From Bacteroidales bacterium (GTDB lineage Bacteria > Bacteroidota > Bacteroidia > Bacteroidales > WCHB1-69), in contig JAFYNM010000029.1 of the NCBI GenBank assembly GCA_017549765.1, positions 93,720 through 157,719 on the forward strand: a stretch of 64,000 nucleotides of DNA. Direction: 5' to 3'. Of this stretch, positions 1-64,000 are shown piece after piece. A program made the translations under genes and the position numbers. Numbering within the stretch: position 1 is the first letter of the stretch; the number at the start of each line of letters is the position of its first letter. The notes under the pieces were generated by a model. The model searched no databases, was not told where the DNA came from, and saw nothing but the letters and a program-made list of their open reading frames with translations.

Positions 1-1064
1 GTAGATGTGGTGCTTTGCACACTCTCCCAGGTGGCCCCTTGGTTGGAGCTTAGGAAGACCTCGTAATGGTTCAATCCACCCGTCATGTTGGCATAGGCGT
101 TCCAAGACAGGGAGGCGCTGTGATTGCAGGCATCGATGCCGTTCTGGTACAGTTGCATGTCGCACTGCTGGGCTGTCTCGGCGGTCATGGGAGAGCTGTT
201 GGAGCAGGAGTCCAAGACAGCGATACGGTAACACCGGTCACCGCCGAAGGGATCAATCCAGGTGGTGCTGTTGAAGACGGTGTCCAAAGGTTCCCAGCCA
301 TTGTTGAGATAATAGACGATATAGCCGTACATGTAGGGTTCTTCGGAGTGGAATCCCAACATCACCTGATTGTTTCCGGTGTATGAAACACTGTCCAGCA
401 CGGGGGTGCTGGGCGCATAGCGGTCCACCACGAAAACCGAAGCGATTGGAGTTCTGAAAACGCAACTGTGGGTAGGGCTGTAGTTGTTGGTGATACCTAC
501 CTGGTAGTACATATAGTTGTAGCAGACATCGACGGTGTCCACATAGATACGTTCAGCCGTGGCGGGAATGGTGGCGAAGGGGGTGTTGGTAAAGCCCTCC
601 TCGAAATCACGAATTTTGTACAGGAAGTAGGTGTTGCCCCATGTGGAGCCGGTCATCTGGGTGGAGGGCGCCTCCCATTCCAGCGTGACCAAAGAGCTGT
701 CTGCGTTGGGCGTCACCGTCAAGCTGATGGTCTGAACGACATTGGAGTTGTAGGTGGCGCCACTCGCGGTCACCGCCTCGATATAGCAAGTGTAAGAGCT
801 GGCAGGCGTGATGTCGTTCAGCACGGTGCTGCCGTAGTTGCACATGGTGTAGCCGTTGCCGGGCGTGGCCGATCCCACCATCGTGCCGTTTACGTAGAAG
901 TTGTAGTAGGCAAAAGAAGCACAGTCGTTGGAGTTGTCCCACGACATCTTGACACGCGTGTTGTTATTCTGCAATTCCACACACTGCAATACAGGGGGGT
1001 CTAAGGCGTAACAGCCTAACAGACAGAGTAAAAACAAACAGGTAGAGAATATGCGTTTTGTCAT
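1..1064 (-). CDS. Secreted lipoprotein with Fn3/Ig-like beta-rich region; N-terminal 354 codons only (gene continues past the left window edge)
   Basis: ATG at 1064-1062. Hand translation: MTKRIFSTCLFLLCLLGCYALDPPVLQCVELQNNNTRVKMSWDNSNDCASFAYYNFYVNG... Lipobox LLGC. I walked this frame codon by codon down to nt 3 and found no stop. It is absent from the supplied track because it is edge-truncated. Plus-strand ORFs 5..274, 66..386 and 468..1004 are its antisense shadows. Confidence 0.75.
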   Translation of the reverse strand, partial: MTKRIFSTCLFLLCLLGCYALDPPVLQCVELQNNNTRVKMSWDNSNDCASFAYYNFYVNGTMVGSATPGNGYTMCNYGSTVLNDITPASSYTCYIEAVTASGATYNSNVVQTISLTVTPNADSSLVTLEWEAPSTQMTGSTWGNTYFLYKIRDFEEGFTNTPFATIPATAERIYVDTVDVCYNYMYYQVGITNNYSPTHSCVFRTPIASVFVVDRYAPSTPVLDSVSYTGNNQVMLGFHSEEPYMYGYIVYYLNNGWEPLDTVFNSTTWIDPFGGDRCYRIAVLDSCSNSSPMTAETAQQCDMQLYQNGIDACNHSASLSWNAYANMTGGLNHYEVFLSSNQGATWESVQSTTS

Positions 1065-1083
1065 ACTGAAAAATCTATAGCTC

Positions 1084-2364
1084 TTATAATTTATTACCAA
1101 CGATGATTTGAGTGAAATTATTGTGGTCAAAATAAATTTTTGCCATTTTTTTCAGATCTTCAGGTTGTGTGTCTTGGATGATTCGCAGCATCTCTTGAAG
1201 GATAGAGAGGTCTGTATGTTGATTTCGCCAGAACGCATATTTGGACATGTAGGAGACGGAGTTGCTGAGTTCCTGAATCAACGAGCCGGTCATGTAGGTT
1301 TTGACAGTCTGCAGCTCCTCTTCCGGGACGGGTTCCTGCTGGAGGCGTTCCAACTCTTCAAAACAGGCGTCAATGGCCTCTTGGGTATGGGTGGCGTCCA
1401 CATCGCTCTGGATGCTGAAGATGGATTGATGACCGAAATAAGCCGTGCTGTTGCTGATGCCGTAGGTGTAGCCGTGGCGCTCACGCACCCGTTGCATCAG
1501 ACGGGAACCGAAGTAGCCACCCGTAATGGTGGAAAGCACTTTGAAAGGTGAACGTGCCTCGTCGGCGTAGGCGAGATGAGGCATGGCCAGACAGATGGAA
1601 GACTGTATGCTCCCAGGGACTTCTACATTGAGCAGAGGATTCTGGTCGAATGGCATCTGAAAGAGGACGGGCTCTGGGGTGCGAACCCCATGACATATTG
1701 TCTGGAAGGTCTCACGGATGATTTTTGTAGTCTCTGAATCCAGATGCCCGGTGACATACAGAGAAAGGTTCTCAGCACAGAAATTCTCCTGGTGATAGCG
1801 CTCCAGATCCGAAATAGTGATGGCATGGTAGCTCTCTTCGGTGGCTGGCTGTCCTGCAGCACACTGATCACCCAACATGGCCTGCAACATGAGTCTGGAA
1901 CACAAGAAGTTGTTCTTTTTTAGATTGTTGCGAAGGCTTTGTATGCGCTGCTGGCGTATGAGACTCAGATAATCTTCCCGGTATTTGGGTGCTGACAACA
2001 TCTCGAAGACAATGGGCAGCATGGGCGGAATGTTACGTTTCGGGATGACGATTTTCAGGCATACGGAGTCTAGATAAACGTCCACATCGAAGGTGGATCC
2101 ATAGAAGTCCAGCAGATCTGCCATTTCAGCGGCATGATACTTGGGATGGCTTCCTTTGAGCAGGCCGTATGTGAAGAGAGAAAGATGCTTTTTCGGTTCA
2201 TGGATGGCTCCGGAACGGATGTCGAGCTGGAGGTGGATAAGGTCCAGATCGTCGTTGGGGAAGACAAACATGGGGATGCCGTTCTTCAAGGTTTCAAGGA
2301 TGGGCTCTTTGAGTGGAACGGAGAGGAGGGGGTGTATTTCAGGGGCGATACTTCTGTCGATCAT
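1084..2364 (-). CDS. M16 (insulinase/pitrilysin) family protein, probably a non-catalytic subunit
   Basis: 426-aa ORF with ATG start. The M16 C-terminal-type motif is present (GGYFGSRLMQRVRERHGYTYGISN). Where active M16 enzymes carry HxxEH (HFLEHMxFKG), this protein reads SLFTYGLLKGS, so the zinc motif is absent. Confidence 0.7.
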   Translation of the reverse strand: MIDRSIAPEIHPLLSVPLKEPILETLKNGIPMFVFPNDDLDLIHLQLDIRSGAIHEPKKHLSLFTYGLLKGSHPKYHAAEMADLLDFYGSTFDVDVYLDSVCLKIVIPKRNIPPMLPIVFEMLSAPKYREDYLSLIRQQRIQSLRNNLKKNNFLCSRLMLQAMLGDQCAAGQPATEESYHAITISDLERYHQENFCAENLSLYVTGHLDSETTKIIRETFQTICHGVRTPEPVLFQMPFDQNPLLNVEVPGSIQSSICLAMPHLAYADEARSPFKVLSTITGGYFGSRLMQRVRERHGYTYGISNSTAYFGHQSIFSIQSDVDATHTQEAIDACFEELERLQQEPVPEEELQTVKTYMTGSLIQELSNSVSYMSKYAFWRNQHTDLSILQEMLRIIQDTQPEDLKKMAKIYFDHNNFTQIIVGNKL

Positions 2365-2370
2365 GAGGAG

Positions 2371-3225
2371 CTATTTAAGAAGGACCACTTGTCCTTTTAG
2401 AGTCTTGGCATTGCCGTCAGGGTCGGTGTAGCGGATGACGTAGATATACGCGCCCGGGGGCAACAACGTGCCGTGGTTGTAGCCATCCCATCCCTGTTCG
2501 ATGTTGTGGGACGTGAAGACCCGGGAACCGTTGCGGGCGAAGATGCTGATCTCATAGTCTTGCACCGTAAAGCTGGCTTTCGGCATGAAGATGTCGTTGT
2601 TGCCATTGCCATCGGGAGTGAAGGAGTTGGGGACGAAGAGTTTGTATTCCTCCACGGAAGGCTCTTCGCTTTGTGCCGGCTCGCTTTTCGGCTCGGGAGT
2701 TGTTGCGATAGCATCAGCAGCGCTGGTGGTGGGGTGGATGGCGGGTGGGGTGGTGCTCGGGGTGACAGCGGTCACTGCCGGCGTCACGATGGCAGGTGCC
2801 ACAGTGGCTGTGGGCGCACTCTTCGTCCCTACCACTGGAGCAGCGGCCGTGGTGGCTACTAGGTCTCCGTCACTGGCTTGGATGATGGGCTCGGATTCTA
2901 GAGGACGTGTGTCTGTGACGACAGGAGCAGCTGGCAAAGAGACGGTACTCTCTGGTGCCGTGGTGGGTGTCTCGGATTGGACGACAGACTCCGTGACAAC
3001 GGCTGCAGGTGCGGCATCGGCAGGGGCCTCTTGGGGACGGCTCAACAAAATGCCACCAACAATCAGCGCTGCTGCCACAAGGCCTGCACCGCTATATGCG
3101 GCAATACGCCCGATACGACGCCCTCTGTTGAAACGGACAAGTCGCGGGTCTGATGCTATCTGCGACCATTCAGACTCGTCCACCGGGACAGTGTATTCCG
3201 ATAATGCTGTCTTTATATCTTTCAT
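2371..3225 (-). CDS. Single-pass membrane protein in anti-sigma position, ending in a T9SS type-B (CHU_C / gliding-motility C-terminal) domain
   Basis: The ATG (3225-3223) overlaps the sigma stop TGA (3224-3222) as ATGA. About 40 aa at the N-terminus have no signal-peptide character. One hydrophobic span follows (IAAYSGAGLVAAALIVGGILL), then about 150 aa of P/A/T/V-rich linker. The last ~85 aa (KLFVPNSFTPDGNGNNDIFMP...GWDGYNHGTLLPPGAYIYVIRYTDPDGNAKTLKGQVVLLK) match the CHU_C/TIGR04131 signature by eye. Confidence 0.7.
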   Translation of the reverse strand: MKDIKTALSEYTVPVDESEWSQIASDPRLVRFNRGRRIGRIAAYSGAGLVAAALIVGGILLSRPQEAPADAAPAAVVTESVVQSETPTTAPESTVSLPAAPVVTDTRPLESEPIIQASDGDLVATTAAAPVVGTKSAPTATVAPAIVTPAVTAVTPSTTPPAIHPTTSAADAIATTPEPKSEPAQSEEPSVEEYKLFVPNSFTPDGNGNNDIFMPKASFTVQDYEISIFARNGSRVFTSHNIEQGWDGYNHGTLLPPGAYIYVIRYTDPDGNAKTLKGQVVLLK

Positions 3226-3776
3226 AATATATCTATTTCTTTTCCTAAATAGGCTGTTATTCTCTTTCTTAAAGATTGTTTCGAACGCGATATCAAAGTG
3301 CGGACGTTGGTGGGCGTCATCCCCATGATCTCTACAATCTCCTGCTCCGTATATCCTTCCACTTCGTAGAGGTTGAAGGCCAGCTTCTGGTTGACAGGCA
3401 AGGTGTTGATGATCTGGACCAACTGATCCATCGTCAGCGTGTCATCATGATGCTCAGGCGCGGCAAATTCCACCAGACTGTCATCCGAAGATTCAGTACG
3501 GTGAATTTGCTTCAGGCGAAGGAAATCAATGCACTTGTTGACGGATATCTTGTATATCCAGGAACGGAGTGAGTTGTGGGATTGGTAGGAGTTTACTTTG
3601 GTCAGAACCGAAATGACAATGTCATGGAACAGATCTTTGGACTCCTCCGTCTCATAACCCACATAACGATAGCAAACTGCCTTGATCATAGGACCATAAG
3701 CCTTGTACAATTGTTCCTGGCAGGCCTGATCACCTCGTTTGCATCCGTTTATGATTTCCTTCTCTCCGTTCGTCAT
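3222..3776 (-). CDS. ECF-type RNA polymerase sigma-70 factor
   Basis: 184 aa with ATG at 3776. Region-2-like segment: DLFHDIVISVLTKVNSY...LRSWIYKISVNKCIDFLR. Region-4 HTH: YTEQEIVEIMGMTPTNVRTLISRSKQSLRK. Confidence 0.9.
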   Translation of the reverse strand: MTNGEKEIINGCKRGDQACQEQLYKAYGPMIKAVCYRYVGYETEESKDLFHDIVISVLTKVNSYQSHNSLRSWIYKISVNKCIDFLRLKQIHRTESSDDSLVEFAAPEHHDDTLTMDQLVQIINTLPVNQKLAFNLYEVEGYTEQEIVEIMGMTPTNVRTLISRSKQSLRKRITAYLGKEIDIL

Positions 3777-3798
3777 CGCTTATGATAACACTATTGTA

Positions 3799-3824
3799 AG
3801 ACGAATTACGCCTCTTTTTGTTGC
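3799..3824 (-). promoter_or_regulatory. Candidate ECF-type (autoregulatory) promoter TGCAAC-N16-CGTCT
   Basis: The minus strand reads TGCAAC aaaaagaggcgtaatt CGTCT. The -35-like AAC is at 3822-3820 and the -10-like CGTCT at 3803-3799, with a 16-nt spacer. It ends 22 nt upstream of the sigma ATG (3776). It resembles the AAC...CGT(C/A) class of ECF promoters. There is no TAnnTTTG box here. Confidence 0.4.
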
Positions 3825-3868
3825 AGTGATTGATAATTTTTTTTTCTTTGCACTTTGATTGTGTCTGT

Positions 3869-4450
3869 ATGAACAAGCTGCAAAAATCGTATTTTTTACA
3901 AAAAGATGTCGTCTCCTTGGCAAAAGATTTGTTGGGGAAATACATCTTTACGCTCATTGATGGACAGCTTGCTGGTGGAATTATCTCTGAAACAGAGGCT
4001 TATGTGGCGGAGATCGACAAGGCGTCCCATGCCTATCATCATAGGAAAACGAAACGCAATGAGATGATGTATCACGAAGGTGGGGTCATCTATATGTATC
4101 TTTGCTATGGGATGCACCACATGCTGAATATCGTCACCAATGAGGAGGAAGTGGCCGATGCCATCCTTATTCGGGGAATTATCCCGACACATGGTGAGGA
4201 ACTGATGCTCCGACGGACAGGCAAGGCGCGGATATCTCCTTCCATTACCAGCGGTCCCGGTAAGGTAAGCAAAGCCTTGGGCCTGACGATTGCCGATAAT
4301 GGTTTTTCATTGGAGTCGGAAAGGGTCTGGATTGAGGACCGTGGAATGCTGGTTCCCGAAGATCATATTATGACAACCCCGCGTATTGGGGTTGACTATG
4401 CTGGTGAGGATGCTTTGTTGCCCTATCGCTTTGTGCTGAAAACTTGTTAG
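3869..4450 (+). CDS. mpg: DNA-3-methyladenine glycosylase (AAG/Mpg family)
   Basis: The track ORF starts at TTG 3830; the first ATG is 3869 (MNKLQKSYFLQKDVVSLAKDLLGKYIF). Family-typical strings: ETEAYVAEIDKASHAY, MYLCYGMHHMLNIV, GPGKVSKALGL. Confidence 0.85.
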   Translation: MNKLQKSYFLQKDVVSLAKDLLGKYIFTLIDGQLAGGIISETEAYVAEIDKASHAYHHRKTKRNEMMYHEGGVIYMYLCYGMHHMLNIVTNEEEVADAILIRGIIPTHGEELMLRRTGKARISPSITSGPGKVSKALGLTIADNGFSLESERVWIEDRGMLVPEDHIMTTPRIGVDYAGEDALLPYRFVLKTC

Positions 4451-4908
4451 ATGTCGAGACCAGGAGCACTGTTTTTCACAGAGTCGGTTCCAGCCGTGTC
4501 TTTGGGAAGATTGTTGGGATGCAGGATGCTCTCCAAAGGTCTGTAAATGAGAGAGTCAGGTATGTTGGAGTTCGTTTTTAGCTGGGTGATGTTATTGGTG
4601 ACCTCTTCCAACATTTTTTGTAACAACTCTTTGTCGCTGATATAATACTCCATGGATTGGATGAACTGATCTTTGGTGATCTGATGGCGGTCGAAGATGT
4701 CCTTGTAAAGCTTCAAGGTCAGGTCTTCGATGGATACAGAATCCATGGAGGCATAGATGTAGGCTTCTGCAAGATAGGAATCTGTCAGGATCTCGACCAT
4801 TTTTTTGCGGTTGATCAGATTGTCGGGTTTGTCGGCTACGACCTGCTTTTTATGACAGGCGGTGCAGAGTGTCAACAGAGCTATGAGGATGGTGGCAAGA
4901 CGTTTCAT
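4447..4908 (-). CDS. DUF4296-like lipoprotein
   Basis: 153 aa. Lipoprotein signal MKRLATILIALLTLCTAC. KPDNLINRKKMVEILTDSYLAEAY fits the DUF4296 pattern as I remember it. Its 3' end overlaps mpg by 4 nt (convergent). Confidence 0.65.
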   Translation of the reverse strand: MKRLATILIALLTLCTACHKKQVVADKPDNLINRKKMVEILTDSYLAEAYIYASMDSVSIEDLTLKLYKDIFDRHQITKDQFIQSMEYYISDKELLQKMLEEVTNNITQLKTNSNIPDSLIYRPLESILHPNNLPKDTAGTDSVKNSAPGLDI

Positions 4909-4914
4909 GATGGG

Positions 4915-6342
4915 CTATAGGTTAAGGTTCTCAATGGGGGTGAAGCCGAGTTTGGCACCTTCTTCCAACATTTTGGCGATGGCGGCCTCTCGGGTGTTGT
5001 CGATTTCGCAGTCGAGAATGGCGTTGCTGACGGCGTCCTTGATGGTGCCGATCTCGCGGCATGGCTTGAGGTCGAAAGCAGCCATGATATCCTCTCCGGT
5101 GATGGGCGGGCGCCAGTTGCGCATCCGGTCTTTCTCCTCGATGTCGATGAGTTTCTCGCGCACTTTGGCGAAGTTCTGGAAGCAACGGTGGATCTTGGAG
5201 GAGTTTTTGGAGGTGACATCCGCCTCGCAGAGACGCATCAGGTCGTCGATGTCGTCGCCGGCCTCAAACAGCAGACGGCGCACGGCGGAGTCGGTGATGG
5301 TGTCCTCTACCAAGGCGATAGGGCGCAGGTGCAGTGCCACCAGCTTCTGCACATACTTCATCTTTTCATTATTGGGCATGTGCAGGCGATGGAAAATGCG
5401 GCTGACCATCTTGGCGCCGACCACCTCATGACCATGGAAAGTCCAGCCTATCTGCGGGTCGAAGCGCTTGGTGACGGGCTTGGCGATATCATGCAGGAGC
5501 GCAGCCCAGACGAGCCACAAGTTGGTGGACGACATGGCCACATTGTCCACCACTTCCATAGTATGCAGGAAGTTGTCCTTGTGACCTTTCCCATTGACCA
5601 CTTCCATGCCTTTGAGGGCGAGCAGCTCGGGGAGGAATTTCGCCAGCAGGCCGCTTTCGTCCAGCATCTTGATGCCTCTTGACGGTCGGATGCAGAGCAA
5701 TATCTTGTTGAACTCTTCCATGATGCGCTCTTTGGAGATGATGTCAAGTCGGTCGGCATTGCGCTGGATGGACGCGAAGGTCTCCGGGAAGATGTCGAAG
5801 TTGAGCTGTGTGGCGAAGCGCACGGCGCGCATCATACGCAAAGGATCGTCGGAGAAGGTCTTGTCCGGGTCGCAAGGTGTGCGGATGATCTTCCCTTTGA
5901 TGTCCTCGAGACCGTTGAAGGGGTCCACGAGTTCGTAGCGGTTGGGACCGTTGAGGGCTATGGCCATGGCATTGATGGTGAAGTCGCGGCGCAACTGGTC
6001 GTCCTCCAGTGTCCCGTCCTCCACGATAGGCTTGCGGGAGTCTTGCCGATAGGACTCCTTGCGGGCACCGACGAACTCGATGTCGTAGTCGTGATATCGG
6101 AACTGGGCAGTGCCGAAGTTCTTGAAGACGTTGACGTGCAGGTCTGGGGAGATGAGTGCGGCCGTGGCGGTGGCCAAGGCGATGCCGCTGCCGACAGTCA
6201 CAATGTCGATGTCGGTGTTGTGGCGGCGCATGATGATGTCGCGCACGACACCGCCGACGGCATAAGCCTCCAAGCCCAAAGACTCAGCGGCTTTGGCTAT
6301 GTAAGGATAGACGGGATGCGTGAGATATTGCTGGTAGTTCAT
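4915..6342 (-). CDS. cca: tRNA nucleotidyltransferase (CCA-adding / poly(A) polymerase head domain) with HD domain
   Basis: 475 aa. N-terminal GGVVRD...DIDIV nucleotidyltransferase motif. HD-domain string ALLHDIAKP. Confidence 0.8.
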   Translation of the reverse strand: MNYQQYLTHPVYPYIAKAAESLGLEAYAVGGVVRDIIMRRHNTDIDIVTVGSGIALATATAALISPDLHVNVFKNFGTAQFRYHDYDIEFVGARKESYRQDSRKPIVEDGTLEDDQLRRDFTINAMAIALNGPNRYELVDPFNGLEDIKGKIIRTPCDPDKTFSDDPLRMMRAVRFATQLNFDIFPETFASIQRNADRLDIISKERIMEEFNKILLCIRPSRGIKMLDESGLLAKFLPELLALKGMEVVNGKGHKDNFLHTMEVVDNVAMSSTNLWLVWAALLHDIAKPVTKRFDPQIGWTFHGHEVVGAKMVSRIFHRLHMPNNEKMKYVQKLVALHLRPIALVEDTITDSAVRRLLFEAGDDIDDLMRLCEADVTSKNSSKIHRCFQNFAKVREKLIDIEEKDRMRNWRPPITGEDIMAAFDLKPCREIGTIKDAVSNAILDCEIDNTREAAIAKMLEEGAKLGFTPIENLNL

Positions 6343-6345
6343 CTT

Positions 6346-8025
6346 CTATTTGCGATATTGTCCTATTAAAACTCCGGAGACGTTCCATGCGCTGAAACTG
6401 CCTCCCTCGGGCTCTCCCTGCGGGATGGCGATCGTCATGGTGTGCGTGCCGGGCTTCAGTCCTGTGAGGTTGATATGCACGGGTTGCGTGGCTGTGCCGG
6501 GGCACCAGCCGGAACGCGAATAGTCGGAGGAGGACATGCCATTCCAGAAGTTGCCGGAGGCAGGATTGGAGGTGCGGTAGGTGCCGCAATCCTCGCGCCA
6601 TGGCGTGAAGCTGTAATAACGCTTCCCATCAATCAGGATGGTGTTCTCCTTGGGCACGAACTCGTCGCCGGTGTCCCAGCCTCCATGACCTGTGGTGATA
6701 TAACGCAACTCCAGATGCTCCACATGTTCAGGCACGGTGAAGGTGACCGTCAGACTGTCGGTACGGAAGAAACGGCTGTAGTTCTGTCCCGCCATCTCCA
6801 TCACATTGCAGGTGTTGAAGAGCGGCTCTACAAAATAGGCCTTCTCGTTGTCAAACTCCCACGTGTCTCCTTCCGGGTAAGCTTTCAAAGTCAATGACAA
6901 CTTGTGGCCGCCACCATCGTAGTTGCCGATGAAGGCACCGATATAGACATCCCCGTCCAATATTGGCAATAGGTCGCTGATGTCCTGTTTGTAATAGACT
7001 TCGTTGGCCCATTCCCTGTCGCCCAAAGAGCGGTATTGGTTAAAGTGGCGCACTCCGAAGGGGGTGAAGAAACGGACCAGCTCGACCACGGGATCGTAAT
7101 CGCCCGTCCGGACCATTCCCTGGTAAACGCTGCCATCTTTGTCGGTGAAGTAGGGGAGCACGCCCACGCTGTCTCTCAAGGCCTGCAACAGAGACTGGCT
7201 CTTGCTGGCCGGGATGATGAAAATGGAGCCGGTTCGGTCGTAGGCGTCTCCGTTGGAATATTCAGTGACTTCGGCGAAGACCTTATAGTGTTCCGGCAAG
7301 CGGTCCATCTTGACACGCTTCACAATCAAGGTGCCGTTGGCGCACCGGATCACGCTGTCATAAGGGAAGATGGTGGGCTTGGGCAACTTGGGGTTGAAGC
7401 AGATCTGCGCTTCCTCGAAGATGGGGTGTGTGATGACCTTGCGATCAATCTCCATTTTGCGGAGCACGGAGCCGCTCACACGCTCTCCCTGCTTGCCATT
7501 CAGCGGACCAATATGCTTGTCTTTCTTGATGGAAACCAGACGCAGAATGGCATTGCCGTTGCGACGATATTGCACCAAGACGCCGGGCAGATCGACAAAG
7601 TTGGTCGATGGGGTGGCCCGGAATTTCAAGTCCTGGGTTACCCATAATTCTATCTTGTTTGAGAACAGGGTGATGGTGTATTTGTCGCAGAGGTATCCCT
7701 GGACTTTTTCGGTGCCCTCTTTCGCGTAGTTGGAGGCGCCGTCCAGGGTGAAGACGGAATAGTAACTGCCATCAGGATATTGAAGTCGGGAGACGATGGA
7801 GTCTTCATCATAATAGACGTAGGTGTATGATTTGGCGATGCCGGGGATGGGATGTGCGGGGGGCGCGTCCGCGGAGTGGATCATCAGCTGGTCGCCCAGT
7901 CGAACCACCTCAGTGTGAGAGGTGTCTTGGCCTCCCACGGAGAAAGATTCATACAACAGTCTGTGCTGGGCATGACAGGTGATGAAGAGTGAGAACGCTA
8001 CGGCCAATAGGATGAATCTTTTCAT
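6346..8025 (-). CDS. Secreted PNGase F-like (peptide-N-glycosidase F family) protein
   Basis: The track ORF starts at TTG 8055; the first ATG at 8025 gives signal peptide MKRFILLAVAFSLFITCHA. The C-terminal region (RYITTGHGGWDTGDEF ... GWCPGTATQPVHINLTGLKPGTHTMTIAIP) resembles the PNGase F beta-sandwich domain. The family call rests on memory only. Confidence 0.55.
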   Translation of the reverse strand: MKRFILLAVAFSLFITCHAQHRLLYESFSVGGQDTSHTEVVRLGDQLMIHSADAPPAHPIPGIAKSYTYVYYDEDSIVSRLQYPDGSYYSVFTLDGASNYAKEGTEKVQGYLCDKYTITLFSNKIELWVTQDLKFRATPSTNFVDLPGVLVQYRRNGNAILRLVSIKKDKHIGPLNGKQGERVSGSVLRKMEIDRKVITHPIFEEAQICFNPKLPKPTIFPYDSVIRCANGTLIVKRVKMDRLPEHYKVFAEVTEYSNGDAYDRTGSIFIIPASKSQSLLQALRDSVGVLPYFTDKDGSVYQGMVRTGDYDPVVELVRFFTPFGVRHFNQYRSLGDREWANEVYYKQDISDLLPILDGDVYIGAFIGNYDGGGHKLSLTLKAYPEGDTWEFDNEKAYFVEPLFNTCNVMEMAGQNYSRFFRTDSLTVTFTVPEHVEHLELRYITTGHGGWDTGDEFVPKENTILIDGKRYYSFTPWREDCGTYRTSNPASGNFWNGMSSSDYSRSGWCPGTATQPVHINLTGLKPGTHTMTIAIPQGEPEGGSFSAWNVSGVLIGQYRK

Positions 8026-8052
8026 GCGTGGTGCTTTTTTATTATCAGGCTG

Positions 8053-8060
8053 CAAAAATA
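8053..8060 (-). promoter_or_regulatory. -7 box TATTTTTG (Bacteroidota sigma-A consensus TAnnTTTG)
   Basis: The reverse complement of caaaaata is an exact consensus match, 27 nt upstream of ATG 8025. Confidence 0.5.
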
Positions 8061-8092
8061 CGCATTTTTATCTGAAGATGCCTTGTTTTTAT

Positions 8093-8100
8093 TATTTTTG
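8093..8100 (+). promoter_or_regulatory. -7 box TATTTTTG
   Basis: Exact consensus match only 9 nt upstream of ATG 8110. This implies either a nearly leaderless mRNA or use of the next Met at 8140. Confidence 0.45.
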
Positions 8101-8109
8101 CCTGCTCAA

Positions 8110-9120
8110 ATGAAAGAACAGACGAAACATCAATTCTGGATGCCTCTTATCGCTATATTGCTGCTGTTGGCAGCGATAGGGGCTGCTTTTATCGGAGTGG
8201 TGCACATCCCTGCCAAGAGTGTGATGATCTGCATTATGCAGAAGTTCGGCTGTTTCCGCGATGTGACGATGCCGGACTTCTACGCGCTGACGTTATGGCA
8301 GCTGCGCATCCCCCGCATCGTGATGAGCTTGTTGGCAGGCGCCTCGCTGGCCATCTGCGGCGGCGTCTTCCAGAGTATCTTCCGAAACCCCATCTGCGAT
8401 CCCTATATACTGGGTATCTCGTCGGGTGCCTCCCTGGGAGCAGCTGTGGCCATCATCATCGGCTGGGACACCTTCCTCTTCGGCATCACGGCCTTGGCTT
8501 TGGTGACGGCCTTGCTTACTTTGCTCTTCATCGTCGGCATCGCCAAGATCAAGGGCGGTCATGCTACCCAGACGCTCTTGCTGACGGGTATCGCCCTCAA
8601 TTTCTTCATGTCGGCGGTCATCACGCTGCTGATAGTGGTCAACCAACAGGAGATGCATAAGATCTACTTCTGGACGATGGGCAGCCTGTCGTCTGTCTCC
8701 TGGCCTGAAATTGCCATCCTATGTCCTATCATGCTGCTCACGGTAGGACTTCTGTTCTATTATGCCAAAGACCTCAATATCTTGCAGATGGGAGGCGAGG
8801 CGGCACAGACACTTGGCGTCAACACCCGCCGGACTGTCATCATCACTTTGGTGGCCTCTTCGGTGCTGGTGTCCGTAATTGTCTCCTTCTGTGGTGTCAT
8901 TGGATTTATCGGCCTGATAGTGCCGCATATCGCCCGCCTGATGTTCGGAAGCAACAACCGACGGTTGTTCGTCTATTCGTTGCTTCTGGGGGCTTTCTTC
9001 CTGCTGATAGCCGACACGCTGGCACGCACTATTGCGGCGCCCGCAGAATTGCCGGTGGGTAGCATCACCGCACTGGCCGGTGCGCCCTATTTCGTCTATC
9101 TTGTCTTGAGAAAAGCGTGA
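8110..9120 (+). CDS. FecCD-family ABC transporter permease (iron-siderophore/heme/B12 type)
   Basis: The track ORF starts at TTG 8083; the first ATG is 8110 (alternative 8140). It is a multi-pass hydrophobic protein. The C-terminal LPVGSITALAGAPYFVYLV is typical of FecCD/BtuC permeases. Confidence 0.85.
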   Translation: MKEQTKHQFWMPLIAILLLLAAIGAAFIGVVHIPAKSVMICIMQKFGCFRDVTMPDFYALTLWQLRIPRIVMSLLAGASLAICGGVFQSIFRNPICDPYILGISSGASLGAAVAIIIGWDTFLFGITALALVTALLTLLFIVGIAKIKGGHATQTLLLTGIALNFFMSAVITLLIVVNQQEMHKIYFWTMGSLSSVSWPEIAILCPIMLLTVGLLFYYAKDLNILQMGGEAAQTLGVNTRRTVIITLVASSVLVSVIVSFCGVIGFIGLIVPHIARLMFGSNNRRLFVYSLLLGAFFLLIADTLARTIAAPAELPVGSITALAGAPYFVYLVLRKA

Positions 9121-9122
9121 GA

Positions 9123-9956
9123 CTATTGGATGATAACACCCTTGCTTAGGGCCTCGTCATACAGCTTGTTCACATAGTCGTCTAAAAATTCCTGCCGCCG
9201 CTGGTTTAACAGCATCATGCGCACGGCCGCCTGCTCCTCCTCCGTCTCACTCACCGAACGCTGGTTCTTGTAGTTTAAAATCACCAGCAGATAGTGATTG
9301 CCGCCCACCTCCTTCTCAATGGTCGGGTGCGACTTGACCTTGTCAGGCTCGATATTGACGGACACCTCTCGTTGTATGTCTTCCAGATACAACCACTGGT
9401 CGTCATCAAGCATGTACTCAATCGAGTCGCCCAACATAGCCACCAGCGTGTCCTTGTCGTGAATACGACGGCTGGGGTCGAAAAGGATGGAACGGACTTG
9501 TGACAATAGGGGAGAGCCTTTCGACAACTTCACATAGTTCAACTGAATGATGGGCTTTTTCACCGCATAGCTGTTGTCGTAGCGTTTGTTGAAATCAGCC
9601 ATCTCCTGTTTCAGCTGTTCTTCATCCAGCGGCATGTCTTCCGTTATCTTGTCATACAATGCGTTGATGAGTAAGTTGTTACGGTACTCGTCAATCTGCT
9701 TGTCGAAGTTTTTCTCTTGAGCACTCAGCAACTGTTCCGCCTCGTGGAGAAGCAACTGCTCCCGCACCCACTGGTTGATGTAGTCATTGACCAAGGTCAT
9801 GCTGTCTTCCGGAGACAGTCCGGAGGGCATGTTCTTGCGGATCTCTGATTCGTAGAGTTTGTGGTAATAGACTTCCGCCACCAGCTTGTCTTTGGGTCGG
9901 TGACAAGCGGCAAACAGCATGAGGGCTGAGAGGGCGATGGCGGCGACTCGTCTCAT
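9123..9956 (-). CDS. SurA-N-terminal-like periplasmic chaperone lipoprotein (no parvulin motif seen)
   Basis: 277 aa. Lipoprotein signal MRRVAAIALSALMLFAAC. It lies 3 nt downstream of the parvulin gene and has a helical, charged composition like SurA chaperone modules. Confidence 0.55.
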   Translation of the reverse strand: MRRVAAIALSALMLFAACHRPKDKLVAEVYYHKLYESEIRKNMPSGLSPEDSMTLVNDYINQWVREQLLLHEAEQLLSAQEKNFDKQIDEYRNNLLINALYDKITEDMPLDEEQLKQEMADFNKRYDNSYAVKKPIIQLNYVKLSKGSPLLSQVRSILFDPSRRIHDKDTLVAMLGDSIEYMLDDDQWLYLEDIQREVSVNIEPDKVKSHPTIEKEVGGNHYLLVILNYKNQRSVSETEEEQAAVRMMLLNQRRQEFLDDYVNKLYDEALSKGVIIQ

Positions 9957-9959
9957 AGG

Positions 9960-11702
9960 TTAGCGCTTGAGAATGGTGGAGAAGACCTTCTCATCCACCG
10001 TGACGGGATATTTGGCACGCAGCTCTTTCACCCATTGTTGCTCCAGAAAATCCTGATAGCGGGTGATGACGATAGCGCGGATCTCACTCATCGGTTTGTA
10101 AGGAGCCTCGGCTTCAGGGTCGTTGTTCGGGAAATTGGTCTTGATCTGCTCATAGAAATTCTCCAGTCCTACACTGTCTTGGATGGCGGCACCCCATACT
10201 TTCTGGGTGTTGATCTCGTACAAGAGGATGCCGTCGTGGAACTCTTGGACCAAGTCGCGGAATTCAGGATATTTCTCTTTCAGATGCTGTCTCTCGTAGA
10301 GGAGAATGTTCTCGCTGACAAAGTTCGGATATACCTGATTTAAGAATTCGGCCACTGTGCCGTTGATCTTGACACCTTGATAACGGGAGACGTATTTGGC
10401 AAAATCTTGCACCATGACTTTCTGGTCGGCGAAGGTGAAGATGGGTTTCAGTTTGTCGATGCCTTTGAGGGACATGATGGTGTTGTCGCTAGACTGGAAA
10501 TCGTTGGCATCGAGGTTCTTGTCGAGGAACTTGATGGCCTTGGCCTTGCCGCTCTCATCGTAGTTATACTCTTTTTTCAGACGTTCCACCAGAGCCTCTT
10601 TGCTCTTCAGGGCGCGGCTGTCGCGGGAGAGACGTTGCTTGAGCATATAACGGCTCTCCTCGTTGATGGTGACTCTGGAGATGGAGTCGCAGCGAAGGAA
10701 GTGCCAGCCTAAGCTGGTTGGCACGGCGGCGGTCATCATGCCCGGACGAGCGTAGATGGCGGCAGAGACGTAGTTGCCAGGTCTGCGGCTAGGACCAAAA
10801 GGCTCCATGCGGCCGCCCTTGTCTTTGGTGGCCTTGTCGTCAGAATAGAGCTTTGCCAAGGTGTCGAAGGGGACTCCTTGGTGATAAGCACCCTGGATCT
10901 CGTTCAGACGTGCCATGATCTCCGGCTTGACGGTGCCGCTCATGGCGGTGGAATCGGCCACGAAGATCTGGGAGACCCAAATCTTGCCGATGGCGGGTAT
11001 CTTGTCCTGCACATACACGATGTGATAGCCGAACTGGGTGCGGAAAGGCATGGAGACACTGCCCACCGGAGTGTTGTATGCAGCACACTCAAAAGGATAG
11101 ATCATCTCGAAGATGGAGAAATAGCCCAGCTCACCTCTGTTACCGTAATGATGGGAGTTGTTCTGTGGATTCACATACTCGCGTGCCGACTCGTCTTCGG
11201 AATAGAGGGCGGCAGCCTCGTTGAAGTCGAGACCGTTCATGATCAGGTCACGGATGCCGAGAATCTTCTGGTAGGCTGCCAACGTGTCTTTGGGAGAAGC
11301 GGCGGCGTTGCAGCGCACCAAGATGTGGGAGGCGCGCACCTGAGTCTTGGAGCGTTCGTAAGCCTCTTCGACCAACTCTTCACTCACCTGACTGTCCACC
11401 AAATAGGGTTGGGCAGACTGTGTCTCATAGGAGCCTAACTCAGCAATGAAACTGGCACTGGTGTCCAACTTCATCGCCTCTGCTTCCTGCACTTTCAGCC
11501 GGTAGTTGATGAAGAGCTCGCGGTACTCCCGCAAGTCGTTTTCGGTGGCTTCACTCAACAGGTTGTTCTTTTGGTAGGCTTTGACAAAGTCGCTGACCGT
11601 GACGGTTTCCTTGCCGATGGTCATCAAAACTCGGTTGTCCTCTTGGGCATACATGGCCAGACATCCGAAGCACAAGGCGAATAATAGAGCAAATCGTTTC
11701 AT
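9960..11702 (-). CDS. Peptidyl-prolyl cis-trans isomerase, parvulin/SurA-like
   Basis: 580 aa with signal peptide MKRFALLFALCFGCLAMYAQ. Parvulin motifs: VRASHILV ... RGELGYF ... FGYHIVYVQDK. A second, degenerate parvulin-like stretch follows (GWHFLRC). Confidence 0.85.
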   Translation of the reverse strand: MKRFALLFALCFGCLAMYAQEDNRVLMTIGKETVTVSDFVKAYQKNNLLSEATENDLREYRELFINYRLKVQEAEAMKLDTSASFIAELGSYETQSAQPYLVDSQVSEELVEEAYERSKTQVRASHILVRCNAAASPKDTLAAYQKILGIRDLIMNGLDFNEAAALYSEDESAREYVNPQNNSHHYGNRGELGYFSIFEMIYPFECAAYNTPVGSVSMPFRTQFGYHIVYVQDKIPAIGKIWVSQIFVADSTAMSGTVKPEIMARLNEIQGAYHQGVPFDTLAKLYSDDKATKDKGGRMEPFGPSRRPGNYVSAAIYARPGMMTAAVPTSLGWHFLRCDSISRVTINEESRYMLKQRLSRDSRALKSKEALVERLKKEYNYDESGKAKAIKFLDKNLDANDFQSSDNTIMSLKGIDKLKPIFTFADQKVMVQDFAKYVSRYQGVKINGTVAEFLNQVYPNFVSENILLYERQHLKEKYPEFRDLVQEFHDGILLYEINTQKVWGAAIQDSVGLENFYEQIKTNFPNNDPEAEAPYKPMSEIRAIVITRYQDFLEQQWVKELRAKYPVTVDEKVFSTILKR

Positions 11703-11769
11703 TGTTTTTATTGTAATTTTTTATAAATCAATTTTATAAGTGCTAAAATCCCATTTACGAATGAGAGAG

Positions 11770-11777
11770 CAAAGATA
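11770..11777 (-). promoter_or_regulatory. -7 box TATCTTTG
   Basis: Reverse complement of caaagata; 67 nt upstream of ATG 11702. Confidence 0.4.
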
Positions 11778-11855
11778 TAAAAAACTTTTATGATTTAGGA
11801 GGGGATTTTTTGATGCTATCTATTTTGTTACATTAGCCAATTGTCAATTCTGCAG

Positions 11856-11894
11856 AAAAAAAAACAGCGGCAATATATTGTCGCTGTTTTTTTT
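11856..11894 (-). terminator. Rho-independent terminator downstream of tRNA-His (symmetric, A9/T8 flanks)
   Basis: Stem cagcggcaa (11865-11873) pairs with ttgtcgctg (11878-11886): 9 bp including one G-T, loop tata. On the minus strand the hairpin is followed by T9. Confidence 0.8.
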
Positions 11895-11895
11895 C

Positions 11896-11972
11896 TGGGC
11901 GGCAGGTCGGATTCGAACCGACGACCCACGGAACCACAATCCGGTACTCTAACCAACTGAGCTACAACCGCC
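11896..11972 (-). tRNA. tRNA-His (anticodon GTG)
   Basis: Reverse complement: G-GCGGTTG-TA-GCTC-AGTTGGTTA-GAGT-A-CCGGA-TTGTGGT-TCCGT-GGGTC-GTCGG-TTCGAAT-CCGAC-CTGCCGC-C. It folds as a cloverleaf with anticodon loop TT-GTG-GT. The His-specific extra G(-1) is encoded opposite C73. There is one U-U mismatch in the acceptor stem. The 3' sequence after C73 is CAG, so a full CCA is not clearly encoded. Confidence 0.9.
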
Positions 11973-11997
11973 ATGTTGTGTCACCAAAAAGGACGCG

Positions 11998-12005
11998 CAA
12001 AAATA
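11998..12005 (-). promoter_or_regulatory. -7 box TATTTTTG for tRNA-His
   Basis: Exact consensus match, 25 nt upstream of the tRNA 5' end. Confidence 0.5.
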
Positions 12006-12096
12006 CACTTTTTTTCTTTCCCTACAACCGCCCGCTGAAATTTATTTTCCAGGGGTCTATCTATTTGTCAATGAGTAGGTAAAGCCCGTTGTCGGG

Positions 12097-12795
12097 TTAT
12101 TCTTGACTCTTCTTCATTGCGGCGATGGAGAGGAAGAGTCCCAGAATGACACCGCAGAATGCCGCAAAGAGCACTTGGAAGTCTTTGGGCAGACAGAAGG
12201 TCAAGGTGTGCGCCGGAATCCAGAACAAGGGGATGGTCTTCTTGAAGACGAAGCCCCATTGTACGTTCCAGTCTATCTGCGACAGATATTTCCGCATGGG
12301 CATTGCTTTCAGCAGACAGGAGGTCTGCCCGTGATGCTCTGCAATATGGATGTCGCACACTTTGTGCAAGGTCATGAAGACCGGCGCAAAGGAGGTGTTC
12401 ATCATCAAGCTGATACAGAACGCTCCCAACAACTTCATGCCGGTGAACTCCCCAGTCATGGCGGCGGGCATGGAGGCAAATGGCGCATAACGGGACAGGA
12501 AACCCGGGACGCCTTGGCAGAAGACATTCATCGCCAACGCTATCCAAATGCCTAAGAAACCCCATACGAGGAATTTTGCCAAGAGACCGAACTCTTTGGG
12601 CAGATAGGTGCCGTTCTTGATGCGGGAGCCCAACATCTCGCCGAAGGTGGCTAAGATGCCGAATTTCAAAAAGGCCATGCACAAAGGAACATGTTTGTTT
12701 CCAGCTAAATAGGCCTCATATACGGATGGAAAGATGAAGAACGGCAATAAGCAAAGAATGATTATTGCGATAACAAGAAAGTCAACTTTTTTCAT
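12097..12795 (-). CDS. Multi-pass integral membrane protein (possibly Mpv17/PMP22-like)
   Basis: 232 aa with several hydrophobic spans. The C-terminal FWIPAHTLTFCLPKDFQVLFAAFCGVILGLFLS loosely resembles the Mpv17/PMP22 W-P...F..P...LS pattern. It lies 40 nt downstream of cysS. The overlapping 204-aa ORF 12068..12682 is rejected. Confidence 0.6.
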   Translation of the reverse strand: MKKVDFLVIAIIILCLLPFFIFPSVYEAYLAGNKHVPLCMAFLKFGILATFGEMLGSRIKNGTYLPKEFGLLAKFLVWGFLGIWIALAMNVFCQGVPGFLSRYAPFASMPAAMTGEFTGMKLLGAFCISLMMNTSFAPVFMTLHKVCDIHIAEHHGQTSCLLKAMPMRKYLSQIDWNVQWGFVFKKTIPLFWIPAHTLTFCLPKDFQVLFAAFCGVILGLFLSIAAMKKSQE

Positions 12796-12835
12796 GTTCT
12801 AGGTTGATTGGTAGATAGTTTAGCAAAAAAGGTGG

Positions 12836-14326
12836 TTAGGATAGGCTCCACTCGGCGCCATCTTTGGTGTCTTTGACGATGATGCCGGCGGCGTTGAGCT
12901 CGTCACGGATCTTGTCCGACAGCGCCCAGTTCTTCTCGGCTTTGGCGGTCTTGCGCATCTCCAGCACCAGCGCCATGGCTTTCTCCAGTGCGTCGTGCTC
13001 GCGGGTGTCGCCCTGCGCCAACTCGGGCTTGATGCCCAAGATGTCAAAGAAGAAGGTGCGGAAGGTGGTCTTCAACAGCTCTATGTCTTCAGCGGTGAGG
13101 GTGGCGTGGCCATCCTTGACGGCGTTGATGATACGGGTGGCATCAAAGAGCTCCGCGATGACCTTCGGGGTGTTGAAGTCGTCGTTCATGGCCTCATAGC
13201 AACGCTCCTGAAGCGCGGCGATGTTCTCGGTGGAAGTGTTGCCAGCCTTGAGACTGTCGAGATGACGCTCGGCGGCGTAGAGCTTCTCCAAACCCTTCTC
13301 GGCCGACTGCAACGCGGCGTTGCTGAAATCTACGGTGCCGCGATAGGAGGCTTGCAAGACGAAAAAGCGGATGGTCATGGGGGAGTAGGCCTTCTCCAGC
13401 TTGGGATGGTTGCCTGTGAAGAACTCGTTGAGTGTGATGAAGTTGCCCAACGACTTGCCCATCTTTTGTCCCTCGATGGTGATCATATTGTTATGCATCC
13501 AGTATTTGACAGAGCTTTTGCCGTTGGCCACCGTGCTCTGGCATACCTCCGACTCATGATGCGGGAAGAGCAGGTCCATGCCGCCGCCGTGAATGTCGAA
13601 TTGCTCGCCCAAGTACTTGGTGCTCATGGCGGTACACTCGATGTGCCAGCCCGGGAAGCCAACGCTCCACGGGGAGTTCCAGCGCATGATGTGTTCCGGA
13701 GCAGCCTTCTTCCACAAGGCGAAGTCGGCGGGGTTGTGCTTCTCGCTCTGGCCGTCTAATTCGCGGGTGTTGGCGATCAACTCGGACAGCACACGGCCGG
13801 AGAGCTTGCCATAGCCGAAGTCGCGGTCGAACTTCTCCACGTCGAAATAGACGGAACCCTCTGACACGTAGGCATAACCTTTGTCCAGGATTCGCTGCAC
13901 CATCTCAATCTGCTCGATGATGTGGCCGGAGGCGCGAGGCTCGATGGAGGGACCCTTCACGTTGAGGGCATCCATGGCCTTGTGGTAGCTGTCCATGTAA
14001 TATTGTGCCACCTCCATAGGCTCAAGCTGTTCCAGACGGGCCTTCTTGGCGATCTTATCCTCGCCTTCGTCGGCATCGTGCTCCAAGTGGCCCACATCGG
14101 TGATGTTGCGCACATAACGGACCTTGTAGCCGATGTGCGTCAAGTAGCGGAACACCACGTCGAAGGTCACCGCTGGACGGGCGTGGCCGAGATGGGGCTC
14201 GCCATAGACCGTCGGACCGCAGACATACAGTCCCACATGGTCGGGAACGATGGGGGTCAGCAACTCTTTTCTTTTTGATAATGTGTTGAATAATAAAACT
14301 TTGCCTTTATTGTCGGTAGGTTGCAT
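12836..14326 (-). CDS. cysS: Cysteine--tRNA ligase
   Basis: 496 aa. HIGH motif PHLGHARP; KMSKS motif KMGKSLGN; class I length. Confidence 0.95.
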
Positions 14327-14360
14327 ATGAATGGGGTTGGTAAAAAATTCGGGTTGATAA

Positions 14361-14714
14361 TTATTGTTCCTCCATTTCGGAGAGGTATTGTTCTATTTGG
14401 CGTCTGAGAGGAGGGAGGTCATTGATTACAACATCTAACATTCTGTCTGGAAGAATCTGATAATAATCGTGAACTAGTACATGACGCATACCTTCTATAT
14501 TTTCCCAAACTGTTTGTGGATGCGCATCTTTGAAACTTGTGGATAACTTATAAACAGCTTCCCCGATGATTTCTATACTCTTGACAACACCATAATATAC
14601 TAATGCATCTTGAAACAAGTTGTCCAAATCCAATGCCGGCACCCTGTTTTGGATGCGGTCAATTGCTTCGAGGATATGAATAAGTCGTTCTTTGTCCCTA
14701 ATTGGCTCTCTCAT
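14361..14714 (-). CDS. hepT: HepT-like (DUF86/HEPN) ribonuclease toxin
   Basis: 117 aa. The HEPN Rx4HxY motif is present as RHVLVHDY. It overlaps the upstream MNT gene by 17 nt. Confidence 0.85.
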
Positions 14715-15000
14715 AAATCAAAATTTTATCATTATCAGCACTCTTAACCGCAAACGGTAAAAGAGTACCTTCTTCAACGAGGTCAACCTCTCTATTGAGC
14801 ATTTTTTTCAATGCAACGTACATGCTCGCGATTTTCATTAACCCAACAGTACTGTCAGTATCATCATATTTTACTAAAATATCCACATCGCTGTCCTCGG
14901 TCTCCTCGCCGCGGGCGAACGAGCCGAACAGCCACGCCTTCAACACCGGCTGGGTTTTGAAATATTCGCGGATGGTCTCTATCATTATTTCTGTGCTCAT
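14698..15000 (-). CDS. mntA: MNT-type nucleotidyltransferase antitoxin
   Basis: 100 aa. Minimal nucleotidyltransferase motif GSFARGEETEDSDVDILV (GS...DxD). Confidence 0.85.
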   Translation of the reverse strand: MSTEIMIETIREYFKTQPVLKAWLFGSFARGEETEDSDVDILVKYDDTDSTVGLMKIASMYVALKKMLNREVDLVEEGTLLPFAVKSADNDKILIYERAN

Positions 15001-15021
15001 ATCAAGCTGTATTTATCCGCG

Positions 15022-15029
15022 CAAAAATA
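15022..15029 (-). promoter_or_regulatory. -7 box TATTTTTG for the mntA-hepT pair
   Basis: Exact consensus match, 21 nt upstream of ATG 15000. Confidence 0.5.
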
Positions 15030-15120
15030 CTCTTTTTCCTTATACAAGCGTAGGGACGCAAAAAAAATCGCCCCAATATCGTCAATATGTTAAAAAGTCC
15101 GTTCTGGTTTCCGTTTCCAC

Positions 15121-16881
15121 CTATGCGAACAGCTTCTCGATCTGCTCCTCGTATTTTTTGAGGAGCACGTTGCGTTTGAGCTTGAGGGTGGGGGTGAGCT
15201 CGCCCGTCTGGATGGACCACTCGTAGCCTACCAAGGAGAAGCTCTTGACCTTCTCGGTGTCGCCGAAGAATTTGTTGTATTGATCCACAATCTTCTTGAA
15301 CTTCTTCAACACCTCAGGATGGTGAATCATTTCTTCGTTGGTGGTATATTCTATTTCGTGGTGATGACACCAGCTCCGGAGGTCGGTGAAGTTGGGGACA
15401 ATCAGGGCGGCGGCGAATTTTCTGTTTTCGCCCACCACGAGGATGTTGTCAATCAAAGGATCCTCAGCGAATTTGTTCTCAATAAGGGTGGGGACCACAT
15501 ATTTGCCGAAGGCGGTCTTGAACATCTCTTTCTTACGTCCGGTAATCTTGAGACGTCCGCCAGGGGTGAGCTTGCCGAGGTCGCCCGTGTGGAGCCAGCC
15601 CTCCTCGTCGATAGCATCGGCGGTCAGTTCGGGGGCGTTGTAGTAGCCTTTCATCACATGTTTGCCTTTTGTCAGGATCTCGCCGTCGTCGGCAATGCGG
15701 ACACGAGTGCCGGGGAGCACATGGCCCGCCGCGCCGAACTCCAGTCCGCCCTTGAAGAAGTCGCTGACGGCAATGACAGGCGCGGACTCTGTCGTGCCGT
15801 ATCCTTCCAAAATAGGAACGCCCATGGCCCAGAATACACGCGAGATGCGGGGTTGAATGGCCGCACCGCCGGAGACGATGACCTTGAAGTTGCCACCCAA
15901 AGCCTCGTGCCACTTGTTCAAGACCAGTTTGCGAGCCACCTTGAGTCTGCGCTGGTAGGCTTTGCTGGCGTTGAACTCATAATTCAAAGCAACATCGTTG
16001 GCCCAGAAGAAGATTTTCTTTTTAACACCAGTCAGTTTGTTGCCCTGCGCCAGGATCTTGTCGTAAACCTTCTCCAGCAGACGGGGAACGGTGGTGAAAA
16101 TGTCGGGCTTGAGCTCTTGCATGTCTTGCTGTATCTTCGCGATATTCTCCGTGTAATAGATGGGAAGTCCCAACGACTGAAAAGCATAGTTCAGCATGCG
16201 TTCATAGACATGGCAGAGCGGAAGATAGCTGAGTATTCGATTGTTCGGGGCAGTCGGGATGATGGGGAGCACGCCTCTGATGTTGGTGAGGAAGTTCTCG
16301 TGGGTGAGCATCACGCCTTTGGGATTGCCCGTGGTGCCGGAAGTGTACACCAACGAGATCACGTCATCGGGGGTGATGCTGTCCTTGATCTCCTGCAGAT
16401 ATTGGGGACTCGGGTTGGAGCGGCCCAATTCGATAAGCTCGCTCAAGTGTCTATATCCCAAAAGATTACGGAATGTGTAAACACGGTCGTTCAGTTCGGG
16501 GATATTGGAGATGATATTGGTGATCTTTCGCAGCAATTCCCAACCGGAGACGAAAATAAGCTTCACATTGGCGTGGTGCAGGATATAGTCGTAATCGCTT
16601 TCGCTGATGGTCGGATAGATGGCGACGTGGATGGCGCCGATCTGCATGATGGCCATGTCCAGGAAGTTCCATTCCGGACGGTTGGGGGTGATGGTGGCTA
16701 CACAGTCACCTTTTTTGATACCCAGTTGAAGAAATCCATAGGATAGGTTGTTCACAATCTGAACATATTGCTGGGTGCTGTACTTGATCATCACACCGTT
16801 TTCCTTGCCGCACAGGGCGTCCTCAATAGGAAATTCCTTCAGATTCCGTTCCAGAATATCAAATAGTCTTGTGATTTCCAT
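15121..16881 (-). CDS. fadD: Long-chain-fatty-acid--CoA ligase (AMP-forming)
   Basis: The track ORF starts at TTG 16911; the first ATG is 16881 (MEITRLFDILERN). AMP-binding motif YTSGTTGNPKGVMLTH. C-terminal TPTLKLKR. Confidence 0.88.
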   Translation of the reverse strand: MEITRLFDILERNLKEFPIEDALCGKENGVMIKYSTQQYVQIVNNLSYGFLQLGIKKGDCVATITPNRPEWNFLDMAIMQIGAIHVAIYPTISESDYDYILHHANVKLIFVSGWELLRKITNIISNIPELNDRVYTFRNLLGYRHLSELIELGRSNPSPQYLQEIKDSITPDDVISLVYTSGTTGNPKGVMLTHENFLTNIRGVLPIIPTAPNNRILSYLPLCHVYERMLNYAFQSLGLPIYYTENIAKIQQDMQELKPDIFTTVPRLLEKVYDKILAQGNKLTGVKKKIFFWANDVALNYEFNASKAYQRRLKVARKLVLNKWHEALGGNFKVIVSGGAAIQPRISRVFWAMGVPILEGYGTTESAPVIAVSDFFKGGLEFGAAGHVLPGTRVRIADDGEILTKGKHVMKGYYNAPELTADAIDEEGWLHTGDLGKLTPGGRLKITGRKKEMFKTAFGKYVVPTLIENKFAEDPLIDNILVVGENRKFAAALIVPNFTDLRSWCHHHEIEYTTNEEMIHHPEVLKKFKKIVDQYNKFFGDTEKVKSFSLVGYEWSIQTGELTPTLKLKRNVLLKKYEEQIEKLFA

Positions 16882-16900
16882 AATGTAAAAATAAAGCCGG

Positions 16901-16908
16901 CAAAAATA
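16901..16908 (-). promoter_or_regulatory. -7 box TATTTTTG for fadD
   Basis: Exact consensus match, 19 nt upstream of ATG 16881 and just after the sigma stop (16915). Confidence 0.5.
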
Positions 16909-16914
16909 CAATTT

Positions 16915-17526
16915 TTATATTGCATAGCGCATTTTACCCACCATGTCGGAGAGCATAGCCTTGGCCCGGAGCAATTGGATCTTGACATTCGAGAGGGAGA
17001 TATTCAAGTCTTTGGCTATCTCTTCATAGGAAAGTTCATCGTAATAACGCAGTTCGACAACCTTCCGGTATTTTTCGGGCAGGCGCTGGACGGCGGTGCG
17101 CAACATGGAGGAGCGTTGTTTGTCGATGACCTCGTCTTCAGGAGTCTTGGTATGGTTGGAGGAGGATCTGTCGATCATCTGTTCCGACGACAAACTGAAG
17201 AGGTCGTCGTCCACACATTGGGGGGAGTTGTTCTTGTGCCGGATATAGTCGATGCTGTTGTTGACCGCAATGCGATACAGCCAGGTGGAGAAGGCATATT
17301 GCGGGGAGTAGGCGTGCAGGTTGCGGAATGCCTTGCCGAAAGTCTCCTGCGTGAGATCTTCCGCATCGTCACTGTTTTTCACAATTCGCATCATCAAATA
17401 ATAGATGCTGTCTTGGTACAGGCTGACCAATTCCGCATAAGCCTTCTGATCGTTATAGTCTATCGCCTTACGCAGCAGCAGATAGTCCCTCTTGGCTTTT
17501 TCCGTGGTGTAATTGATGTTTCCCAT
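16915..17526 (-). CDS. ECF-type RNA polymerase sigma-70 factor
   Basis: 203 aa. Region 2: DAEDLTQETFGKAFRNLHAY...FSTWLYRIAVNNSIDYIR. Region 4: LSYEEIAKDLNISLSNVKIQLLRAK. Its ATG overlaps the stop of the upstream GT2 gene (TAATG). Confidence 0.9.
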   Translation of the reverse strand: MGNINYTTEKAKRDYLLLRKAIDYNDQKAYAELVSLYQDSIYYLMMRIVKNSDDAEDLTQETFGKAFRNLHAYSPQYAFSTWLYRIAVNNSIDYIRHKNNSPQCVDDDLFSLSSEQMIDRSSSNHTKTPEDEVIDKQRSSMLRTAVQRLPEKYRKVVELRYYDELSYEEIAKDLNISLSNVKIQLLRAKAMLSDMVGKMRYAI

Positions 17527-18662
17527 TATTTGAATCTTTGATGATGTAAATGTGCACTGAGATAATATATCGGATTTAATATAGCGAAGATCAAGTCGTA
17601 AAAGAGTAGGGCAGGGATGGTCTGTTTCTCGTTGAGACGCTTGGCGGCGAAACCGAATACCAGATAGAGACTGATGATGCGGAGCAGGGCGATGCCGAGC
17701 ACTATGGAGAGCATGACGATGTTGGAGAGCGTCGCCAGGATTGCAAAGACCAAAGACACGTAGAAGGCTATGTTCAAGAAACTGTAGAAGTTGAGTAAGA
17801 ACTTGTTTTTAAATGTGTTATACTTCCTCGTATAATACAGACCCTCTTTGTGATGCACCCAATAGTTGTAATATGCGGGGCGTTGCAGAACGGTGAAGGA
17901 GTCGGGGTCATAAACAACAGCCGTATTCTTGCGGTTGGCAGCCTTGCTGATGAAGATATCCTCATCACCATAGACGAGATGGTTGTGGGAGGCGAATCCT
18001 CGTTGTTTATAGAAAAGGGTCTTGGTAAAACCGATATTTTGATGGTTGCCACGATAGGTGCTGTGGGCAAGAGCTAGAGAGAAGTACTGCAGGGCATTCA
18101 AAAGGTTGTCGAAATGCAACATTCTGTTGAATGGGTTGTTGCGCTTCTGATAGGTGCTGTAGCCCAAGACAATCTGGCGGGTGTCGGAGAACTGCCCGGC
18201 CATCTGTTCCAGCCAATGCATGGACGAAGGGGCACACTCGGCATCGGTGAAGATCATATTTTCGTATTTTGCACAACGGATGCCGATAGACATGGCATAT
18301 TTGTTGCCACGAATGCTGGTGACAGCAGAGTCCAGATTGACGATATGGATGTTGTCATATTGCTGCTGATACTCCAGAAGCAACAGCCTAGTGTCATCTT
18401 TGGAGTTGTCGTTCACGACCACCAGCTCAAAGTTGGGGTAGTGCTGGTTGAGCAGACGGGGGAGGGTTTTCAGCAAGACAGCGGCAGCATCCTTCACCAC
18501 CATGATGACGGATACGGGCGGAGCATTTTCGCTGATGTCGGGGGCTGCCGGACATTTCCGGAAGGAGAAACGAGCGTACAGGACGTAGTAATACAATAAC
18601 TCTAAGAAAGTTATGGCAGCGAATAAAACAAAAATCACGAGCGAGATAGTCGCGTCGAACAT
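17526..18662 (-). CDS. Membrane-bound family-2 glycosyltransferase
   Basis: 378 aa. An N-terminal TM span is followed by the GT2 core VSVIMVVKDAAAVLLKTL...ELVVVNDNSKDDT ... TDAEC. The C-terminal part has multiple TM spans. Confidence 0.8.
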   Translation of the reverse strand: MFDATISLVIFVLFAAITFLELLYYYVLYARFSFRKCPAAPDISENAPPVSVIMVVKDAAAVLLKTLPRLLNQHYPNFELVVVNDNSKDDTRLLLLEYQQQYDNIHIVNLDSAVTSIRGNKYAMSIGIRCAKYENMIFTDAECAPSSMHWLEQMAGQFSDTRQIVLGYSTYQKRNNPFNRMLHFDNLLNALQYFSLALAHSTYRGNHQNIGFTKTLFYKQRGFASHNHLVYGDEDIFISKAANRKNTAVVYDPDSFTVLQRPAYYNYWVHHKEGLYYTRKYNTFKNKFLLNFYSFLNIAFYVSLVFAILATLSNIVMLSIVLGIALLRIISLYLVFGFAAKRLNEKQTIPALLFYDLIFAILNPIYYLSAHLHHQRFK

Positions 18663-18691
18663 AGGTTTGGTTTGGTTAAGGTTTCAGTTTG

Positions 18692-18699
18692 CAAAAATA
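18692..18699 (-). promoter_or_regulatory. -7 box TATTTTTG for the GT2-sigma unit
   Basis: Exact consensus match, 29 nt upstream of ATG 18662. Confidence 0.5.
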
Positions 18700-18723
18700 T
18701 TTTTTTTGAATCGTAATTTGTAG

Positions 18724-18731
18724 TATTTTTG
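18724..18731 (+). promoter_or_regulatory. -7 box TATTTTTG for tgt
   Basis: Exact consensus match, 18 nt upstream of ATG 18750. Confidence 0.5.
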
Positions 18732-18749
18732 CCGCAATTTACTAACAAA

Positions 18750-19883
18750 ATGAAGTTTATAATTAATCGGAAAGACGAGAAAAGCCACGCACGGGCGGGT
18801 GTTATCACAACGGCACATGGTGAGATAGAAACTCCCATCTTTATGCCTGTGGGTACCTTGGGGGCGGTTAAAGCGCTGCATATCAAAAATTTATACGAAG
18901 ATGTCAAAGCCCAGATTATCTTGGGAAATACCTATCATCTCTATTTGAGACCGGGCACGGATGTGCTGAAAGCAGTCGGCGGACTCCATAAATTCAATGG
19001 GTGGAACCGACCGATTTTGACGGACAGCGGCGGATTTCAGGTGTTCTCTTTGAGCCATCGCCGGAAAATCAATCCCGAAGAGGGGGTCTGGTTCCTGTCC
19101 CATATCGACGGGTCCAAACATCTCTTCAGTCCGGAAAATGTGATGGACACAGAACGTGCCATCGGCGCCGACATCATCATGGCTTTCGACGAGTGCATAC
19201 CGTATCCTTGTGATTATCAATATGCTAAGAAATCCATGGAGACGACATTCGCCTGGCTGAAGCGCTGCGTGAAGCGGCTGGAAGAGACGGAGCCGCTCTA
19301 CGGGTATGAGCAGACGCTTTTTCCTATTGTGCAAGGCGGTGTGTATCATGATCTTAGAATTAAGTCAGCCGAATATTGCGACTCGGTGAACCCAGACGGC
19401 ATAGCCATCGGTGGGGTAGCGGTAGGGGAGCCCGTGGAGCAGATGTATGAGATCGCAGACCTCTGCTGCAGAGCCCTTCCAGAGGATAAACCTCGCTATT
19501 TGATGGGGGTTGGCACACCCGCCAATATCATTGAGAATATCGCGCTGGGCGTGGATATGTTCGACTGTGTGATGCCCACGCGCAACGGCCGCAACGGGAT
19601 GATCTTCACCTGGGACGGAATCCTCAATATGCGCAACGAAAAATGGAAATACGATTTCACGCCGATAGACGCCAACAGCGATCTTTTTGCTGACCAGCAA
19701 TACACACGCGCATATCTGCGTCATCTGTATGTGGCTGACGAAATGCTTGGTCCGATGATTGGCAGCATTCACAATTTGCATTTCTATTTGGATCTCGTTC
19801 AGACTGCGCGTAAGAAAATTCTCGAGGGAACGTTCGCATCCTGGAAAAATGAGATTCTCCCGAAGATATCACAACGATTGTAA
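18750..19883 (+). CDS. tgt: Queuine tRNA-ribosyltransferase
   Basis: The track ORF starts at TTG 18729; the ATG at 18750 gives MKFIINRKDEKSHARAGVITTAHGEIETPIFMPVGT. The TDSGGFQVFSL motif is present. Confidence 0.95.
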   Translation: MKFIINRKDEKSHARAGVITTAHGEIETPIFMPVGTLGAVKALHIKNLYEDVKAQIILGNTYHLYLRPGTDVLKAVGGLHKFNGWNRPILTDSGGFQVFSLSHRRKINPEEGVWFLSHIDGSKHLFSPENVMDTERAIGADIIMAFDECIPYPCDYQYAKKSMETTFAWLKRCVKRLEETEPLYGYEQTLFPIVQGGVYHDLRIKSAEYCDSVNPDGIAIGGVAVGEPVEQMYEIADLCCRALPEDKPRYLMGVGTPANIIENIALGVDMFDCVMPTRNGRNGMIFTWDGILNMRNEKWKYDFTPIDANSDLFADQQYTRAYLRHLYVADEMLGPMIGSIHNLHFYLDLVQTARKKILEGTFASWKNEILPKISQRL

Positions 19884-19996
19884 TCCTTTAAGTTTGTCGC
19901 ACAAATATCTGAATATCATTAAAATATCCAATTCTCGCGGTGATATCGGTTTGTCCGATAATTTATATTATGTTAAATAGAAAAATCAGGGCAATG

Positions 19997-20028
19997 AAAA
20001 AGGCAGACGGATCGCGTCTGCCCTTTTT
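19997..20028. terminator. Bidirectional rho-independent terminator between convergent tgt and the GT2 gene
   Basis: Stem ggcagacg (20002-20009) pairs with cgtctgcc (20015-20022). It is flanked by A5 upstream and T5 downstream. Confidence 0.8.
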
Positions 20029-20049
20029 GTATAAAAAAGACATAAAGGA

Positions 20050-20799
20050 TTAGACATTGTAGTTGTGTTCAACACGTTCCCATTTGCGGAACCAGCTGCG
20101 AAAACGCAAACCAATGACACCGAAGATGGCTTCTTTGAAAATGCCAGAACTCATCTTGGAGATGCCGGCTTCACGATCTTTGAAAATGATGGGAACTTCC
20201 ACGATTTTGTATTTGAGCTTATACATGTTGAATTTCATCTCAATCTGGAATCCGTAGCCGATATGTTTGATCTTGTCGAAATCCACACATCTCAAGGCGG
20301 ATGCTCTGTAGCACTTGAATCCTGCTGTAGTGTCCATGATGGGCATTCCGAGCATAACTCGCACGTACATAGAGCCATAATACGACATGAGCAGTCGTCC
20401 CATGGGCCAGTTCAGCACGTTGACGCCTTTACAATAGCGGGATCCGATGGCCAAATCTGCGTTTTCGTTCACACAGGCATCGTAAAGTCGCTGTAAATCA
20501 GCGGGATCGTGACTGAAATCGGCATCCATTTCGAAGATGAAGTCGTAGTTGCGGGCCAATCCCCACTTAAAACCATGAATATAGGCGGTGCCCAACCCCA
20601 GTTTGCCGGTACGCTGTTCCAGAAACAGTCTGTCTGGAAACTCTTGCATGAGCGTCTTGACAATATCGGCGGTACCATCGGGTGAATTGTCGTCGATAAT
20701 CAGAATATGGACATCAATTTCCTTGTAGATGGCACGGATAATGTTCTCAATATTCTCTTTTTCCTTGTAAGTCGGGATGATGACTAGTCTTTTATCCAT
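20050..20799 (-). CDS. Polyprenol/dolichol-phosphate mannosyltransferase-like GT2
   Basis: The track ORF is N-terminally extended into the neighbouring gene. ATG 20799 gives MDKRLVIIPTYKEKENIENIIRAI...ILIIDDNSPDGT...EMDADFSHDP, which is typical of Dpm1/Ppm1-type enzymes. Confidence 0.85.
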   Translation of the reverse strand: MDKRLVIIPTYKEKENIENIIRAIYKEIDVHILIIDDNSPDGTADIVKTLMQEFPDRLFLEQRTGKLGLGTAYIHGFKWGLARNYDFIFEMDADFSHDPADLQRLYDACVNENADLAIGSRYCKGVNVLNWPMGRLLMSYYGSMYVRVMLGMPIMDTTAGFKCYRASALRCVDFDKIKHIGYGFQIEMKFNMYKLKYKIVEVPIIFKDREAGISKMSSGIFKEAIFGVIGLRFRSWFRKWERVEHNYNV

Positions 20800-20810
20800 A
20801 GTGTTTCGTG

Positions 20811-21830
20811 TTATTTTGTCAATATAATATATACAGGCAGGTGGTCGCTGTAGCCTCCTTGGTAGATGCCCCCGGCAAACATACGCCACGGATAGTTGGT
20901 GTAAGATCCTGATTTGGTGAGCATATAGTCTTTTCTGAAGATATGGGCCATGTAGAATTTATAGCCGCTGGTGGCATTGACTAGACCTTCGGAGACGATG
21001 ATGTTGTCGAGCAGTTCCCAGGAGTCGCGATAAGCGTAGGACCCTACCCCATTGCGGTACATTTGCCACATTGGGTTGTATAAGTCTTTTTCAATCAGAT
21101 TTTTAGGATTTGTCCTGGTCTGCAGTCCCTCCATCATACTTTTGGCATTGGGGTTGTCGTTCATGTCGCCCATGATGATGACTTTAGCATGTGGCGAGGC
21201 AGTCATGATGGAGTCTGCAATATGGCGTGCCAAACGACCAGCGCCCAGTCGGTACGGCAGGGATTTCTTCTCTCCTCCTATCTTGGACGGCCAGTGGTTG
21301 ACAATCAGATGCAGGGTATCCACACTATCGAGAATGCCGGTCATCAGCCATTGGTCACGCGTGATGAAGTCGGGATTCTCCGGGAAAGTCAGCGGATAGG
21401 CCTTGGTGGAAAGCACTCGGAAACGACTCGGATCGTAGATGAAGGAGACGTCCACACCTCGCAAATCGGGAGATTCGTGGTGACATACAGCCAATTTGTA
21501 CGGGGCAAGGCGTTCCGTGGCGATCAGGTCACGCAAGACAGCCTCGTTCTCCACTTCGGAGACACCTAAAACGGCCAGTCCACCAGGAAGCTTGCACATA
21601 TCGTAGATCACCTGGGAGAGTTTGTCCAATTTGTTAAAATAACGCTCTGAATTCCATCGGTAATCCCCATCCGGCAGAAACTGTTCGTCGTTCTTGTTGG
21701 GATCATTGATGGTATCAAACAGATTTTCAACATTATAGAATCCAATATTGACTCTGTTTTGAATGCTTTGGGCTATCAAGGAACCCCAGGAGATAAGCGT
21801 CAGAAGTATGAAAAAAACGGTTCGTTTCAT
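20811..21830 (-). CDS. Secreted endonuclease/exonuclease/phosphatase (EEP) family protein
   Basis: ATG 21830 lies 19 nt after a -7 box and gives signal peptide MKRTVFFILLTLISWGSLIAQ. The C-terminal SDHLPVY is the typical EEP catalytic end motif. Confidence 0.75.
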   Translation of the reverse strand: MKRTVFFILLTLISWGSLIAQSIQNRVNIGFYNVENLFDTINDPNKNDEQFLPDGDYRWNSERYFNKLDKLSQVIYDMCKLPGGLAVLGVSEVENEAVLRDLIATERLAPYKLAVCHHESPDLRGVDVSFIYDPSRFRVLSTKAYPLTFPENPDFITRDQWLMTGILDSVDTLHLIVNHWPSKIGGEKKSLPYRLGAGRLARHIADSIMTASPHAKVIIMGDMNDNPNAKSMMEGLQTRTNPKNLIEKDLYNPMWQMYRNGVGSYAYRDSWELLDNIIVSEGLVNATSGYKFYMAHIFRKDYMLTKSGSYTNYPWRMFAGGIYQGGYSDHLPVYIILTK

Positions 21831-21849
21831 TTTTCTAAAAATTGAATTG

Positions 21850-21857
21850 CAAAAATA
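21850..21857 (-). promoter_or_regulatory. -7 box TATTTTTG for the EEP gene
   Basis: Exact consensus match, 19 nt upstream of ATG 21830. Confidence 0.5.
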
Positions 21858-21858
21858 G

Positions 21859-21898
21859 AAAAAAAAAGACATCTGTTCATATAAAAATGTCTTTTTTT
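21859..21898 (-). terminator. Rho-independent terminator after recF
   Basis: Stem aaagacat (21865-21872) pairs with atgtcttt (21887-21894), with a 14-nt loop. On the minus strand it is followed by T9. Confidence 0.6.
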
Positions 21899-21930
21899 CA
21901 GTTCAGCTCCCCTACCCTTTTCATAGGTGT

Positions 21931-23022
21931 TCAGGAGCGTTTTATCTCTATGATTTGATGGGCGATATGATGTTCATCCAGGATCTGGTGGACTCTGCTC
22001 TCATCGGTGTCGGAGATGAATACTTGTCCGAAGTGATCGTTGCCCACCATGTTGAGCAGTTCTGCGATGCGTATCCTGTCCAGTTTGTCGAAGATGTCAT
22101 CCAGCAGCAGGATCGGTTTGATCTTTTTCTTCTCAAAGCAATAGTCGAACTGAGCCAGTCGCAGAGCCAGCGAGAAAGACTTCTGCTGTCCTTGCGAACC
22201 GAAACGTCGGACAGGTTGGTCGTTGATGAGAAACAGAAAGTCATCCTTATGAATTCCGAAGTTGGAGAAGCCCGTTTTGGTGTCCAGCGAGAGATTCTGC
22301 TGGATGCCAGTGGCAAAAGAACAATCGAGCAGTCCTGACTGATATACGATCTCGACCTTTTCAGCGTCTTTGGTAAGTTGGGAATAGTGCTGTTGGAAGA
22401 TGGGCTGTATCTGGGTGATGAAGTCCTTGCGGCGGTCGAAGATGGCGTGGCCTAACGGGATCATCTGTTCATCCAGGATCCGGAGCAGGTCGTCTTCAAA
22501 ATGGCGGTCTTCGAGCATCTGTTTCAGCAGCGCATTGCGTTGCTGGAGCAGTTTTCGGTAAGAGATCAGCTGTTGCAGATACTCGGCGTCGAACTGGGAG
22601 ATGACGGCATCGAAGAATTTGCGGCGCACTTCACTGCCACCATGGATAATCTCGCTGTCGTACGGGGAGACCATCACCACGGGATATAGACCGATATGGG
22701 CACTGAGTCTTGGATACTCCTTTTTGTTGGCTCTCATGGACTTATGTCCATTTCGGTAGGTGCAGCTGATATGGGCGCTGTTATCGGTTTCCCGTTGGCA
22801 GAAGGTGCCGTGGATAGCAAAGAAATCGGTGTCGAAGCGTACCGAGAAGATGTCCTGGGCCGAGAAATAGCTTTTGCAGAAGGAGAGATAATAGATAGCA
22901 TCGAGGAGATTGGTCTTCCCGCTGCCGTTCTTGCCGACAATGGCATTCACGTTCTCGTTGAAGGAAAACTCAGCCTCCTCGTAGCTTTTGAAATTTGACA
23001 GTTGTATGTTTTTAAGATACAT
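21931..23022 (-). CDS. recF: DNA replication and repair protein RecF
   Basis: 363 aa. N-terminus MYLKNIQLSNFKSY. Walker A GKNGSGKTNLLDAIYYL. SMC-like signature GSQGQQKS. Walker B LLLDDIFDKLD. Confidence 0.93.
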   Translation of the reverse strand: MYLKNIQLSNFKSYEEAEFSFNENVNAIVGKNGSGKTNLLDAIYYLSFCKSYFSAQDIFSVRFDTDFFAIHGTFCQRETDNSAHISCTYRNGHKSMRANKKEYPRLSAHIGLYPVVMVSPYDSEIIHGGSEVRRKFFDAVISQFDAEYLQQLISYRKLLQQRNALLKQMLEDRHFEDDLLRILDEQMIPLGHAIFDRRKDFITQIQPIFQQHYSQLTKDAEKVEIVYQSGLLDCSFATGIQQNLSLDTKTGFSNFGIHKDDFLFLINDQPVRRFGSQGQQKSFSLALRLAQFDYCFEKKKIKPILLLDDIFDKLDRIRIAELLNMVGNDHFGQVFISDTDESRVHQILDEHHIAHQIIEIKRS

Positions 23023-23036
23023 CTATTGTCTGTATG

Positions 23037-24689
23037 TTATTGTAATCCAAGAAGATTCAAGCCTTGGTTGAAGCGTATGTCTCTGGGGATGCCCGCCTTG
23101 TTGATGCGGTCGAGATCCTTTTGGAGGTTGGAACCGACGGTTCCGTGTTTCTTGCTGAACTGTTGGGCAAACTCAAAATCGCCTTCTGCCTGAGTCTTCA
23201 GGATAAGGGCGATCCAGCTGTCGATAGCTTCACGGGCTTTGTCGTAATCGATATGATAGGTGCCGTTGCCCGTGCGCTTGAAGGCGCCATTCTCTTCAAA
23301 GTAGTTGTAACACATCATATTGGCGATACCGTGTGCTTCTTTTGCGCCGAAACGGACGGAACGAAGCAATCCCACGATATAGGTGGTGATGGCATCTTCA
23401 ATGGAGATGTTGGTAATCTCCCCCTTCTCAATAAGATTGCAAACAAGGTAGAGTCCGATGATGTCAGCCTTGGCCTCTTCCCAGCTGGAGTTCTCGGTCT
23501 TCATGGCCTCGTCCACGGAGCCTTTGTCGTTGATGGTCTGCTTGACACCCAAGCCATGGCCCACCTCATGGAAAGTTACATTCCAGAAGAACGCGTCGAA
23601 GGTGATATGGTTTTGCTCTGACGGTTCGATGACGATTTCGCCGATGGGCTTCATGATCTTGTCGAACTTGGCCTGCATGGCATTGCGCAATTGGAAGCGG
23701 CGGGAGCCTTTCTCCTCCTGGATCCTGTCGTCGTTGGGCAGGTTGATGGCGATGGTCTTGCCTCCCGCGTTGCAGTCGCCACCGTAGAAAATGACGTCAT
23801 ACACATTCATGTCCGAAGAGGTGCCCGGCACATAGTTTTTCTTGTGTTGCGGCTCACAAGGCAGCTCTTTCTGCAGCTGTGGCAGCATCTTGACAAATTT
23901 GGCGAGCTTGGCACTCTCCTCCTCATCCTTCACCAACACAAAAGCCTCGTAAGAGGTCTTGACACTGTTCAGCTCGTCGTCATAGTTCTCGATAGGTCCG
24001 AAAACGAAGTCCAACTTGGTATTTTTCATATCCATCCAGGCGAGGTCGGATTTATAGTAATCGTCCGTCTGCAACGCTTTCTTGCGCAGGGTGAGATACT
24101 TCTTCATGGATGGGTTGTCGGCGATGGCAATGGCCTTGTCGAGCAGTTCACATACCTTGTCAATCTTCTCCTTGTACATCTCATGATACCAGAGGGTCTT
24201 TAGGGAGTTGTCCTCATTACGCACCAGCACGGTGTAGTGGGAGCTCTTGTTCTCGTCCTCGTAAGCGTCGAACTCCTCCTTGGTCAGGTCATGCGGGTAA
24301 TAGTTGGCAGTGATGGGCTTTTCGCCGTAGCCGGAGATGAAGGGTTTGTTGCCGCGCAGACGGTCCCACGCACCATAGTTGATCATGGCATAGTCTTTGA
24401 CCCACGGGTCGCTGATGGTGTCCAGGATGGACTTGTCGCCGAAGGTCTGCTCCCAAAAGAGATCATCCATAATCTGGCCGATTTCGAAAAAGATGGGGAG
24501 CAGCTGTTTGTCATTCTCGCTCAGCTTGGAGATGTCGGTGGTGAGGTCGAAGTAGGCATACTCCTCCACTTTTTGCTGCATCTCGCTGATGGTTTCGCCC
24601 GTAACCGGGTCCGTTTTCTTCTTGCTACATTGCGTGGACATCAGCAGGATGCCGCCAAGCAGGATAACCATAGTGATAGATTTTTTCAT
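23037..24689 (-). CDS. M49-like (DPP III-related) zinc metallopeptidase lipoprotein
   Basis: The track ORF starts at TTG 24719; ATG 24689 gives MKKSITMVILLGGILLMSTQC. Zinc motifs are FHEVGHGLG (pentapeptide HExxH variant) and EEAKADIIG (the second M49 motif, EExxAD). Confidence 0.65.
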   Translation of the reverse strand: MKKSITMVILLGGILLMSTQCSKKKTDPVTGETISEMQQKVEEYAYFDLTTDISKLSENDKQLLPIFFEIGQIMDDLFWEQTFGDKSILDTISDPWVKDYAMINYGAWDRLRGNKPFISGYGEKPITANYYPHDLTKEEFDAYEDENKSSHYTVLVRNEDNSLKTLWYHEMYKEKIDKVCELLDKAIAIADNPSMKKYLTLRKKALQTDDYYKSDLAWMDMKNTKLDFVFGPIENYDDELNSVKTSYEAFVLVKDEEESAKLAKFVKMLPQLQKELPCEPQHKKNYVPGTSSDMNVYDVIFYGGDCNAGGKTIAINLPNDDRIQEEKGSRRFQLRNAMQAKFDKIMKPIGEIVIEPSEQNHITFDAFFWNVTFHEVGHGLGVKQTINDKGSVDEAMKTENSSWEEAKADIIGLYLVCNLIEKGEITNISIEDAITTYIVGLLRSVRFGAKEAHGIANMMCYNYFEENGAFKRTGNGTYHIDYDKAREAIDSWIALILKTQAEGDFEFAQQFSKKHGTVGSNLQKDLDRINKAGIPRDIRFNQGLNLLGLQ

Positions 24690-24810
24690 AAGGACTGTAT
24701 TTTGATGAATAATAAACAAAGAAAGAACCCTCTACAGGATGCTTTTCATTCGCCATCACATAGAGGGTGCAAATATAATTTTTTTATAAATGTCTGTTGG
24801 AAGAAAAATC

Positions 24811-26232
24811 TCAATCGAGGACGCAGCGGACCGAGAAGCCGCTTTTGCGATCAGAGACGATGTCAATGCCGGGAGCTGAATTGCCATTAAACACCTTTAC
24901 AGATTGGGCACTGGGGCCATTGGCTTGGCACCCCAAAGTGGTGCTCCATAACAATGCCTCACCTCCAGGGGCTATATATGACGCAGTGGTATAATAATTG
25001 TAAAGACCCGCCGGCAGTATCGAAAAACCAGTGGCGTCATTGGTGGAAGGATTGTTGCCTGGGGCGCAAGACCAACTTGCGAAATTCCAATAATTTGTGG
25101 AAGCCCATGCTTTGGCAGTATTGTAAGAGTTGTTGTTGCAGAAGTATTGGCTCTGGCTTCGCACATAGTTGTTCAGTTGTTGCCATTCCGCTATACTGGG
25201 CACATGCCAGCCCTCTGGACAAATACCTTGCACGCCCGAAGGATTGCTGTCGCTCCCGTTGGCGCCGTGCATCACGGCAGGCCAGTTGTAGAAATAGCCA
25301 AAGAGCGTCACATTGGCACTGTCATTGTTGGGATAATAACGGTAAGCGTCTGTATTGCTGCCGTCAACTCCCAAAGGGATCATCGTTCCATCAGTGTATC
25401 TGACAGAGCGGAGATTCTCTTTCGTCCAGCATTGGTTGCCGATCTGGACCGTGTTGTAAACATTGCCGTCGTAGTCATACACATACGGGAGTCGCGGACA
25501 AGGAAAGCCGTCATTAATCCCTTGCTGGAAAGCAAAATAAAGCTTGATAAACTCTGTGCCACTCTGTTCCTGCACCAGACTCAAAGATATCTCGTCAGAT
25601 CCGTTGATGGTGGCATAACCGATATATTCCATTTGGTCCCCTTGATGGAACGGTTGGTAGGAATTGCCTTTGGGCGACAAGCCGTCAAGATCTTCTTTGG
25701 AAGAGAGGCCATGGTATTTGATCCCATTCTTTCCCCCATTTCCCTGGTTTACAATCTTGACAGATGCAGATTTGCCGTTCTGCTTTGCTGTAAGAAAATA
25801 GATGCCTGCCGCAGCAAACGTCACGTCCAACTGGTGGGATCCGGGAAGGACGGATGTCATTCGAGAAGACTCTACGACACGCCCCGTTATATCCGTGATG
25901 TCAATCATCACATCGCCGGCTTCCTGCACAAGTAGGGTTGTCAGGGAGTTTCCTTGGCACGGGTTGGGGCTGCAAGACCAGTGGAGAGGCTCGGCAGCTT
26001 GCCAGGTTTCCACGCCATTAGGTCCGGGGGTGGCATGCAGTTGCAAGACGGTATCGGGCCAGTAGAGGGTCTCCTGCCAGCCTTGGGAGAGGTTCTTCAC
26101 CTGGATTTGTTCAAGACGCACATAGCGGTTGCTAGTATCCCGCCCCGAAAAATACAAATACACCGTCTGGGCGTAAAACACCGTAGCGGTCATAACTATC
26201 ACAAGGGAGAGTAAAAGCTTCTTCATCATCAA
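24811..26232 (-). CDS. Secreted FISUMP-domain protein (Fibrobacter succinogenes major paralogous domain) with an internal T9SS-CTD-like module
   Basis: 473 aa with signal peptide MMMKKLLLSLVIVMTATVFYAQ. The C-terminal ~225 aa carry the FISUMP signature: YDYDGNVYNTVQIGNQCWTKENL ... YFYNW ... GICPEGWHVPSIAEWQQL ... GFSILPAG ... SGFSVRCVLD. Residues ~83-161 resemble a Por secretion tail. Confidence 0.8.
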   Translation of the reverse strand: MMMKKLLLSLVIVMTATVFYAQTVYLYFSGRDTSNRYVRLEQIQVKNLSQGWQETLYWPDTVLQLHATPGPNGVETWQAAEPLHWSCSPNPCQGNSLTTLLVQEAGDVMIDITDITGRVVESSRMTSVLPGSHQLDVTFAAAGIYFLTAKQNGKSASVKIVNQGNGGKNGIKYHGLSSKEDLDGLSPKGNSYQPFHQGDQMEYIGYATINGSDEISLSLVQEQSGTEFIKLYFAFQQGINDGFPCPRLPYVYDYDGNVYNTVQIGNQCWTKENLRSVRYTDGTMIPLGVDGSNTDAYRYYPNNDSANVTLFGYFYNWPAVMHGANGSDSNPSGVQGICPEGWHVPSIAEWQQLNNYVRSQSQYFCNNNSYNTAKAWASTNYWNFASWSCAPGNNPSTNDATGFSILPAGLYNYYTTASYIAPGGEALLWSTTLGCQANGPSAQSVKVFNGNSAPGIDIVSDRKSGFSVRCVLD

Positions 26233-26369
26233 TGATTAAATCTGTTGTCAATAAAAAATGGTTCATATTTACATCCTATAAGACGAATGAACACCTATTT
26301 TTATTACACTTTGCCAACAAAAAAAATCATTTTTTCGGGGGGGGTAATATGTTGATTTTTAATGTTTTA

Positions 26370-27080
26370 TTATAAAAATTTCACCACGCTCTTCATGCTC
26401 TCCATCTCCTCCAGATTGATCTCGATATTCTCGGTGATGAAGTCGTTGAAGGGTTTCATGGCTTTGAAATAGTGGGCGATGATTTGGACGGTGTCGTCCC
26501 GCTCCAGCACATCCGAGGGCAGGTCGAAGGCGATGGTGTAGTCCTTGGGAAGCAGATACTCTGGATAGGGAAAGTCCTTGGGATAGCCGTTAGGAATCCG
26601 CTTGTAGAAGTCCAGGCCCAGAGAGGGGTTGAGCTTTTGTAGGTCTGGATTCTGATAGATCTGGTGGAAGAGCTTGGCCTGGTCCACGATGGCGTGGCGC
26701 AGAGCGTGCATCTCCTTGGACGGAAGCCACCAGACGCCGCCTCCTAAGAAGACCTTGTAAGGCTCGATCTGTACATAATATCCGCCATAGTAGGCCTTCT
26801 TGCCTCGCTCGTTGATGAAGGCGCCGAAATGGCCTTTGTAAGGCGTCTTGTCTTGCGAGAAACGGATGTCGCGGTAAATGCGATAGATGCAATCTTTGGG
26901 CATCAGATAGCTGACGCCGGGATCAAAGGCGGCGGTCTCCCCTATCAGTTTGGCCACCAACTCATGGAATTCCGACCATGCCTCGTCAAACCAGGCTTTG
27001 TTGGCCTTGAACCACTCGCGATTGTTGTGAGAGACCAATTCGCGGAGAAAAGACTGCATGTTGTTGTCGGGCTTTTTCAT
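26370..27080 (-). CDS. DUF2461 (TIGR02453) family protein
   Basis: The 339-aa track ORF is an artefactual extension across tlyA. ATG 27080 overlaps the tlyA stop as ATGA and gives MKKPDNNMQSFLRELVSHNNREWFKANKAWFDEAW..., which is typical of DUF2461. Confidence 0.75.
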   Translation of the reverse strand: MKKPDNNMQSFLRELVSHNNREWFKANKAWFDEAWSEFHELVAKLIGETAAFDPGVSYLMPKDCIYRIYRDIRFSQDKTPYKGHFGAFINERGKKAYYGGYYVQIEPYKVFLGGGVWWLPSKEMHALRHAIVDQAKLFHQIYQNPDLQKLNPSLGLDFYKRIPNGYPKDFPYPEYLLPKDYTIAFDLPSDVLERDDTVQIIAHYFKAMKPFNDFITENIEINLEEMESMKSVVKFL

Positions 27081-27874
27081 GACATGGACTTTTTCAGAGT
27101 TTTTACATCTGCACATATCTGGTTCAGGTTCAGCGAGTAGCCATTGTCTTGACGGCTGAACAGTGCCAGAAACTCCACATTCTTGTGTACTTCTGCCAGC
27201 GTGGAGACGGTGAGGTTGTTCAGGTGGAAATGCTGGTTGAGGGCCTCGTTGACCACCTTCTGGATGGCAATCTTGTAGCCCTTCTCGTCTTTGACAATGC
27301 CGTTCTTGTTGAGGAATGAAGGACCTGCCTCGAACTGCGGCTTGATGAGGAGCACCATGCGGCCGTCGGGTTTCAGGAAGGGCTGGCAATACGGAAGGAT
27401 GTAGGTCAGTGAGATGAAGGAGACGTCGGAGACGATCATGTCGAAGGGCTCGTTGCCAGTCTCTTCCAAGGTCAGCTCGCGGAAGTCGCGGTTCTCGATG
27501 GAGAGCACCCGGCTGTCGGCGCGGAGCGTGTCAGCCAGCTGGCGTGTGCCCACATCGACGGCCACCACCCTACTCGCCCCATGCTGGAGCGCGCAGTCGG
27601 TGAACCCGCCCGTGGAGGCGCCAATGTCGAGGATGCGTAGGCCGGACATTGGCAGTCCGAAATCCTCGATGGCCTTCTCTAATTTCAAGCCGCCCATGCT
27701 GACATATTTATTGTAGATATCGATAACCTCTACCTCCATGGCATCGCTGATGTCCATAGAGGATTTGGTGACCACCTGGCCGTTCACCTTGACTGTCTGG
27801 TGCTTGATGGCCGCCTGGGCCTTCTCGCGCGACGGGAAATGGCCGTTATCTACAAGATACTTGTCTAAGCGCAT
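27077..27874 (-). CDS. tlyA: TlyA-family 16S/23S rRNA (cytidine-2'-O)-methyltransferase
   Basis: 265 aa. S4-like N-terminus MRLDKYLVDNGHFPSREKAQAAIKHQTVKVNG. SAM-binding motif LDIGASTGGFTDC. Confidence 0.9.
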   Translation of the reverse strand: MRLDKYLVDNGHFPSREKAQAAIKHQTVKVNGQVVTKSSMDISDAMEVEVIDIYNKYVSMGGLKLEKAIEDFGLPMSGLRILDIGASTGGFTDCALQHGASRVVAVDVGTRQLADTLRADSRVLSIENRDFRELTLEETGNEPFDMIVSDVSFISLTYILPYCQPFLKPDGRMVLLIKPQFEAGPSFLNKNGIVKDEKGYKIAIQKVVNEALNQHFHLNNLTVSTLAEVHKNVEFLALFSRQDNGYSLNLNQICADVKTLKKSMS

Positions 27875-27886
27875 GGCCGTGATGTG

Positions 27887-28378
27887 TTAGCGAAGACGGT
27901 CTGCGCTTCTGACCAACGCCTCATCCTTTTTGATGAACTTGTTGGCGAAGTAGAGGCATACGGCTTCCACGCCAATCAAGATGATCAGGAGGATCTGGTT
28001 GGCAAAATGGAATCCGGTGATCGTCTCACCGCGAACAGAGAAAAACTTCTTGATGATGATGTCCGGACAGATCCAGAGCATCAGCAACAGGGCGATGAGA
28101 TACACGATCATCGTGATAGAGACGATGTTGCTTTGGCGGACACGGTTTTTGTAGGTGAACAGTGCGATGGCGCAGAGGATGGAACAGACGCACAGGGTGA
28201 AAGCCAGATAGTAAAGGCGCAACACTGCGATGCCGTCCGGGATGTTCATCTTCACGCAAAGGGAGTTATAGATATATTGTGCATTGGCAGTATCGAAGAT
28301 GCCAATGGGGAGTATGATCAAAACGATAGGGATAATGATGCCTACCAACAGGAAAAGGGATTGGATTCTTTGAATCAT
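27887..28378 (-). CDS. DUF4293 family membrane protein
   Basis: 163 aa. The MIQRIQSLFLL N-terminus and four or five TM spans are characteristic of DUF4293. Confidence 0.7.
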   Translation of the reverse strand: MIQRIQSLFLLVGIIIPIVLIILPIGIFDTANAQYIYNSLCVKMNIPDGIAVLRLYYLAFTLCVCSILCAIALFTYKNRVRQSNIVSITMIVYLIALLLMLWICPDIIIKKFFSVRGETITGFHFANQILLIILIGVEAVCLYFANKFIKKDEALVRSADRLR

Positions 28379-28405
28379 GATAGATGTTTTTTTAGTAAAT
28401 GATGG

Positions 28406-29011
28406 TTACTCTTTGTTGCCGACGGTCTTGCTCAAGATGAAGGGCGGGAATTTCTGCATCTTCTTGCCCACCGAGAACTTCGGCGAGAATTTGATTTTGA
28501 CGTTGGATGGGTCTCCGTTGCCATAGTCTTTGAGGTTCTTGGCGAATTTTACCAAACTGTTGAGCTCGCCCTCCTGGTTTTTGAGAATCTTCACCAGATC
28601 GACCGCAATGGGCACTTTGATTTGGGTGACAGTGTTGGGTCTGATGATGAAGGAGTTGTCTTCGGAGGAGCCGGTGGCCACGGAGGCGTTGTCGATGAGC
28701 AGCTCGTAGTCGTAGGCGATCATCTTGGCATCGCGCGGGGTGCTGTTCTTGACGTTGACCTTGATATTGCATCCCACCTTGAAGTCTTTGTTCTTGATGG
28801 CAGTGGCTGCATTCTTGAGGTCGTTGAGGCTCAGGTCGGAGACGCTCTTGATATTGCTCAAGTTGACGCCTGCCCAGGAGATGTCGGTGATGCCGTCCAT
28901 GTCGAAGGAGCAGCGCAGCAGGTTGACCACTTTGGAGAGCCCGCAGCTACTGACGGCCACGGCGACACAGATCATGGTGATGTAGATAAAGCTTTTGCGG
29001 ATTTTTTTCAT
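28406..29011 (-). CDS. Lipoprotein of unknown function (possibly LEA_2/NDR1-like beta-sandwich)
   Basis: 201 aa. Lipobox AVAVSSC. No catalytic motif recognised. The fold suggestion is weak. Confidence 0.55.
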   Translation of the reverse strand: MKKIRKSFIYITMICVAVAVSSCGLSKVVNLLRCSFDMDGITDISWAGVNLSNIKSVSDLSLNDLKNAATAIKNKDFKVGCNIKVNVKNSTPRDAKMIAYDYELLIDNASVATGSSEDNSFIIRPNTVTQIKVPIAVDLVKILKNQEGELNSLVKFAKNLKDYGNGDPSNVKIKFSPKFSVGKKMQKFPPFILSKTVGNKE

Positions 29012-29021
29012 TGTTTCAGAT

Positions 29022-29678
29022 TTAAGGATTTATGAGACGGCCGTCTTGCAGCTGTATCTTGCAGTCTGACAGGGCGGCGAGTTCTTCATTGTGGGTGACG
29101 ATGACGAAAGTCTGGTGGAACTGGTCGCGCAGTTCAAAGAAGAGCTGGTGCAGTTTGCGGGCGTTATCGGTGTCGAGGTTGCCGGAGGGCTCGTCGGCGA
29201 GGATGATCTCGGGTTTGTTGACGAGGGCGCGGGCCACGGCGACACGCTGCTGTTCGCCGCCGGAGAGTTCCGCCGGCTTGTGGGTCATCCTGTCTTGGAG
29301 GTGCAGGAAGGCGAGCAGCTCCTCGGCCCGTGCCAATGCCTCCTTCTTGGAGAGTCCCGCAATCATGGCCGGCAGGGCCACATTCTCCGCGGCCGTGAAC
29401 TCCGGCAGCAGATGGTGGAACTGGAAGACGAAGCCGATATGGCGGTTGCGGAAGTCGGAGAGCTCCTGGTCGCGCAGCTTGTTGATGACAGTGTCCTGGA
29501 TGACGACCGTCCCGCTGTCGGCACGGTCCAGCGTGCCCATGATGTGCAACAAGGTGGACTTGCCCGCCCCGGAAGGGCCGACAATAGAGACCACCTTGCT
29601 GTCCTCAATGGAAAGAGTTATGTCCTTCAGCACATGGAGAGGGCCATAACTCTTGTTGACATGTTGTACTTGGATCAT
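29022..29678 (-). CDS. lolD: ABC transporter ATP-binding protein, LolD/MacB-type
   Basis: 218 aa. Walker [12 protein letters not shown], signature [15 protein letters not shown], Walker [12 protein letters not shown]. Its ATG (29678-29676) overlaps the etfA stop by 1 nt (TAATG). Confidence 0.85.
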
Positions 29679-30682
29679 TATTTCTGGATTTCCTTAGCCA
29701 GACGTGCAGTCAACATCGGCACTATCTTGTGGAGATCGCCCACGATGCCCAGGTCGGCGACGCCGAAGATGGGGGCGAACTTATCCTTGTTGATGGCGAT
29801 GATGTAGTCAGACTCTTCCATGCCGGCGAGGTGCTGGATGGCACCGCTGATACCGCAGGCCATGTAGAGGTTGGGACGCACCGTCTTGCCGGTCTGGCCG
29901 ACCTGCAGGTTGTGGTCCATGACGCCGGCATCCACCATGGCACGGGAGGAAGCCACCTGGCCGCCCAACACGTCGGCGAGCTCGCGCAGCTTGTCAAAGC
30001 CCTGCGTGTTGCCTACGCCACGGCCGCCGGAGACGAGCACCTTGGCCTCGGTGATATCGACACAGTCCTTGCACTCCTTGACGGTCTTCACCAAGCGTAC
30101 TTTGAAACGGCTGCTGTCGAAGGTCGGCTTGAAGTCGGTGACACTGCCCGTACGGGAAGCGTCGGGAGCCATCTTCTGCATCACGCCCGGGCGTACCGTG
30201 CTCATCTGCGGACGATGCTCGGTGTTCAAGATCGTGGCCATCAGGTTGCCGCCGAAGGCGGGACGCGTGCTGGCCAGCTGCTTGTCCTCCGTAATCTCCA
30301 ACTTGGTGCAGTCGGCGGTGAGACCCGTGTTCAGACGGGCTGCCAAGCGCGGCGCCAAGTCACGACCGATGGTGGAGGCACCAATCAGCATCATGTTGGG
30401 CAGGTAATGGGACACCACCTGGAAGAGTGCCTGCGTGTATTGCTCCGTGAGATAGTCCTTCAGCTCGGGCTCATCCACACAGATAACCTCATCGGCACCA
30501 TATTGAATCAGCATGGAGGCCTTGTCTTTGACTTGATAGCCCAACAAGACGGCCACCACCTTCTCGTTCAGATCCTGGGAGAGCTTATGGGCTTCTCCTA
30601 ACAGCTCCAAAGCGACGGATTGGATGTTGCCTTCGCGCTGTTCTGCGAAGACGAAGATATTTTTATAGTCAGATTTTTCCAT
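29678..30682 (-). CDS. etfA: Electron transfer flavoprotein, alpha subunit
   Basis: The track ORF (396 aa) is extended across etfB. ATG 30682 gives [31 protein letters not shown]. The C-terminal FAD-binding part includes [12 protein letters not shown]. Confidence 0.92.
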
Positions 30683-30690
30683 AGCAATCG

Positions 30691-31473
30691 TTAAATAATG
30701 TGTTTCTCTTTCAGTTTGTTGACGATGATTTCGACAGCCTCTTCGGGATCTACTTCGAAGACCTCGCCTGCACCCTTCTGAGGCTTGGTGAAGGACTTCT
30801 TGACGCGTGTCGGGGAGCCGGAGAGTCCCAGACGTTTCTCGTCCACATCGAGTTTGTCGGCACCCCACACTTCCACCTCTTTGTCGTATGCTTCCATGAT
30901 GCCCTTGACGGTCATGTAGCGCGGTTTGATGGCGGAAGAGAGGACGGTGAGCACGCAGGGGGTCTCCACCTCGAGTACCTGATAGCCGTCTTCCAACTCT
31001 TTGGTCAGAGTGAGGAGTTTGTTGCCATCATATTCGAGGTTGGTCACGTAGGTCACCTGCGGCAGGTCGAGGTGCTGAGCCAGAGACACGGGGGTCTGGG
31101 CGGTGTCGCCGTCTATGGCCTGGCGTCCGGAGAGGATCAGGTCGTAGTCGAGCATGCGCATGGCGCCGGAGAGCGCGTAGGAAGTGGCCAAGGTATCGGC
31201 ACCGGCGAATTTGCGGTCAGAGAGCAGGATGGCGCGGTCGGCGCCCATAGCGAAGGCCTCGCGGCAGATGGCGTCGGCTTGCGGAGGACCCATCGTGATG
31301 ACGGTCACATGTGCGCCGTACTGGTCTTTCAGACGCAGGGCCAGCTCCAGAGCGGAGGCATCGTCGGGATTCAGAATGCTGGGCACTCCGTCGCGGATGA
31401 GCGTACCCGTCTCCGGATTGATTTTAATAACATTGGTATTCGGAACCTGTTTTATCGTTACAATAATATTCAT
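30691..31473 (-). CDS. etfB: Electron transfer flavoprotein, beta subunit
   Basis: 260 aa. MNIIVTIKQVPNT ... INPDDASALELALRL ... typical EtfB. Confidence 0.92.
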   Translation of the reverse strand: MNIIVTIKQVPNTNVIKINPETGTLIRDGVPSILNPDDASALELALRLKDQYGAHVTVITMGPPQADAICREAFAMGADRAILLSDRKFAGADTLATSYALSGAMRMLDYDLILSGRQAIDGDTAQTPVSLAQHLDLPQVTYVTNLEYDGNKLLTLTKELEDGYQVLEVETPCVLTVLSSAIKPRYMTVKGIMEAYDKEVEVWGADKLDVDEKRLGLSGSPTRVKKSFTKPQKGAGEVFEVDPEEAVEIIVNKLKEKHII

Positions 31474-31487
31474 AAGTCTCTAAGTTT

Positions 31488-32627
31488 TTATTTGAACAAT
31501 TTACCGGCGATCACCATTCTCTGGACCTCGGAGGTGCCTTCGTAGATCTCGGTGATCTTGGCGTCGCGCATCATACGTTCGATTTCATACTCGCGGGTGT
31601 AGCCGTAGCCACCGTGGAACTGCACGCACTTGGTGGTCGTCTCCATCGCGGTCTCGGCGCAATAGAGCTTGGCCATGGCAGCATCCACCGTGTAGGGCTG
31701 CTTGTTGTCTTTCTTCCAGGCAGCCTGGCGTACGAGCAGACGGGCGGCCTGCACTTTGGTCTCCAGGTTGGCCATCTGGAACTGGGTGTTCTGGAAGGCG
31801 CTGATGGAGCGGCCGAACTGCTTACGTTCCTTGGTGTATTTGACGGTCACGTCAAGGGCGCCCTGGGCGATGCCCAATGCCTGAGCGGCGATACCGATAC
31901 GGCCGCCGTCGAGGGTCATCATGGCGATCTTGAATCCCTTGCCGAGGTCTCCCAACAGGTTCTCCTTCGGGATGCGGCAGTTTTCAAAGATCAGCTCGCA
32001 GGTGGCGGAGCCGCGGATACCCATTTTCATCTCCTTCTTGCCGATGGAGAAGCCGGGGGTGTCCTTCTCCACGATGAAGGCGGAGATGCCACGGGTGCCT
32101 TGTGATTTGTCGGTCATAGCCATCACGACATAGACGTGGGCGTAGCCGGCGTTGGTGATGAATATCTTGGAGCCGTTGAGGACCCACTCGTCACCGTCCA
32201 GCACGGCGGTCGTCTGCTGCATGGCAGCGTCGGTGCCGGCGTTGGGTTCGGTAAGACCGAAGGCGCCGATCCACTCGCCAGAGGCAAGCTTGGGCAGATA
32301 TTTCATCTTCTGGTCTTCGGTGCCAAATTCCAGAATGGGGTTCATACAGAGGGAGGTGTGGGCGCTGACCACCACGGCAGTGGTGGCACATACCTTGGCC
32401 AGCTCCTCTACAGCCATAATATACATCTGGTTGGTGCCGCCCTGACCACCATATTGGGTCGGGATCGGGATGCCCATGATACCAATCTTGGCCATCTTCT
32501 CCACCGTCTCGGCAGGGAAACGCTCCTGCTCATCTATTTCAGCAGCCAAAGGCTTCACTTCCTCTTCCGCAAACTTACGGATCATCTGCAAGAAGAGTTC
32601 TTCTTTCTTGTTTAAACTAAAATCCAT
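31488..32627 (-). CDS. bcd: Short-chain acyl-CoA (butyryl-CoA) dehydrogenase
   Basis: 379 aa. Acyl-CoA dehydrogenase signatures GAFGLTEPNAGTD and QFHGGYGYTREYEIERMMRDAKITEIYEGTSEVQ. Adjacent to etfBA. Confidence 0.9.
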   Translation of the reverse strand: MDFSLNKKEELFLQMIRKFAEEEVKPLAAEIDEQERFPAETVEKMAKIGIMGIPIPTQYGGQGGTNQMYIMAVEELAKVCATTAVVVSAHTSLCMNPILEFGTEDQKMKYLPKLASGEWIGAFGLTEPNAGTDAAMQQTTAVLDGDEWVLNGSKIFITNAGYAHVYVVMAMTDKSQGTRGISAFIVEKDTPGFSIGKKEMKMGIRGSATCELIFENCRIPKENLLGDLGKGFKIAMMTLDGGRIGIAAQALGIAQGALDVTVKYTKERKQFGRSISAFQNTQFQMANLETKVQAARLLVRQAAWKKDNKQPYTVDAAMAKLYCAETAMETTTKCVQFHGGYGYTREYEIERMMRDAKITEIYEGTSEVQRMVIAGKLFK

Positions 32628-32643
32628 TGTGTAATTGTATTAA

Positions 32644-32673
32644 TTCTAACTAAAAACTTCTAACTACTAACTA
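32644..32673. repeat. Short repeat cluster TTCTAACT / CTAACTA
   Basis: Lies in the 51-nt spacer between the CoA-transferase B gene and bcd. TTCTAACT occurs at 32644 and 32658; CTAACTA at 32646, 32660 and 32667 (the last two in tandem). Confidence 0.7.
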
Positions 32674-32678
32674 CCCTA

Positions 32679-33338
32679 TTAGTCGATTTCCATCGGCTTG
32701 AGGTCGGGAGAGACGATGAAGTCGGCCTCGGTGGCAGCCTTCACGTCCTCGACGGTGAACTCGGGATAGAGCTCCGTGAGGGTCAGGCCTTCGGGTTTGA
32801 ACTCCATGACACACATCTCGGTGATGATCATGTTGACCTTTCCTTTGGCAGTCAGGGGCAGGTTGCATTTATGCAGGATCTTGGGTGCGCCCTTCTGGGT
32901 GTGGATCATGGCGATGATCACGCGGGCGTTGGTCAGCAGGTCCATAGCGCCACCCATACCGGCGACCAGCTTGCCGGGAACCATCCAGTTGGCCAAGTCG
33001 GCGTTTTCATCCACCTGCATGGCGCCCAAGACGGTAGCGTCCACATGGCCGCCTCTGATCAATGCGAAAGAGTCGGCAGAGCTGAAGGATGCCGCACCAG
33101 GTTGTGCGGTGATATAGCCGCCGCCGGAGTTGGTCAAGAACGGATCCTCCTTGCCCTCTTCGGGGGTGGGACCGAATCCCAACATGCCGTTCTCCGTTTG
33201 CAAGATCACATGCACGTCTTTCGGTAAATAATTGACTGCCATGGTGGGAAGACCAATACCAAGGTTCACCACATCGCCGTCGTGCAACTCTTTAGCCACA
33301 CGTTTGGCGATAATTTGCTGCATTTGTTGTTTATCCAT
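32679..33338 (-). CDS. 3-oxoacid / acetate CoA-transferase, subunit B
   Basis: 219 aa. VVNLGIGLPT and the catalytic-Glu motif QTENGMLGFGP are typical of AtoA/ScoB/CtfB beta subunits. Confidence 0.88.
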   Translation of the reverse strand: MDKQQMQQIIAKRVAKELHDGDVVNLGIGLPTMAVNYLPKDVHVILQTENGMLGFGPTPEEGKEDPFLTNSGGGYITAQPGAASFSSADSFALIRGGHVDATVLGAMQVDENADLANWMVPGKLVAGMGGAMDLLTNARVIIAMIHTQKGAPKILHKCNLPLTAKGKVNMIITEMCVMEFKPEGLTLTELYPEFTVEDVKAATEADFIVSPDLKPMEID

Positions 33339-33381
33339 ATCTTTAAGTTTTAATAAAAATTATCCTTATAAAATAAGCGGG

Positions 33382-33410
33382 GCAAAGATACAAAAAATGT
33401 TTATCTTTGC
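33382..33410. promoter_or_regulatory. Back-to-back divergent -7 boxes forming a perfect 9-bp inverted repeat
   Basis: GCAAAGATA (33382-33390), 11 nt, TATCTTTGC (33402-33410). Read outward, each arm is the consensus box TATCTTTG. The minus box is 44 nt from ATG 33338 and the plus box 97 nt from ATG 33507. Confidence 0.5.
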
Positions 33411-33506
33411 ACCCGACTTTTTTCACGAATCGAAAAAGGACGCGATTCTCACTGGAAAATGTCGATGTTTTTTCGCTAAGTTATTATAAGTCCGAATAAA
33501 AACTTT

Positions 33507-34301
33507 ATGGAACAGACCCACACACAGGAATATGAATTTTTAAAGGTCAACAGAGAGGACCGGATTGCCGTGGTCGCCATCTCCGCACCGAAGTCATTAA
33601 ATGCGCTGAACTCTGTCATCATTGGCGAGCTGACGCACTATATCTCCAATATTGAGGAAGACATCCGGGTGCTCATTATCACGGGTGACGGGGACAAGTC
33701 CTTCGTGGCGGGTGCCGACATCTCCGAGATGGCAACGCTGGACCGCATTGGCGGGTGTGCTTTCGGGCAGGCTGGCGCCGAGCTTTTCCGCATGATCGAG
33801 ACGTTGCCGATACCCGTTATCGCGGCCGTCAACGGCTTCGCTTTGGGTGGCGGCTGCGAACTGGCCATGGCCTGCGACATCCGTCTGGCCTCCAACAGAG
33901 CCAAGTTCGGCCAGCCTGAGGTGGGCCTGGGCATTATCCCCGGCTTCTCGGGCACGGTTCGTCTTGCCCGTACCGTGGGCATGGGTCTCGCCAAGGAGAT
34001 GATCTATACGGGCAAGGTCATCCGCGCCGACGAAGCGCTGCGCATAGGTCTCGTCAATGCCATCTACGAGCCGGAATCCCTGATGGATGCCGCCATGGAG
34101 ATGGCTAAGAAGATCGCCGCCAACGCCCCCATCGCCGTGCGCTACTCCAAGACCTGCATCAACCAGGAATGGGACATGCCTGCCGAAACCGCCATCGAGT
34201 TCGAGACCGAATACTTCGGCAGGTGCTTCGACACCGAAGACCAGAAAGAGGGCATGCAGGCGTTTCTGAACAAGACCCCTGTGGAGTTTAAAAATCGATA
34301 A
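33507..34301 (+). CDS. crt: Enoyl-CoA hydratase (crotonase)
   Basis: 264 aa. FVAGADISEM and GGGCELAMACDIR crotonase-fold motifs. Confidence 0.9.
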   Translation: MEQTHTQEYEFLKVNREDRIAVVAISAPKSLNALNSVIIGELTHYISNIEEDIRVLIITGDGDKSFVAGADISEMATLDRIGGCAFGQAGAELFRMIETLPIPVIAAVNGFALGGGCELAMACDIRLASNRAKFGQPEVGLGIIPGFSGTVRLARTVGMGLAKEMIYTGKVIRADEALRIGLVNAIYEPESLMDAAMEMAKKIAANAPIAVRYSKTCINQEWDMPAETAIEFETEYFGRCFDTEDQKEGMQAFLNKTPVEFKNR

Positions 34302-34310
34302 AACAACAGA

Positions 34311-34338
34311 TCACTGATCACTGTTCACTGATCACTAA
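34311..34338. repeat. Heptamer tandem repeat (TCACTGA/TCACTGT/TCACTAA) x4
   Basis: TCACTGA TCACTGT TCACTGA TCACTAA, starting 10 nt after the crt stop in the crt-hbd spacer. Confidence 0.8.
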
Positions 34339-34364
34339 CTTAATCACATAAAAATAATTACAGT

Positions 34365-35201
34365 ATGAAAATTTGTGTTATTGGAACAGGTACTATGGCC
34401 AAGGGCATCGTGAAGGCTTTCGCTGCCAAGATGCCGGTCGTTATGAAAAGTAGAACCCAGGAGAGCCTCGACAAAGCCATGGGCTCCTTTGCCAAGGGAT
34501 ATGGCAAACTCGTGGAGAAGGGCAAGCTGACCCAAGAGGCCGTTGACGCCATCCTCGCCAACATCACCACCACGACCGATTACGCCACGTTTGCTGATGC
34601 AGACCTGGTGATTGAGGCCGCCGTGGAGGATATGCAGCTCAAGAAGGATGTCTTCACCGAGCTGGACAAGATCTGCAAGCCGGAGACCATCTTCGCCACC
34701 AACTCCTCTTCATTGTCCATCACGGAGATTGCTGCCTGCACCAGCCGTCCGAGCCAGTTCATCGGCATGCACTTCTTCAACCCTGCCGACAGAATGGCAT
34801 TGGTGGAAGTCATCAAAGGACAGAAGACCTCCGATGAGGTGTGCAACCTGATCGTGGATCTGGCCACCTCCATTGGCAAGACCCCGGTATTGGTGAATGA
34901 GGCTCCCGGTTTCGTGGTGAACCGCATCCTCATCCCGATGATCAACGAGGCTGTGGGCATCCTGGCCGACGGCATCGCTTCCGCCGAGGACATCGACAAG
35001 TGCATGATGTTGGGTGCCAACCATCCGATGGGCCCGCTCGCCTTGGCCGACCTGATCGGCAACGATGTGAACCTCGCCATCATGGAGGTTCTGTACAACG
35101 AGTTCGGCGATCCGAAATACCGTCCGCATCCGCTGCTCCGCAAGATGGTGCGCGCCGGTTTGCTCGGCCGCAAGACCGGTGAAGGATTCTACAAATACTA
35201 A
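34365..35201 (+). CDS. hbd: 3-hydroxybutyryl-CoA dehydrogenase
   Basis: 278 aa. NAD-binding motif [15 protein letters not shown]. The FFNPA and GFVVNRIL motifs of 3-hydroxyacyl-CoA dehydrogenases are present. Confidence 0.92.
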
Positions 35202-35223
35202 TAGTATCCTTAACACCTTAACC

Positions 35224-35260
35224 AAAAATAGGATGATCCTGCTGGGTCATCCTATTTTTT
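35224..35260. terminator. Bidirectional rho-independent terminator between hbd and the convergent HTH gene
   Basis: 12-bp stem: ataggatgatcc (35228-35239) pairs with gggtcatcctat (35244-35255), loop tgct. A5 upstream and T6 downstream. Confidence 0.9.
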
Positions 35261-35279
35261 ATTACTGATAATCTGTCGG

Positions 35280-35843
35280 TTACGAGGGTCTATACTCCTC
35301 AAAACTCCTGTCTTCGTAGAAGAAGACGATCTTGACGATTTTCTTATCGCCTTGAGAATTCAATATTCGCTCGCGTTTTGGGCGTTCGGGCGCAGGATGC
35401 GATTCTGCGTTTCGGGCACGTCCGCGCGTAGCTGTCACCTTGGCCGGCGCAGGGATCACAGGAGCTTCCTCTATGACCTGTTCTACGATGGGTTCAACAA
35501 CAGGCTCGGTCACGGGTTCCTCTGCAGGAACGGTCTCTTCATCAAAAGCTTCAAAGAGGTCTGTCTGACGTAATTCCAAGTCTGACTTAGCCTGCTTAGA
35601 CGTTGGCTCAACGGGAGGCGCGGGCAACTCTTCAGACTTGATCATCTCACCCATACCCATGACCAACCATTCGGAACTGATCTCTGGGAAGGCGGTGACA
35701 ATCTTCTTGACAATATCCAAACTGGGCTGGTTACGACCATTTAATATATGCGTAAGACCAGAAGGGTTGATGCCGATCTTTTCAGCAAAACCTGATTTTG
35801 ACAATTGTGAATACTCTAATACTTGAATGATGCGATTTAGCAT
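35280..35843 (-). CDS. XRE-family helix-turn-helix DNA-binding protein with acidic/Pro-rich C-terminal half
   Basis: 187 aa. N-terminal HTH: LSKSGFAEKIGINPSGLTHILNGRNQPSLDIVKKIVTAF. Confidence 0.8.
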   Translation of the reverse strand: MLNRIIQVLEYSQLSKSGFAEKIGINPSGLTHILNGRNQPSLDIVKKIVTAFPEISSEWLVMGMGEMIKSEELPAPPVEPTSKQAKSDLELRQTDLFEAFDEETVPAEEPVTEPVVEPIVEQVIEEAPVIPAPAKVTATRGRARNAESHPAPERPKRERILNSQGDKKIVKIVFFYEDRSFEEYRPS

Positions 35844-35877
35844 ATATATTAATTTTTACATTTTACAAAATCTAGCT

Positions 35878-35908
35878 CATTGCGTTTTGCAATGACGCGG
35901 CAAAAATA
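35878..35908 (-). promoter_or_regulatory. -7 box TATTTTTG plus a palindrome at the predicted transcript start of the HTH gene
   Basis: The -7 box is the reverse complement of 35901-35908, 57 nt from ATG 35843. Immediately downstream lies CATTGC-gtttt-GCAATG (35878-35894), a perfect 6-bp inverted repeat. Confidence 0.4.
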
Positions 35909-36531
35909 CATTTTATTACTTTACAAAGATACATCTATAATCATTAAAATTCAGATTGTTTATAACATCTTGATTGATTAATTTAGATAAGTATTATAAT
36001 ATATTTATTTTCAGTATATTATTATAAATATCAATAAATAACACAAGATGTTAATTACAAATACACAATTAGTTGATATCATACTTTATTTAAAAAACGT
36101 ATTTATATTAGAAACCAATTACTTATATGTAAACAACAACGATAATTCCATTAATATTACCGAACCGAGATGGAGGATAACGTCAAGTCGGGTTTGGGAA
36201 TTCAACAATGCAAATACTTGACATTTGTTTTATCAATCGACAAGACCTATTAGTTGCAAAAATTATTTACAATAATAAAATCGCATAACGATTCTTGTTT
36301 TGACAAAAATAAAAATATTATATATGTTACAGGTGCAAACTGCAATAGCGACATGTTAAATATGGAATATGATTGTGTAGCGTGTATCACTTTGATCAAA
36401 ACATGATTTTTCATATTTCGCACTCTGATGAGGATGTAATTGCAATATTCAATTCTCAGCGAGTTATTGTCCCCACCCTATTTTGATTATTTTTATCGAA
36501 CGAATAGATGCTTTGGTGTCAGTTTTTTCTA
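35909..36531. other. Extremely AT-rich spacer with no annotated gene
   Basis: Hand counts give 10/60 G+C for 35941-36000 and 11/60 for 36061-36120, against 30/60 for tpiA at 36781-36840. The track has no ORF of 60 aa or more here apart from an antisense shadow of tpiA. Confidence 0.9.
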
Positions 36532-36539
36532 TATCTTTG
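36532..36539 (+). promoter_or_regulatory. -7 box TATCTTTG for tpiA
   Basis: Exact consensus match, 46 nt upstream of ATG 36586. Confidence 0.5.
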
Positions 36540-36585
36540 CAACCATATTTTTATAAAGAATAATCATCAATAAATCAAGAATAAT

Positions 36586-37368
36586 ATGAAACCTAAAATC
36601 GTCATTGGAAACTGGAAAATGAACAAAGGCTTTGAAGAGGCCGAAGATCTGATTAGTGAAATCGAGGAGAAGTTGCAGGATTACAACTTTGAGACTGAGA
36701 TTGTTTTGTGTCCGCCCATGCTCTATGCGGAATTGGTCACTGATCATGCCAACGAGGAAGGCAGCCAGTTCTATGCCGGCGTTCAGAATGTCAGTGAGTT
36801 TGAGAATGGCGCCTATACGGGCGAAGTGTCTGCTGAGATGCTGGCGGGCATGGATGTCTCCTTCTGCATCGTAGGCCATTCCGAGCGCAGAAAATACTTT
36901 GGCGAGACCAACGAGATCGTTTTGAAGAAAATGCTCCGCCTGTTGACAAACGACATAGTGCCCGTCATGTGCTGTGGCGAGACCCTGGAAGAGCGCAAGG
37001 CTGAGAAACACTTCGATGTGGTGCAGAAACAGATTGAAGAGACCATCTACCAGCTGACACCCAAGCAGTTGGAGTCAACCATGATTGCCTACGAGCCTAT
37101 CTGGGCCATCGGCACGGGCGAGACTGCCACTCCTGATCAGGCTCAAGAGATGCTGGCCTTCATCCGTTCTCTGATCGAGAAGAAGTTCGGTACTGAGATG
37201 GCCGTCAACACCTATATATTATATGGTGGCAGCTGCAACGGCAAGAACGCGCTCGAACTCTTCAGTCAGCCCGATGTGGACGGTGGTCTTATCGGTGGCG
37301 CCTCCCTGAAAGCAGACGAGTTTATGAAAATCATCGAGGCGGGCGAGACCGTCATCAAAGAGAACTAA
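36586..37368 (+). CDS. tpiA: Triosephosphate isomerase
   Basis: 260 aa. GNWKMN, VGHSERR and AYEPIWAIGTG motifs. Confidence 0.95.
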   Translation: MKPKIVIGNWKMNKGFEEAEDLISEIEEKLQDYNFETEIVLCPPMLYAELVTDHANEEGSQFYAGVQNVSEFENGAYTGEVSAEMLAGMDVSFCIVGHSERRKYFGETNEIVLKKMLRLLTNDIVPVMCCGETLEERKAEKHFDVVQKQIEETIYQLTPKQLESTMIAYEPIWAIGTGETATPDQAQEMLAFIRSLIEKKFGTEMAVNTYILYGGSCNGKNALELFSQPDVDGGLIGGASLKADEFMKIIEAGETVIKEN

Positions 37369-37369
37369 C

Positions 37370-39406
37370 ATGCGCAACTGGCTGAGCATCTGGCTTCTGC
37401 TGATTCTCCTCTTCTCTGGCACCAACCTGTTCGCCCAAGAAGAGGAGGATCCTTGTGTGCAGACCATGGACAAGGCCAGTGAGAAACTCTTCAAGAAAGC
37501 CCGCGATCTTCAGAAGAGCGGCAAGAAAGCGGAGGCATACGAGCTATACGATGAGATTCTGGAGGATCATCCCGAATACTTAGCCGTCAATTACTACTAT
37601 GCTATGGGATTGTATGGTCCGTTGGAGCAAAACGACTATCATCCTATCAAGAAGGACAAGTCGGATTTGACCAAGGCGTTGGCGGCGTTCAACAGAATGT
37701 ACGACGTATGTCCTTATTACAAGGCGCATTGCAACCTCTATGCAGCGCGGCTGGCGTACGCCAACGAGATATTCCCGGAAGCCATCAAGTTCGCGTCTGT
37801 CATCGTGGATAACCCCGACCTTTTCAACAAGCCCACCGACACGGCAAAGCTCACGGAGGCGCAGCTGCTCATCCGCAAGGCGCGTTTCTACGACAATATC
37901 CTGAACCATCCGGTCCCCTTTGATCCCAAGCCGGTGGCAGGCATCTCCACCAAATATGATGAATATCTCGGAACCTTGTCCCCAGACGGCTCCCTGTTCT
38001 ACTTCACCCGCCGCAAAGAGGTGCCGGTGCAGACGGCCTTCGGCAACAGCGATGGCGAGACCGAACGTAGGGAGTTCTTCTCCCAGAGCGCATTGAAGAA
38101 CGGCCATTTCCAGACCGGTGCACCCCTCCCCGACCCTTTCAACCTCTCCAAGAGCGAGGGCAGTCCCACCATCAACATCACCAACGATCTGCTCATCTTC
38201 ACCCGTCTGATGCCCACCACCAACAGTCGAGGGGTCACCTATCAGAACTATGACCTCTACTACTCGGAGCGCATTGGAGACGAGTGGACAGAGCCCAAGA
38301 GTCTGGGATCCAACATCAACACACCCAATTCGTGGGAGTCACAGGCCTCGTTGAGCTCAGACGGCAAAATTCTCTTTTTCGCTTCCGACCGTCCCGGCGG
38401 CTTCGGCGGCTCCGACATCTGGTATTCCCAGCGCAACAGCGACGGCTCCTGGCGCAAACCCATCAACTTGGGACCTAAGATCAACACCGAAGGGGACGAA
38501 CGATCCCCCTTCCTGCATACCGACAGCAAGACGCTCTACTTCTCCTCTTCCGGCTTTGACGGTATCGGAGGACAAGACATCTTCTTCTCGAAACTCGATG
38601 CCAATGGCAAATGGAGTGATCCTATCAACATCGGCTACCCCATCAATACAGAGAAAGACGAGGTGGACTTCTTCGTCAGTCTGGACGGTGCCACCGGCTA
38701 CTTCTCTTCCAACAGCTATGGCGACCACGACTGGAACATCTACGAGTTCGACCTGTACGAGGATGCGCGTCCCCACAAGATGCTCATCGTCAAGGGCTCT
38801 GTCACGGCTGATGACGACGAGTTGGAGAATGCCGTGGTAGAGATTCGCGACACGGCTGCCAAGGTCATCGCCACGGGCGTGGTCAGTGCCAACAACAAGC
38901 AATACGCTGTGGCCACCGAAGTACCCAAAGAGGATGCCGCACCGCTCATCGTGACCGTCAAGAAGGAGGGCCACTCATACGATGCGCAGGTCATCACGTC
39001 CGAGCAGATCGCCACCCAGCCCATCATCACCAAAGATGCGGAGATCAAGTCCATCGAGACCGGCAAAGTCTGCGATCTGAAGGACATCTACTACCAGACC
39101 AACTCTTACACGCTGACGCAGGCCTCGCAGGTCATCATCAATCTCTTTGTGGAGTTCTTGCGCGACAACCCGACCGTCAAGGTGGAGATCCAGGGTCATA
39201 CCGATGACGTTGGCAATGACAAAGACAACCAGATCTTGTCTGAGCGGCGTGCCAAGGCGGTCTATGACCTGGTCGTCAGCAAGGGAGTATCGGCTGATCG
39301 TTTACGATACAAAGGTTATGGCGAGTCGCAGCCCATCGCCGACAACAGCACGGCTGCCGGCAGAGCCAAGAATAGAAGAACCGTTTTCCTGATTTATGAG
39401 CAATAA
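37370..39406 (+). CDS. OmpA-family protein with TPR, TolB-like (PD40) beta-propeller repeats and a C-terminal OmpA peptidoglycan-binding domain
   Basis: 678 aa with a signal peptide. PD40-like repeats: SPDGSLFYFTR, SSDGKILFFASDRPGGFGGSDIWYS, HTDSKTLYFSS. OmpA_C: VEIQGHTDDVGNDKDNQILSERRAKAV...GYGESQP...NRRTVF. It starts 1 nt after the tpiA stop. Confidence 0.85.
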   Translation: MRNWLSIWLLLILLFSGTNLFAQEEEDPCVQTMDKASEKLFKKARDLQKSGKKAEAYELYDEILEDHPEYLAVNYYYAMGLYGPLEQNDYHPIKKDKSDLTKALAAFNRMYDVCPYYKAHCNLYAARLAYANEIFPEAIKFASVIVDNPDLFNKPTDTAKLTEAQLLIRKARFYDNILNHPVPFDPKPVAGISTKYDEYLGTLSPDGSLFYFTRRKEVPVQTAFGNSDGETERREFFSQSALKNGHFQTGAPLPDPFNLSKSEGSPTINITNDLLIFTRLMPTTNSRGVTYQNYDLYYSERIGDEWTEPKSLGSNINTPNSWESQASLSSDGKILFFASDRPGGFGGSDIWYSQRNSDGSWRKPINLGPKINTEGDERSPFLHTDSKTLYFSSSGFDGIGGQDIFFSKLDANGKWSDPINIGYPINTEKDEVDFFVSLDGATGYFSSNSYGDHDWNIYEFDLYEDARPHKMLIVKGSVTADDDELENAVVEIRDTAAKVIATGVVSANNKQYAVATEVPKEDAAPLIVTVKKEGHSYDAQVITSEQIATQPIITKDAEIKSIETGKVCDLKDIYYQTNSYTLTQASQVIINLFVEFLRDNPTVKVEIQGHTDDVGNDKDNQILSERRAKAVYDLVVSKGVSADRLRYKGYGESQPIADNSTAAGRAKNRRTVFLIYEQ

Positions 39407-40718
39407 GACCATCTATTTTCTCGGCATCGGCGGCATCGGTATGAGTGCCCTGGCGCAATATTATCTGCACGAAGGGGATACCGTGCATGGCTACGACCTG
39501 ACGCCCTCCCCTATCACCGAACGGCTCTCGCAGATGGGTGCCGTGATTCATTACGAGGAAGACTGCTCAAAGATTCCCGCACAGGTGGATATGGTGGTGG
39601 TGACGCCCGCCGTCCCCAAGGAGCATGCCGAATACCAATATTTTCTGAAGCGTGGTGTCAAGATGCACAAGCGCTCCGAGGTGTTGGGCCACATCGCTGA
39701 TGCACTCCCCACCATCGCCGTTGCGGGCACACATGGCAAGACGACCACCACCTCGCTGGTGGCCCATCTGCTCTCGCCCCAAGAGCCCATCGCCGGTTTC
39801 ATCGGGGGCGTCGCCAAGAACTTCGACAGCAACTTCGTCTATAACGACCCGCCTCAATATGCCGTGGTCGAGGCCGATGAGTACGACCGTTCCTTCCTGA
39901 CGCTGCACCCTGCTGCCGCCATCATCACTTCCATGGATGCCGACCATCTTGACATCTACGGCACCCGCGAGAATCTGATCGCCGCCTTCGGACAGTTCGG
40001 CCAGCAGAGCCGCTATCTCATAGCAGAACAACGCATTGCGTCACTGTTGACGCATCCTAATATGGTCACCTACGGCTTTCAGCCGGAGGCCGACTATTAT
40101 GCCTATCATGTGGATATAAAGCCCAACGCCCTGACCTTTGATTTGCGGATGCCTGAGGGAGAGTGGAAAGCGTTGCGCTTGCGCGCCAACGGACTCTACA
40201 ACGTCTTGAACGCTACTGCTGCCATCGCTGCGGTGCGCCATACTACCAATGTCTCGGAAGACTGTATCCGGGAGAAACTGGCCTCCTTTTCGGGGGTCAA
40301 ACGCCGCTTTGAATATGTGGTCGAGCGTCCCGACTTCATCTATATCGATGACTACGCCCATCATCCCCAGGAAATCCAGTCGGTGCTGACGGCCGTGCGG
40401 GAGCTCTATCCCGACAAAAAGCTCACCTGTATCTTCCAACCACATCTGTACAGTCGCACCCGAGACCTGGCAGACGGTTTCGCCACCGTGTTGTCGATGG
40501 CCGACAAGGTCATCCTCTTGCCCATCTATCCAGCTCGGGAGCTGCCCATCGAAGGCATCACCTCGGAATGGCTGTTAGACAAGGTCACCCAGCCCGACAA
40601 GCTTCTGTTGCAGAAATCAGAGCTTATCCCCTACCTGCAACAACACCCACAGGAGTTGCTCTTGACGGTAGGTGCCGGCGACATTGACCGACTGGTACCG
40701 CAGATTGCAAAGTTGTGA
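39396..40718 (+). CDS. murC: Mur ligase, UDP-N-acetylmuramate--L-alanine ligase (MurC-like)
   Basis: 440 aa. N-terminal YFLGIGGIGMSALAQYY. P-loop AVAGTHGKTTTTS. Overlaps the OmpA-family gene by 11 nt. Confidence 0.75.
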   Translation: MSNKTIYFLGIGGIGMSALAQYYLHEGDTVHGYDLTPSPITERLSQMGAVIHYEEDCSKIPAQVDMVVVTPAVPKEHAEYQYFLKRGVKMHKRSEVLGHIADALPTIAVAGTHGKTTTTSLVAHLLSPQEPIAGFIGGVAKNFDSNFVYNDPPQYAVVEADEYDRSFLTLHPAAAIITSMDADHLDIYGTRENLIAAFGQFGQQSRYLIAEQRIASLLTHPNMVTYGFQPEADYYAYHVDIKPNALTFDLRMPEGEWKALRLRANGLYNVLNATAAIAAVRHTTNVSEDCIREKLASFSGVKRRFEYVVERPDFIYIDDYAHHPQEIQSVLTAVRELYPDKKLTCIFQPHLYSRTRDLADGFATVLSMADKVILLPIYPARELPIEGITSEWLLDKVTQPDKLLLQKSELIPYLQQHPQELLLTVGAGDIDRLVPQIAKL

Positions 40719-40755
40719 CGGTCCGCACATCTACGGCGTGCAAGGAAAGGGGCGC

Positions 40756-41547
40756 TCAATCCTTCACACAGCGGACAGAATAACCGTTGTCCTTGTCGTT
40801 ACTGCCACGACTCAACATATTACTCGTGTTAAACATGTAATGATCATAGGCGTATGTACAACCATCGCATCCAGTGGCACCCCAAAAACATGCTTTGGTC
40901 CCTACAGGGACGTACCCATCGTGTCCAAAATGATTACCAGCAGGAAATGCATTGAAGCCAGAGGCATTGTTGGAACTTAATTCAAGACCTGGAGAACAAT
41001 TCACATTGCTGGATTCCCATTCAGAATTGGATGCCAAGCAACTGGCATAAGTACGGAAAAAAGAGAAGGTGTCGCACACGAATTCATCCTTATTAGAACA
41101 ATATGTCCTAAGCTGCTCCCACTCCGCATCACTGGGCAGGTGCCAACCGTCAGGACAAACACCTTGTGTGCCGCTGGGATTTGCTTCAGAGGAATTCGCT
41201 CGGTTCACGGCTGCCGGCCAGTTGTAAAAATAACCGTATTTGGACACATCAAAATCTTCGTCAGGATAATAGAGAAAGGGTTGTGTCAGACTTGTGTTGG
41301 TGCCGCCGAAAGGGATCTCCTCACCATTGGGAAAGTGTCTGACATGAAGGTTGGAAGCCATCCACACCTGTTGGCCTATGCGTACCGCATCATAGACATT
41401 GCCATCATAGTCGGTTACCGCATTGGGAATCAGTCCATCCATTTCAGTGACGGGATCATCTCCCGGTGTGGGTTCTGGTTCAGGTTCTCGGTCGCAGGAA
41501 AGGGCCACCAAGGCGGCCACACATAACAAAGAGAAGATCTTTTTCAT
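40756..41547 (-). CDS. FISUMP-domain lipoprotein
   Basis: 263 aa. Lipobox LVALSC. FISUMP signature: TDYDGNVYDAVRIGQQVWMASNL ... YFYNW ... GVCPDGWHLPSDAEWEQL ... GFNAFPAG ... NGYSVRCVKD. Paralogue of 24811..26232. Low GC: 23/60 for 40801-40860. Confidence 0.85.
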   Translation of the reverse strand: MKKIFSLLCVAALVALSCDREPEPEPTPGDDPVTEMDGLIPNAVTDYDGNVYDAVRIGQQVWMASNLHVRHFPNGEEIPFGGTNTSLTQPFLYYPDEDFDVSKYGYFYNWPAAVNRANSSEANPSGTQGVCPDGWHLPSDAEWEQLRTYCSNKDEFVCDTFSFFRTYASCLASNSEWESSNVNCSPGLELSSNNASGFNAFPAGNHFGHDGYVPVGTKACFWGATGCDGCTYAYDHYMFNTSNMLSRGSNDKDNGYSVRCVKD

Positions 41548-41706
41548 AGGAATTGATATTTAGGTTTTTAATAAAAGTGTATAAAATGATAATATTGCTT
41601 CGATAGTCCGCATCCCAAACGACGATACATTTTTTAAGACGAATATGTGGTGGAATTATTGCACCGATATAGTTACATTTTGGTCATTATATTACAATTA
41701 ATTTTA

Positions 41707-41714
41707 TATTTTTG
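41707..41714 (+). promoter_or_regulatory. -7 box TATTTTTG
   Basis: Exact consensus match. It lies inside the GTG-started track ORF (41647), which argues for the downstream ATG 41797 as the true start. Confidence 0.45.
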
Positions 41715-41796
41715 CACCATTGATAACCGCTTTGGTGTTAAAAGGACTTCGTACCAAGATCGGCGGCAACGCGGAGAAGTAAAAAATAGAGGTCCC

Positions 41797-43431
41797 ATGT
41801 ATTTTTTCGGAATGAAACATACAAGTAGTTATACTCATTGGATCGCATTGGTCTTGTTCACCGTGCTATACGTATGGACGCATAGTGCGCAAGCACAGCA
41901 GTTCAAGCTGGTGGAAGACACCGTAATGATCAACGCCGCCGATTATATCAGCCCGATTTCGGATTTTCAAATGAAATGGTCGGCCAAGTACCACGGCTAC
42001 TATTTCTGTATTTTTCTGGATCAACAAATCTATGATTTTTGGATGTCGAAGCATCGGTTGCTCGTCATATCCGAAGACGGAAAAGAGATTGTCGAGGTGA
42101 GCTTGCCCAAAGATTTTCAAAGAAACTACTATGGCGACCTTTTCGTGCGTCATGACACCCTTTTTCTTAGACCGTATCAGGATTGTGAAGAACAAAGCGG
42201 CTATTTTTTTGACATGGATGCTTGGCAATGGATGCCCGTGAAAGAGGTTTCTAATGTAATTTATGATGACGACCTATACAATGTCGCAACTATTGATGTG
42301 GGTGAATGGGGAAGTTATACTTGGTTTATGGAAAAGAAAGTGTCTAAAAAAGCTGTGCGCCAATACATTATGCCTGGTAAGTTGTCGCGTATCATCAAAA
42401 AAGACAGTGTCTATTATTTCATTCGAGGCATCCAAGTGGATACCATGATTTCTTTGAAAGGGAAGGCGCAGTTGTGTGAAAACAATCATACCTACGAGGC
42501 TGTTGTTCGTGATGGATGTGGATACCTATTTAGCCTTGGTAGCTGGAAAAGCCCGGACTCTCTAAGCACCACCCCAGTTCCTACCTTGTTTCATTTCACA
42601 GGCAGAGAAGATAAAGATAACTGGTGGAACGAGAGAACATACGACACGGTGTTCTCAGATGCATTCTTGACAAATGGGGAAATATACTATTTGGTGAACA
42701 CAAAGAAGAAAACCTATATAGCACAGCTTGAAGACGGAAAACTGCTTAACAAGTTTGACTTTGGGCGTAAATATCTTTTTTATCAATGTCACGATGGCTT
42801 TCGTGGGGACAATCCAGCCCCAAATCAATGTTTCAATCAATTTGAAGAGAATAAAAATTCGTACGGGTTGTTGGAAATCAAGGATACACTCATCCACATC
42901 TGCCATATTATTCATAACCAAGATTCACTGCCTCATATTGGTACAGATAACATCGATCCTTTGCTCCGATATCTTCTGAATCACCTTGACCAGTTGACCC
43001 TCTCACAAGCAGACAGCGTGGAAAAAGCATTGAAGGCCACTTGTCTGGGAGAGTTCAGAGAATTAGCCAACAACTATTTTCCAAAAAGCACTCAGACGAA
43101 CAAATATGGGAAAATGAGTTATTACACCGTGGTCGATAGCAAGAAAACCTTGTCGGTGGACTATTGTGTGCATAAGAGTGATTCTGTGGTCAAGGGAGTC
43201 TTTTTTGAGTGGGTGAAAACCAACAGTTACAATTCCGGCACCCGCAGCTCAGGGACGATGGACAACGTGAAACAAAAACATGCGCAAGTCTGTCAAATCC
43301 TGACACGACTGACAGGCCAAAAGCCTGTTCAAGCGGGCGAAAAGAGCAAATATTTGAAGTGGACACATCGTAACATCACAGTTGAACTATACGAAAATGG
43401 AAGAATGGTGATGTGTTTGAGCGAAGAATAG
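41797..43431 (+). CDS. Secreted hypothetical protein (no domain recognised)
   Basis: Start at ATG 41797 (or 41812, MKHTSSYTHWIALVLFTVLYVWTHSAQA, a signal-peptide-like N-terminus). Rich in W/Y/F/C. Low GC: 20/60 for 42241-42300. Confidence 0.7.
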   Translation: MYFFGMKHTSSYTHWIALVLFTVLYVWTHSAQAQQFKLVEDTVMINAADYISPISDFQMKWSAKYHGYYFCIFLDQQIYDFWMSKHRLLVISEDGKEIVEVSLPKDFQRNYYGDLFVRHDTLFLRPYQDCEEQSGYFFDMDAWQWMPVKEVSNVIYDDDLYNVATIDVGEWGSYTWFMEKKVSKKAVRQYIMPGKLSRIIKKDSVYYFIRGIQVDTMISLKGKAQLCENNHTYEAVVRDGCGYLFSLGSWKSPDSLSTTPVPTLFHFTGREDKDNWWNERTYDTVFSDAFLTNGEIYYLVNTKKKTYIAQLEDGKLLNKFDFGRKYLFYQCHDGFRGDNPAPNQCFNQFEENKNSYGLLEIKDTLIHICHIIHNQDSLPHIGTDNIDPLLRYLLNHLDQLTLSQADSVEKALKATCLGEFRELANNYFPKSTQTNKYGKMSYYTVVDSKKTLSVDYCVHKSDSVVKGVFFEWVKTNSYNSGTRSSGTMDNVKQKHAQVCQILTRLTGQKPVQAGEKSKYLKWTHRNITVELYENGRMVMCLSEE

Positions 43432-43503
43432 CATAGTTGCGTGTCTCCGACACGCCGCCACGAGGCCGCAAAAGAAAAAAATACGCCGTTCCCATTTTTT
43501 TCT

Positions 43504-43511
43504 TATCTTTG
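43504..43511 (+). promoter_or_regulatory. -7 box TATCTTTG for ddh-pckA
   Basis: Exact consensus match, 21 nt upstream of ATG 43533. Confidence 0.5.
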
Positions 43512-43532
43512 CGCTTCTAAAATTTTGAGCGT

Positions 43533-44393
43533 ATGCAGACAAAGATCGCCATCTTGGGATATGGCAACATAGGAAAAGCAGTGGAGCAGGCCGTATTGGT
43601 TGCCGAAGACATGCAACTGGTGGGCATCTACCATCATAACGACAATCTGGACAATATAGAGGCCGATGTGGTCGCCTTGTGCACCCCCACGCGTGAGGTG
43701 CCTGCCTTCGCGGAGCATTTCCTACAGCGCGGCATCGCCACCGTGGACAGTTTCGATATCCACGGACAGATCTACGACCTCCGTTCCCATTTGACCCCCA
43801 TCGCCAAGGAACATCAGGCGGTCAGCATCATCGCCGCCGGCTGGGATCCCGGTTCCGACTCCATGGTGCGTGCCCTCCTACAGGCTATCGCCCCCAAGGG
43901 TATCACCTACACCAACTTCGGTCCGGGCCGCAGCATGGGCCATACCGTGGCCGCCAAGGCCATCCCCGGCATCAAGGACGCCCTCTCCATGACCATCCCG
44001 CTGGGCACCGGCATCCATCGCCGCATGCTCTATGTGGAGCTGGAGGAGGGAGCCGACTTCGCCACCGTGGAGAAACTGCTGTTAGCCGATGACTACTTCG
44101 CACACGATGAGACGCACGTCATCCCCGTGCCCTCCATCGATGCCCTCAACAACGTGGCGCACGGTGTCCACCTGGTTCGCGACGGTGTCAGCGGCGAGAC
44201 CCACAACCAGCGTTTCGAGTTCAACATGAGCATCAACAACCCGGCCCTCACGGGTCAGGTGCTGGTGGCCTGCGCCCGCGCCGCCGTTAAGATGCGCGCA
44301 GAGCAACGCCATGGTGCCTTCACCATGATCGAGATCCCGCCCATCTATCTCCTGCCGGGCGAAGAAGAACAACTCATCCGCTCATTGGTATAA
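43533..44393 (+). CDS. ddh: meso-Diaminopimelate D-dehydrogenase
   Basis: 286 aa. N-terminal Rossmann KIAILGYGNIGKAV. AGWDPGSDS and FGPGRSMGH are typical of Ddh. Confidence 0.85.
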   Translation: MQTKIAILGYGNIGKAVEQAVLVAEDMQLVGIYHHNDNLDNIEADVVALCTPTREVPAFAEHFLQRGIATVDSFDIHGQIYDLRSHLTPIAKEHQAVSIIAAGWDPGSDSMVRALLQAIAPKGITYTNFGPGRSMGHTVAAKAIPGIKDALSMTIPLGTGIHRRMLYVELEEGADFATVEKLLLADDYFAHDETHVIPVPSIDALNNVAHGVHLVRDGVSGETHNQRFEFNMSINNPALTGQVLVACARAAVKMRAEQRHGAFTMIEIPPIYLLPGEEEQLIRSLV

Positions 44394-44423
44394 CCTTTGA
44401 TTATTAATTCAAAACAACCCAAT

Positions 44424-46046
<1,623 letters not shown>

Positions 46047-46057
46047 TATAAATGGCC

Positions 46058-46099
46058 ATTAGCTATTAGCTATTGGCTATTAGCTATTAGCTATTGGCC
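46058..46099. repeat. Heptamer tandem repeat (ATTAGCT ATTAGCT ATTGGCT) x2, i.e. a 21-nt unit duplicated
   Basis: Six consecutive heptamers start 12 nt after the pckA stop. The last unit is ATTGGCC. The array is preceded by the related AATGGCC. Confidence 0.9.
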
Positions 46100-46110
46100 T
46101 TTGACTTCTA

Positions 46111-46145
46111 ACTGATCACTGATAACTGATAACTGACAACTATCT
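46111..46145. repeat. Heptamer tandem repeat ACTGATC ACTGATA ACTGATA ACTGACA ACTATCT
   Basis: Five heptamers run directly into the ATG at 46146. The unit is a rotation of the TCACTGA unit at 34311. Confidence 0.9.
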
Positions 46146-46562
46146 ATGAGTATCACCAACGCCTTTCGCAACGCCTTTGAGCGCAAGATGGAGAAGAACT
46201 GGGACAAGATATATGTCCTGGTGGATATCCATGACACCATCCTCAAGGCTTGTTATGAGCATGTGGAGAGCTATGACTATTTCCCAATGGCCAAAGAGGC
46301 CCTTCAAGAGCTCTCCGCTCGTCAGGATATCTGTCTCATCCTGTGGTCGAGTTGTTATCCGGAGAAACTGGATAGCTACTTGGGCAAGTTTGAGCATGAC
46401 GGCATCCACTTCGACTATGTCAACCTGAATCCGGAGGTCGTCAACACCTCCCTCGCCTGCTTTGACGACAAGCTCTATTTCAATGTCGGCATTGACGACA
46501 AGTTCGGCTTTGATGCAGATGCCGACTGGGCGGAAGTGTTGGAGGTTTTGGAAGAATATTAG
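46146..46562 (+). CDS. Small hypothetical protein, possibly HAD-superfamily-like
   Basis: 138 aa. YVLVDIHDTIL sits where a HAD motif I (hhhhDxDxT) would be, with His in place of the second Asp. LILWSS and GIDDK are possible motifs II and IV. Weak assignment. Confidence 0.5.
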   Translation: MSITNAFRNAFERKMEKNWDKIYVLVDIHDTILKACYEHVESYDYFPMAKEALQELSARQDICLILWSSCYPEKLDSYLGKFEHDGIHFDYVNLNPEVVNTSLACFDDKLYFNVGIDDKFGFDADADWAEVLEVLEEY

Positions 46563-46619
46563 TTTTCAGCCGGTTATACGGTTAAAGGGTTAAGAAAACT
46601 TCTTTCTTTCCCTGGACAT

Positions 46620-46658
46620 AAAAAAAAATCCCGACATCTTTCGATGACGGGATTTTTT
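46620..46658. terminator. Bidirectional rho-independent terminator between convergent genes
   Basis: Stem atcccgacatc (46628-46638) pairs with gatgacgggat (46643-46653), with one A-A mismatch and loop tttc. A9 upstream and T6 downstream. Confidence 0.85.
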
Positions 46659-46678
46659 GTCAGTATAGTGTTGGAGAA

Positions 46679-49600
46679 TTAGCGGGCAACCGTGAATTTC
46701 TGGTTGATGACGCCATTCTCGGTATTCACTCTCACCATGTAGATGCCATTAGCAAGATTGCTGATGTTGATCTGGGTGTAGTTGTCGTTGGCATTGAGCG
46801 TTTGAACGGTCTGACCCATGATGTTCATGATCTCCACAGATTGGATGTTGGAGTTGGCCGTCACATTCAACACTTCGGTAGCGGGATTCGGATAGATGGA
46901 AACGTTGTTCTCCACATTCTGAACACCCACACCAGCCGTAACGGAGATGTCATCGATCTTCATTCTGAACATGTCGGTGCAGTTAGTATGAACGAAGGCA
47001 ATGTAGATGGTCTGATCCGGATAGTTCAAGTTGACATGTCTGTCTAACCAGTCACCGCTGGAGATCGTCTCGGTATAGAGGGTGGTGAATGCACTCAAAT
47101 CCGTGGTGGTGGTGGAAACCTTCACCTCATAGTAATCAGCAGGATAGTTGGGATCCTGGGCAGCAACCCACCATTCCAGAGAAGCACCGTTGCTCGGAAT
47201 TGAGAGAGCCGGGGTGATCAACCAGTTGTCGGGTGTCAAAGCACCTACGTAGTTGATGTAGGACTCAGAAGTGTAGCTGTAGTTGCCAGTGTGGGCCGGT
47301 TTGGTGTCGGTAGCTTCTTCAAGACGCCATACGTTGCCGTCGCCATCATTGTCGATGTTCAGCCAGCAGCCATTGATGTCGCTTTCGAAACCTTCAGTGA
47401 ACGGCAGAGATTGAGCTTGGCTGCAATCCATGGCATTACCCGTCAGAGCGATGGTAGCGGTAAGAGAACCACTGGTCAGGGTCACCGTTCCGTTTTGCGT
47501 ACCCACAGCGGTAGGAGCATAACGAACATAGATAGGAGCCTCCACGATGGAAGCCTGTGCAATCGTAGCGCTGGCGCCGAAGGTGTTGCCATCGGTGGAC
47601 ACCTCAAACGGAGCATCCACGCTCACCGTGATGTCATTCGTCAAAGAGTAGGCTGCGATATTGGCAGTCTGGGCAGAAGTGACAGTGCCGGCAACTGAGG
47701 AGAAAGTCATGGAAGTGGGATCCACGGCCAAAGAGGCAGCAGGCAGTTCCGCAACGGTAAAGTTGTCTAAGAAGAGATAATATTGGTCAGCATCGGACTC
47801 AACCTTGATAGCGACACGGATGGTCTGGTTGGCGTATGCAGAGAGGTCGAAGTTCTGGACGGCCGGCGTAGTGTTGGTAACCGTCACAGTAGGAACGATA
47901 TTGACTGCATTGGCGATAGTGCCGTTGGCAGGAATAGCCCAAACAGAGAATTTCTCAGTATAACCGTTGCAATAGTAGTCAATATGACCGTACATGTTGC
48001 TGGCTACCTGGATCTCAGGAGAAATCAGATAGTCATTGGCAGCGTTGGTGGAGCTATACACATAAGCGGCCACCCACTCACCACTAACAGTACCATAGAC
48101 AATGGTTCTGTCATCGTTGTTAGCATTCTCAATCACCCAGCAAGCGCGTGTCTCAGAGGTGTCAGAGAAAGTCTCGACAAACGGGAATTGGTTGATGACA
48201 TCGCATTCAACACCCGTACCGGTAACCGTAACGGTGTCAGAAGCACCAAGTGTGCTGACAACCACCACATCATTGACAGTAGTAGCAGTGGTAGGAGCAA
48301 AAGCCACATAGAAGGTCTGGTTCAACACTGAACTGGTCGGAGTAGGAATGGTCACAGAAGTGCTGTAGGTGGTATTATCCAGAGAAACGCTGAAAGGAGC
48401 CACAGCAGTGATGGTGATATCGTTGCTGGCGTTCAGAATGGTTAGATCTACCGTACTTGTCGTGGTCGTGCCAGTGGGAATAACACCGAAATCAATAGAG
48501 GTCGGGGTCAAGGTGATGCTGGCAGCTGTGGAGGCAAATACAGAGAAGTTGTCGATGTACAATCTGTATTGGTCGGCAGCAGATGTACACTTGATGGCGA
48601 TTCTATAAGTGCCCGTCAAGTTACTCAGAGGAACATATTGGGTCATAGGAGCGGAAGAAGTGTTGTTGGCCGTAACAGTGTTCACCAGCACTACGGTGTC
48701 GGTACCCAAAGCATAGACCATAAAGCTCTCGGGATATGAAGAAAGGCCTACCCAATAATCAAAGGAAGCCATCTCATTGCCTGTCAGGACAAACTCCGGA
48801 GAGATCAGATAGTCATCAGCAGCGTTGGTACCATTATAGGTGTAATAAGCATAACCGGAAGCGGTTGCAATGGTGAACGTAGAGGCATCATTATTGGCAT
48901 CCACAACATCCCAGCAAGAAGCCAAACCATCATTGTCGAAGCCAAAGTTGTAAGGATAACTGGTTACCGTACAGCTTATAGCACTACCCGTCAGGGCGAC
49001 AGTATCCGTGGTGGCGCCTGCAGAAGCAATCGTCATCGTGCCATTATCGGTACCGACAGCCGTAGGAGTATAGCGGACATAAAGAGTGGCATTCGTGATG
49101 TTGCCAGCGCCAGTCGTGGCCGTAAGCGTAGCCGTAGTGCCATAGGTGACACCGTCAGCAGAAACGGAGAACGGAGCAGCAGTGGTAACCGTGATGTTGC
49201 CAGTCAGAGAATAAGCAGTGACGGTGACGGTCTGATCAGCATTGTTGTTTATGGCAGTTTGGCCAAAATCAATGTCAGATGTAGCCGTAATCGTAGGAGT
49301 GGAAGGCAGAGAGCCGAATTGCACGTCGTCAATGTTCAACCAGAACATGTCGGTAACATTGTAGTGACGGATAGCCACATAGATGTTCTGTCCCGCGTAT
49401 GCGTTCAGGCTGATGGCGACACGCTGATACTCGTTGGTGGATACACCTTGATACACAGAGGTAAAGGCAGTGGTGTCCATCGTTGTGGTGGACACATACA
49501 CGCCAAACACCTCAGCGGAATAAGTGGCATCCTGACCTCTATACCAGAAGGAGATAGAGTCGCCAGCGCTCACTGCCAATTGCGGAGTGATCAACCAGTT

Positions 49601-49849
49601 GTCTGGAGTCAAAGCACCTACGTAATTAACGTAAGATGCAGATGTGATACATGCATCGCCTGAATGTACGTTGAAAGTACCAACGGTAGATGAAGAAACC
49701 CAGTTGTACCCGTCGCCGTCAGCATCGATAGCTGTCCAGCCGGCCGGAACCGTAGCTCCCTCAAAACTCTCATTCAGGAAGGTCACCTGTGCCTTGGCAC
49801 AGAAACTCATCACGAACAAAGCGATGAATAGAGTAAAAATCTTTTTCAT
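46679..49849 (-). CDS. Large modular T9SS cargo: four choice-of-anchor-J / cleaved-adhesin-like domains, three Ig-like domains and a type-A C-terminal sorting domain
   Basis: 1056 aa with signal peptide MKKIFTLFIALFVMSFCAKAQ. Repeated domain starts: FLNESFEG...WTAIDADGDGYNW...LTPDNWLITP (res ~22-180) and LPFTEGFES...NIDNDGDGNVW...LTPDNWLITP (res ~810-970), plus two DDYLISPE variants. Ig-like units: APFSVSADGVTYG, APFSVSLDNTTYS, APFEVSTDGNTFG. C-terminal tail: SIYPNPATEVLNV...LANGIYMVRVNTENGVINQKFTVAR. Confidence 0.85.
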   Translation of the reverse strand: MKKIFTLFIALFVMSFCAKAQVTFLNESFEGATVPAGWTAIDADGDGYNWVSSSTVGTFNVHSGDACITSASYVNYVGALTPDNWLITPQLAVSAGDSISFWYRGQDATYSAEVFGVYVSTTTMDTTAFTSVYQGVSTNEYQRVAISLNAYAGQNIYVAIRHYNVTDMFWLNIDDVQFGSLPSTPTITATSDIDFGQTAINNNADQTVTVTAYSLTGNITVTTAAPFSVSADGVTYGTTATLTATTGAGNITNATLYVRYTPTAVGTDNGTMTIASAGATTDTVALTGSAISCTVTSYPYNFGFDNDGLASCWDVVDANNDASTFTIATASGYAYYTYNGTNAADDYLISPEFVLTGNEMASFDYWVGLSSYPESFMVYALGTDTVVLVNTVTANNTSSAPMTQYVPLSNLTGTYRIAIKCTSAADQYRLYIDNFSVFASTAASITLTPTSIDFGVIPTGTTTTSTVDLTILNASNDITITAVAPFSVSLDNTTYSTSVTIPTPTSSVLNQTFYVAFAPTTATTVNDVVVVSTLGASDTVTVTGTGVECDVINQFPFVETFSDTSETRACWVIENANNDDRTIVYGTVSGEWVAAYVYSSTNAANDYLISPEIQVASNMYGHIDYYCNGYTEKFSVWAIPANGTIANAVNIVPTVTVTNTTPAVQNFDLSAYANQTIRVAIKVESDADQYYLFLDNFTVAELPAASLAVDPTSMTFSSVAGTVTSAQTANIAAYSLTNDITVSVDAPFEVSTDGNTFGASATIAQASIVEAPIYVRYAPTAVGTQNGTVTLTSGSLTATIALTGNAMDCSQAQSLPFTEGFESDINGCWLNIDNDGDGNVWRLEEATDTKPAHTGNYSYTSESYINYVGALTPDNWLITPALSIPSNGASLEWWVAAQDPNYPADYYEVKVSTTTTDLSAFTTLYTETISSGDWLDRHVNLNYPDQTIYIAFVHTNCTDMFRMKIDDISVTAGVGVQNVENNVSIYPNPATEVLNVTANSNIQSVEIMNIMGQTVQTLNANDNYTQINISNLANGIYMVRVNTENGVINQKFTVAR

Positions 49850-49930
49850 TTTTTGAGTAGATTTTGGTTAATAAAATGTTGATAATATGTGTGTTAATAT
49901 TAATATTCCTGCTATGGGATATTAAAGTGG

Positions 49931-49938
49931 CAAAAATA
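49931..49938 (-). promoter_or_regulatory. -7 box TATTTTTG for the T9SS cargo gene
   Basis: Exact consensus match, 81 nt upstream of ATG 49849. Confidence 0.4.
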
Positions 49939-50008
49939 ACATTTATTAGTAAAAAAAAGTGAACTTCCATGTAGTTTTTTTTTATCCTCTTGAAAGCGCT
50001 AAAAAATG

Positions 50009-50016
50009 TATTTTTG
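50009..50016 (+). promoter_or_regulatory. -7 box TATTTTTG for mnmE
   Basis: Exact consensus match, 25 nt upstream of ATG 50042. It lies inside the extended track ORF that starts at 50006. Confidence 0.5.
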
Positions 50017-50041
50017 CTACCGTTTTTTTAAAGGATTATCT

Positions 50042-51418
50042 ATGGATACCATTTGTGCCATATCCACCGCCCAAGGAGTCGGTGCAATAGCCGTGGTGAG
50101 GGCTTCCGGACCACAGGCTTTTGAGATTGCCAATCGTCTCTTCCGTCCTGCTGCGGGTTTCATGTCTCTGGCCGCCATGCAGGCCAAGTATGCCCTCTTA
50201 TACGACGGGGAGCAGGTGGTGGATCAGGTGATTGTGATCAAATATGCCGCCCCGCGCTCCTACACAGGCGAGGACATGGTGGAGATCTCTTGCCATGGCT
50301 CTCTGTATATCCAAAAGAAGATTCTGGAAATGCTGATAGAGGGCGGCTGTCGCATGGCCCTTCCCGGCGAGTTCACCCAGCGCGCCTTCATGAACGGCAA
50401 GCTAGACCTGCCGCAGGCGGAGGCCGTCGGCGACCTGATCAGTTCCCAAAGCGAGACCTCCCACCATCTGGCCATCAACCAACTGCAAGGCGGCATCTCC
50501 ACCAAGATGCGGCAACTGCGGGAAGCGCTCATCCATATTGCCTCCTTGTTGGAACTGGAACTGGACTTTAGCGAAGAAGATGTCTCCTTTGCCAACCGGG
50601 AGGAACTAGACCGTCTGCTGACAGACATCGGCACTGAGGCCGACAACCTTGCGCAGTCGTTCAAGATTGGCAATTTGCTGAAGACGGGCATACCGGTGGC
50701 TATCGTCGGCAGGCCTAACGTGGGCAAGTCCACCCTTCTGAACGCATTGTTGCAACACGATCGCGCCATCGTCTCACAGGTGCCCGGCACCACACGCGAC
50801 ACCATCGAGGACACGCTCACCTTAGGAGGCACCCTGTTCCGTTTCATAGACACCGCCGGACTGCGCACCACCAGCGACGAGGTGGAGCAGTATGGCATCG
50901 ATCGCTCCTACGAGGCTGCCCGCCGCGCCGCCATCATCCTCTATCTCTGTGACAACTCCCATCAGACGCTCCCCGAGATTTTGGATGACTTTCACCAGCT
51001 TCAACAGCAAGTAGATACACAGGACAAGCATATTATCTTTATTTTCAACAAAATAGACCTTGACAACAACTTGTCGGGCGGATATAAGGACAAGATAGAA
51101 GATGTATATCCCGCCATCGCCATCTCTGCAAAGACACGACAATATATTAATATGGTAGAAGATGCCTTGCTGGACTTTGTGGAATCCCATCGCGTGCAGG
51201 ATATGGCCCTGCTAACCAACGAGCGGCATTATGGACTTCTAAGAAGCATCTCCGCATCTATCGCGGATGCCCGTAATGGTCTTGCCGACGGCATCCCCAC
51301 CGACCTGCTGGTGGAAGACATCCGTTCGGCCCTGACAGATCTCGGCACCTTGACAGGAAGTATCTCTACGGATGATATCCTCAACAATATTTTTGGACAT
51401 TTCTGTATCGGGAAATAA
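50042..51418 (+). CDS. mnmE: tRNA modification GTPase MnmE
   Basis: MDTICAISTAQGVGAIAVVRASGP N-terminus. G1 motif GRPNVGKSTLLNAL. C-terminal FCIGK motif. Confidence 0.95.
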   Translation: MDTICAISTAQGVGAIAVVRASGPQAFEIANRLFRPAAGFMSLAAMQAKYALLYDGEQVVDQVIVIKYAAPRSYTGEDMVEISCHGSLYIQKKILEMLIEGGCRMALPGEFTQRAFMNGKLDLPQAEAVGDLISSQSETSHHLAINQLQGGISTKMRQLREALIHIASLLELELDFSEEDVSFANREELDRLLTDIGTEADNLAQSFKIGNLLKTGIPVAIVGRPNVGKSTLLNALLQHDRAIVSQVPGTTRDTIEDTLTLGGTLFRFIDTAGLRTTSDEVEQYGIDRSYEAARRAAIILYLCDNSHQTLPEILDDFHQLQQQVDTQDKHIIFIFNKIDLDNNLSGGYKDKIEDVYPAIAISAKTRQYINMVEDALLDFVESHRVQDMALLTNERHYGLLRSISASIADARNGLADGIPTDLLVEDIRSALTDLGTLTGSISTDDILNNIFGHFCIGK

Positions 51419-51429
51419 ACCTATCGACG

Positions 51430-52125
51430 ATGACAAAGAAAATGAGTTACCAATATGATTACTGGCGTCCAGCCATGACCGTTGACAATGTGGTCCTGAA
51501 TTTCGATGGCAACCAATTGCGGATGCTGCTCATTCGAAGAAAAAACGAACCTTTCAAAGACCAATGGGCTTTTCCCGGCGGCTTCTTGGACGAAGAAGAG
51601 ACCTTGGAAGAGGCTGCCCAGCGCGAACTGAAAGAAGAGACTGGCATCAACAAAAAGCCGTTCATCCAGTTGGGCACCTTCAGCCGGGTGGACCGCGACC
51701 CGCGCGGGCGCACCATCACTACCGCTTTTCTCACCATGACCCGACCAAACGAATCGCTAGTCAAGGCTCAAGACGATGCGGCGGAAGCGTGCTGGTTTCC
51801 CGTCCACAACATGCCCGTGTTGGCTTTCGACCACGAAGAGATCTTTCGGAAAACACAACTCATCTTGCGGGTGCTCTTTGTCACCACCCCTGTCCCTTTC
51901 CTCCTGATGAATGACCTCTTCACGCTTCCCGAAATGCAACGGCTTTACTCCGAGGTCTTTGAGCTCGAATTCGACCGCAGGAACTTTCAGAAGAAGTTCA
52001 TCGCTTCCGGCATATTGTCACCCGTTGCCAACGACAACAAGGAACGCAGTAACGCGCCCGTCTATTATCGTTTCAACCAAGGCGGGTTCTATACTTACCA
52101 GAAGAAAAAATTTCACATTGGCTAA
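51430..52125 (+). CDS. NUDIX hydrolase with a C-terminal winged-helix-like extension (NrtR-like architecture)
   Basis: 231 aa. Complete Nudix box GFLDEEETLEEAAQRELKEETGI (Gx5Ex7REx2EExGU). The C-terminal ~90 aa (LFTLPEMQRLYSEVFELEFDRRNFQKKFIASGIL) resemble the NrtR DNA-binding domain. Confidence 0.75.
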   Translation: MTKKMSYQYDYWRPAMTVDNVVLNFDGNQLRMLLIRRKNEPFKDQWAFPGGFLDEEETLEEAAQRELKEETGINKKPFIQLGTFSRVDRDPRGRTITTAFLTMTRPNESLVKAQDDAAEACWFPVHNMPVLAFDHEEIFRKTQLILRVLFVTTPVPFLLMNDLFTLPEMQRLYSEVFELEFDRRNFQKKFIASGILSPVANDNKERSNAPVYYRFNQGGFYTYQKKKFHIG

Positions 52126-52133
52126 TGGGCAGC

Positions 52134-53624
52134 CTATAGCTCCTTGCGCAAGCGAGCAACCGGGATGTTAAGCTGCTCCCTGTACTTGGCCACCGTGCGG
52201 CGGGCCACTGACAGACCTTGTTCATTCATGGCCGCACACAACTCCTCATCCGACATCGGCTTGCGTTTGTTCTCCGACTGTATCAGGCTGGACAACAGAC
52301 TCTTGATCTTCTTGGAGGAGACATCTTCCTGATTGACTGATTCCGAGAAGAGATGCTTGACCGGTATGATGCCGAAATCGGTCTGCACATACTTGCTGTT
52401 GGAAAAACGGGAGATAGTAGATACATCCAGCTTCACCTTCTCGGCAATGGTCTTGAGAATCATCGGTTTCAACGCGGCATCATCGCCAGTCAGGAAATAG
52501 TCTTGCTGATACTGCATGATTGCATACATGGTGTTGTACATGATCATCTCCCGCAGATTCAGCGTGTTGATGAAGAGTTCCCCGTTTTCCACACATTTCT
52601 TCATAAACTGCACAGCCTCCTCCTCTTTTTTATTCATCAACTTTTTGTTTTGCCACATGGGGCTGGCATATTCCTGCTTGATGCGAATCTTGGGGATATA
52701 CTGGTTGTTGAGAGCAAGTACCAGTTTGTTGTCTTGCGCGGTAATGGTGAAGTCGGGAGTGATGTGCGAGCCGGACCTTTCCAATTCAGAGCCGGAATCA
52801 ACGGGCTTGGGATCCAGAGAACGGATCATCTTGAGCACCTGTTGCATGGTATCGTCTGAAATACCGAGAATACTGGTGATTTTTTCAAAATGTTTTTTCG
52901 AGAACAGATCAAAATAATCTACCAGGATCTTGATGGCATACCGGGTGATATCCGTCGGCTGGGACTGGCGGCGCAGTTGGATGAGCAGGCACTCTTGGAG
53001 ACTGCGGGCGCCCGTGCCGGGCGGGTCCAGCTCCTGAACGTACTGTACCAGAACACGTTCTACCTCAGCAACGGTGGTGTCGATATTGTAATCGTATAGC
53101 AACTCATTCACAACGACTTGCAAATCCAGCGTGAAATAGCCGTCATCATCCAGATTGCCCATCAGATAGTTGGCAATACGGCTTTCCTGATCGGTCATGG
53201 TCATCTCTCCCAGCTGGATCATCCAATCTTCCCGAACAGATTTCTGATAGACACCGAAGCTGTCTCGCGGCGTGCGTGCCTCAGGAGCGTTGATCCGTTG
53301 CAATGCACGCTCAGTCACGTAATCGTCCATCTCCTCCTCGTTGTAATAGTCTTCGTTGAAGATTTCATCCTCCGTAAGAGGGGTGGAGACGTCAAAGGGG
53401 ATGCCGTTTTCATCATATTCCTCCCGTTCCTCGTCCGGCATCTCATAGTCGGTATCGGGGAGTTCCGGCATCAACTCCAAGGCAGGGTTGTCTTCCACCT
53501 CTTTCAGGATCTCCTGTTCCAAAGAGACAGACGGCATCTCCACCAGCTGCATCAAACGGATGGTCTGCTGTGTGGCAGTCTGTCTTTGCTCGATTTTCTG
53601 TTCTTGGGTCTGTTTTGCCGGCAT
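52134..53624 (-). CDS. rpoN: RNA polymerase sigma-54 factor
   Basis: 496 aa. Gln-rich N-terminus and acidic region II. C-terminal RpoN box ARRTVAKYREQLNIPVARLRK. Confidence 0.95.
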   Translation of the reverse strand: MPAKQTQEQKIEQRQTATQQTIRLMQLVEMPSVSLEQEILKEVEDNPALELMPELPDTDYEMPDEEREEYDENGIPFDVSTPLTEDEIFNEDYYNEEEMDDYVTERALQRINAPEARTPRDSFGVYQKSVREDWMIQLGEMTMTDQESRIANYLMGNLDDDGYFTLDLQVVVNELLYDYNIDTTVAEVERVLVQYVQELDPPGTGARSLQECLLIQLRRQSQPTDITRYAIKILVDYFDLFSKKHFEKITSILGISDDTMQQVLKMIRSLDPKPVDSGSELERSGSHITPDFTITAQDNKLVLALNNQYIPKIRIKQEYASPMWQNKKLMNKKEEEAVQFMKKCVENGELFINTLNLREMIMYNTMYAIMQYQQDYFLTGDDAALKPMILKTIAEKVKLDVSTISRFSNSKYVQTDFGIIPVKHLFSESVNQEDVSSKKIKSLLSSLIQSENKRKPMSDEELCAAMNEQGLSVARRTVAKYREQLNIPVARLRKEL

Positions 53625-53631
53625 TGTTTAG

Positions 53632-53658
53632 AAAAAAGGGGCGTCGAGAAACGCCCCT
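53632..53658 (-). terminator. Rho-independent terminator after asnS, 7 nt upstream of the rpoN ATG
   Basis: Stem aggggcg (53637-53643) pairs with cgcccct (53652-53658), with an 8-nt loop. On the minus strand it is followed by T6 (53637-53632), then ctaaaca, then ATG 53624. Confidence 0.75.
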
Positions 53659-53674
53659 GGATTATGATTTACGA

Positions 53675-55072
53675 TTAGAATTCAGCATTTTGCGGGGTTC
53701 TCGGGAACGGGATCACGTCGCGGATATTGGTCATGCCTGTCACGAACAACAGCAGACGTTCGAAGCCCAGACCGAAGCCGGAATGGGGCGCGGAACCGAA
53801 CTTGCGGGTCTCGAAATACCACCAATACTGCTGTTCCGTCATATTCAGCTCATGGACACGGTTGAGCAGTTTCTGGTAGTCAGCCTCACGCTCGGAGCCG
53901 CCGATGATCTCACCGATAGTCGGGAAGAGCACATCCATGGCACGGACTGTCTTGCCGTCGTCGTTCTGCTTCATGTAGAAAGCCTTGATCTCCTTCGGAT
54001 AGTTCGTCAGGATGACCGGACGTTTGAAATGGTTCTCCACGAGGTAGCGCTCATGTTCAGACTGGAGGTCTATGCCCCACTCTACCTTGTAGTCGAACTT
54101 CTTGTCGGCCTTCAGCAGAATGTCAATGGCAGAGGTGTAGTCCAAGCGCACGAACGGCTCTTTGAGGACGGACTCGAGACGATTGATGAGCTCCTTGTCG
54201 AACATATCGTTCAAGAAGCGCAGATCATCCATATTGTTGTCGAGGGCATACTGCACCAGATATTTGATGAAGTCCTCGGCGAGGTCCATATTGTCGGTGA
54301 TGTCGTAGAAGGCCATCTCGGGTTCAATCATCCAGAACTCGGCCAAGTGACGGGGCGTGTTGCTGTTCTCGGCGCGGAATGTCGGGCCGAAAGTGTAGAT
54401 GTTGCCCAACGCCAGTGCGCCGAGCTCGCCTTCCAGCTGTCCGGAGACCGTCAGGTTGGTATGCTTGCCGAAGAAATCCTTCTTATAGTCCACCTGACCG
54501 TCCTCTGTGCGGGGCACGTTGTTGAGGTCGAAGGTGGTCACATTGAACATCTCGCCGGCGCCTTCCGCATCAGAGCCGGTGATCAATGGGGTGTGCAGAT
54601 AGAAGAAGCCTCTGTCGTTGAAATATTTGTGGATGGCGAAGGCCATGGCATGGCGCAGACGGAGCACGCAACCGAAATAGTTGGTACGGGGACGCAAGTG
54701 CGCAATCTCACGCAGGAACTCCATGGAGTGCCCCTTTTTCTGCAAAGGATATACCTCCGGGTCTGCGGTGCCGTAGATCTCAATCATAGAGGCCTGCACC
54801 TCCATAGTCTGACCTTTGCCTTGCGACTCCACGAGGATGCCGTCCACATGAAGACAGGAACCCGTGGTGATCTGCTTGAGCAACGCTTCGTCAAACTTGG
54901 TGGGGTCCACCACGATCTGCAGGTTGGAGACGATGGAGCCATCATTAAGGGCGATAAAGGCGACGTTGCTATTGCCACGTTTGGTTCTCACCCACCCTTT
55001 CACACAGACCTCGTTGCCAAAGCCTATCTCTTCCGGGTGTTTCAGAATATCTTTGATTCTACTTCTTTTCAT
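53675..55072 (-). CDS. asnS: Asparagine--tRNA ligase
   Basis: 465 aa. N-terminal OB fold ([25 protein letters not shown]). Class II motifs: [19 protein letters not shown] and [15 protein letters not shown]. Confidence 0.95.
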
Positions 55073-55084
55073 TCCTCAGGCCTC

Positions 55085-55951
55085 CTAGTTTAAATAAGAT
55101 TGTAAAACACGGCATTTCGGGTTATGACGCAGCTTGCGGATAGCTTTCTCCTTGATCTGGCGCACGCGCTCGCGGGTCAGGTCGAATTGCTCGCCAATCT
55201 CATCCAACGTCATCGGGTGTTTGTACCCCAGTCCGTAATAAAGCTTCAAGATGTCAGCCTCACGCTGTGGCAGTGTCTCGATGATGCTGCCGATTTCATG
55301 CTGCAGAGACTCGTGAATCAAGGCAGTGTCTGGCGGTTCCACACTCTCGGAAGGATATACATCGTAGAGATTGGAGTCATCGTCCTTCGTCAGCGTGGCA
55401 TCCATGGAGAGATGGCGCGGGGCGTTCTTCAAAGACTCTTTCACCTCCGTTTCGGTGAGGTCCAGACGCTCGGCGATCTCTGAGAGACGCGGCTCACGTT
55501 GATACTCCTGCTCCAGAATGGCGATGGTCTTGGTGATCTTGCTGATGGTGCCCACCTTGTTCATCGGGAGACGCACGATACGCGACTGCTCCGCGATGGC
55601 TTGCAGGATGGCCTGACGGATCCACCATACCGCAAAGGAGATGAATTTGAAACCACGGGTCTCGTCAAAACGACGGGCCGCCTTGATCAATCCGAGGTTG
55701 CCCTCGTTGATCAAGTCTGACAAGGTGATACCTTGATTCTGATATTGCTTGGCAACAGAAACCACAAAACGCAAGTTCGCATTCGTCAGCTTCTCCAACG
55801 CGTCCTCGTCACCCGCCTTGATCTTGCGGGCCAATTCAGCCTCTTCATCAGCGGTCAACAACGGGACTTTGCCAATCTCATGCAGATACTTGTCCAGAGA
55901 TGCAGTCTCGTTTCGGTTTGTAACCTGTTTGGTAATGTGTAATTGTCTCAT
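55085..55951 (-). CDS. rpoD: Primary RNA polymerase sigma-70 factor (Bacteroidota short RpoD type)
   Basis: 288 aa. Region 2: [38 protein letters not shown]. Region 4: [29 protein letters not shown]. Confidence 0.93.
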
Positions 55952-56018
55952 CTATAATCTAGAATTTTAAAAGTATGGTTTTCCTCTTACGAAAAAACCG
56001 GATAATTTGTTACAATCA

Positions 56019-56996
56019 TTAGAAGCTATAGCCGATGCCTAAGCCGACCACCTCTTTAAATTGTACGCGTGCGCGAGGACCTTCGGAGAAGTTGCGCCAT
56101 GCCGGACCGTCGATCAAGACTTGGTCATAATACTTCAAAGAAGTCATCAAACTGACGCTGAAAACCTTCAGGAAATTGTAGGTGATGGCCACATCCCAAT
56201 CCACATCCCAGTTGAAGAATTTCTGTTGCTTGGAAGTATAGGGCGTGAACAAGGTGATGGTGGAGATAATCTTGAGATTCTTGGTCAGCGTGTAGTTGAT
56301 GCCACCGTTGATACGGAGACCCAGCGCAGCCATCACAGGCTTGTAGGTGCCGTCCTCGTTCTGCGGAAGACCGTAGTTGGGACGCAGGCTTTCATACATA
56401 CAGGTCGTCAGACGGCCGGCAATCGGGAAAATACCGACAGTGAAAATGTCGTTGGGACGGTATTCAACACCAAGTGCCAAGTCCGTATAGGAAGGTGACA
56501 GCCATTGGGAAATCAGCTTGTGGGTTCCAGCCTCATCATTGAGATATTTGAAACCGCGGGCATACTGGGATTTGAAACTTCCCAAGAGGGTGAGATACCA
56601 TTGCGGGTGCATCTGGAAACCGCCTTTGGTGGTCAGATTGATCTTGTCGTTGGCTTTTCTCCATGTCGGATTGAGGTCAGAGGTGTACATGGCACCCAGT
56701 TCTGTATCCAAGTTGGTGTCCCACGTCCATTTGTTTTTCTTGTACGACAGGGTCATATTGGCATAGACAAAGCCCGTCACGTTATTGTTACCACCAGCGG
56801 CCCAGTTGAAGAGAGCTGTTTGGGCAGCATTCAGACCTACCGTACCCGTGTATTTCCAGTTCTTGGCACTGTCAATTTCAGCAGCCTTTACGGTGGTGGC
56901 TACAGCCGCATCGGCAGCGGCTTTTTCTTCCACTTGAGCATTCAAAAGCACCATAGTGCTGATGCCCAACAAAATAAGTAAAAATAACTTTTTCAT
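56019..56996 (-). CDS. DUF3078 family outer-membrane beta-barrel protein
   Basis: 325 aa with a signal peptide. WKYTGTVGLNAAQTALFNWAAGGNN is the DUF3078 hallmark as I remember it. A C-terminal aromatic residue (...GIGYSF) is typical of OM barrels. Confidence 0.7.
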   Translation of the reverse strand: MKKLFLLILLGISTMVLLNAQVEEKAAADAAVATTVKAAEIDSAKNWKYTGTVGLNAAQTALFNWAAGGNNNVTGFVYANMTLSYKKNKWTWDTNLDTELGAMYTSDLNPTWRKANDKINLTTKGGFQMHPQWYLTLLGSFKSQYARGFKYLNDEAGTHKLISQWLSPSYTDLALGVEYRPNDIFTVGIFPIAGRLTTCMYESLRPNYGLPQNEDGTYKPVMAALGLRINGGINYTLTKNLKIISTITLFTPYTSKQQKFFNWDVDWDVAITYNFLKVFSVSLMTSLKYYDQVLIDGPAWRNFSEGPRARVQFKEVVGLGIGYSF

Positions 56997-57019
56997 ACGG
57001 TATGATTTTAATGAATAAT

Positions 57020-58195
57020 TTAATGATTCAACTTATGATAGGCTCGCCACCATTTGTCGGGGATAATGTCCTGGCATGCCAGATTGTAATCCCGTTCGGA
57101 GCACGGCAGATAATACTTCTGCACCACCGTCTGATCGGGGGAGATGATCGGCACAACCATCCACCAGCGATTGGTCTTGCGGCTGCAGAAAAAGACCAGC
57201 TCGTCAAAAGCGCCCGACACCTCAATACTATATTGCCGGTAGTTCTGCTTGTTGCCGAAATCACTGTCTTTCTGTCGATGCAGGTAACCTTCCACAAAAT
57301 ACCAGAGGATGTGGCTGATCAACTGGGCAGTCTGTCCGCCATAATCCAATGTTGGGTCGAACTCAAAGATGCCGAAGGAGGATAGTTTGTCGCTCACGCC
57401 GGCATATTTGGCGATCTGGCAGATCTCCTCGCCATAGAATCCATTGGAGGAGTTGTGCGGACAGCCGGGAGCGTCCGGACGACGCACCGCCGCGATGTCG
57501 ATGGAGACCATGTCGGCATTGCGCACCAACGGCTCTATCTCTTCCATGTTCTTGCGCATGGTGCCCACCCGATAGACTTCAAAGAAGAGATCCTCCATCA
57601 GTTTGGTACTGGCCGGACTGTTCATATAGGTTTGATAGCCAATATTGGCATAGTTCATCAGAAAGTTGGGCTGCTGCAACACGATCTTGTTGAGATAGGC
57701 GTCGGAACGCATCGGCTCCGTCTCCTCACCCAAATCGAAACGGGGATCCACAGCCACCAGATTGACTACCCGCTCCATCTTCTCGTAGGCCCGATAATTG
57801 GCGAAAGCCAAATCATTGCTGCCGCCCAAAATGATGGGTATCACCTTGTTGCTGAGCATGTCAGCGATGATATCTGAAAGAGCGCTGTAGGTGTCCTCCA
57901 CCCTATTGCCGACCTTGAGGTTGCCCATATCGATGATACGGACCGCCTTGTTCCAACGATAGAGGGTATAGAAAGAACGTCGGATCTCATCCGGGCCAAG
58001 CGCACAGTTGTCGTTTCGGTAGCTGTTGCGCGCCTCCGGGACCCCGAGAATCGCGATGTCCGCCTCGGCAATATCCAACGGCTCCTCCGGATTATAGAAC
58101 AAAACCTGATGGGCCAACTGATCCTGGCTGACCAGCTGGTCTATAATACCCAGGTTGTCTATGTCAACACTATCAAAGTATAATGCATAATCCAT
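57020..58195 (-). CDS. Arginase/formimidoylglutamase-fold protein with degenerate metal-binding motifs
   Basis: 391 aa. Ureohydrolase-like layout, but the motif positions read ILGGSND (canonical GGDHS), VAVDPRFD (canonical DAHxD) and SIDIAAVRRPDAP (canonical SxDxDxxDP). Confidence 0.6.
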   Translation of the reverse strand: MDYALYFDSVDIDNLGIIDQLVSQDQLAHQVLFYNPEEPLDIAEADIAILGVPEARNSYRNDNCALGPDEIRRSFYTLYRWNKAVRIIDMGNLKVGNRVEDTYSALSDIIADMLSNKVIPIILGGSNDLAFANYRAYEKMERVVNLVAVDPRFDLGEETEPMRSDAYLNKIVLQQPNFLMNYANIGYQTYMNSPASTKLMEDLFFEVYRVGTMRKNMEEIEPLVRNADMVSIDIAAVRRPDAPGCPHNSSNGFYGEEICQIAKYAGVSDKLSSFGIFEFDPTLDYGGQTAQLISHILWYFVEGYLHRQKDSDFGNKQNYRQYSIEVSGAFDELVFFCSRKTNRWWMVVPIISPDQTVVQKYYLPCSERDYNLACQDIIPDKWWRAYHKLNH

Positions 58196-58198
58196 GAT

Positions 58199-60688
58199 TT
58201 ACGATCTTTTGGTGGATTTACGTTTGGATGTGGGGGCGGTGGTGGCCATGATCTCCTGACACTCGGCATAGGTCAGGTTCTCCGCCAACATGCCCTTCGG
58301 GATCTTGTAGTTGTTGCTGCCATCGGTAATGTAAGCTCCGTAGCGGCCATTCATGACACGCACGTTGCTGTTCTCTTCGTATTTGCGGATGACATTTTTA
58401 TTGTCAACATTCTTCAAATAATCAATCGCGGCCTCTTCCGTCATCCCGGCGATGTCAGTATTCTTGTCGAGGGTGAAGTTCTTGTCGTCGTATTTCAAAT
58501 ACGGGCCATAGCGACCGATAACGGCGTAGATCTCCTTGTCGTTCCACTTGCCGATGAGCTTGGGTGCGCGGTCGGCAGCCTCTTTACGCTTGGCATTGAT
58601 CAACTCCACACAACGCTCATACGTGATGGAGAGCGGATCTTCAGTCTTGGGAATGGTGACAAACGTGGTGTTGTATTTCACATACGGACCGAAACGGCCG
58701 GAGCCGACGACGACATCATAGCCTTCGTATTGGCCCAAGTTGCGAGGCAGCTGAAATAGTCCCAGGGCCTCTTCCAAGGTGATGGTCTCGATGAACTGGT
58801 TGGGTTGCAGACGGGCATAACGAGGCTTGGCATCAGCATAGTTCTCCCCTATCTGCACCATCGGGCCATACTTGCCCAGCTTGGCAAAGACCTTCTCGTT
58901 GGTCTTGGGATCGTAACCTAACAGACGCTCGCCACTGGCCTTGGAAGAGTAGTTCAAAGCATCGTCCACAGAATGATGGAAATCGGCATAGAATCTCTTC
59001 AACATCTCCTGCCACTGCTCTTTGCCCTCCGCGATCTCGTCAAAGTCCTTCTCCACATCAGCGGTGAATCCGTAATCCATGATCTTGTCGAAGTTCTCCT
59101 GCAGATAACCGTTCACGACAATACCCACATCCGTCGGGAACAATTTGTCTTTCTCGTATCCGTATTTCTCTTTCTTCTCATCGGATTTGATATTCCCGTC
59201 TTTCAAGGTGATCACCTCATATTTGCGCTCCTTGCCCGGACGAGAGGATCTGTCCACATAGCCTCTCTTCTGGATGGTCGTGATGGTCGGGGCGTAGGTG
59301 GAAGGACGGCCGATGCCCAACTCTTCCATCTTCTTCACAAGACTGGCCTCCGTGTAACGGGCTGGCGGCTGAGCATAACGCTGTGTGGCGGTCACACTCT
59401 TGGCCAACATGGCCTCGCCCACCTGTACGGCAGGCAACAAGCCCTTCACTTCCTCTACATCTTCGTCTTTGGACTCCGTATATACGCGCAAGAATCCCGG
59501 GAACAGGATCACCTCGCCGGTAGCCACGAATTTCTCCGGACGGTTGGAGATGGGAATGGAGATGTTCGTCTTTTCTGTCTTGGCATCGCTCATCTGGGAG
59601 GCGATCGTACGCTTCCAGATCAGGTTATACAAGTTCTTGGCAAAAGTGTCGCCCGGCACCGTCAGTCTGGACATGTCGGTGGGACGGATGGCCTCGTGGG
59701 CTTCCTGAGCGCCTTTGGACTTGGTCACATACTTGTGGGGATGGGCATACTCAGCGCCGTATTGCTCCGTGATCACCTCTTTGGCAGATGCCAGGGCGAA
59801 AGCGGAGAGGTTGACAGAGTCGGTACGCATATAGGTGATGAAACCGGCTTCGTAAAGCTGCTGCGCCACCACCATCGTCTTGCTGACCGTGAAGCCCAGC
59901 TTGCGGGCGGCCTCCTGTTGCAAGGTGGATGTGGTGAACGGTGGCGCCGGGCTCTTCTTGCCTGGGGTCTTCTCGATAGCCTCAATACTGTAAGTGGCTG
60001 TCTTGCAGTCCTCCAAAAAGGCCAGCGTCTCGTCATGACTGGCAAAACGTTTGTTTAACTCTGCCGTGAGCTCCAGTTTCTTGTCTCTTTCCGGATAGAG
60101 ATGACCTTCCACCTTGAACGAAGAGGTGGTGTTGAACTTCTCAATCTCATGCTCGCGTTCCACGATCAGCTTGACAGCCACCGACTGCACGCGCCCCGCC
60201 GACAACTGCGGCTTCACCTTGCGCCAAAGCACCGGCGACAACTCAAAACCGACCAGACGGTCCAACACACGACGGGCCTGCTGCGCATTGACCACGTTCA
60301 TATCCAACTCTCTGGGGTTGTTCAAGGCATTCTCGATGGCATTCTTGGTAATCTCATGGAAGACAATACGTTTCACCTTCTTAGGATCCATGCCGGTGAC
60401 TTCCATAAGATGCCAGGAGATGGCCTCTCCCTCACGGTCGTCATCCGTTGCCAGCCAGATGGTGTCGGCTTCTTTGGACAATTTCTTGATGTCGGCGATC
60501 AACGCTTTCTTGTCATCCAGAATCAGATAGTTGGGTTCAAAGTTCTTGGTCACGTCAATGCCCATATCCTTCAAGGGCAAATCGCGTACATGTCCTTTGC
60601 TGGATATCACCGTAAAGTCCTTTCCGATGAACTTTTGGATGGTCTTGGCCTTCGCGGGTGACTCTACAATAATTAAATTTTTGCTCAT
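58199..60688 (-). CDS. topA: DNA topoisomerase I
   Basis: 829 aa. Toprim N-terminus MSKNLIIVESPAKAKTIQKFIG. Active-site region FITYMRTDS. C-terminal repeats GRFGPYVKY / GRYGPYLKY / GRYGAYITD. Confidence 0.95.
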   Translation of the reverse strand: MSKNLIIVESPAKAKTIQKFIGKDFTVISSKGHVRDLPLKDMGIDVTKNFEPNYLILDDKKALIADIKKLSKEADTIWLATDDDREGEAISWHLMEVTGMDPKKVKRIVFHEITKNAIENALNNPRELDMNVVNAQQARRVLDRLVGFELSPVLWRKVKPQLSAGRVQSVAVKLIVEREHEIEKFNTTSSFKVEGHLYPERDKKLELTAELNKRFASHDETLAFLEDCKTATYSIEAIEKTPGKKSPAPPFTTSTLQQEAARKLGFTVSKTMVVAQQLYEAGFITYMRTDSVNLSAFALASAKEVITEQYGAEYAHPHKYVTKSKGAQEAHEAIRPTDMSRLTVPGDTFAKNLYNLIWKRTIASQMSDAKTEKTNISIPISNRPEKFVATGEVILFPGFLRVYTESKDEDVEEVKGLLPAVQVGEAMLAKSVTATQRYAQPPARYTEASLVKKMEELGIGRPSTYAPTITTIQKRGYVDRSSRPGKERKYEVITLKDGNIKSDEKKEKYGYEKDKLFPTDVGIVVNGYLQENFDKIMDYGFTADVEKDFDEIAEGKEQWQEMLKRFYADFHHSVDDALNYSSKASGERLLGYDPKTNEKVFAKLGKYGPMVQIGENYADAKPRYARLQPNQFIETITLEEALGLFQLPRNLGQYEGYDVVVGSGRFGPYVKYNTTFVTIPKTEDPLSITYERCVELINAKRKEAADRAPKLIGKWNDKEIYAVIGRYGPYLKYDDKNFTLDKNTDIAGMTEEAAIDYLKNVDNKNVIRKYEENSNVRVMNGRYGAYITDGSNNYKIPKGMLAENLTYAECQEIMATTAPTSKRKSTKRS

Positions 60689-60701
60689 AGTATATCAGTT
60701 T

Positions 60702-61295
60702 TTATTTTTCTTCATTTTGTACTGAGGGCATGTCGTAAGCATAACCCAGCAGCTCTTCGACAGTCTCCCGGTCATTTTGCACGATAGCCGTACGGATGGC
60801 AGCGGAATGAACGCCTGACTTATGCAGCATGTACTCCGGAATGGGGACAACCTGGACCTGATGTTCCTCACAATAACGGGCGATGGCGTCGCCGGTGCCC
60901 TCTTTGTGATGGCCGATGGTATGGTTGGGGCCCATCAGCAAATATCGGGCATGGAGCGCATCGAACACGTAACGCTGGAGGAATTCACGATAATCGCAAG
61001 CCGCCAGCTCCATCGTGAACGGCAACACCAGCACGGCATCCACCCCTTGCGCCTCCATCAACGACAGATTCTTCTGCAAGGTGTTGATGGTGAAAAAGGG
61101 CTCTTCCGGATGCAAGACCTGCTGCGGATGGGGATCGAAGGTGACGACGACGCTACGACAGTCGTGCTCTTTGGCGGTAGCACACAGCCATTGCAGGATG
61201 TGACGATGTCCCAAATGAACACCGTCAAACGATCCTATGGCTACCACAGAAGCCTTGTCGTCCCGGATCTCCGATATGTCTCTGAAGACCTGCAT
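60702..61295 (-). CDS. FMN adenylyltransferase (FAD synthetase) domain protein lacking the riboflavin kinase domain
   Basis: 197 aa. VVAIGSFDGVHLGHRHIL is the RibF N-terminal nucleotidyltransferase motif. The ORF ends right after the LLGYAY segment, where bifunctional RibF proteins continue into the kinase domain. Only 13 nt separate its stop from the topA start. Confidence 0.75.
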   Translation of the reverse strand: MQVFRDISEIRDDKASVVAIGSFDGVHLGHRHILQWLCATAKEHDCRSVVVTFDPHPQQVLHPEEPFFTINTLQKNLSLMEAQGVDAVLVLPFTMELAACDYREFLQRYVFDALHARYLLMGPNHTIGHHKEGTGDAIARYCEEHQVQVVPIPEYMLHKSGVHSAAIRTAIVQNDRETVEELLGYAYDMPSVQNEEK

Positions 61296-61300
61296 GCCGC

Positions 61301-63769
61301 TTAGTTTCTCAATGTCGCACCTGCCTCGCGCTCGTAGGCGGCAATCAGTTTGTTCATCACCTTGTTGATCTCTTCGTCCGTCAAGGTCTTGTCAGGATGC
61401 TGCAACACGAAGTTGAGCGCGTAGGACTTTTTGCCCTGCTCGATCTTATCACCTTCATAAACATCAAACAAGGAGATCTGCTTCATGAGTTTGGATCCAT
61501 ATTTGTATCCAATCTGCTCCAAGGTCTCATAGGAAACCGACTTGTCAACCACCAATGCCAGGTCACGTTTAACGGATGGATAGGTGGCAATCTTGTTGTA
61601 TTCCACTGCGCCCTTGACGAGGCTCATAATAGCGGGCCAGTTCAGCTCGGCATAGCAGACAGGTTTCTTCAAAGAGACAGCTTTCAAGACGGCTGGAGAG
61701 AGCAAACCGAAGGTGGCAATCCACTCTTCTCCCACATAGTAGGAATAATGGTCTGTAAACATGCGTGGTTGCTCGTCCACCTTGCCCATCATACGCTCAA
61801 TCGGGAAGTTGATGCGCGTCAGGATATTGAAGATCATATTCTTCAAATAGAAGACATCCAGATCCTCGGCTTTGTGATTCCAGCTGTCCTCACCCGTCTT
61901 GCCCGTCACGAAGAGCGCCAGCTCCTCATGCTCCTGATAACGTATAGTGACATCCTCCCCGCGTTCTGTGGCAGGATTCAAGGAATATATCTTGCCGAAT
62001 TCAAAGAAACGCAGATTGGCACTCTTGTTGTTCACATTGCGGGCCACATTCTCCAAACCACTGAAAAGGAGCGTCTGACGCAACACATTCAGCTCGGTGC
62101 TCAACGGATTCAACAATTTGACCGTTTCGTCTGATGGGATGAAATCGAATTGCTCTGCATAGTCGCCACGCGTCAGAGAGTTGTTCACCACCTCGTAGAA
62201 GCCGTTGTCAGCCAGATAGCGGGAAACCGTCATCTGGAGCTGATAGGCAAGGTTCTGACCTTGACAAGAGGTGAGCTTGAACTGGATAGTGTCGGGAATC
62301 TCAATGTTGTTGTAACCATATATGCGAAGAACCTCTTCGATAAGGTCTATGGGGCGGGTCACATCCACCTTGTTCAACGGAACCGTCACAATACAATAGT
62401 CTTCTGTGAAGGAGTTGATTTCGATATTGAGCAGTTGGAGGATCTTCGTCACCTGATCCTTGGGGATCGCCTTGCCGGCGATCTTGTTGACCTCGTCATA
62501 ATACAGGGTAATGCAGGCGGGCTCGATCTTCACGGGATAGATATCGTTGATGTCGGCAAGCATATTGGCGCCCGTCAGAGACTGGATCAAGTTGGCCGCT
62601 CTTTTCAAGGCATAGATGGTGATGTCGGGATCGCAGCCGCGCTCATAACGGAAGGAGGCGTCCGTCTTCAGCCCGTGACGTTTGGCCGTCTTGCGGATGG
62701 AGACTGGGTTGAAATAGGCACTCTCCAGGAAGACGCGGGTGGTCTCACGGGTGATGCCGGATTGCAGACCGCCATAGACGCCGGCGATGCACATGCCCTC
62801 CTCTTCATTGCAGATCATCAAATCTTCCGCATCCAGTTTGACCTCGTTGCCATCCAGTGTGACAAACGGGGTGCCCTGCGGCAGATTCTTCACGATGACC
62901 TTGTTGCCCTTGATCTTGTCGGCATCAAAGGCGTGCATGGGCTGGCCGAGCTCCAACATGATGTATTGGGTCACATCCACCACATTGTTGATGGGACGGA
63001 CGCCAACGGATTTGAGCTTGGTCTGCAACCATTCGGGAGAGTCGGCTACCGTGACATTATCCAGATAGACGGAGGAATAGCGGGGACAAGCCTTCGCATT
63101 TTCCACAGTAACATCGATATGGAATTTTACATTGGAGATAGGCTTGATATCATGCGCAGAGGGAAGCACCAGCGGAGAACACTCCAGGCCGTTCTGGACA
63201 AGGGCGGCATAGAGGTCGCGGGCGACACCGACATGGGAGATGGCGTCACAACGGTTAGGTGTGAGCCCGATCTCAAAGACCGTGTCTGTGCCCACATGGA
63301 AATACTCGGATGCCGGAGTGCCGGGCACGGCGTCGGGGTCCAAGACCATGATGCCGTCATGGGAAGTGCCCAAGCCAATCTCGTCTTCTGCACAGATCAT
63401 GCCCTCGGACAACTCTCCACGCAACTTGGACTTCTTGATGGTAAAAGACTCATCGCCCGAATAGAGCACAGTGCCGATAGTAGCTACCACCACTTTCTGT
63501 CCGGCAGCAACATTGGCGGCGCCGCAGACGATATGGAGGGGCTCCTCTTGCCCGACATTCACGGTAGTCACATGTAAATGATCAGAGTTGGGATGAGCCT
63601 CGCAAGTCAGCACCTCACCGATGACCAATCCGCGCAAGCCTCCTTTGACGGTCTCAAACGTCTCCATGCCCTCCACTTCGAGGCCACAATTCGTGAGATA
63701 CACCGCGGTTTCTTCGGCGGATAAATCAAAAGTAAGCAGGTCTTTTAACCATTTGTAAGAAATCTTCAT
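61301..63769 (-). CDS. pheT: Phenylalanine--tRNA ligase beta subunit
   Basis: 822 aa. MKISYKWLKDLL N-terminus, tRNA-binding domain, B3/4 and B5 domains, and a C-terminal anticodon-binding-like domain. Confidence 0.95.
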   Translation of the reverse strand: MKISYKWLKDLLTFDLSAEETAVYLTNCGLEVEGMETFETVKGGLRGLVIGEVLTCEAHPNSDHLHVTTVNVGQEEPLHIVCGAANVAAGQKVVVATIGTVLYSGDESFTIKKSKLRGELSEGMICAEDEIGLGTSHDGIMVLDPDAVPGTPASEYFHVGTDTVFEIGLTPNRCDAISHVGVARDLYAALVQNGLECSPLVLPSAHDIKPISNVKFHIDVTVENAKACPRYSSVYLDNVTVADSPEWLQTKLKSVGVRPINNVVDVTQYIMLELGQPMHAFDADKIKGNKVIVKNLPQGTPFVTLDGNEVKLDAEDLMICNEEEGMCIAGVYGGLQSGITRETTRVFLESAYFNPVSIRKTAKRHGLKTDASFRYERGCDPDITIYALKRAANLIQSLTGANMLADINDIYPVKIEPACITLYYDEVNKIAGKAIPKDQVTKILQLLNIEINSFTEDYCIVTVPLNKVDVTRPIDLIEEVLRIYGYNNIEIPDTIQFKLTSCQGQNLAYQLQMTVSRYLADNGFYEVVNNSLTRGDYAEQFDFIPSDETVKLLNPLSTELNVLRQTLLFSGLENVARNVNNKSANLRFFEFGKIYSLNPATERGEDVTIRYQEHEELALFVTGKTGEDSWNHKAEDLDVFYLKNMIFNILTRINFPIERMMGKVDEQPRMFTDHYSYYVGEEWIATFGLLSPAVLKAVSLKKPVCYAELNWPAIMSLVKGAVEYNKIATYPSVKRDLALVVDKSVSYETLEQIGYKYGSKLMKQISLFDVYEGDKIEQGKKSYALNFVLQHPDKTLTDEEINKVMNKLIAAYEREAGATLRN

Positions 63770-63798
63770 AATCCTATTCGTTTGTTTGTTAATGAGTT

Positions 63799-63828
63799 AA
63801 ACAAAAATGCCCATTTTTGGAAATGGGC
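63799..63828 (-). terminator. Rho-independent terminator after yidD, inside the pheT upstream region
   Basis: Stem gcccattt (63809-63816) pairs with aaatgggc (63821-63828), loop ttgg. On the minus strand it is followed by ATTTTTGTTT. Confidence 0.65.
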
Positions 63829-63878
63829 TGCAAATATATAATATATATAATAAAATTGGTAGGGGGCGAAGATTTTTT

Positions 63879-64000
63879 TTACGGAACGGGGTCAAAGCCA
63901 CTGCCTCCCCATGGATTGCATGACAAGATGCGCTTGAGGGTGAGCCAGCCTCCTTTCAACGGACCATGCTTACGGATAGCCTCGATGCCGTAGTTGGAAC
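63879..64000 (-). CDS. yidD: Membrane protein insertion efficiency factor YidD, C-terminal part (5' end beyond the right window edge)
   Basis: Hand translation of the reverse strand: ...[39 protein letters not shown], then stop TAA (63881-63879). This matches the YidD C-terminal consensus (HG..KG..L...RI.RC.P...GG.DPVP). Not in the ORF track because it is edge-truncated. Confidence 0.85.

Follow-up and report, generated by a model that had tools for sequence, protein, structure and literature searches.

The minus strand of the window (the whole 64-kb stretch of DNA analysed) encodes an ECF sigma factor and, overlapping its stop codon, a membrane protein (hereafter the partner) whose only folded extracytoplasmic module is a type-B T9SS sorting domain. 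The gene arrangement, the domain architecture, their family-wide conservation, a promoter footprint and T9SS hallmarks were observed directly, and the arrangement probably ties gene expression to the secretion machine. Our tentative reading, which we would place a little below even, is that the partner is an anti-sigma mimicking a T9SS substrate and coupling sigma release to engagement of the T9SS or of a shuttle. The preliminary description of this DNA had already suggested that a secretion signal in the place of a sensor domain reports T9SS engagement or capacity to the sigma, and this interpretation is partly supported by the conserved sigma/partner unit, the cargo-less architecture, the footprinted promoter, the T9SS hallmarks and the N-terminal motif.

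The sigma factor and its coupled partner

The sigma gene is located at 3222..3776 (minus strand) and encodes a 184 aa protein harboring the Pfam domains Sigma70_r2 (residues 23-88, E-value = 2.9e-13) and Sigma70_r4_2 (residues 117-169, E-value = 2.4e-13), which also matches TIGR02937 with 94 bits against a cutoff of 42.9. As it contains the sigma2 and sigma4 domains only, with r1 and r3 absent, it belongs to the ECF (group IV) sigma factors, and it is a minimal two-domain member without a built-in regulatory extension. The closest solved structures in the PDB are those of SigW, SigE and RpoE. Concerning subfamilies, the best specific model, NF058625 (PG0214/GFO_1088 family), scored 82.6 bits, below its cutoff of 130, and the Bacteroides-type TIGR02985 scored 79.4 bits, below 126.4, so that the sigma is assigned to neither.

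An ECF-type promoter candidate, TGCAAC (-35) N16 CGTCT (-10), is located at 3799..3825 (minus strand) and ends 22 nt before the sigma ATG, exactly where the preliminary description had placed it. The motif search, run also for further regulon members, matched only this putative autoregulatory site in the 64-kb window, that is one match against 0.53 expected by chance, which is not significant alone. A chance match is nevertheless unlikely, given the position of the site and the invariance of the -35 and -10 blocks across six loci in which the spacer between them varies. TGCAAC-N15/16-TCGT is also found in the distant loci L082 and L084 and is degenerate in L087; the motif is absent in L086, which counts against our model. 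We infer that the sigma may autoregulate its own operon from a TGCAAC-N16-CGTC promoter. Extra matches to the motif lie at about 4.67 kb in L003-L006, near the end of a PNGase-like gene.

The partner gene (2371..3225, minus strand, 284 aa) is established directly downstream, with the TGA of the sigma overlapping the ATG of the partner as ATGA at 3222-3225, so that the coupled pair is present as first described. Residues 1-40 (3106..3225, minus strand) form a conserved and putatively cytoplasmic module with the consensus MKxLKxxFxxYxxPVDExxWExIAxDxxVVRYNRxRRxRR, in which W20 is invariant in the family alignment. The AF2 model places helices at residues 3-9, 17-24 and 27-61, the last being continuous. 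The partner contains only one hydrophobic stretch, at about residues 41-61 (3043..3105, minus strand; Kyte-Doolittle maximum of 1.99 over 43-61), predicted to be a single transmembrane (TM) helix. There are eight K/R in residues 1-40 and none in the TM segment, which predicts an N-in orientation by the positive-inside rule. The conserved and helical 40 aa N-region, the hydrophobic span of about 21 residues and the lack of a conserved AxA site argue that the helix is probably an uncleaved anchor and not a cleavable signal peptide. For the same reasons, the conservation and helicity of the N-region and the missing AxA, we consider a long signal peptide improbable. Residues 1-66 gave no match in Pfam or NCBIfam at E < 0.1 and contain no HxxxCxxC motif, a profile search of the N-terminus against the PDB returned no relative at E < 0.9, and the partner bears no signature of a recognised anti-sigma domain (zf-HC2/ASD class I, RskA, FecR). 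By position it corresponds to an anti-sigma, since it adjoins an ECF sigma with an ATGA overlap and has one TM helix after a basic N-region, and residues 1-40 can be regarded as a putative sigma-binding module.

The following linker (residues 62-194, 2644..3042, minus strand) is about 134 aa long and 64% P/A/T/V; in the AF2 model it has a pLDDT of 49-62 and no secondary structure, with disorder over residues 62-190. The roughly 40 cytoplasmic residues, the one TM helix and the P/A/T/V-rich linker of the preliminary description are thus all present, except that the linker had been given as about 150 aa. Among 32 representatives of the family its length is 143.5 ± 5.4 aa (range 134-155), while its identity is 15%, near the expectation from shared composition. 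Length is thus constrained although sequence is not conserved, as would suit an element that acts as a molecular ruler across the periplasm.

The type-B T9SS sorting domain (CTD) occupies the extreme C-terminus (2374..2643, minus strand). Profile matches confirmed this assignment, which had been proposed from the letters alone, with PF13585 CHU_C (residues 197-278, profile positions 2-82 of 86, E-value = 1.6e-15, 57.4 bits against a cutoff of 27) and TIGR04131 (residues 198-282 of 284, 50.1 bits against a cutoff of 35); with both curated cutoffs exceeded at the extreme C-terminus, the domain belongs to the T9SS type-B CTD family. It is complete (profile positions 3-83 of 85 covered), has a CTD-like fold and has lost nothing of the TIGR04131 signature, in which the canonical PNGDGxND motif is present. 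AF2 models a beta-sandwich over residues 191-284 with pLDDT > 90, and Foldseek aligned it with Ig-like domains, among them the CTDs of PorZ and of NucA, the latter as bound in the SprA translocon. In the 32 representatives the CTD is the most conserved region (48.8% identity), followed by the N-terminal module (mean pairwise identity of 38.5%). Apart from CHU_C/TIGR04131, no further domain was found in the partner with Pfam and NCBIfam; the sorting domain as the only folded extracytoplasmic module, with no cargo domain, held for the partner and for 32/32 full-length representatives.

Family distribution, operon and T9SS context

Word-indexed searches with the full protein and with alignment A4 recovered only 9-11 close relatives, with low-complexity and CHU_C words saturating the candidates, and the same kind of search with the N-terminus alone gave no matches. 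A genome scan with alignment A1 returned mostly generic CHU_C proteins, its full-length matches coming from five rumen Bacteroidales species. The family was revealed by an exhaustive HMM search with the N-terminal profile alone. The architecture is common to about 32 clusters of Bacteroidales proteins (50% clusters), and all 32 full-length representatives obtained with this N-terminus-only profile have the TM helix, the linker and a CHU_C end. An ECF sigma lies directly upstream in 12/12 family loci with upstream context, and the pairing of a sigma with a cargo-less CHU_C protein, a survey of which had been suggested, recurs across Bacteroidota. Among about 74 generic CHU_C loci, a sigma is found nearby only in L061/L062. 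Conservation rules out a chance ORF or an artefact, and the comparison supports the view that sigma and partner form a conserved unit. The tight constraint on linker length, and the fact that the arrangement is widespread and not unique, had been missed in the preliminary description.

Throughout the family, the sigma and partner genes belong to a conserved operon that goes on with a gene for an M16-like protein and one for an fn3 cargo, which has a signal peptide and a type-B CTD of its own. This continuation, like the strand of the genes, had also escaped the earlier reading. The M16-like gene (1084..2364, minus strand, 426 aa) is separated from the partner gene by a 6-nt gap, and no intergenic terminators were found within the operon. 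Its product matches Peptidase_M16_C (E-value = 3.4e-29), with a weak YfmF/YfmH-like match. It has neither an HxxEH zinc motif nor a signal peptide, and neither was found in six M16-like orthologues; the protein is predicted to be cytoplasmic and is probably non-catalytic. The fourth gene is represented by its 5' part, cut by the window edge (1..1064, minus strand), and its open frame begins MTKRIFSTCLFLLCLLGCYAL; from the open frame and its orthologues it would encode a secreted fn3-like-repeat protein of about 680 aa. Full-length orthologues of 679-701 aa contain fn3 and a C-terminal CHU_C (in the L001 orthologue TIGR04131 reaches 31 bits, below the cutoff of 35), and signal peptides are present in all of them. 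This fn3 protein is presumed to be the cargo or output of the operon. Within operons, no covariation was found between the partner CTD and the cargo CTD, which counts against our model. Synteny of the M16-like gene is kept in L001, L082, L084, L086 and L087, and the four-gene operon is retained by orthologues with only 28-43% identity. Genes outside the conserved cluster, which includes a divergent MPG gene upstream, differ between loci.

Partners of related ECF sigmas were compared in 80 loci from metagenomes, with 57 adjacent partners, 46 of them complete. A W-x-x-[ILVMF] motif followed by a TM helix occurs in 43/57 adjacent partners, and the ATGA overlap recurs among the pairs. The C-terminus is CHU_C in 16 of the 46 complete partners, and other W-x-x-I partners end in an outer-membrane beta-barrel, a PKD or a GH88-like domain. 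Because the same N-terminal motif is found whatever the C-terminal domain, the N-terminus appears to be the sigma-linked module, and the C-terminus is, as judged from the domains matched, one destined for the outer membrane or cell surface. The order sigma, CHU_C partner and large CHU_C cargo recurs independently in the Flavobacteriales MAGs L061/L062 and in L166, and L091 and L092 have cargo-like genes of a similar kind in this place. In several lineages with a CHU_C partner, a downstream cargo gene is missing, a point against our model.

Regarding the secretion system itself, the window contains genes for a type-A CTD protein, which reaches 50 bits with TIGR04183 (cutoff 23), and for a PorE-like protein (226 bits, well below the cutoff of 600). 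These suggest that the source genome carries T9SS hallmarks, core genes not being among them. An adjacent cognate PorP/SprF-like shuttle gene is common, but not universal, for type-B substrates. None was found in the operon, the related loci or the scanned window ORFs, and the partner would be an 'orphan' type-B CTD protein, in the sense of having no adjacent shuttle gene of this kind (PMC12618676).

A tentative mechanism and its alternatives

In the model that we tentatively favor, the conserved 40-residue cytoplasmic N-terminus would hold the sigma at the inner membrane, the TM helix is predicted to anchor the partner N-in, and the linker, judging from its length, would let the tethered CTD reach the outer-membrane T9SS. 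A free T9SS translocon or a PorP/SprF-type shuttle would then capture the CTD, so that the partner becomes strained or exposed and is removed by regulated proteolysis, releasing the sigma. The sigma would transcribe its own operon, namely itself, the anti-sigma, the cytoplasmic M16-like protein and the signal-peptide fn3 surface protein, which ends in a CTD of this type as well. As the anti-sigma would mimic the cargo of the operon, cargo synthesis could be matched to secretion or anchoring capacity in a checkpoint or titration loop. The parts of this scheme that we infer are that the sigma is bound, that the CTD is recognised, that proteolysis follows and in which direction the signal runs. 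In PorA, the T9SS CTD can regulate an ECF sigma pathway from the periplasm, and it still signals after PorA has been tethered artificially to the inner membrane (PMC7712824; PMC12152298), and type-B CTDs stay attached and bind PorP-like outer-membrane proteins (PMC9143113; PMC12618676).

Several observations speak against this model, beginning with residues 1-40, which match no known anti-sigma domain in Pfam, NCBIfam or the PDB. In canonical T9SS substrates a Sec signal peptide is present and can be cleaved off, unlike in the partner as we interpret it. No PorP/SprF-like gene accompanies it in the operon or window, and a tethered substrate might jam the translocon. Additionally, efficient type-B secretion has been reported to need 150-235 residues (PMC12618676); in the partner, the region upstream of the roughly 90 aa CTD is disordered.

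The opposite polarity would make the partner a secretion-stress sensor, in which the CTD is normally engaged or protected, but a blocked or saturated T9SS leaves it unengaged and exposes it and the linker to periplasmic proteases, as happens to RseA in the sigma-E pathway, so that the anti-sigma is lost and the sigma turns on a response. This is improbable, even if the same architecture and conservation speak for it as for the capture model, proteases would readily attack a linker that is long and disordered, and unsecreted CTD proteins accumulate in the periplasm of T9SS mutants. The only identified regulon members are the operon itself with its T9SS cargo (one promoter match in 64 kb), making more cargo during blocked secretion would be counter-productive, and simple protease-accessibility sensing needs no constrained linker length.

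To another alternative we give little credence, namely that the CHU_C domain is a binding module and not a readout of T9SS flux. The partner would then be a static trans-envelope tether or generic Ig-like sensor of envelope spacing or integrity, docked on a PorP-like protein, peptidoglycan or the co-encoded cargo, with the linker measuring or bridging the distance from inner to outer membrane. A length kept without sequence conservation would fit such a tether, as would the fold, a generic Ig-like or PKD-like sandwich, but retention of the full TIGR04131 signature, PNGDGxND included, speaks against it. Type-B CTDs do remain attached and bind PorP-like barrels (PMC9143113), yet a surface-exposed PorP site would still require T9SS transport of the CTD. 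Contact with both membranes is suggested by the sister proteins in which this N-terminal module is joined to an outer-membrane beta-barrel, whereas a link to secretion is suggested by the type-B cargo genes that often occur alongside. Finally, the least probable alternative, that the partner is no anti-sigma but a small co-regulated type-B surface protein of the T9SS, whose signal peptide or anchor has an unusually long N-region, the sigma being controlled otherwise (e.g., by the M16-like protein), agrees with the canonical CTD and the missing anti-sigma domain but not with a conserved, predicted helical N-region unlike a signal-peptide n-region, the long hydrophobic span without AxA, the recurrence of the motif, TM helix and ATGA coupling after related sigmas regardless of the C-terminal domain, or a sigma without regulatory extension.

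Known systems and biological meaning

The closest precedents for the sigma/CHU_C-partner system are PorA-PorXY-SigP and FlgM. In the PorA-PorY/PorX-SigP pathway of P. gingivalis, as proposed here, the sorting domain itself is regulatory and T9SS status is passed to an ECF sigma (PMC7712824; PMC12152298). PorA differs in that its signal peptide is cleavable, its N-terminal domain FimH-like and its CTD type A, and in that it binds the sensor kinase PorY, with SigP activated through PorX, whereas here a type-B CTD is built into the very membrane protein that accompanies the sigma. With this CTD and a TM anchor instead of a signal peptide, the partner is an analogue of PorA only, and no histidine kinase, PorX or other two-component system was found at the locus. 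FlgM, the anti-sigma of sigma-28, is itself secreted by the machine for which sigma-28 controls the output genes. The likeness is conceptual, in that secretion competence would release the sigma. The flagellar T3SS exports FlgM, which is soluble and cytoplasmic, while the partner is predicted to cross the inner membrane once and to carry a candidate T9SS C-terminal signal on a periplasmic tether, its secretion being hypothetical, and the two have no sequence or fold relationship.

The partner is likewise coupled downstream of an ECF sigma as in RseA/sigma-E, RsiW/sigma-W and RsiV/sigma-V, which work by regulated intramembrane proteolysis, and it shares with classical single-pass anti-sigmas the N-in single TM helix and the extracytoplasmic part as signal input. 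In contrast to these, it has only about 40 cytoplasmic residues without ASD, zf-HC2 or RskA signature, and its exterior consists of a disordered ruler-like linker and a secretion signal, with no ligand-binding or protease-gating domain. The complete C-terminal TIGR04131/CHU_C is shared with canonical type-B substrates such as SprB, Fjoh_3952 and PG1035, which have PorP/SprF-like shuttles (PMC9143113; PMC12618676), and the operon of the partner also codes for a bona fide type-B cargo. Unlike those substrates, the partner seems to have no cleavable signal peptide, lacks a passenger domain and an adjacent PorP/SprF-like gene, is predicted to be anchored in the inner membrane and is paired with a sigma factor. 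A sigma with a T9SS-CTD partner was nowhere described in the literature searched, and the main text of the ECF classification paper makes no mention of CHU_C or T9SS-linked anti-sigmas.

To our knowledge, how T9SS cargo expression is adjusted to secretion capacity is poorly understood, PorA-PorXY-SigP of P. gingivalis being the only worked example. The compact and widespread module described here puts a T9SS sorting signal directly on a presumed anti-sigma, making such coupling directly testable. The proteins are currently labeled only as 'gliding motility-associated C-terminal domain-containing protein', and it may be a mistake to include them among secreted T9SS substrates. Bacteroidota are rich in ECF sigmas of unknown input, and the beta-barrel sister architecture hints at a broader class of envelope-spanning regulators in this phylum. 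It is a rather doubtful generalization, and for now a speculative one, that Bacteroidota may use 'substrate-mimic' anti-sigmas, each with an inner-membrane tether, a linker of constant length across the periplasm and a distal domain that is a client of an outer-membrane machine, capture or pulling by which would lead to destruction of the anti-sigma and free the sigma. If true, the client domain would be the T9SS type-B CTD here and a BAM-type beta-barrel in the sister proteins, and each sigma would report the free capacity of one secretion or insertion route and tune the matching cargo. The system would then be a T9SS counterpart of the FlgM checkpoint and an instance of a general trans-envelope signalling principle.

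The ECF sigma factor gene and its membrane-bound partner

The gene at 3222..3776 (-) encodes a minimal ECF sigma factor of 184 aa, as Sigma70_r2 and Sigma70_r4_2 are its only domains (TIGR02937, 94 bits). It scores above the cutoff of no curated subfamily, the PG0214/GFO_1088 family being the top one (82.6 bits vs. 130). In the alignment of sigma orthologues, C12 (of a 'GC' motif) and C35 ('CxRY') are invariant in all 10, the Flavobacteriales one included. A second, SigW/SigM-like ECF sigma (149 bits) is located at 16915-17526 (-), where it overlaps the 3' end of a GT2 glycosyltransferase gene; an AMP-binding enzyme, not an obvious anti-sigma, comes next. A sigma-54 (52134-53624) and the primary sigma (55085-55951) are also encoded in the window.

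The partner gene, at 2371..3225 (-), shares an ATGA with the TGA of the sigma gene, an overlap already claimed in the preliminary description, which had missed that it lies on the minus strand. Its 284-aa product has the short N-terminal region and single transmembrane (TM) span that had been described, with 8 K/R in residues 1-40 and one hydrophobic span at ~41-61. The linker after it is indeed rich in P/A/T/V (64%), at 134 residues instead of the estimated ~150. The claim of a type-B sorting domain (CTD) with no cargo domain was borne out by profile comparison: the domain is complete, exceeds both cutoffs (PF13585, 57.4 bits, cutoff 27; TIGR04131, 50.1 bits, cutoff 35) and stops two residues short of the C-terminus. 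An AF2 model from a 36-sequence alignment predicts helices at 3-9, 17-24 and 27-61, no structure at 62-190 (pLDDT about 50-60) and a CTD folded as a beta-sandwich (pLDDT above 90), which resembles Ig-like/PKD domains, among them the PorZ CTD and the NucA CTD trapped in the SprA translocon.

The previously claimed TGCAAC-N16-CGTCT element is present at 3799-3825 (-), 22 nt upstream of the sigma ATG, and is a candidate promoter. Its blocks are footprinted: in the window and in five loci related to it, ACTGCAACAAAA and TCGTCTTA are invariant and the intervening spacer is variable; TGCAAC-N15/16-TCGT also occurs in two distant loci (L082, L084), is degenerate in L087 and absent from L086. The strict motif matches once in the 64-kb window vs. 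0.53 matches expected anywhere, so position and footprint, not rarity, support promoter function. With AAC at -35 and CGT at -10, the element fits ECF autoregulation. Four related loci (L003-L006, ~4665-4705 (+)) share a second GCAAC-N15-18-TCGTC match, near the end of a PNGase-like gene and upstream of a CCA-adding-enzyme gene, which is missing from the window and L007 and may reflect coding-sequence conservation or a second promoter.

Conservation of the protein and of its operon

Word-indexed protein searches returned only nine close relatives, all from uncultured Bacteroidales and uniformly labelled 'gliding motility-associated C-terminal domain' proteins. When genomes were scanned, full-length copies turned up in five MAG species of rumen Bacteroidales. 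An exhaustive HMM search whose profile covered just the first 66 residues, and hence carried no CHU_C (type-B CTD) information, yielded about 32 clusters at 50% identity, with proteins of 283-315 aa. Every aligned full-length member has the same layout of N-terminal motif, TM, unalignable linker and CHU_C. Mean pairwise identity is 38.5% in residues 1-40, 25% in the TM, 15% in the linker and 48.8% in the CTD, while linker length is 143.5 ± 5.4 residues (range 134-155) in all 32 representatives. Conserved ends, low linker identity and yet a narrow linker length argue for selection on both protein ends and on spacer length, not on spacer sequence.

The expected synteny with sigma was found throughout, an ECF sigma gene lying immediately upstream of the partner in all family loci with upstream sequence. 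Orthologous clusters keep their order (divergent MPG glycosylase gene, sigma, CHU_C partner, M16-like protein, ~690-aa protein) with proteins only 28-43% identical, and the genes outside vary (Fib_succ_major, phosphofructokinase, or ribosomal proteins and SecY). Intergenic gaps within the operon are mostly -4 to +19 nt, and no intergenic terminators were seen in the window copy. The M16-like gene (1084-2364 (-)) has orthologues in L001, L082, L084, L086 and L087; as neither a signal peptide nor an HxxEH zinc site is present in six orthologues, the protein is probably cytoplasmic and non-catalytic. Its resemblance to YfmF/YfmH is weak.

The ~690-aa protein, the presumed cargo, combines a signal peptide, fn3 repeats and a CHU_C domain of its own; the window holds just the 5' 1064 nt of its gene. 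In the cargo orthologues at L001:8190-10229, L086:3521-5626 and L087:8373-10457 the first CTD motif is degenerate (PLQTINKVF, PNRSINNVF and GMGNSNRVF, respectively), unlike the anti-sigma-like CTD, which retains the canonical PNGDGxND. The cargo CTD of the window lineage is slightly under the TIGR04131 cutoff (31 vs. 35).

Modular partners of related sigma factors

With the sigma alignment as seed, a scan of metagenomes led to 80 ECF sigma loci (24-43% identity), 46 of them with a complete, closely spaced ORF downstream of sigma. That ORF ends in CHU_C in 16 of the 46 (14 distinct sequences; 31-57% GC, mutual identity mostly 21-35%), and all 10 partners checked pass the Pfam gathering cutoff. 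ECF sigma genes followed by cargo-less CHU_C partners, for which a survey had been proposed, occur in L089, L091, L111 and L166, and a ~430-aa partner class has one PKD domain ahead of the CTD. In two Flavobacteriales MAGs (L061, L062) the sigma gene is followed by a 395-aa partner with three motif copies, a TM, a ~165-aa linker and a TIGR04131 domain (36.8 bits), and then by a 1034-aa CHU_C cargo gene. L166 likewise has sigma, CHU_C partner and CHU_C cargo, and similar cargo-like genes lie downstream in L091 and L092.

In 43 of 57 non-duplicate partners a TM comes after a W-x-x-[ILVMF] motif located at residues 13-50. Four of the partners carry the W-x-x-I motif and TM N-terminally and an outer-membrane beta-barrel (OMP_b-brl_2 or OMP_b-brl) beyond (L098:5542-7071, L099:5555-7255, L115:1003-2412, L116:5537-6856); other non-CHU_C ends are PKD (L158) and a GH88-like segment (L134). 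Since motif and TM recur while the C-terminal domains vary, the N-terminal module travels with sigma and the C-terminal domain can be exchanged. Most C-terminal domains assignable to a family are of kinds predicted to end in or beyond the outer membrane, and the inner-membrane-anchored proteins with a barrel suggest a sister class of envelope-spanning regulators.

A putative substrate-mimic anti-sigma factor

A bare two-domain ECF sigma needs a trans-acting regulator. The conserved operon encodes no membrane protein other than the partner, which is translationally coupled to sigma and whose N-terminus, cytoplasmic and conserved, is shared by the partners of related sigmas; on these grounds it is quite probably the cognate anti-sigma factor. 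The complete type-B CTD is its sole fold outside the cytoplasm. In characterized substrates the type-B CTD is recognized by the T9SS, stays uncleaved and docks on PorP/SprF-like outer-membrane proteins (PMC12618676; PMC9143113). A disordered chain of 144 residues has a computed contour length of ~45-50 nm, by which the linker should be long enough to span the periplasm and get to, or even through, the translocon with the N-terminus staying in the inner membrane.

The most coherent model is an anti-sigma that mimics a substrate, favored because a type-B cargo is what the operon produces. Any translocon or shuttle that is free would capture the CTD, and the captured anti-sigma would be removed, most likely by regulated proteolysis, releasing sigma. 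Cargo synthesis would thus track free secretion/anchoring capacity, and cargo, once plentiful, could switch the loop off by titrating the shuttle. A rival model has the opposite polarity, with the partner as a stress sensor; another takes it for a static trans-envelope tether or the CTD for a generic binding domain. A third sees in it no more than a substrate under shared regulation whose signal anchor is unusual. The earlier interpretation is partly upheld: the architecture, the link to sigma, the signal for autoregulation and the T9SS context speak for it, while sigma binding and T9SS dependence are predictions.

The organism likely has a T9SS. A 1056-aa adhesin-like protein at 46679-49849 (-) (Cleaved_Adhesin/choice-of-anchor J) bears a C-terminal type-A CTD (TIGR04183, 50 bits, cutoff 23), which marks it as a canonical predicted substrate and evidence for the system. 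A 678-aa PD40 (WD40-like) and OmpA protein at 37370-39406 (+) resembles PorE and the CHU_0125 OmpA-like family, far under the NCBIfam cutoffs (226 vs. 600, 246 vs. 620). No PorP/SprF-like or core T9SS genes were found in the window. An unusual domain order is seen in a 473-aa ORF at 24811-26232 (-), possibly over-extended at its TTG start: its type-A CTD-like domain (TIGR04183, 33.5 bits; PF18962, 32 bits) lies at 89-161, N-terminal to Fib_succ_major/FISUMP and not at the C-terminus. Genes at 29600-35200 form a block for fermentation of the butyrate type (ETF alpha/beta, acyl-CoA dehydrogenase, CoA transferase, enoyl-CoA hydratase, 3-hydroxyacyl-CoA dehydrogenase).

The nearest experimental precedent is PorA of P. 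gingivalis, whose CTD is both a secretion signal and a periplasmic PorY ligand activating PorX-SigP (PMC7712824; PMC12152298), and is still functional when tethered to the inner membrane (PMC12152298). The PorA system differs in its type-A CTD, signal peptide and two-component system. A conceptual analogue is FlgM/sigma-28, in which the anti-sigma FlgM is also a substrate for secretion. In flavobacteria T9SS can be under ECF control: Flavobacterium psychrophilum has a class of ECF-type promoters from which T9SS genes and a single autoregulated sigma/anti-sigma pair are transcribed, in a study that does not describe the architecture of the partner. The preliminary description knew of no such system, and we likewise found none in the literature on anti-sigma factors, ECF sigmas, T9SS and type-B CTD/TIGR04131. 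The pair is assigned to the known ECF sigma/anti-sigma kind, with an input domain that is unusual and, it appears, undescribed. The architecture is widespread in Bacteroidota, and the idea of an anti-sigma bearing a T9SS CTD is directly testable.
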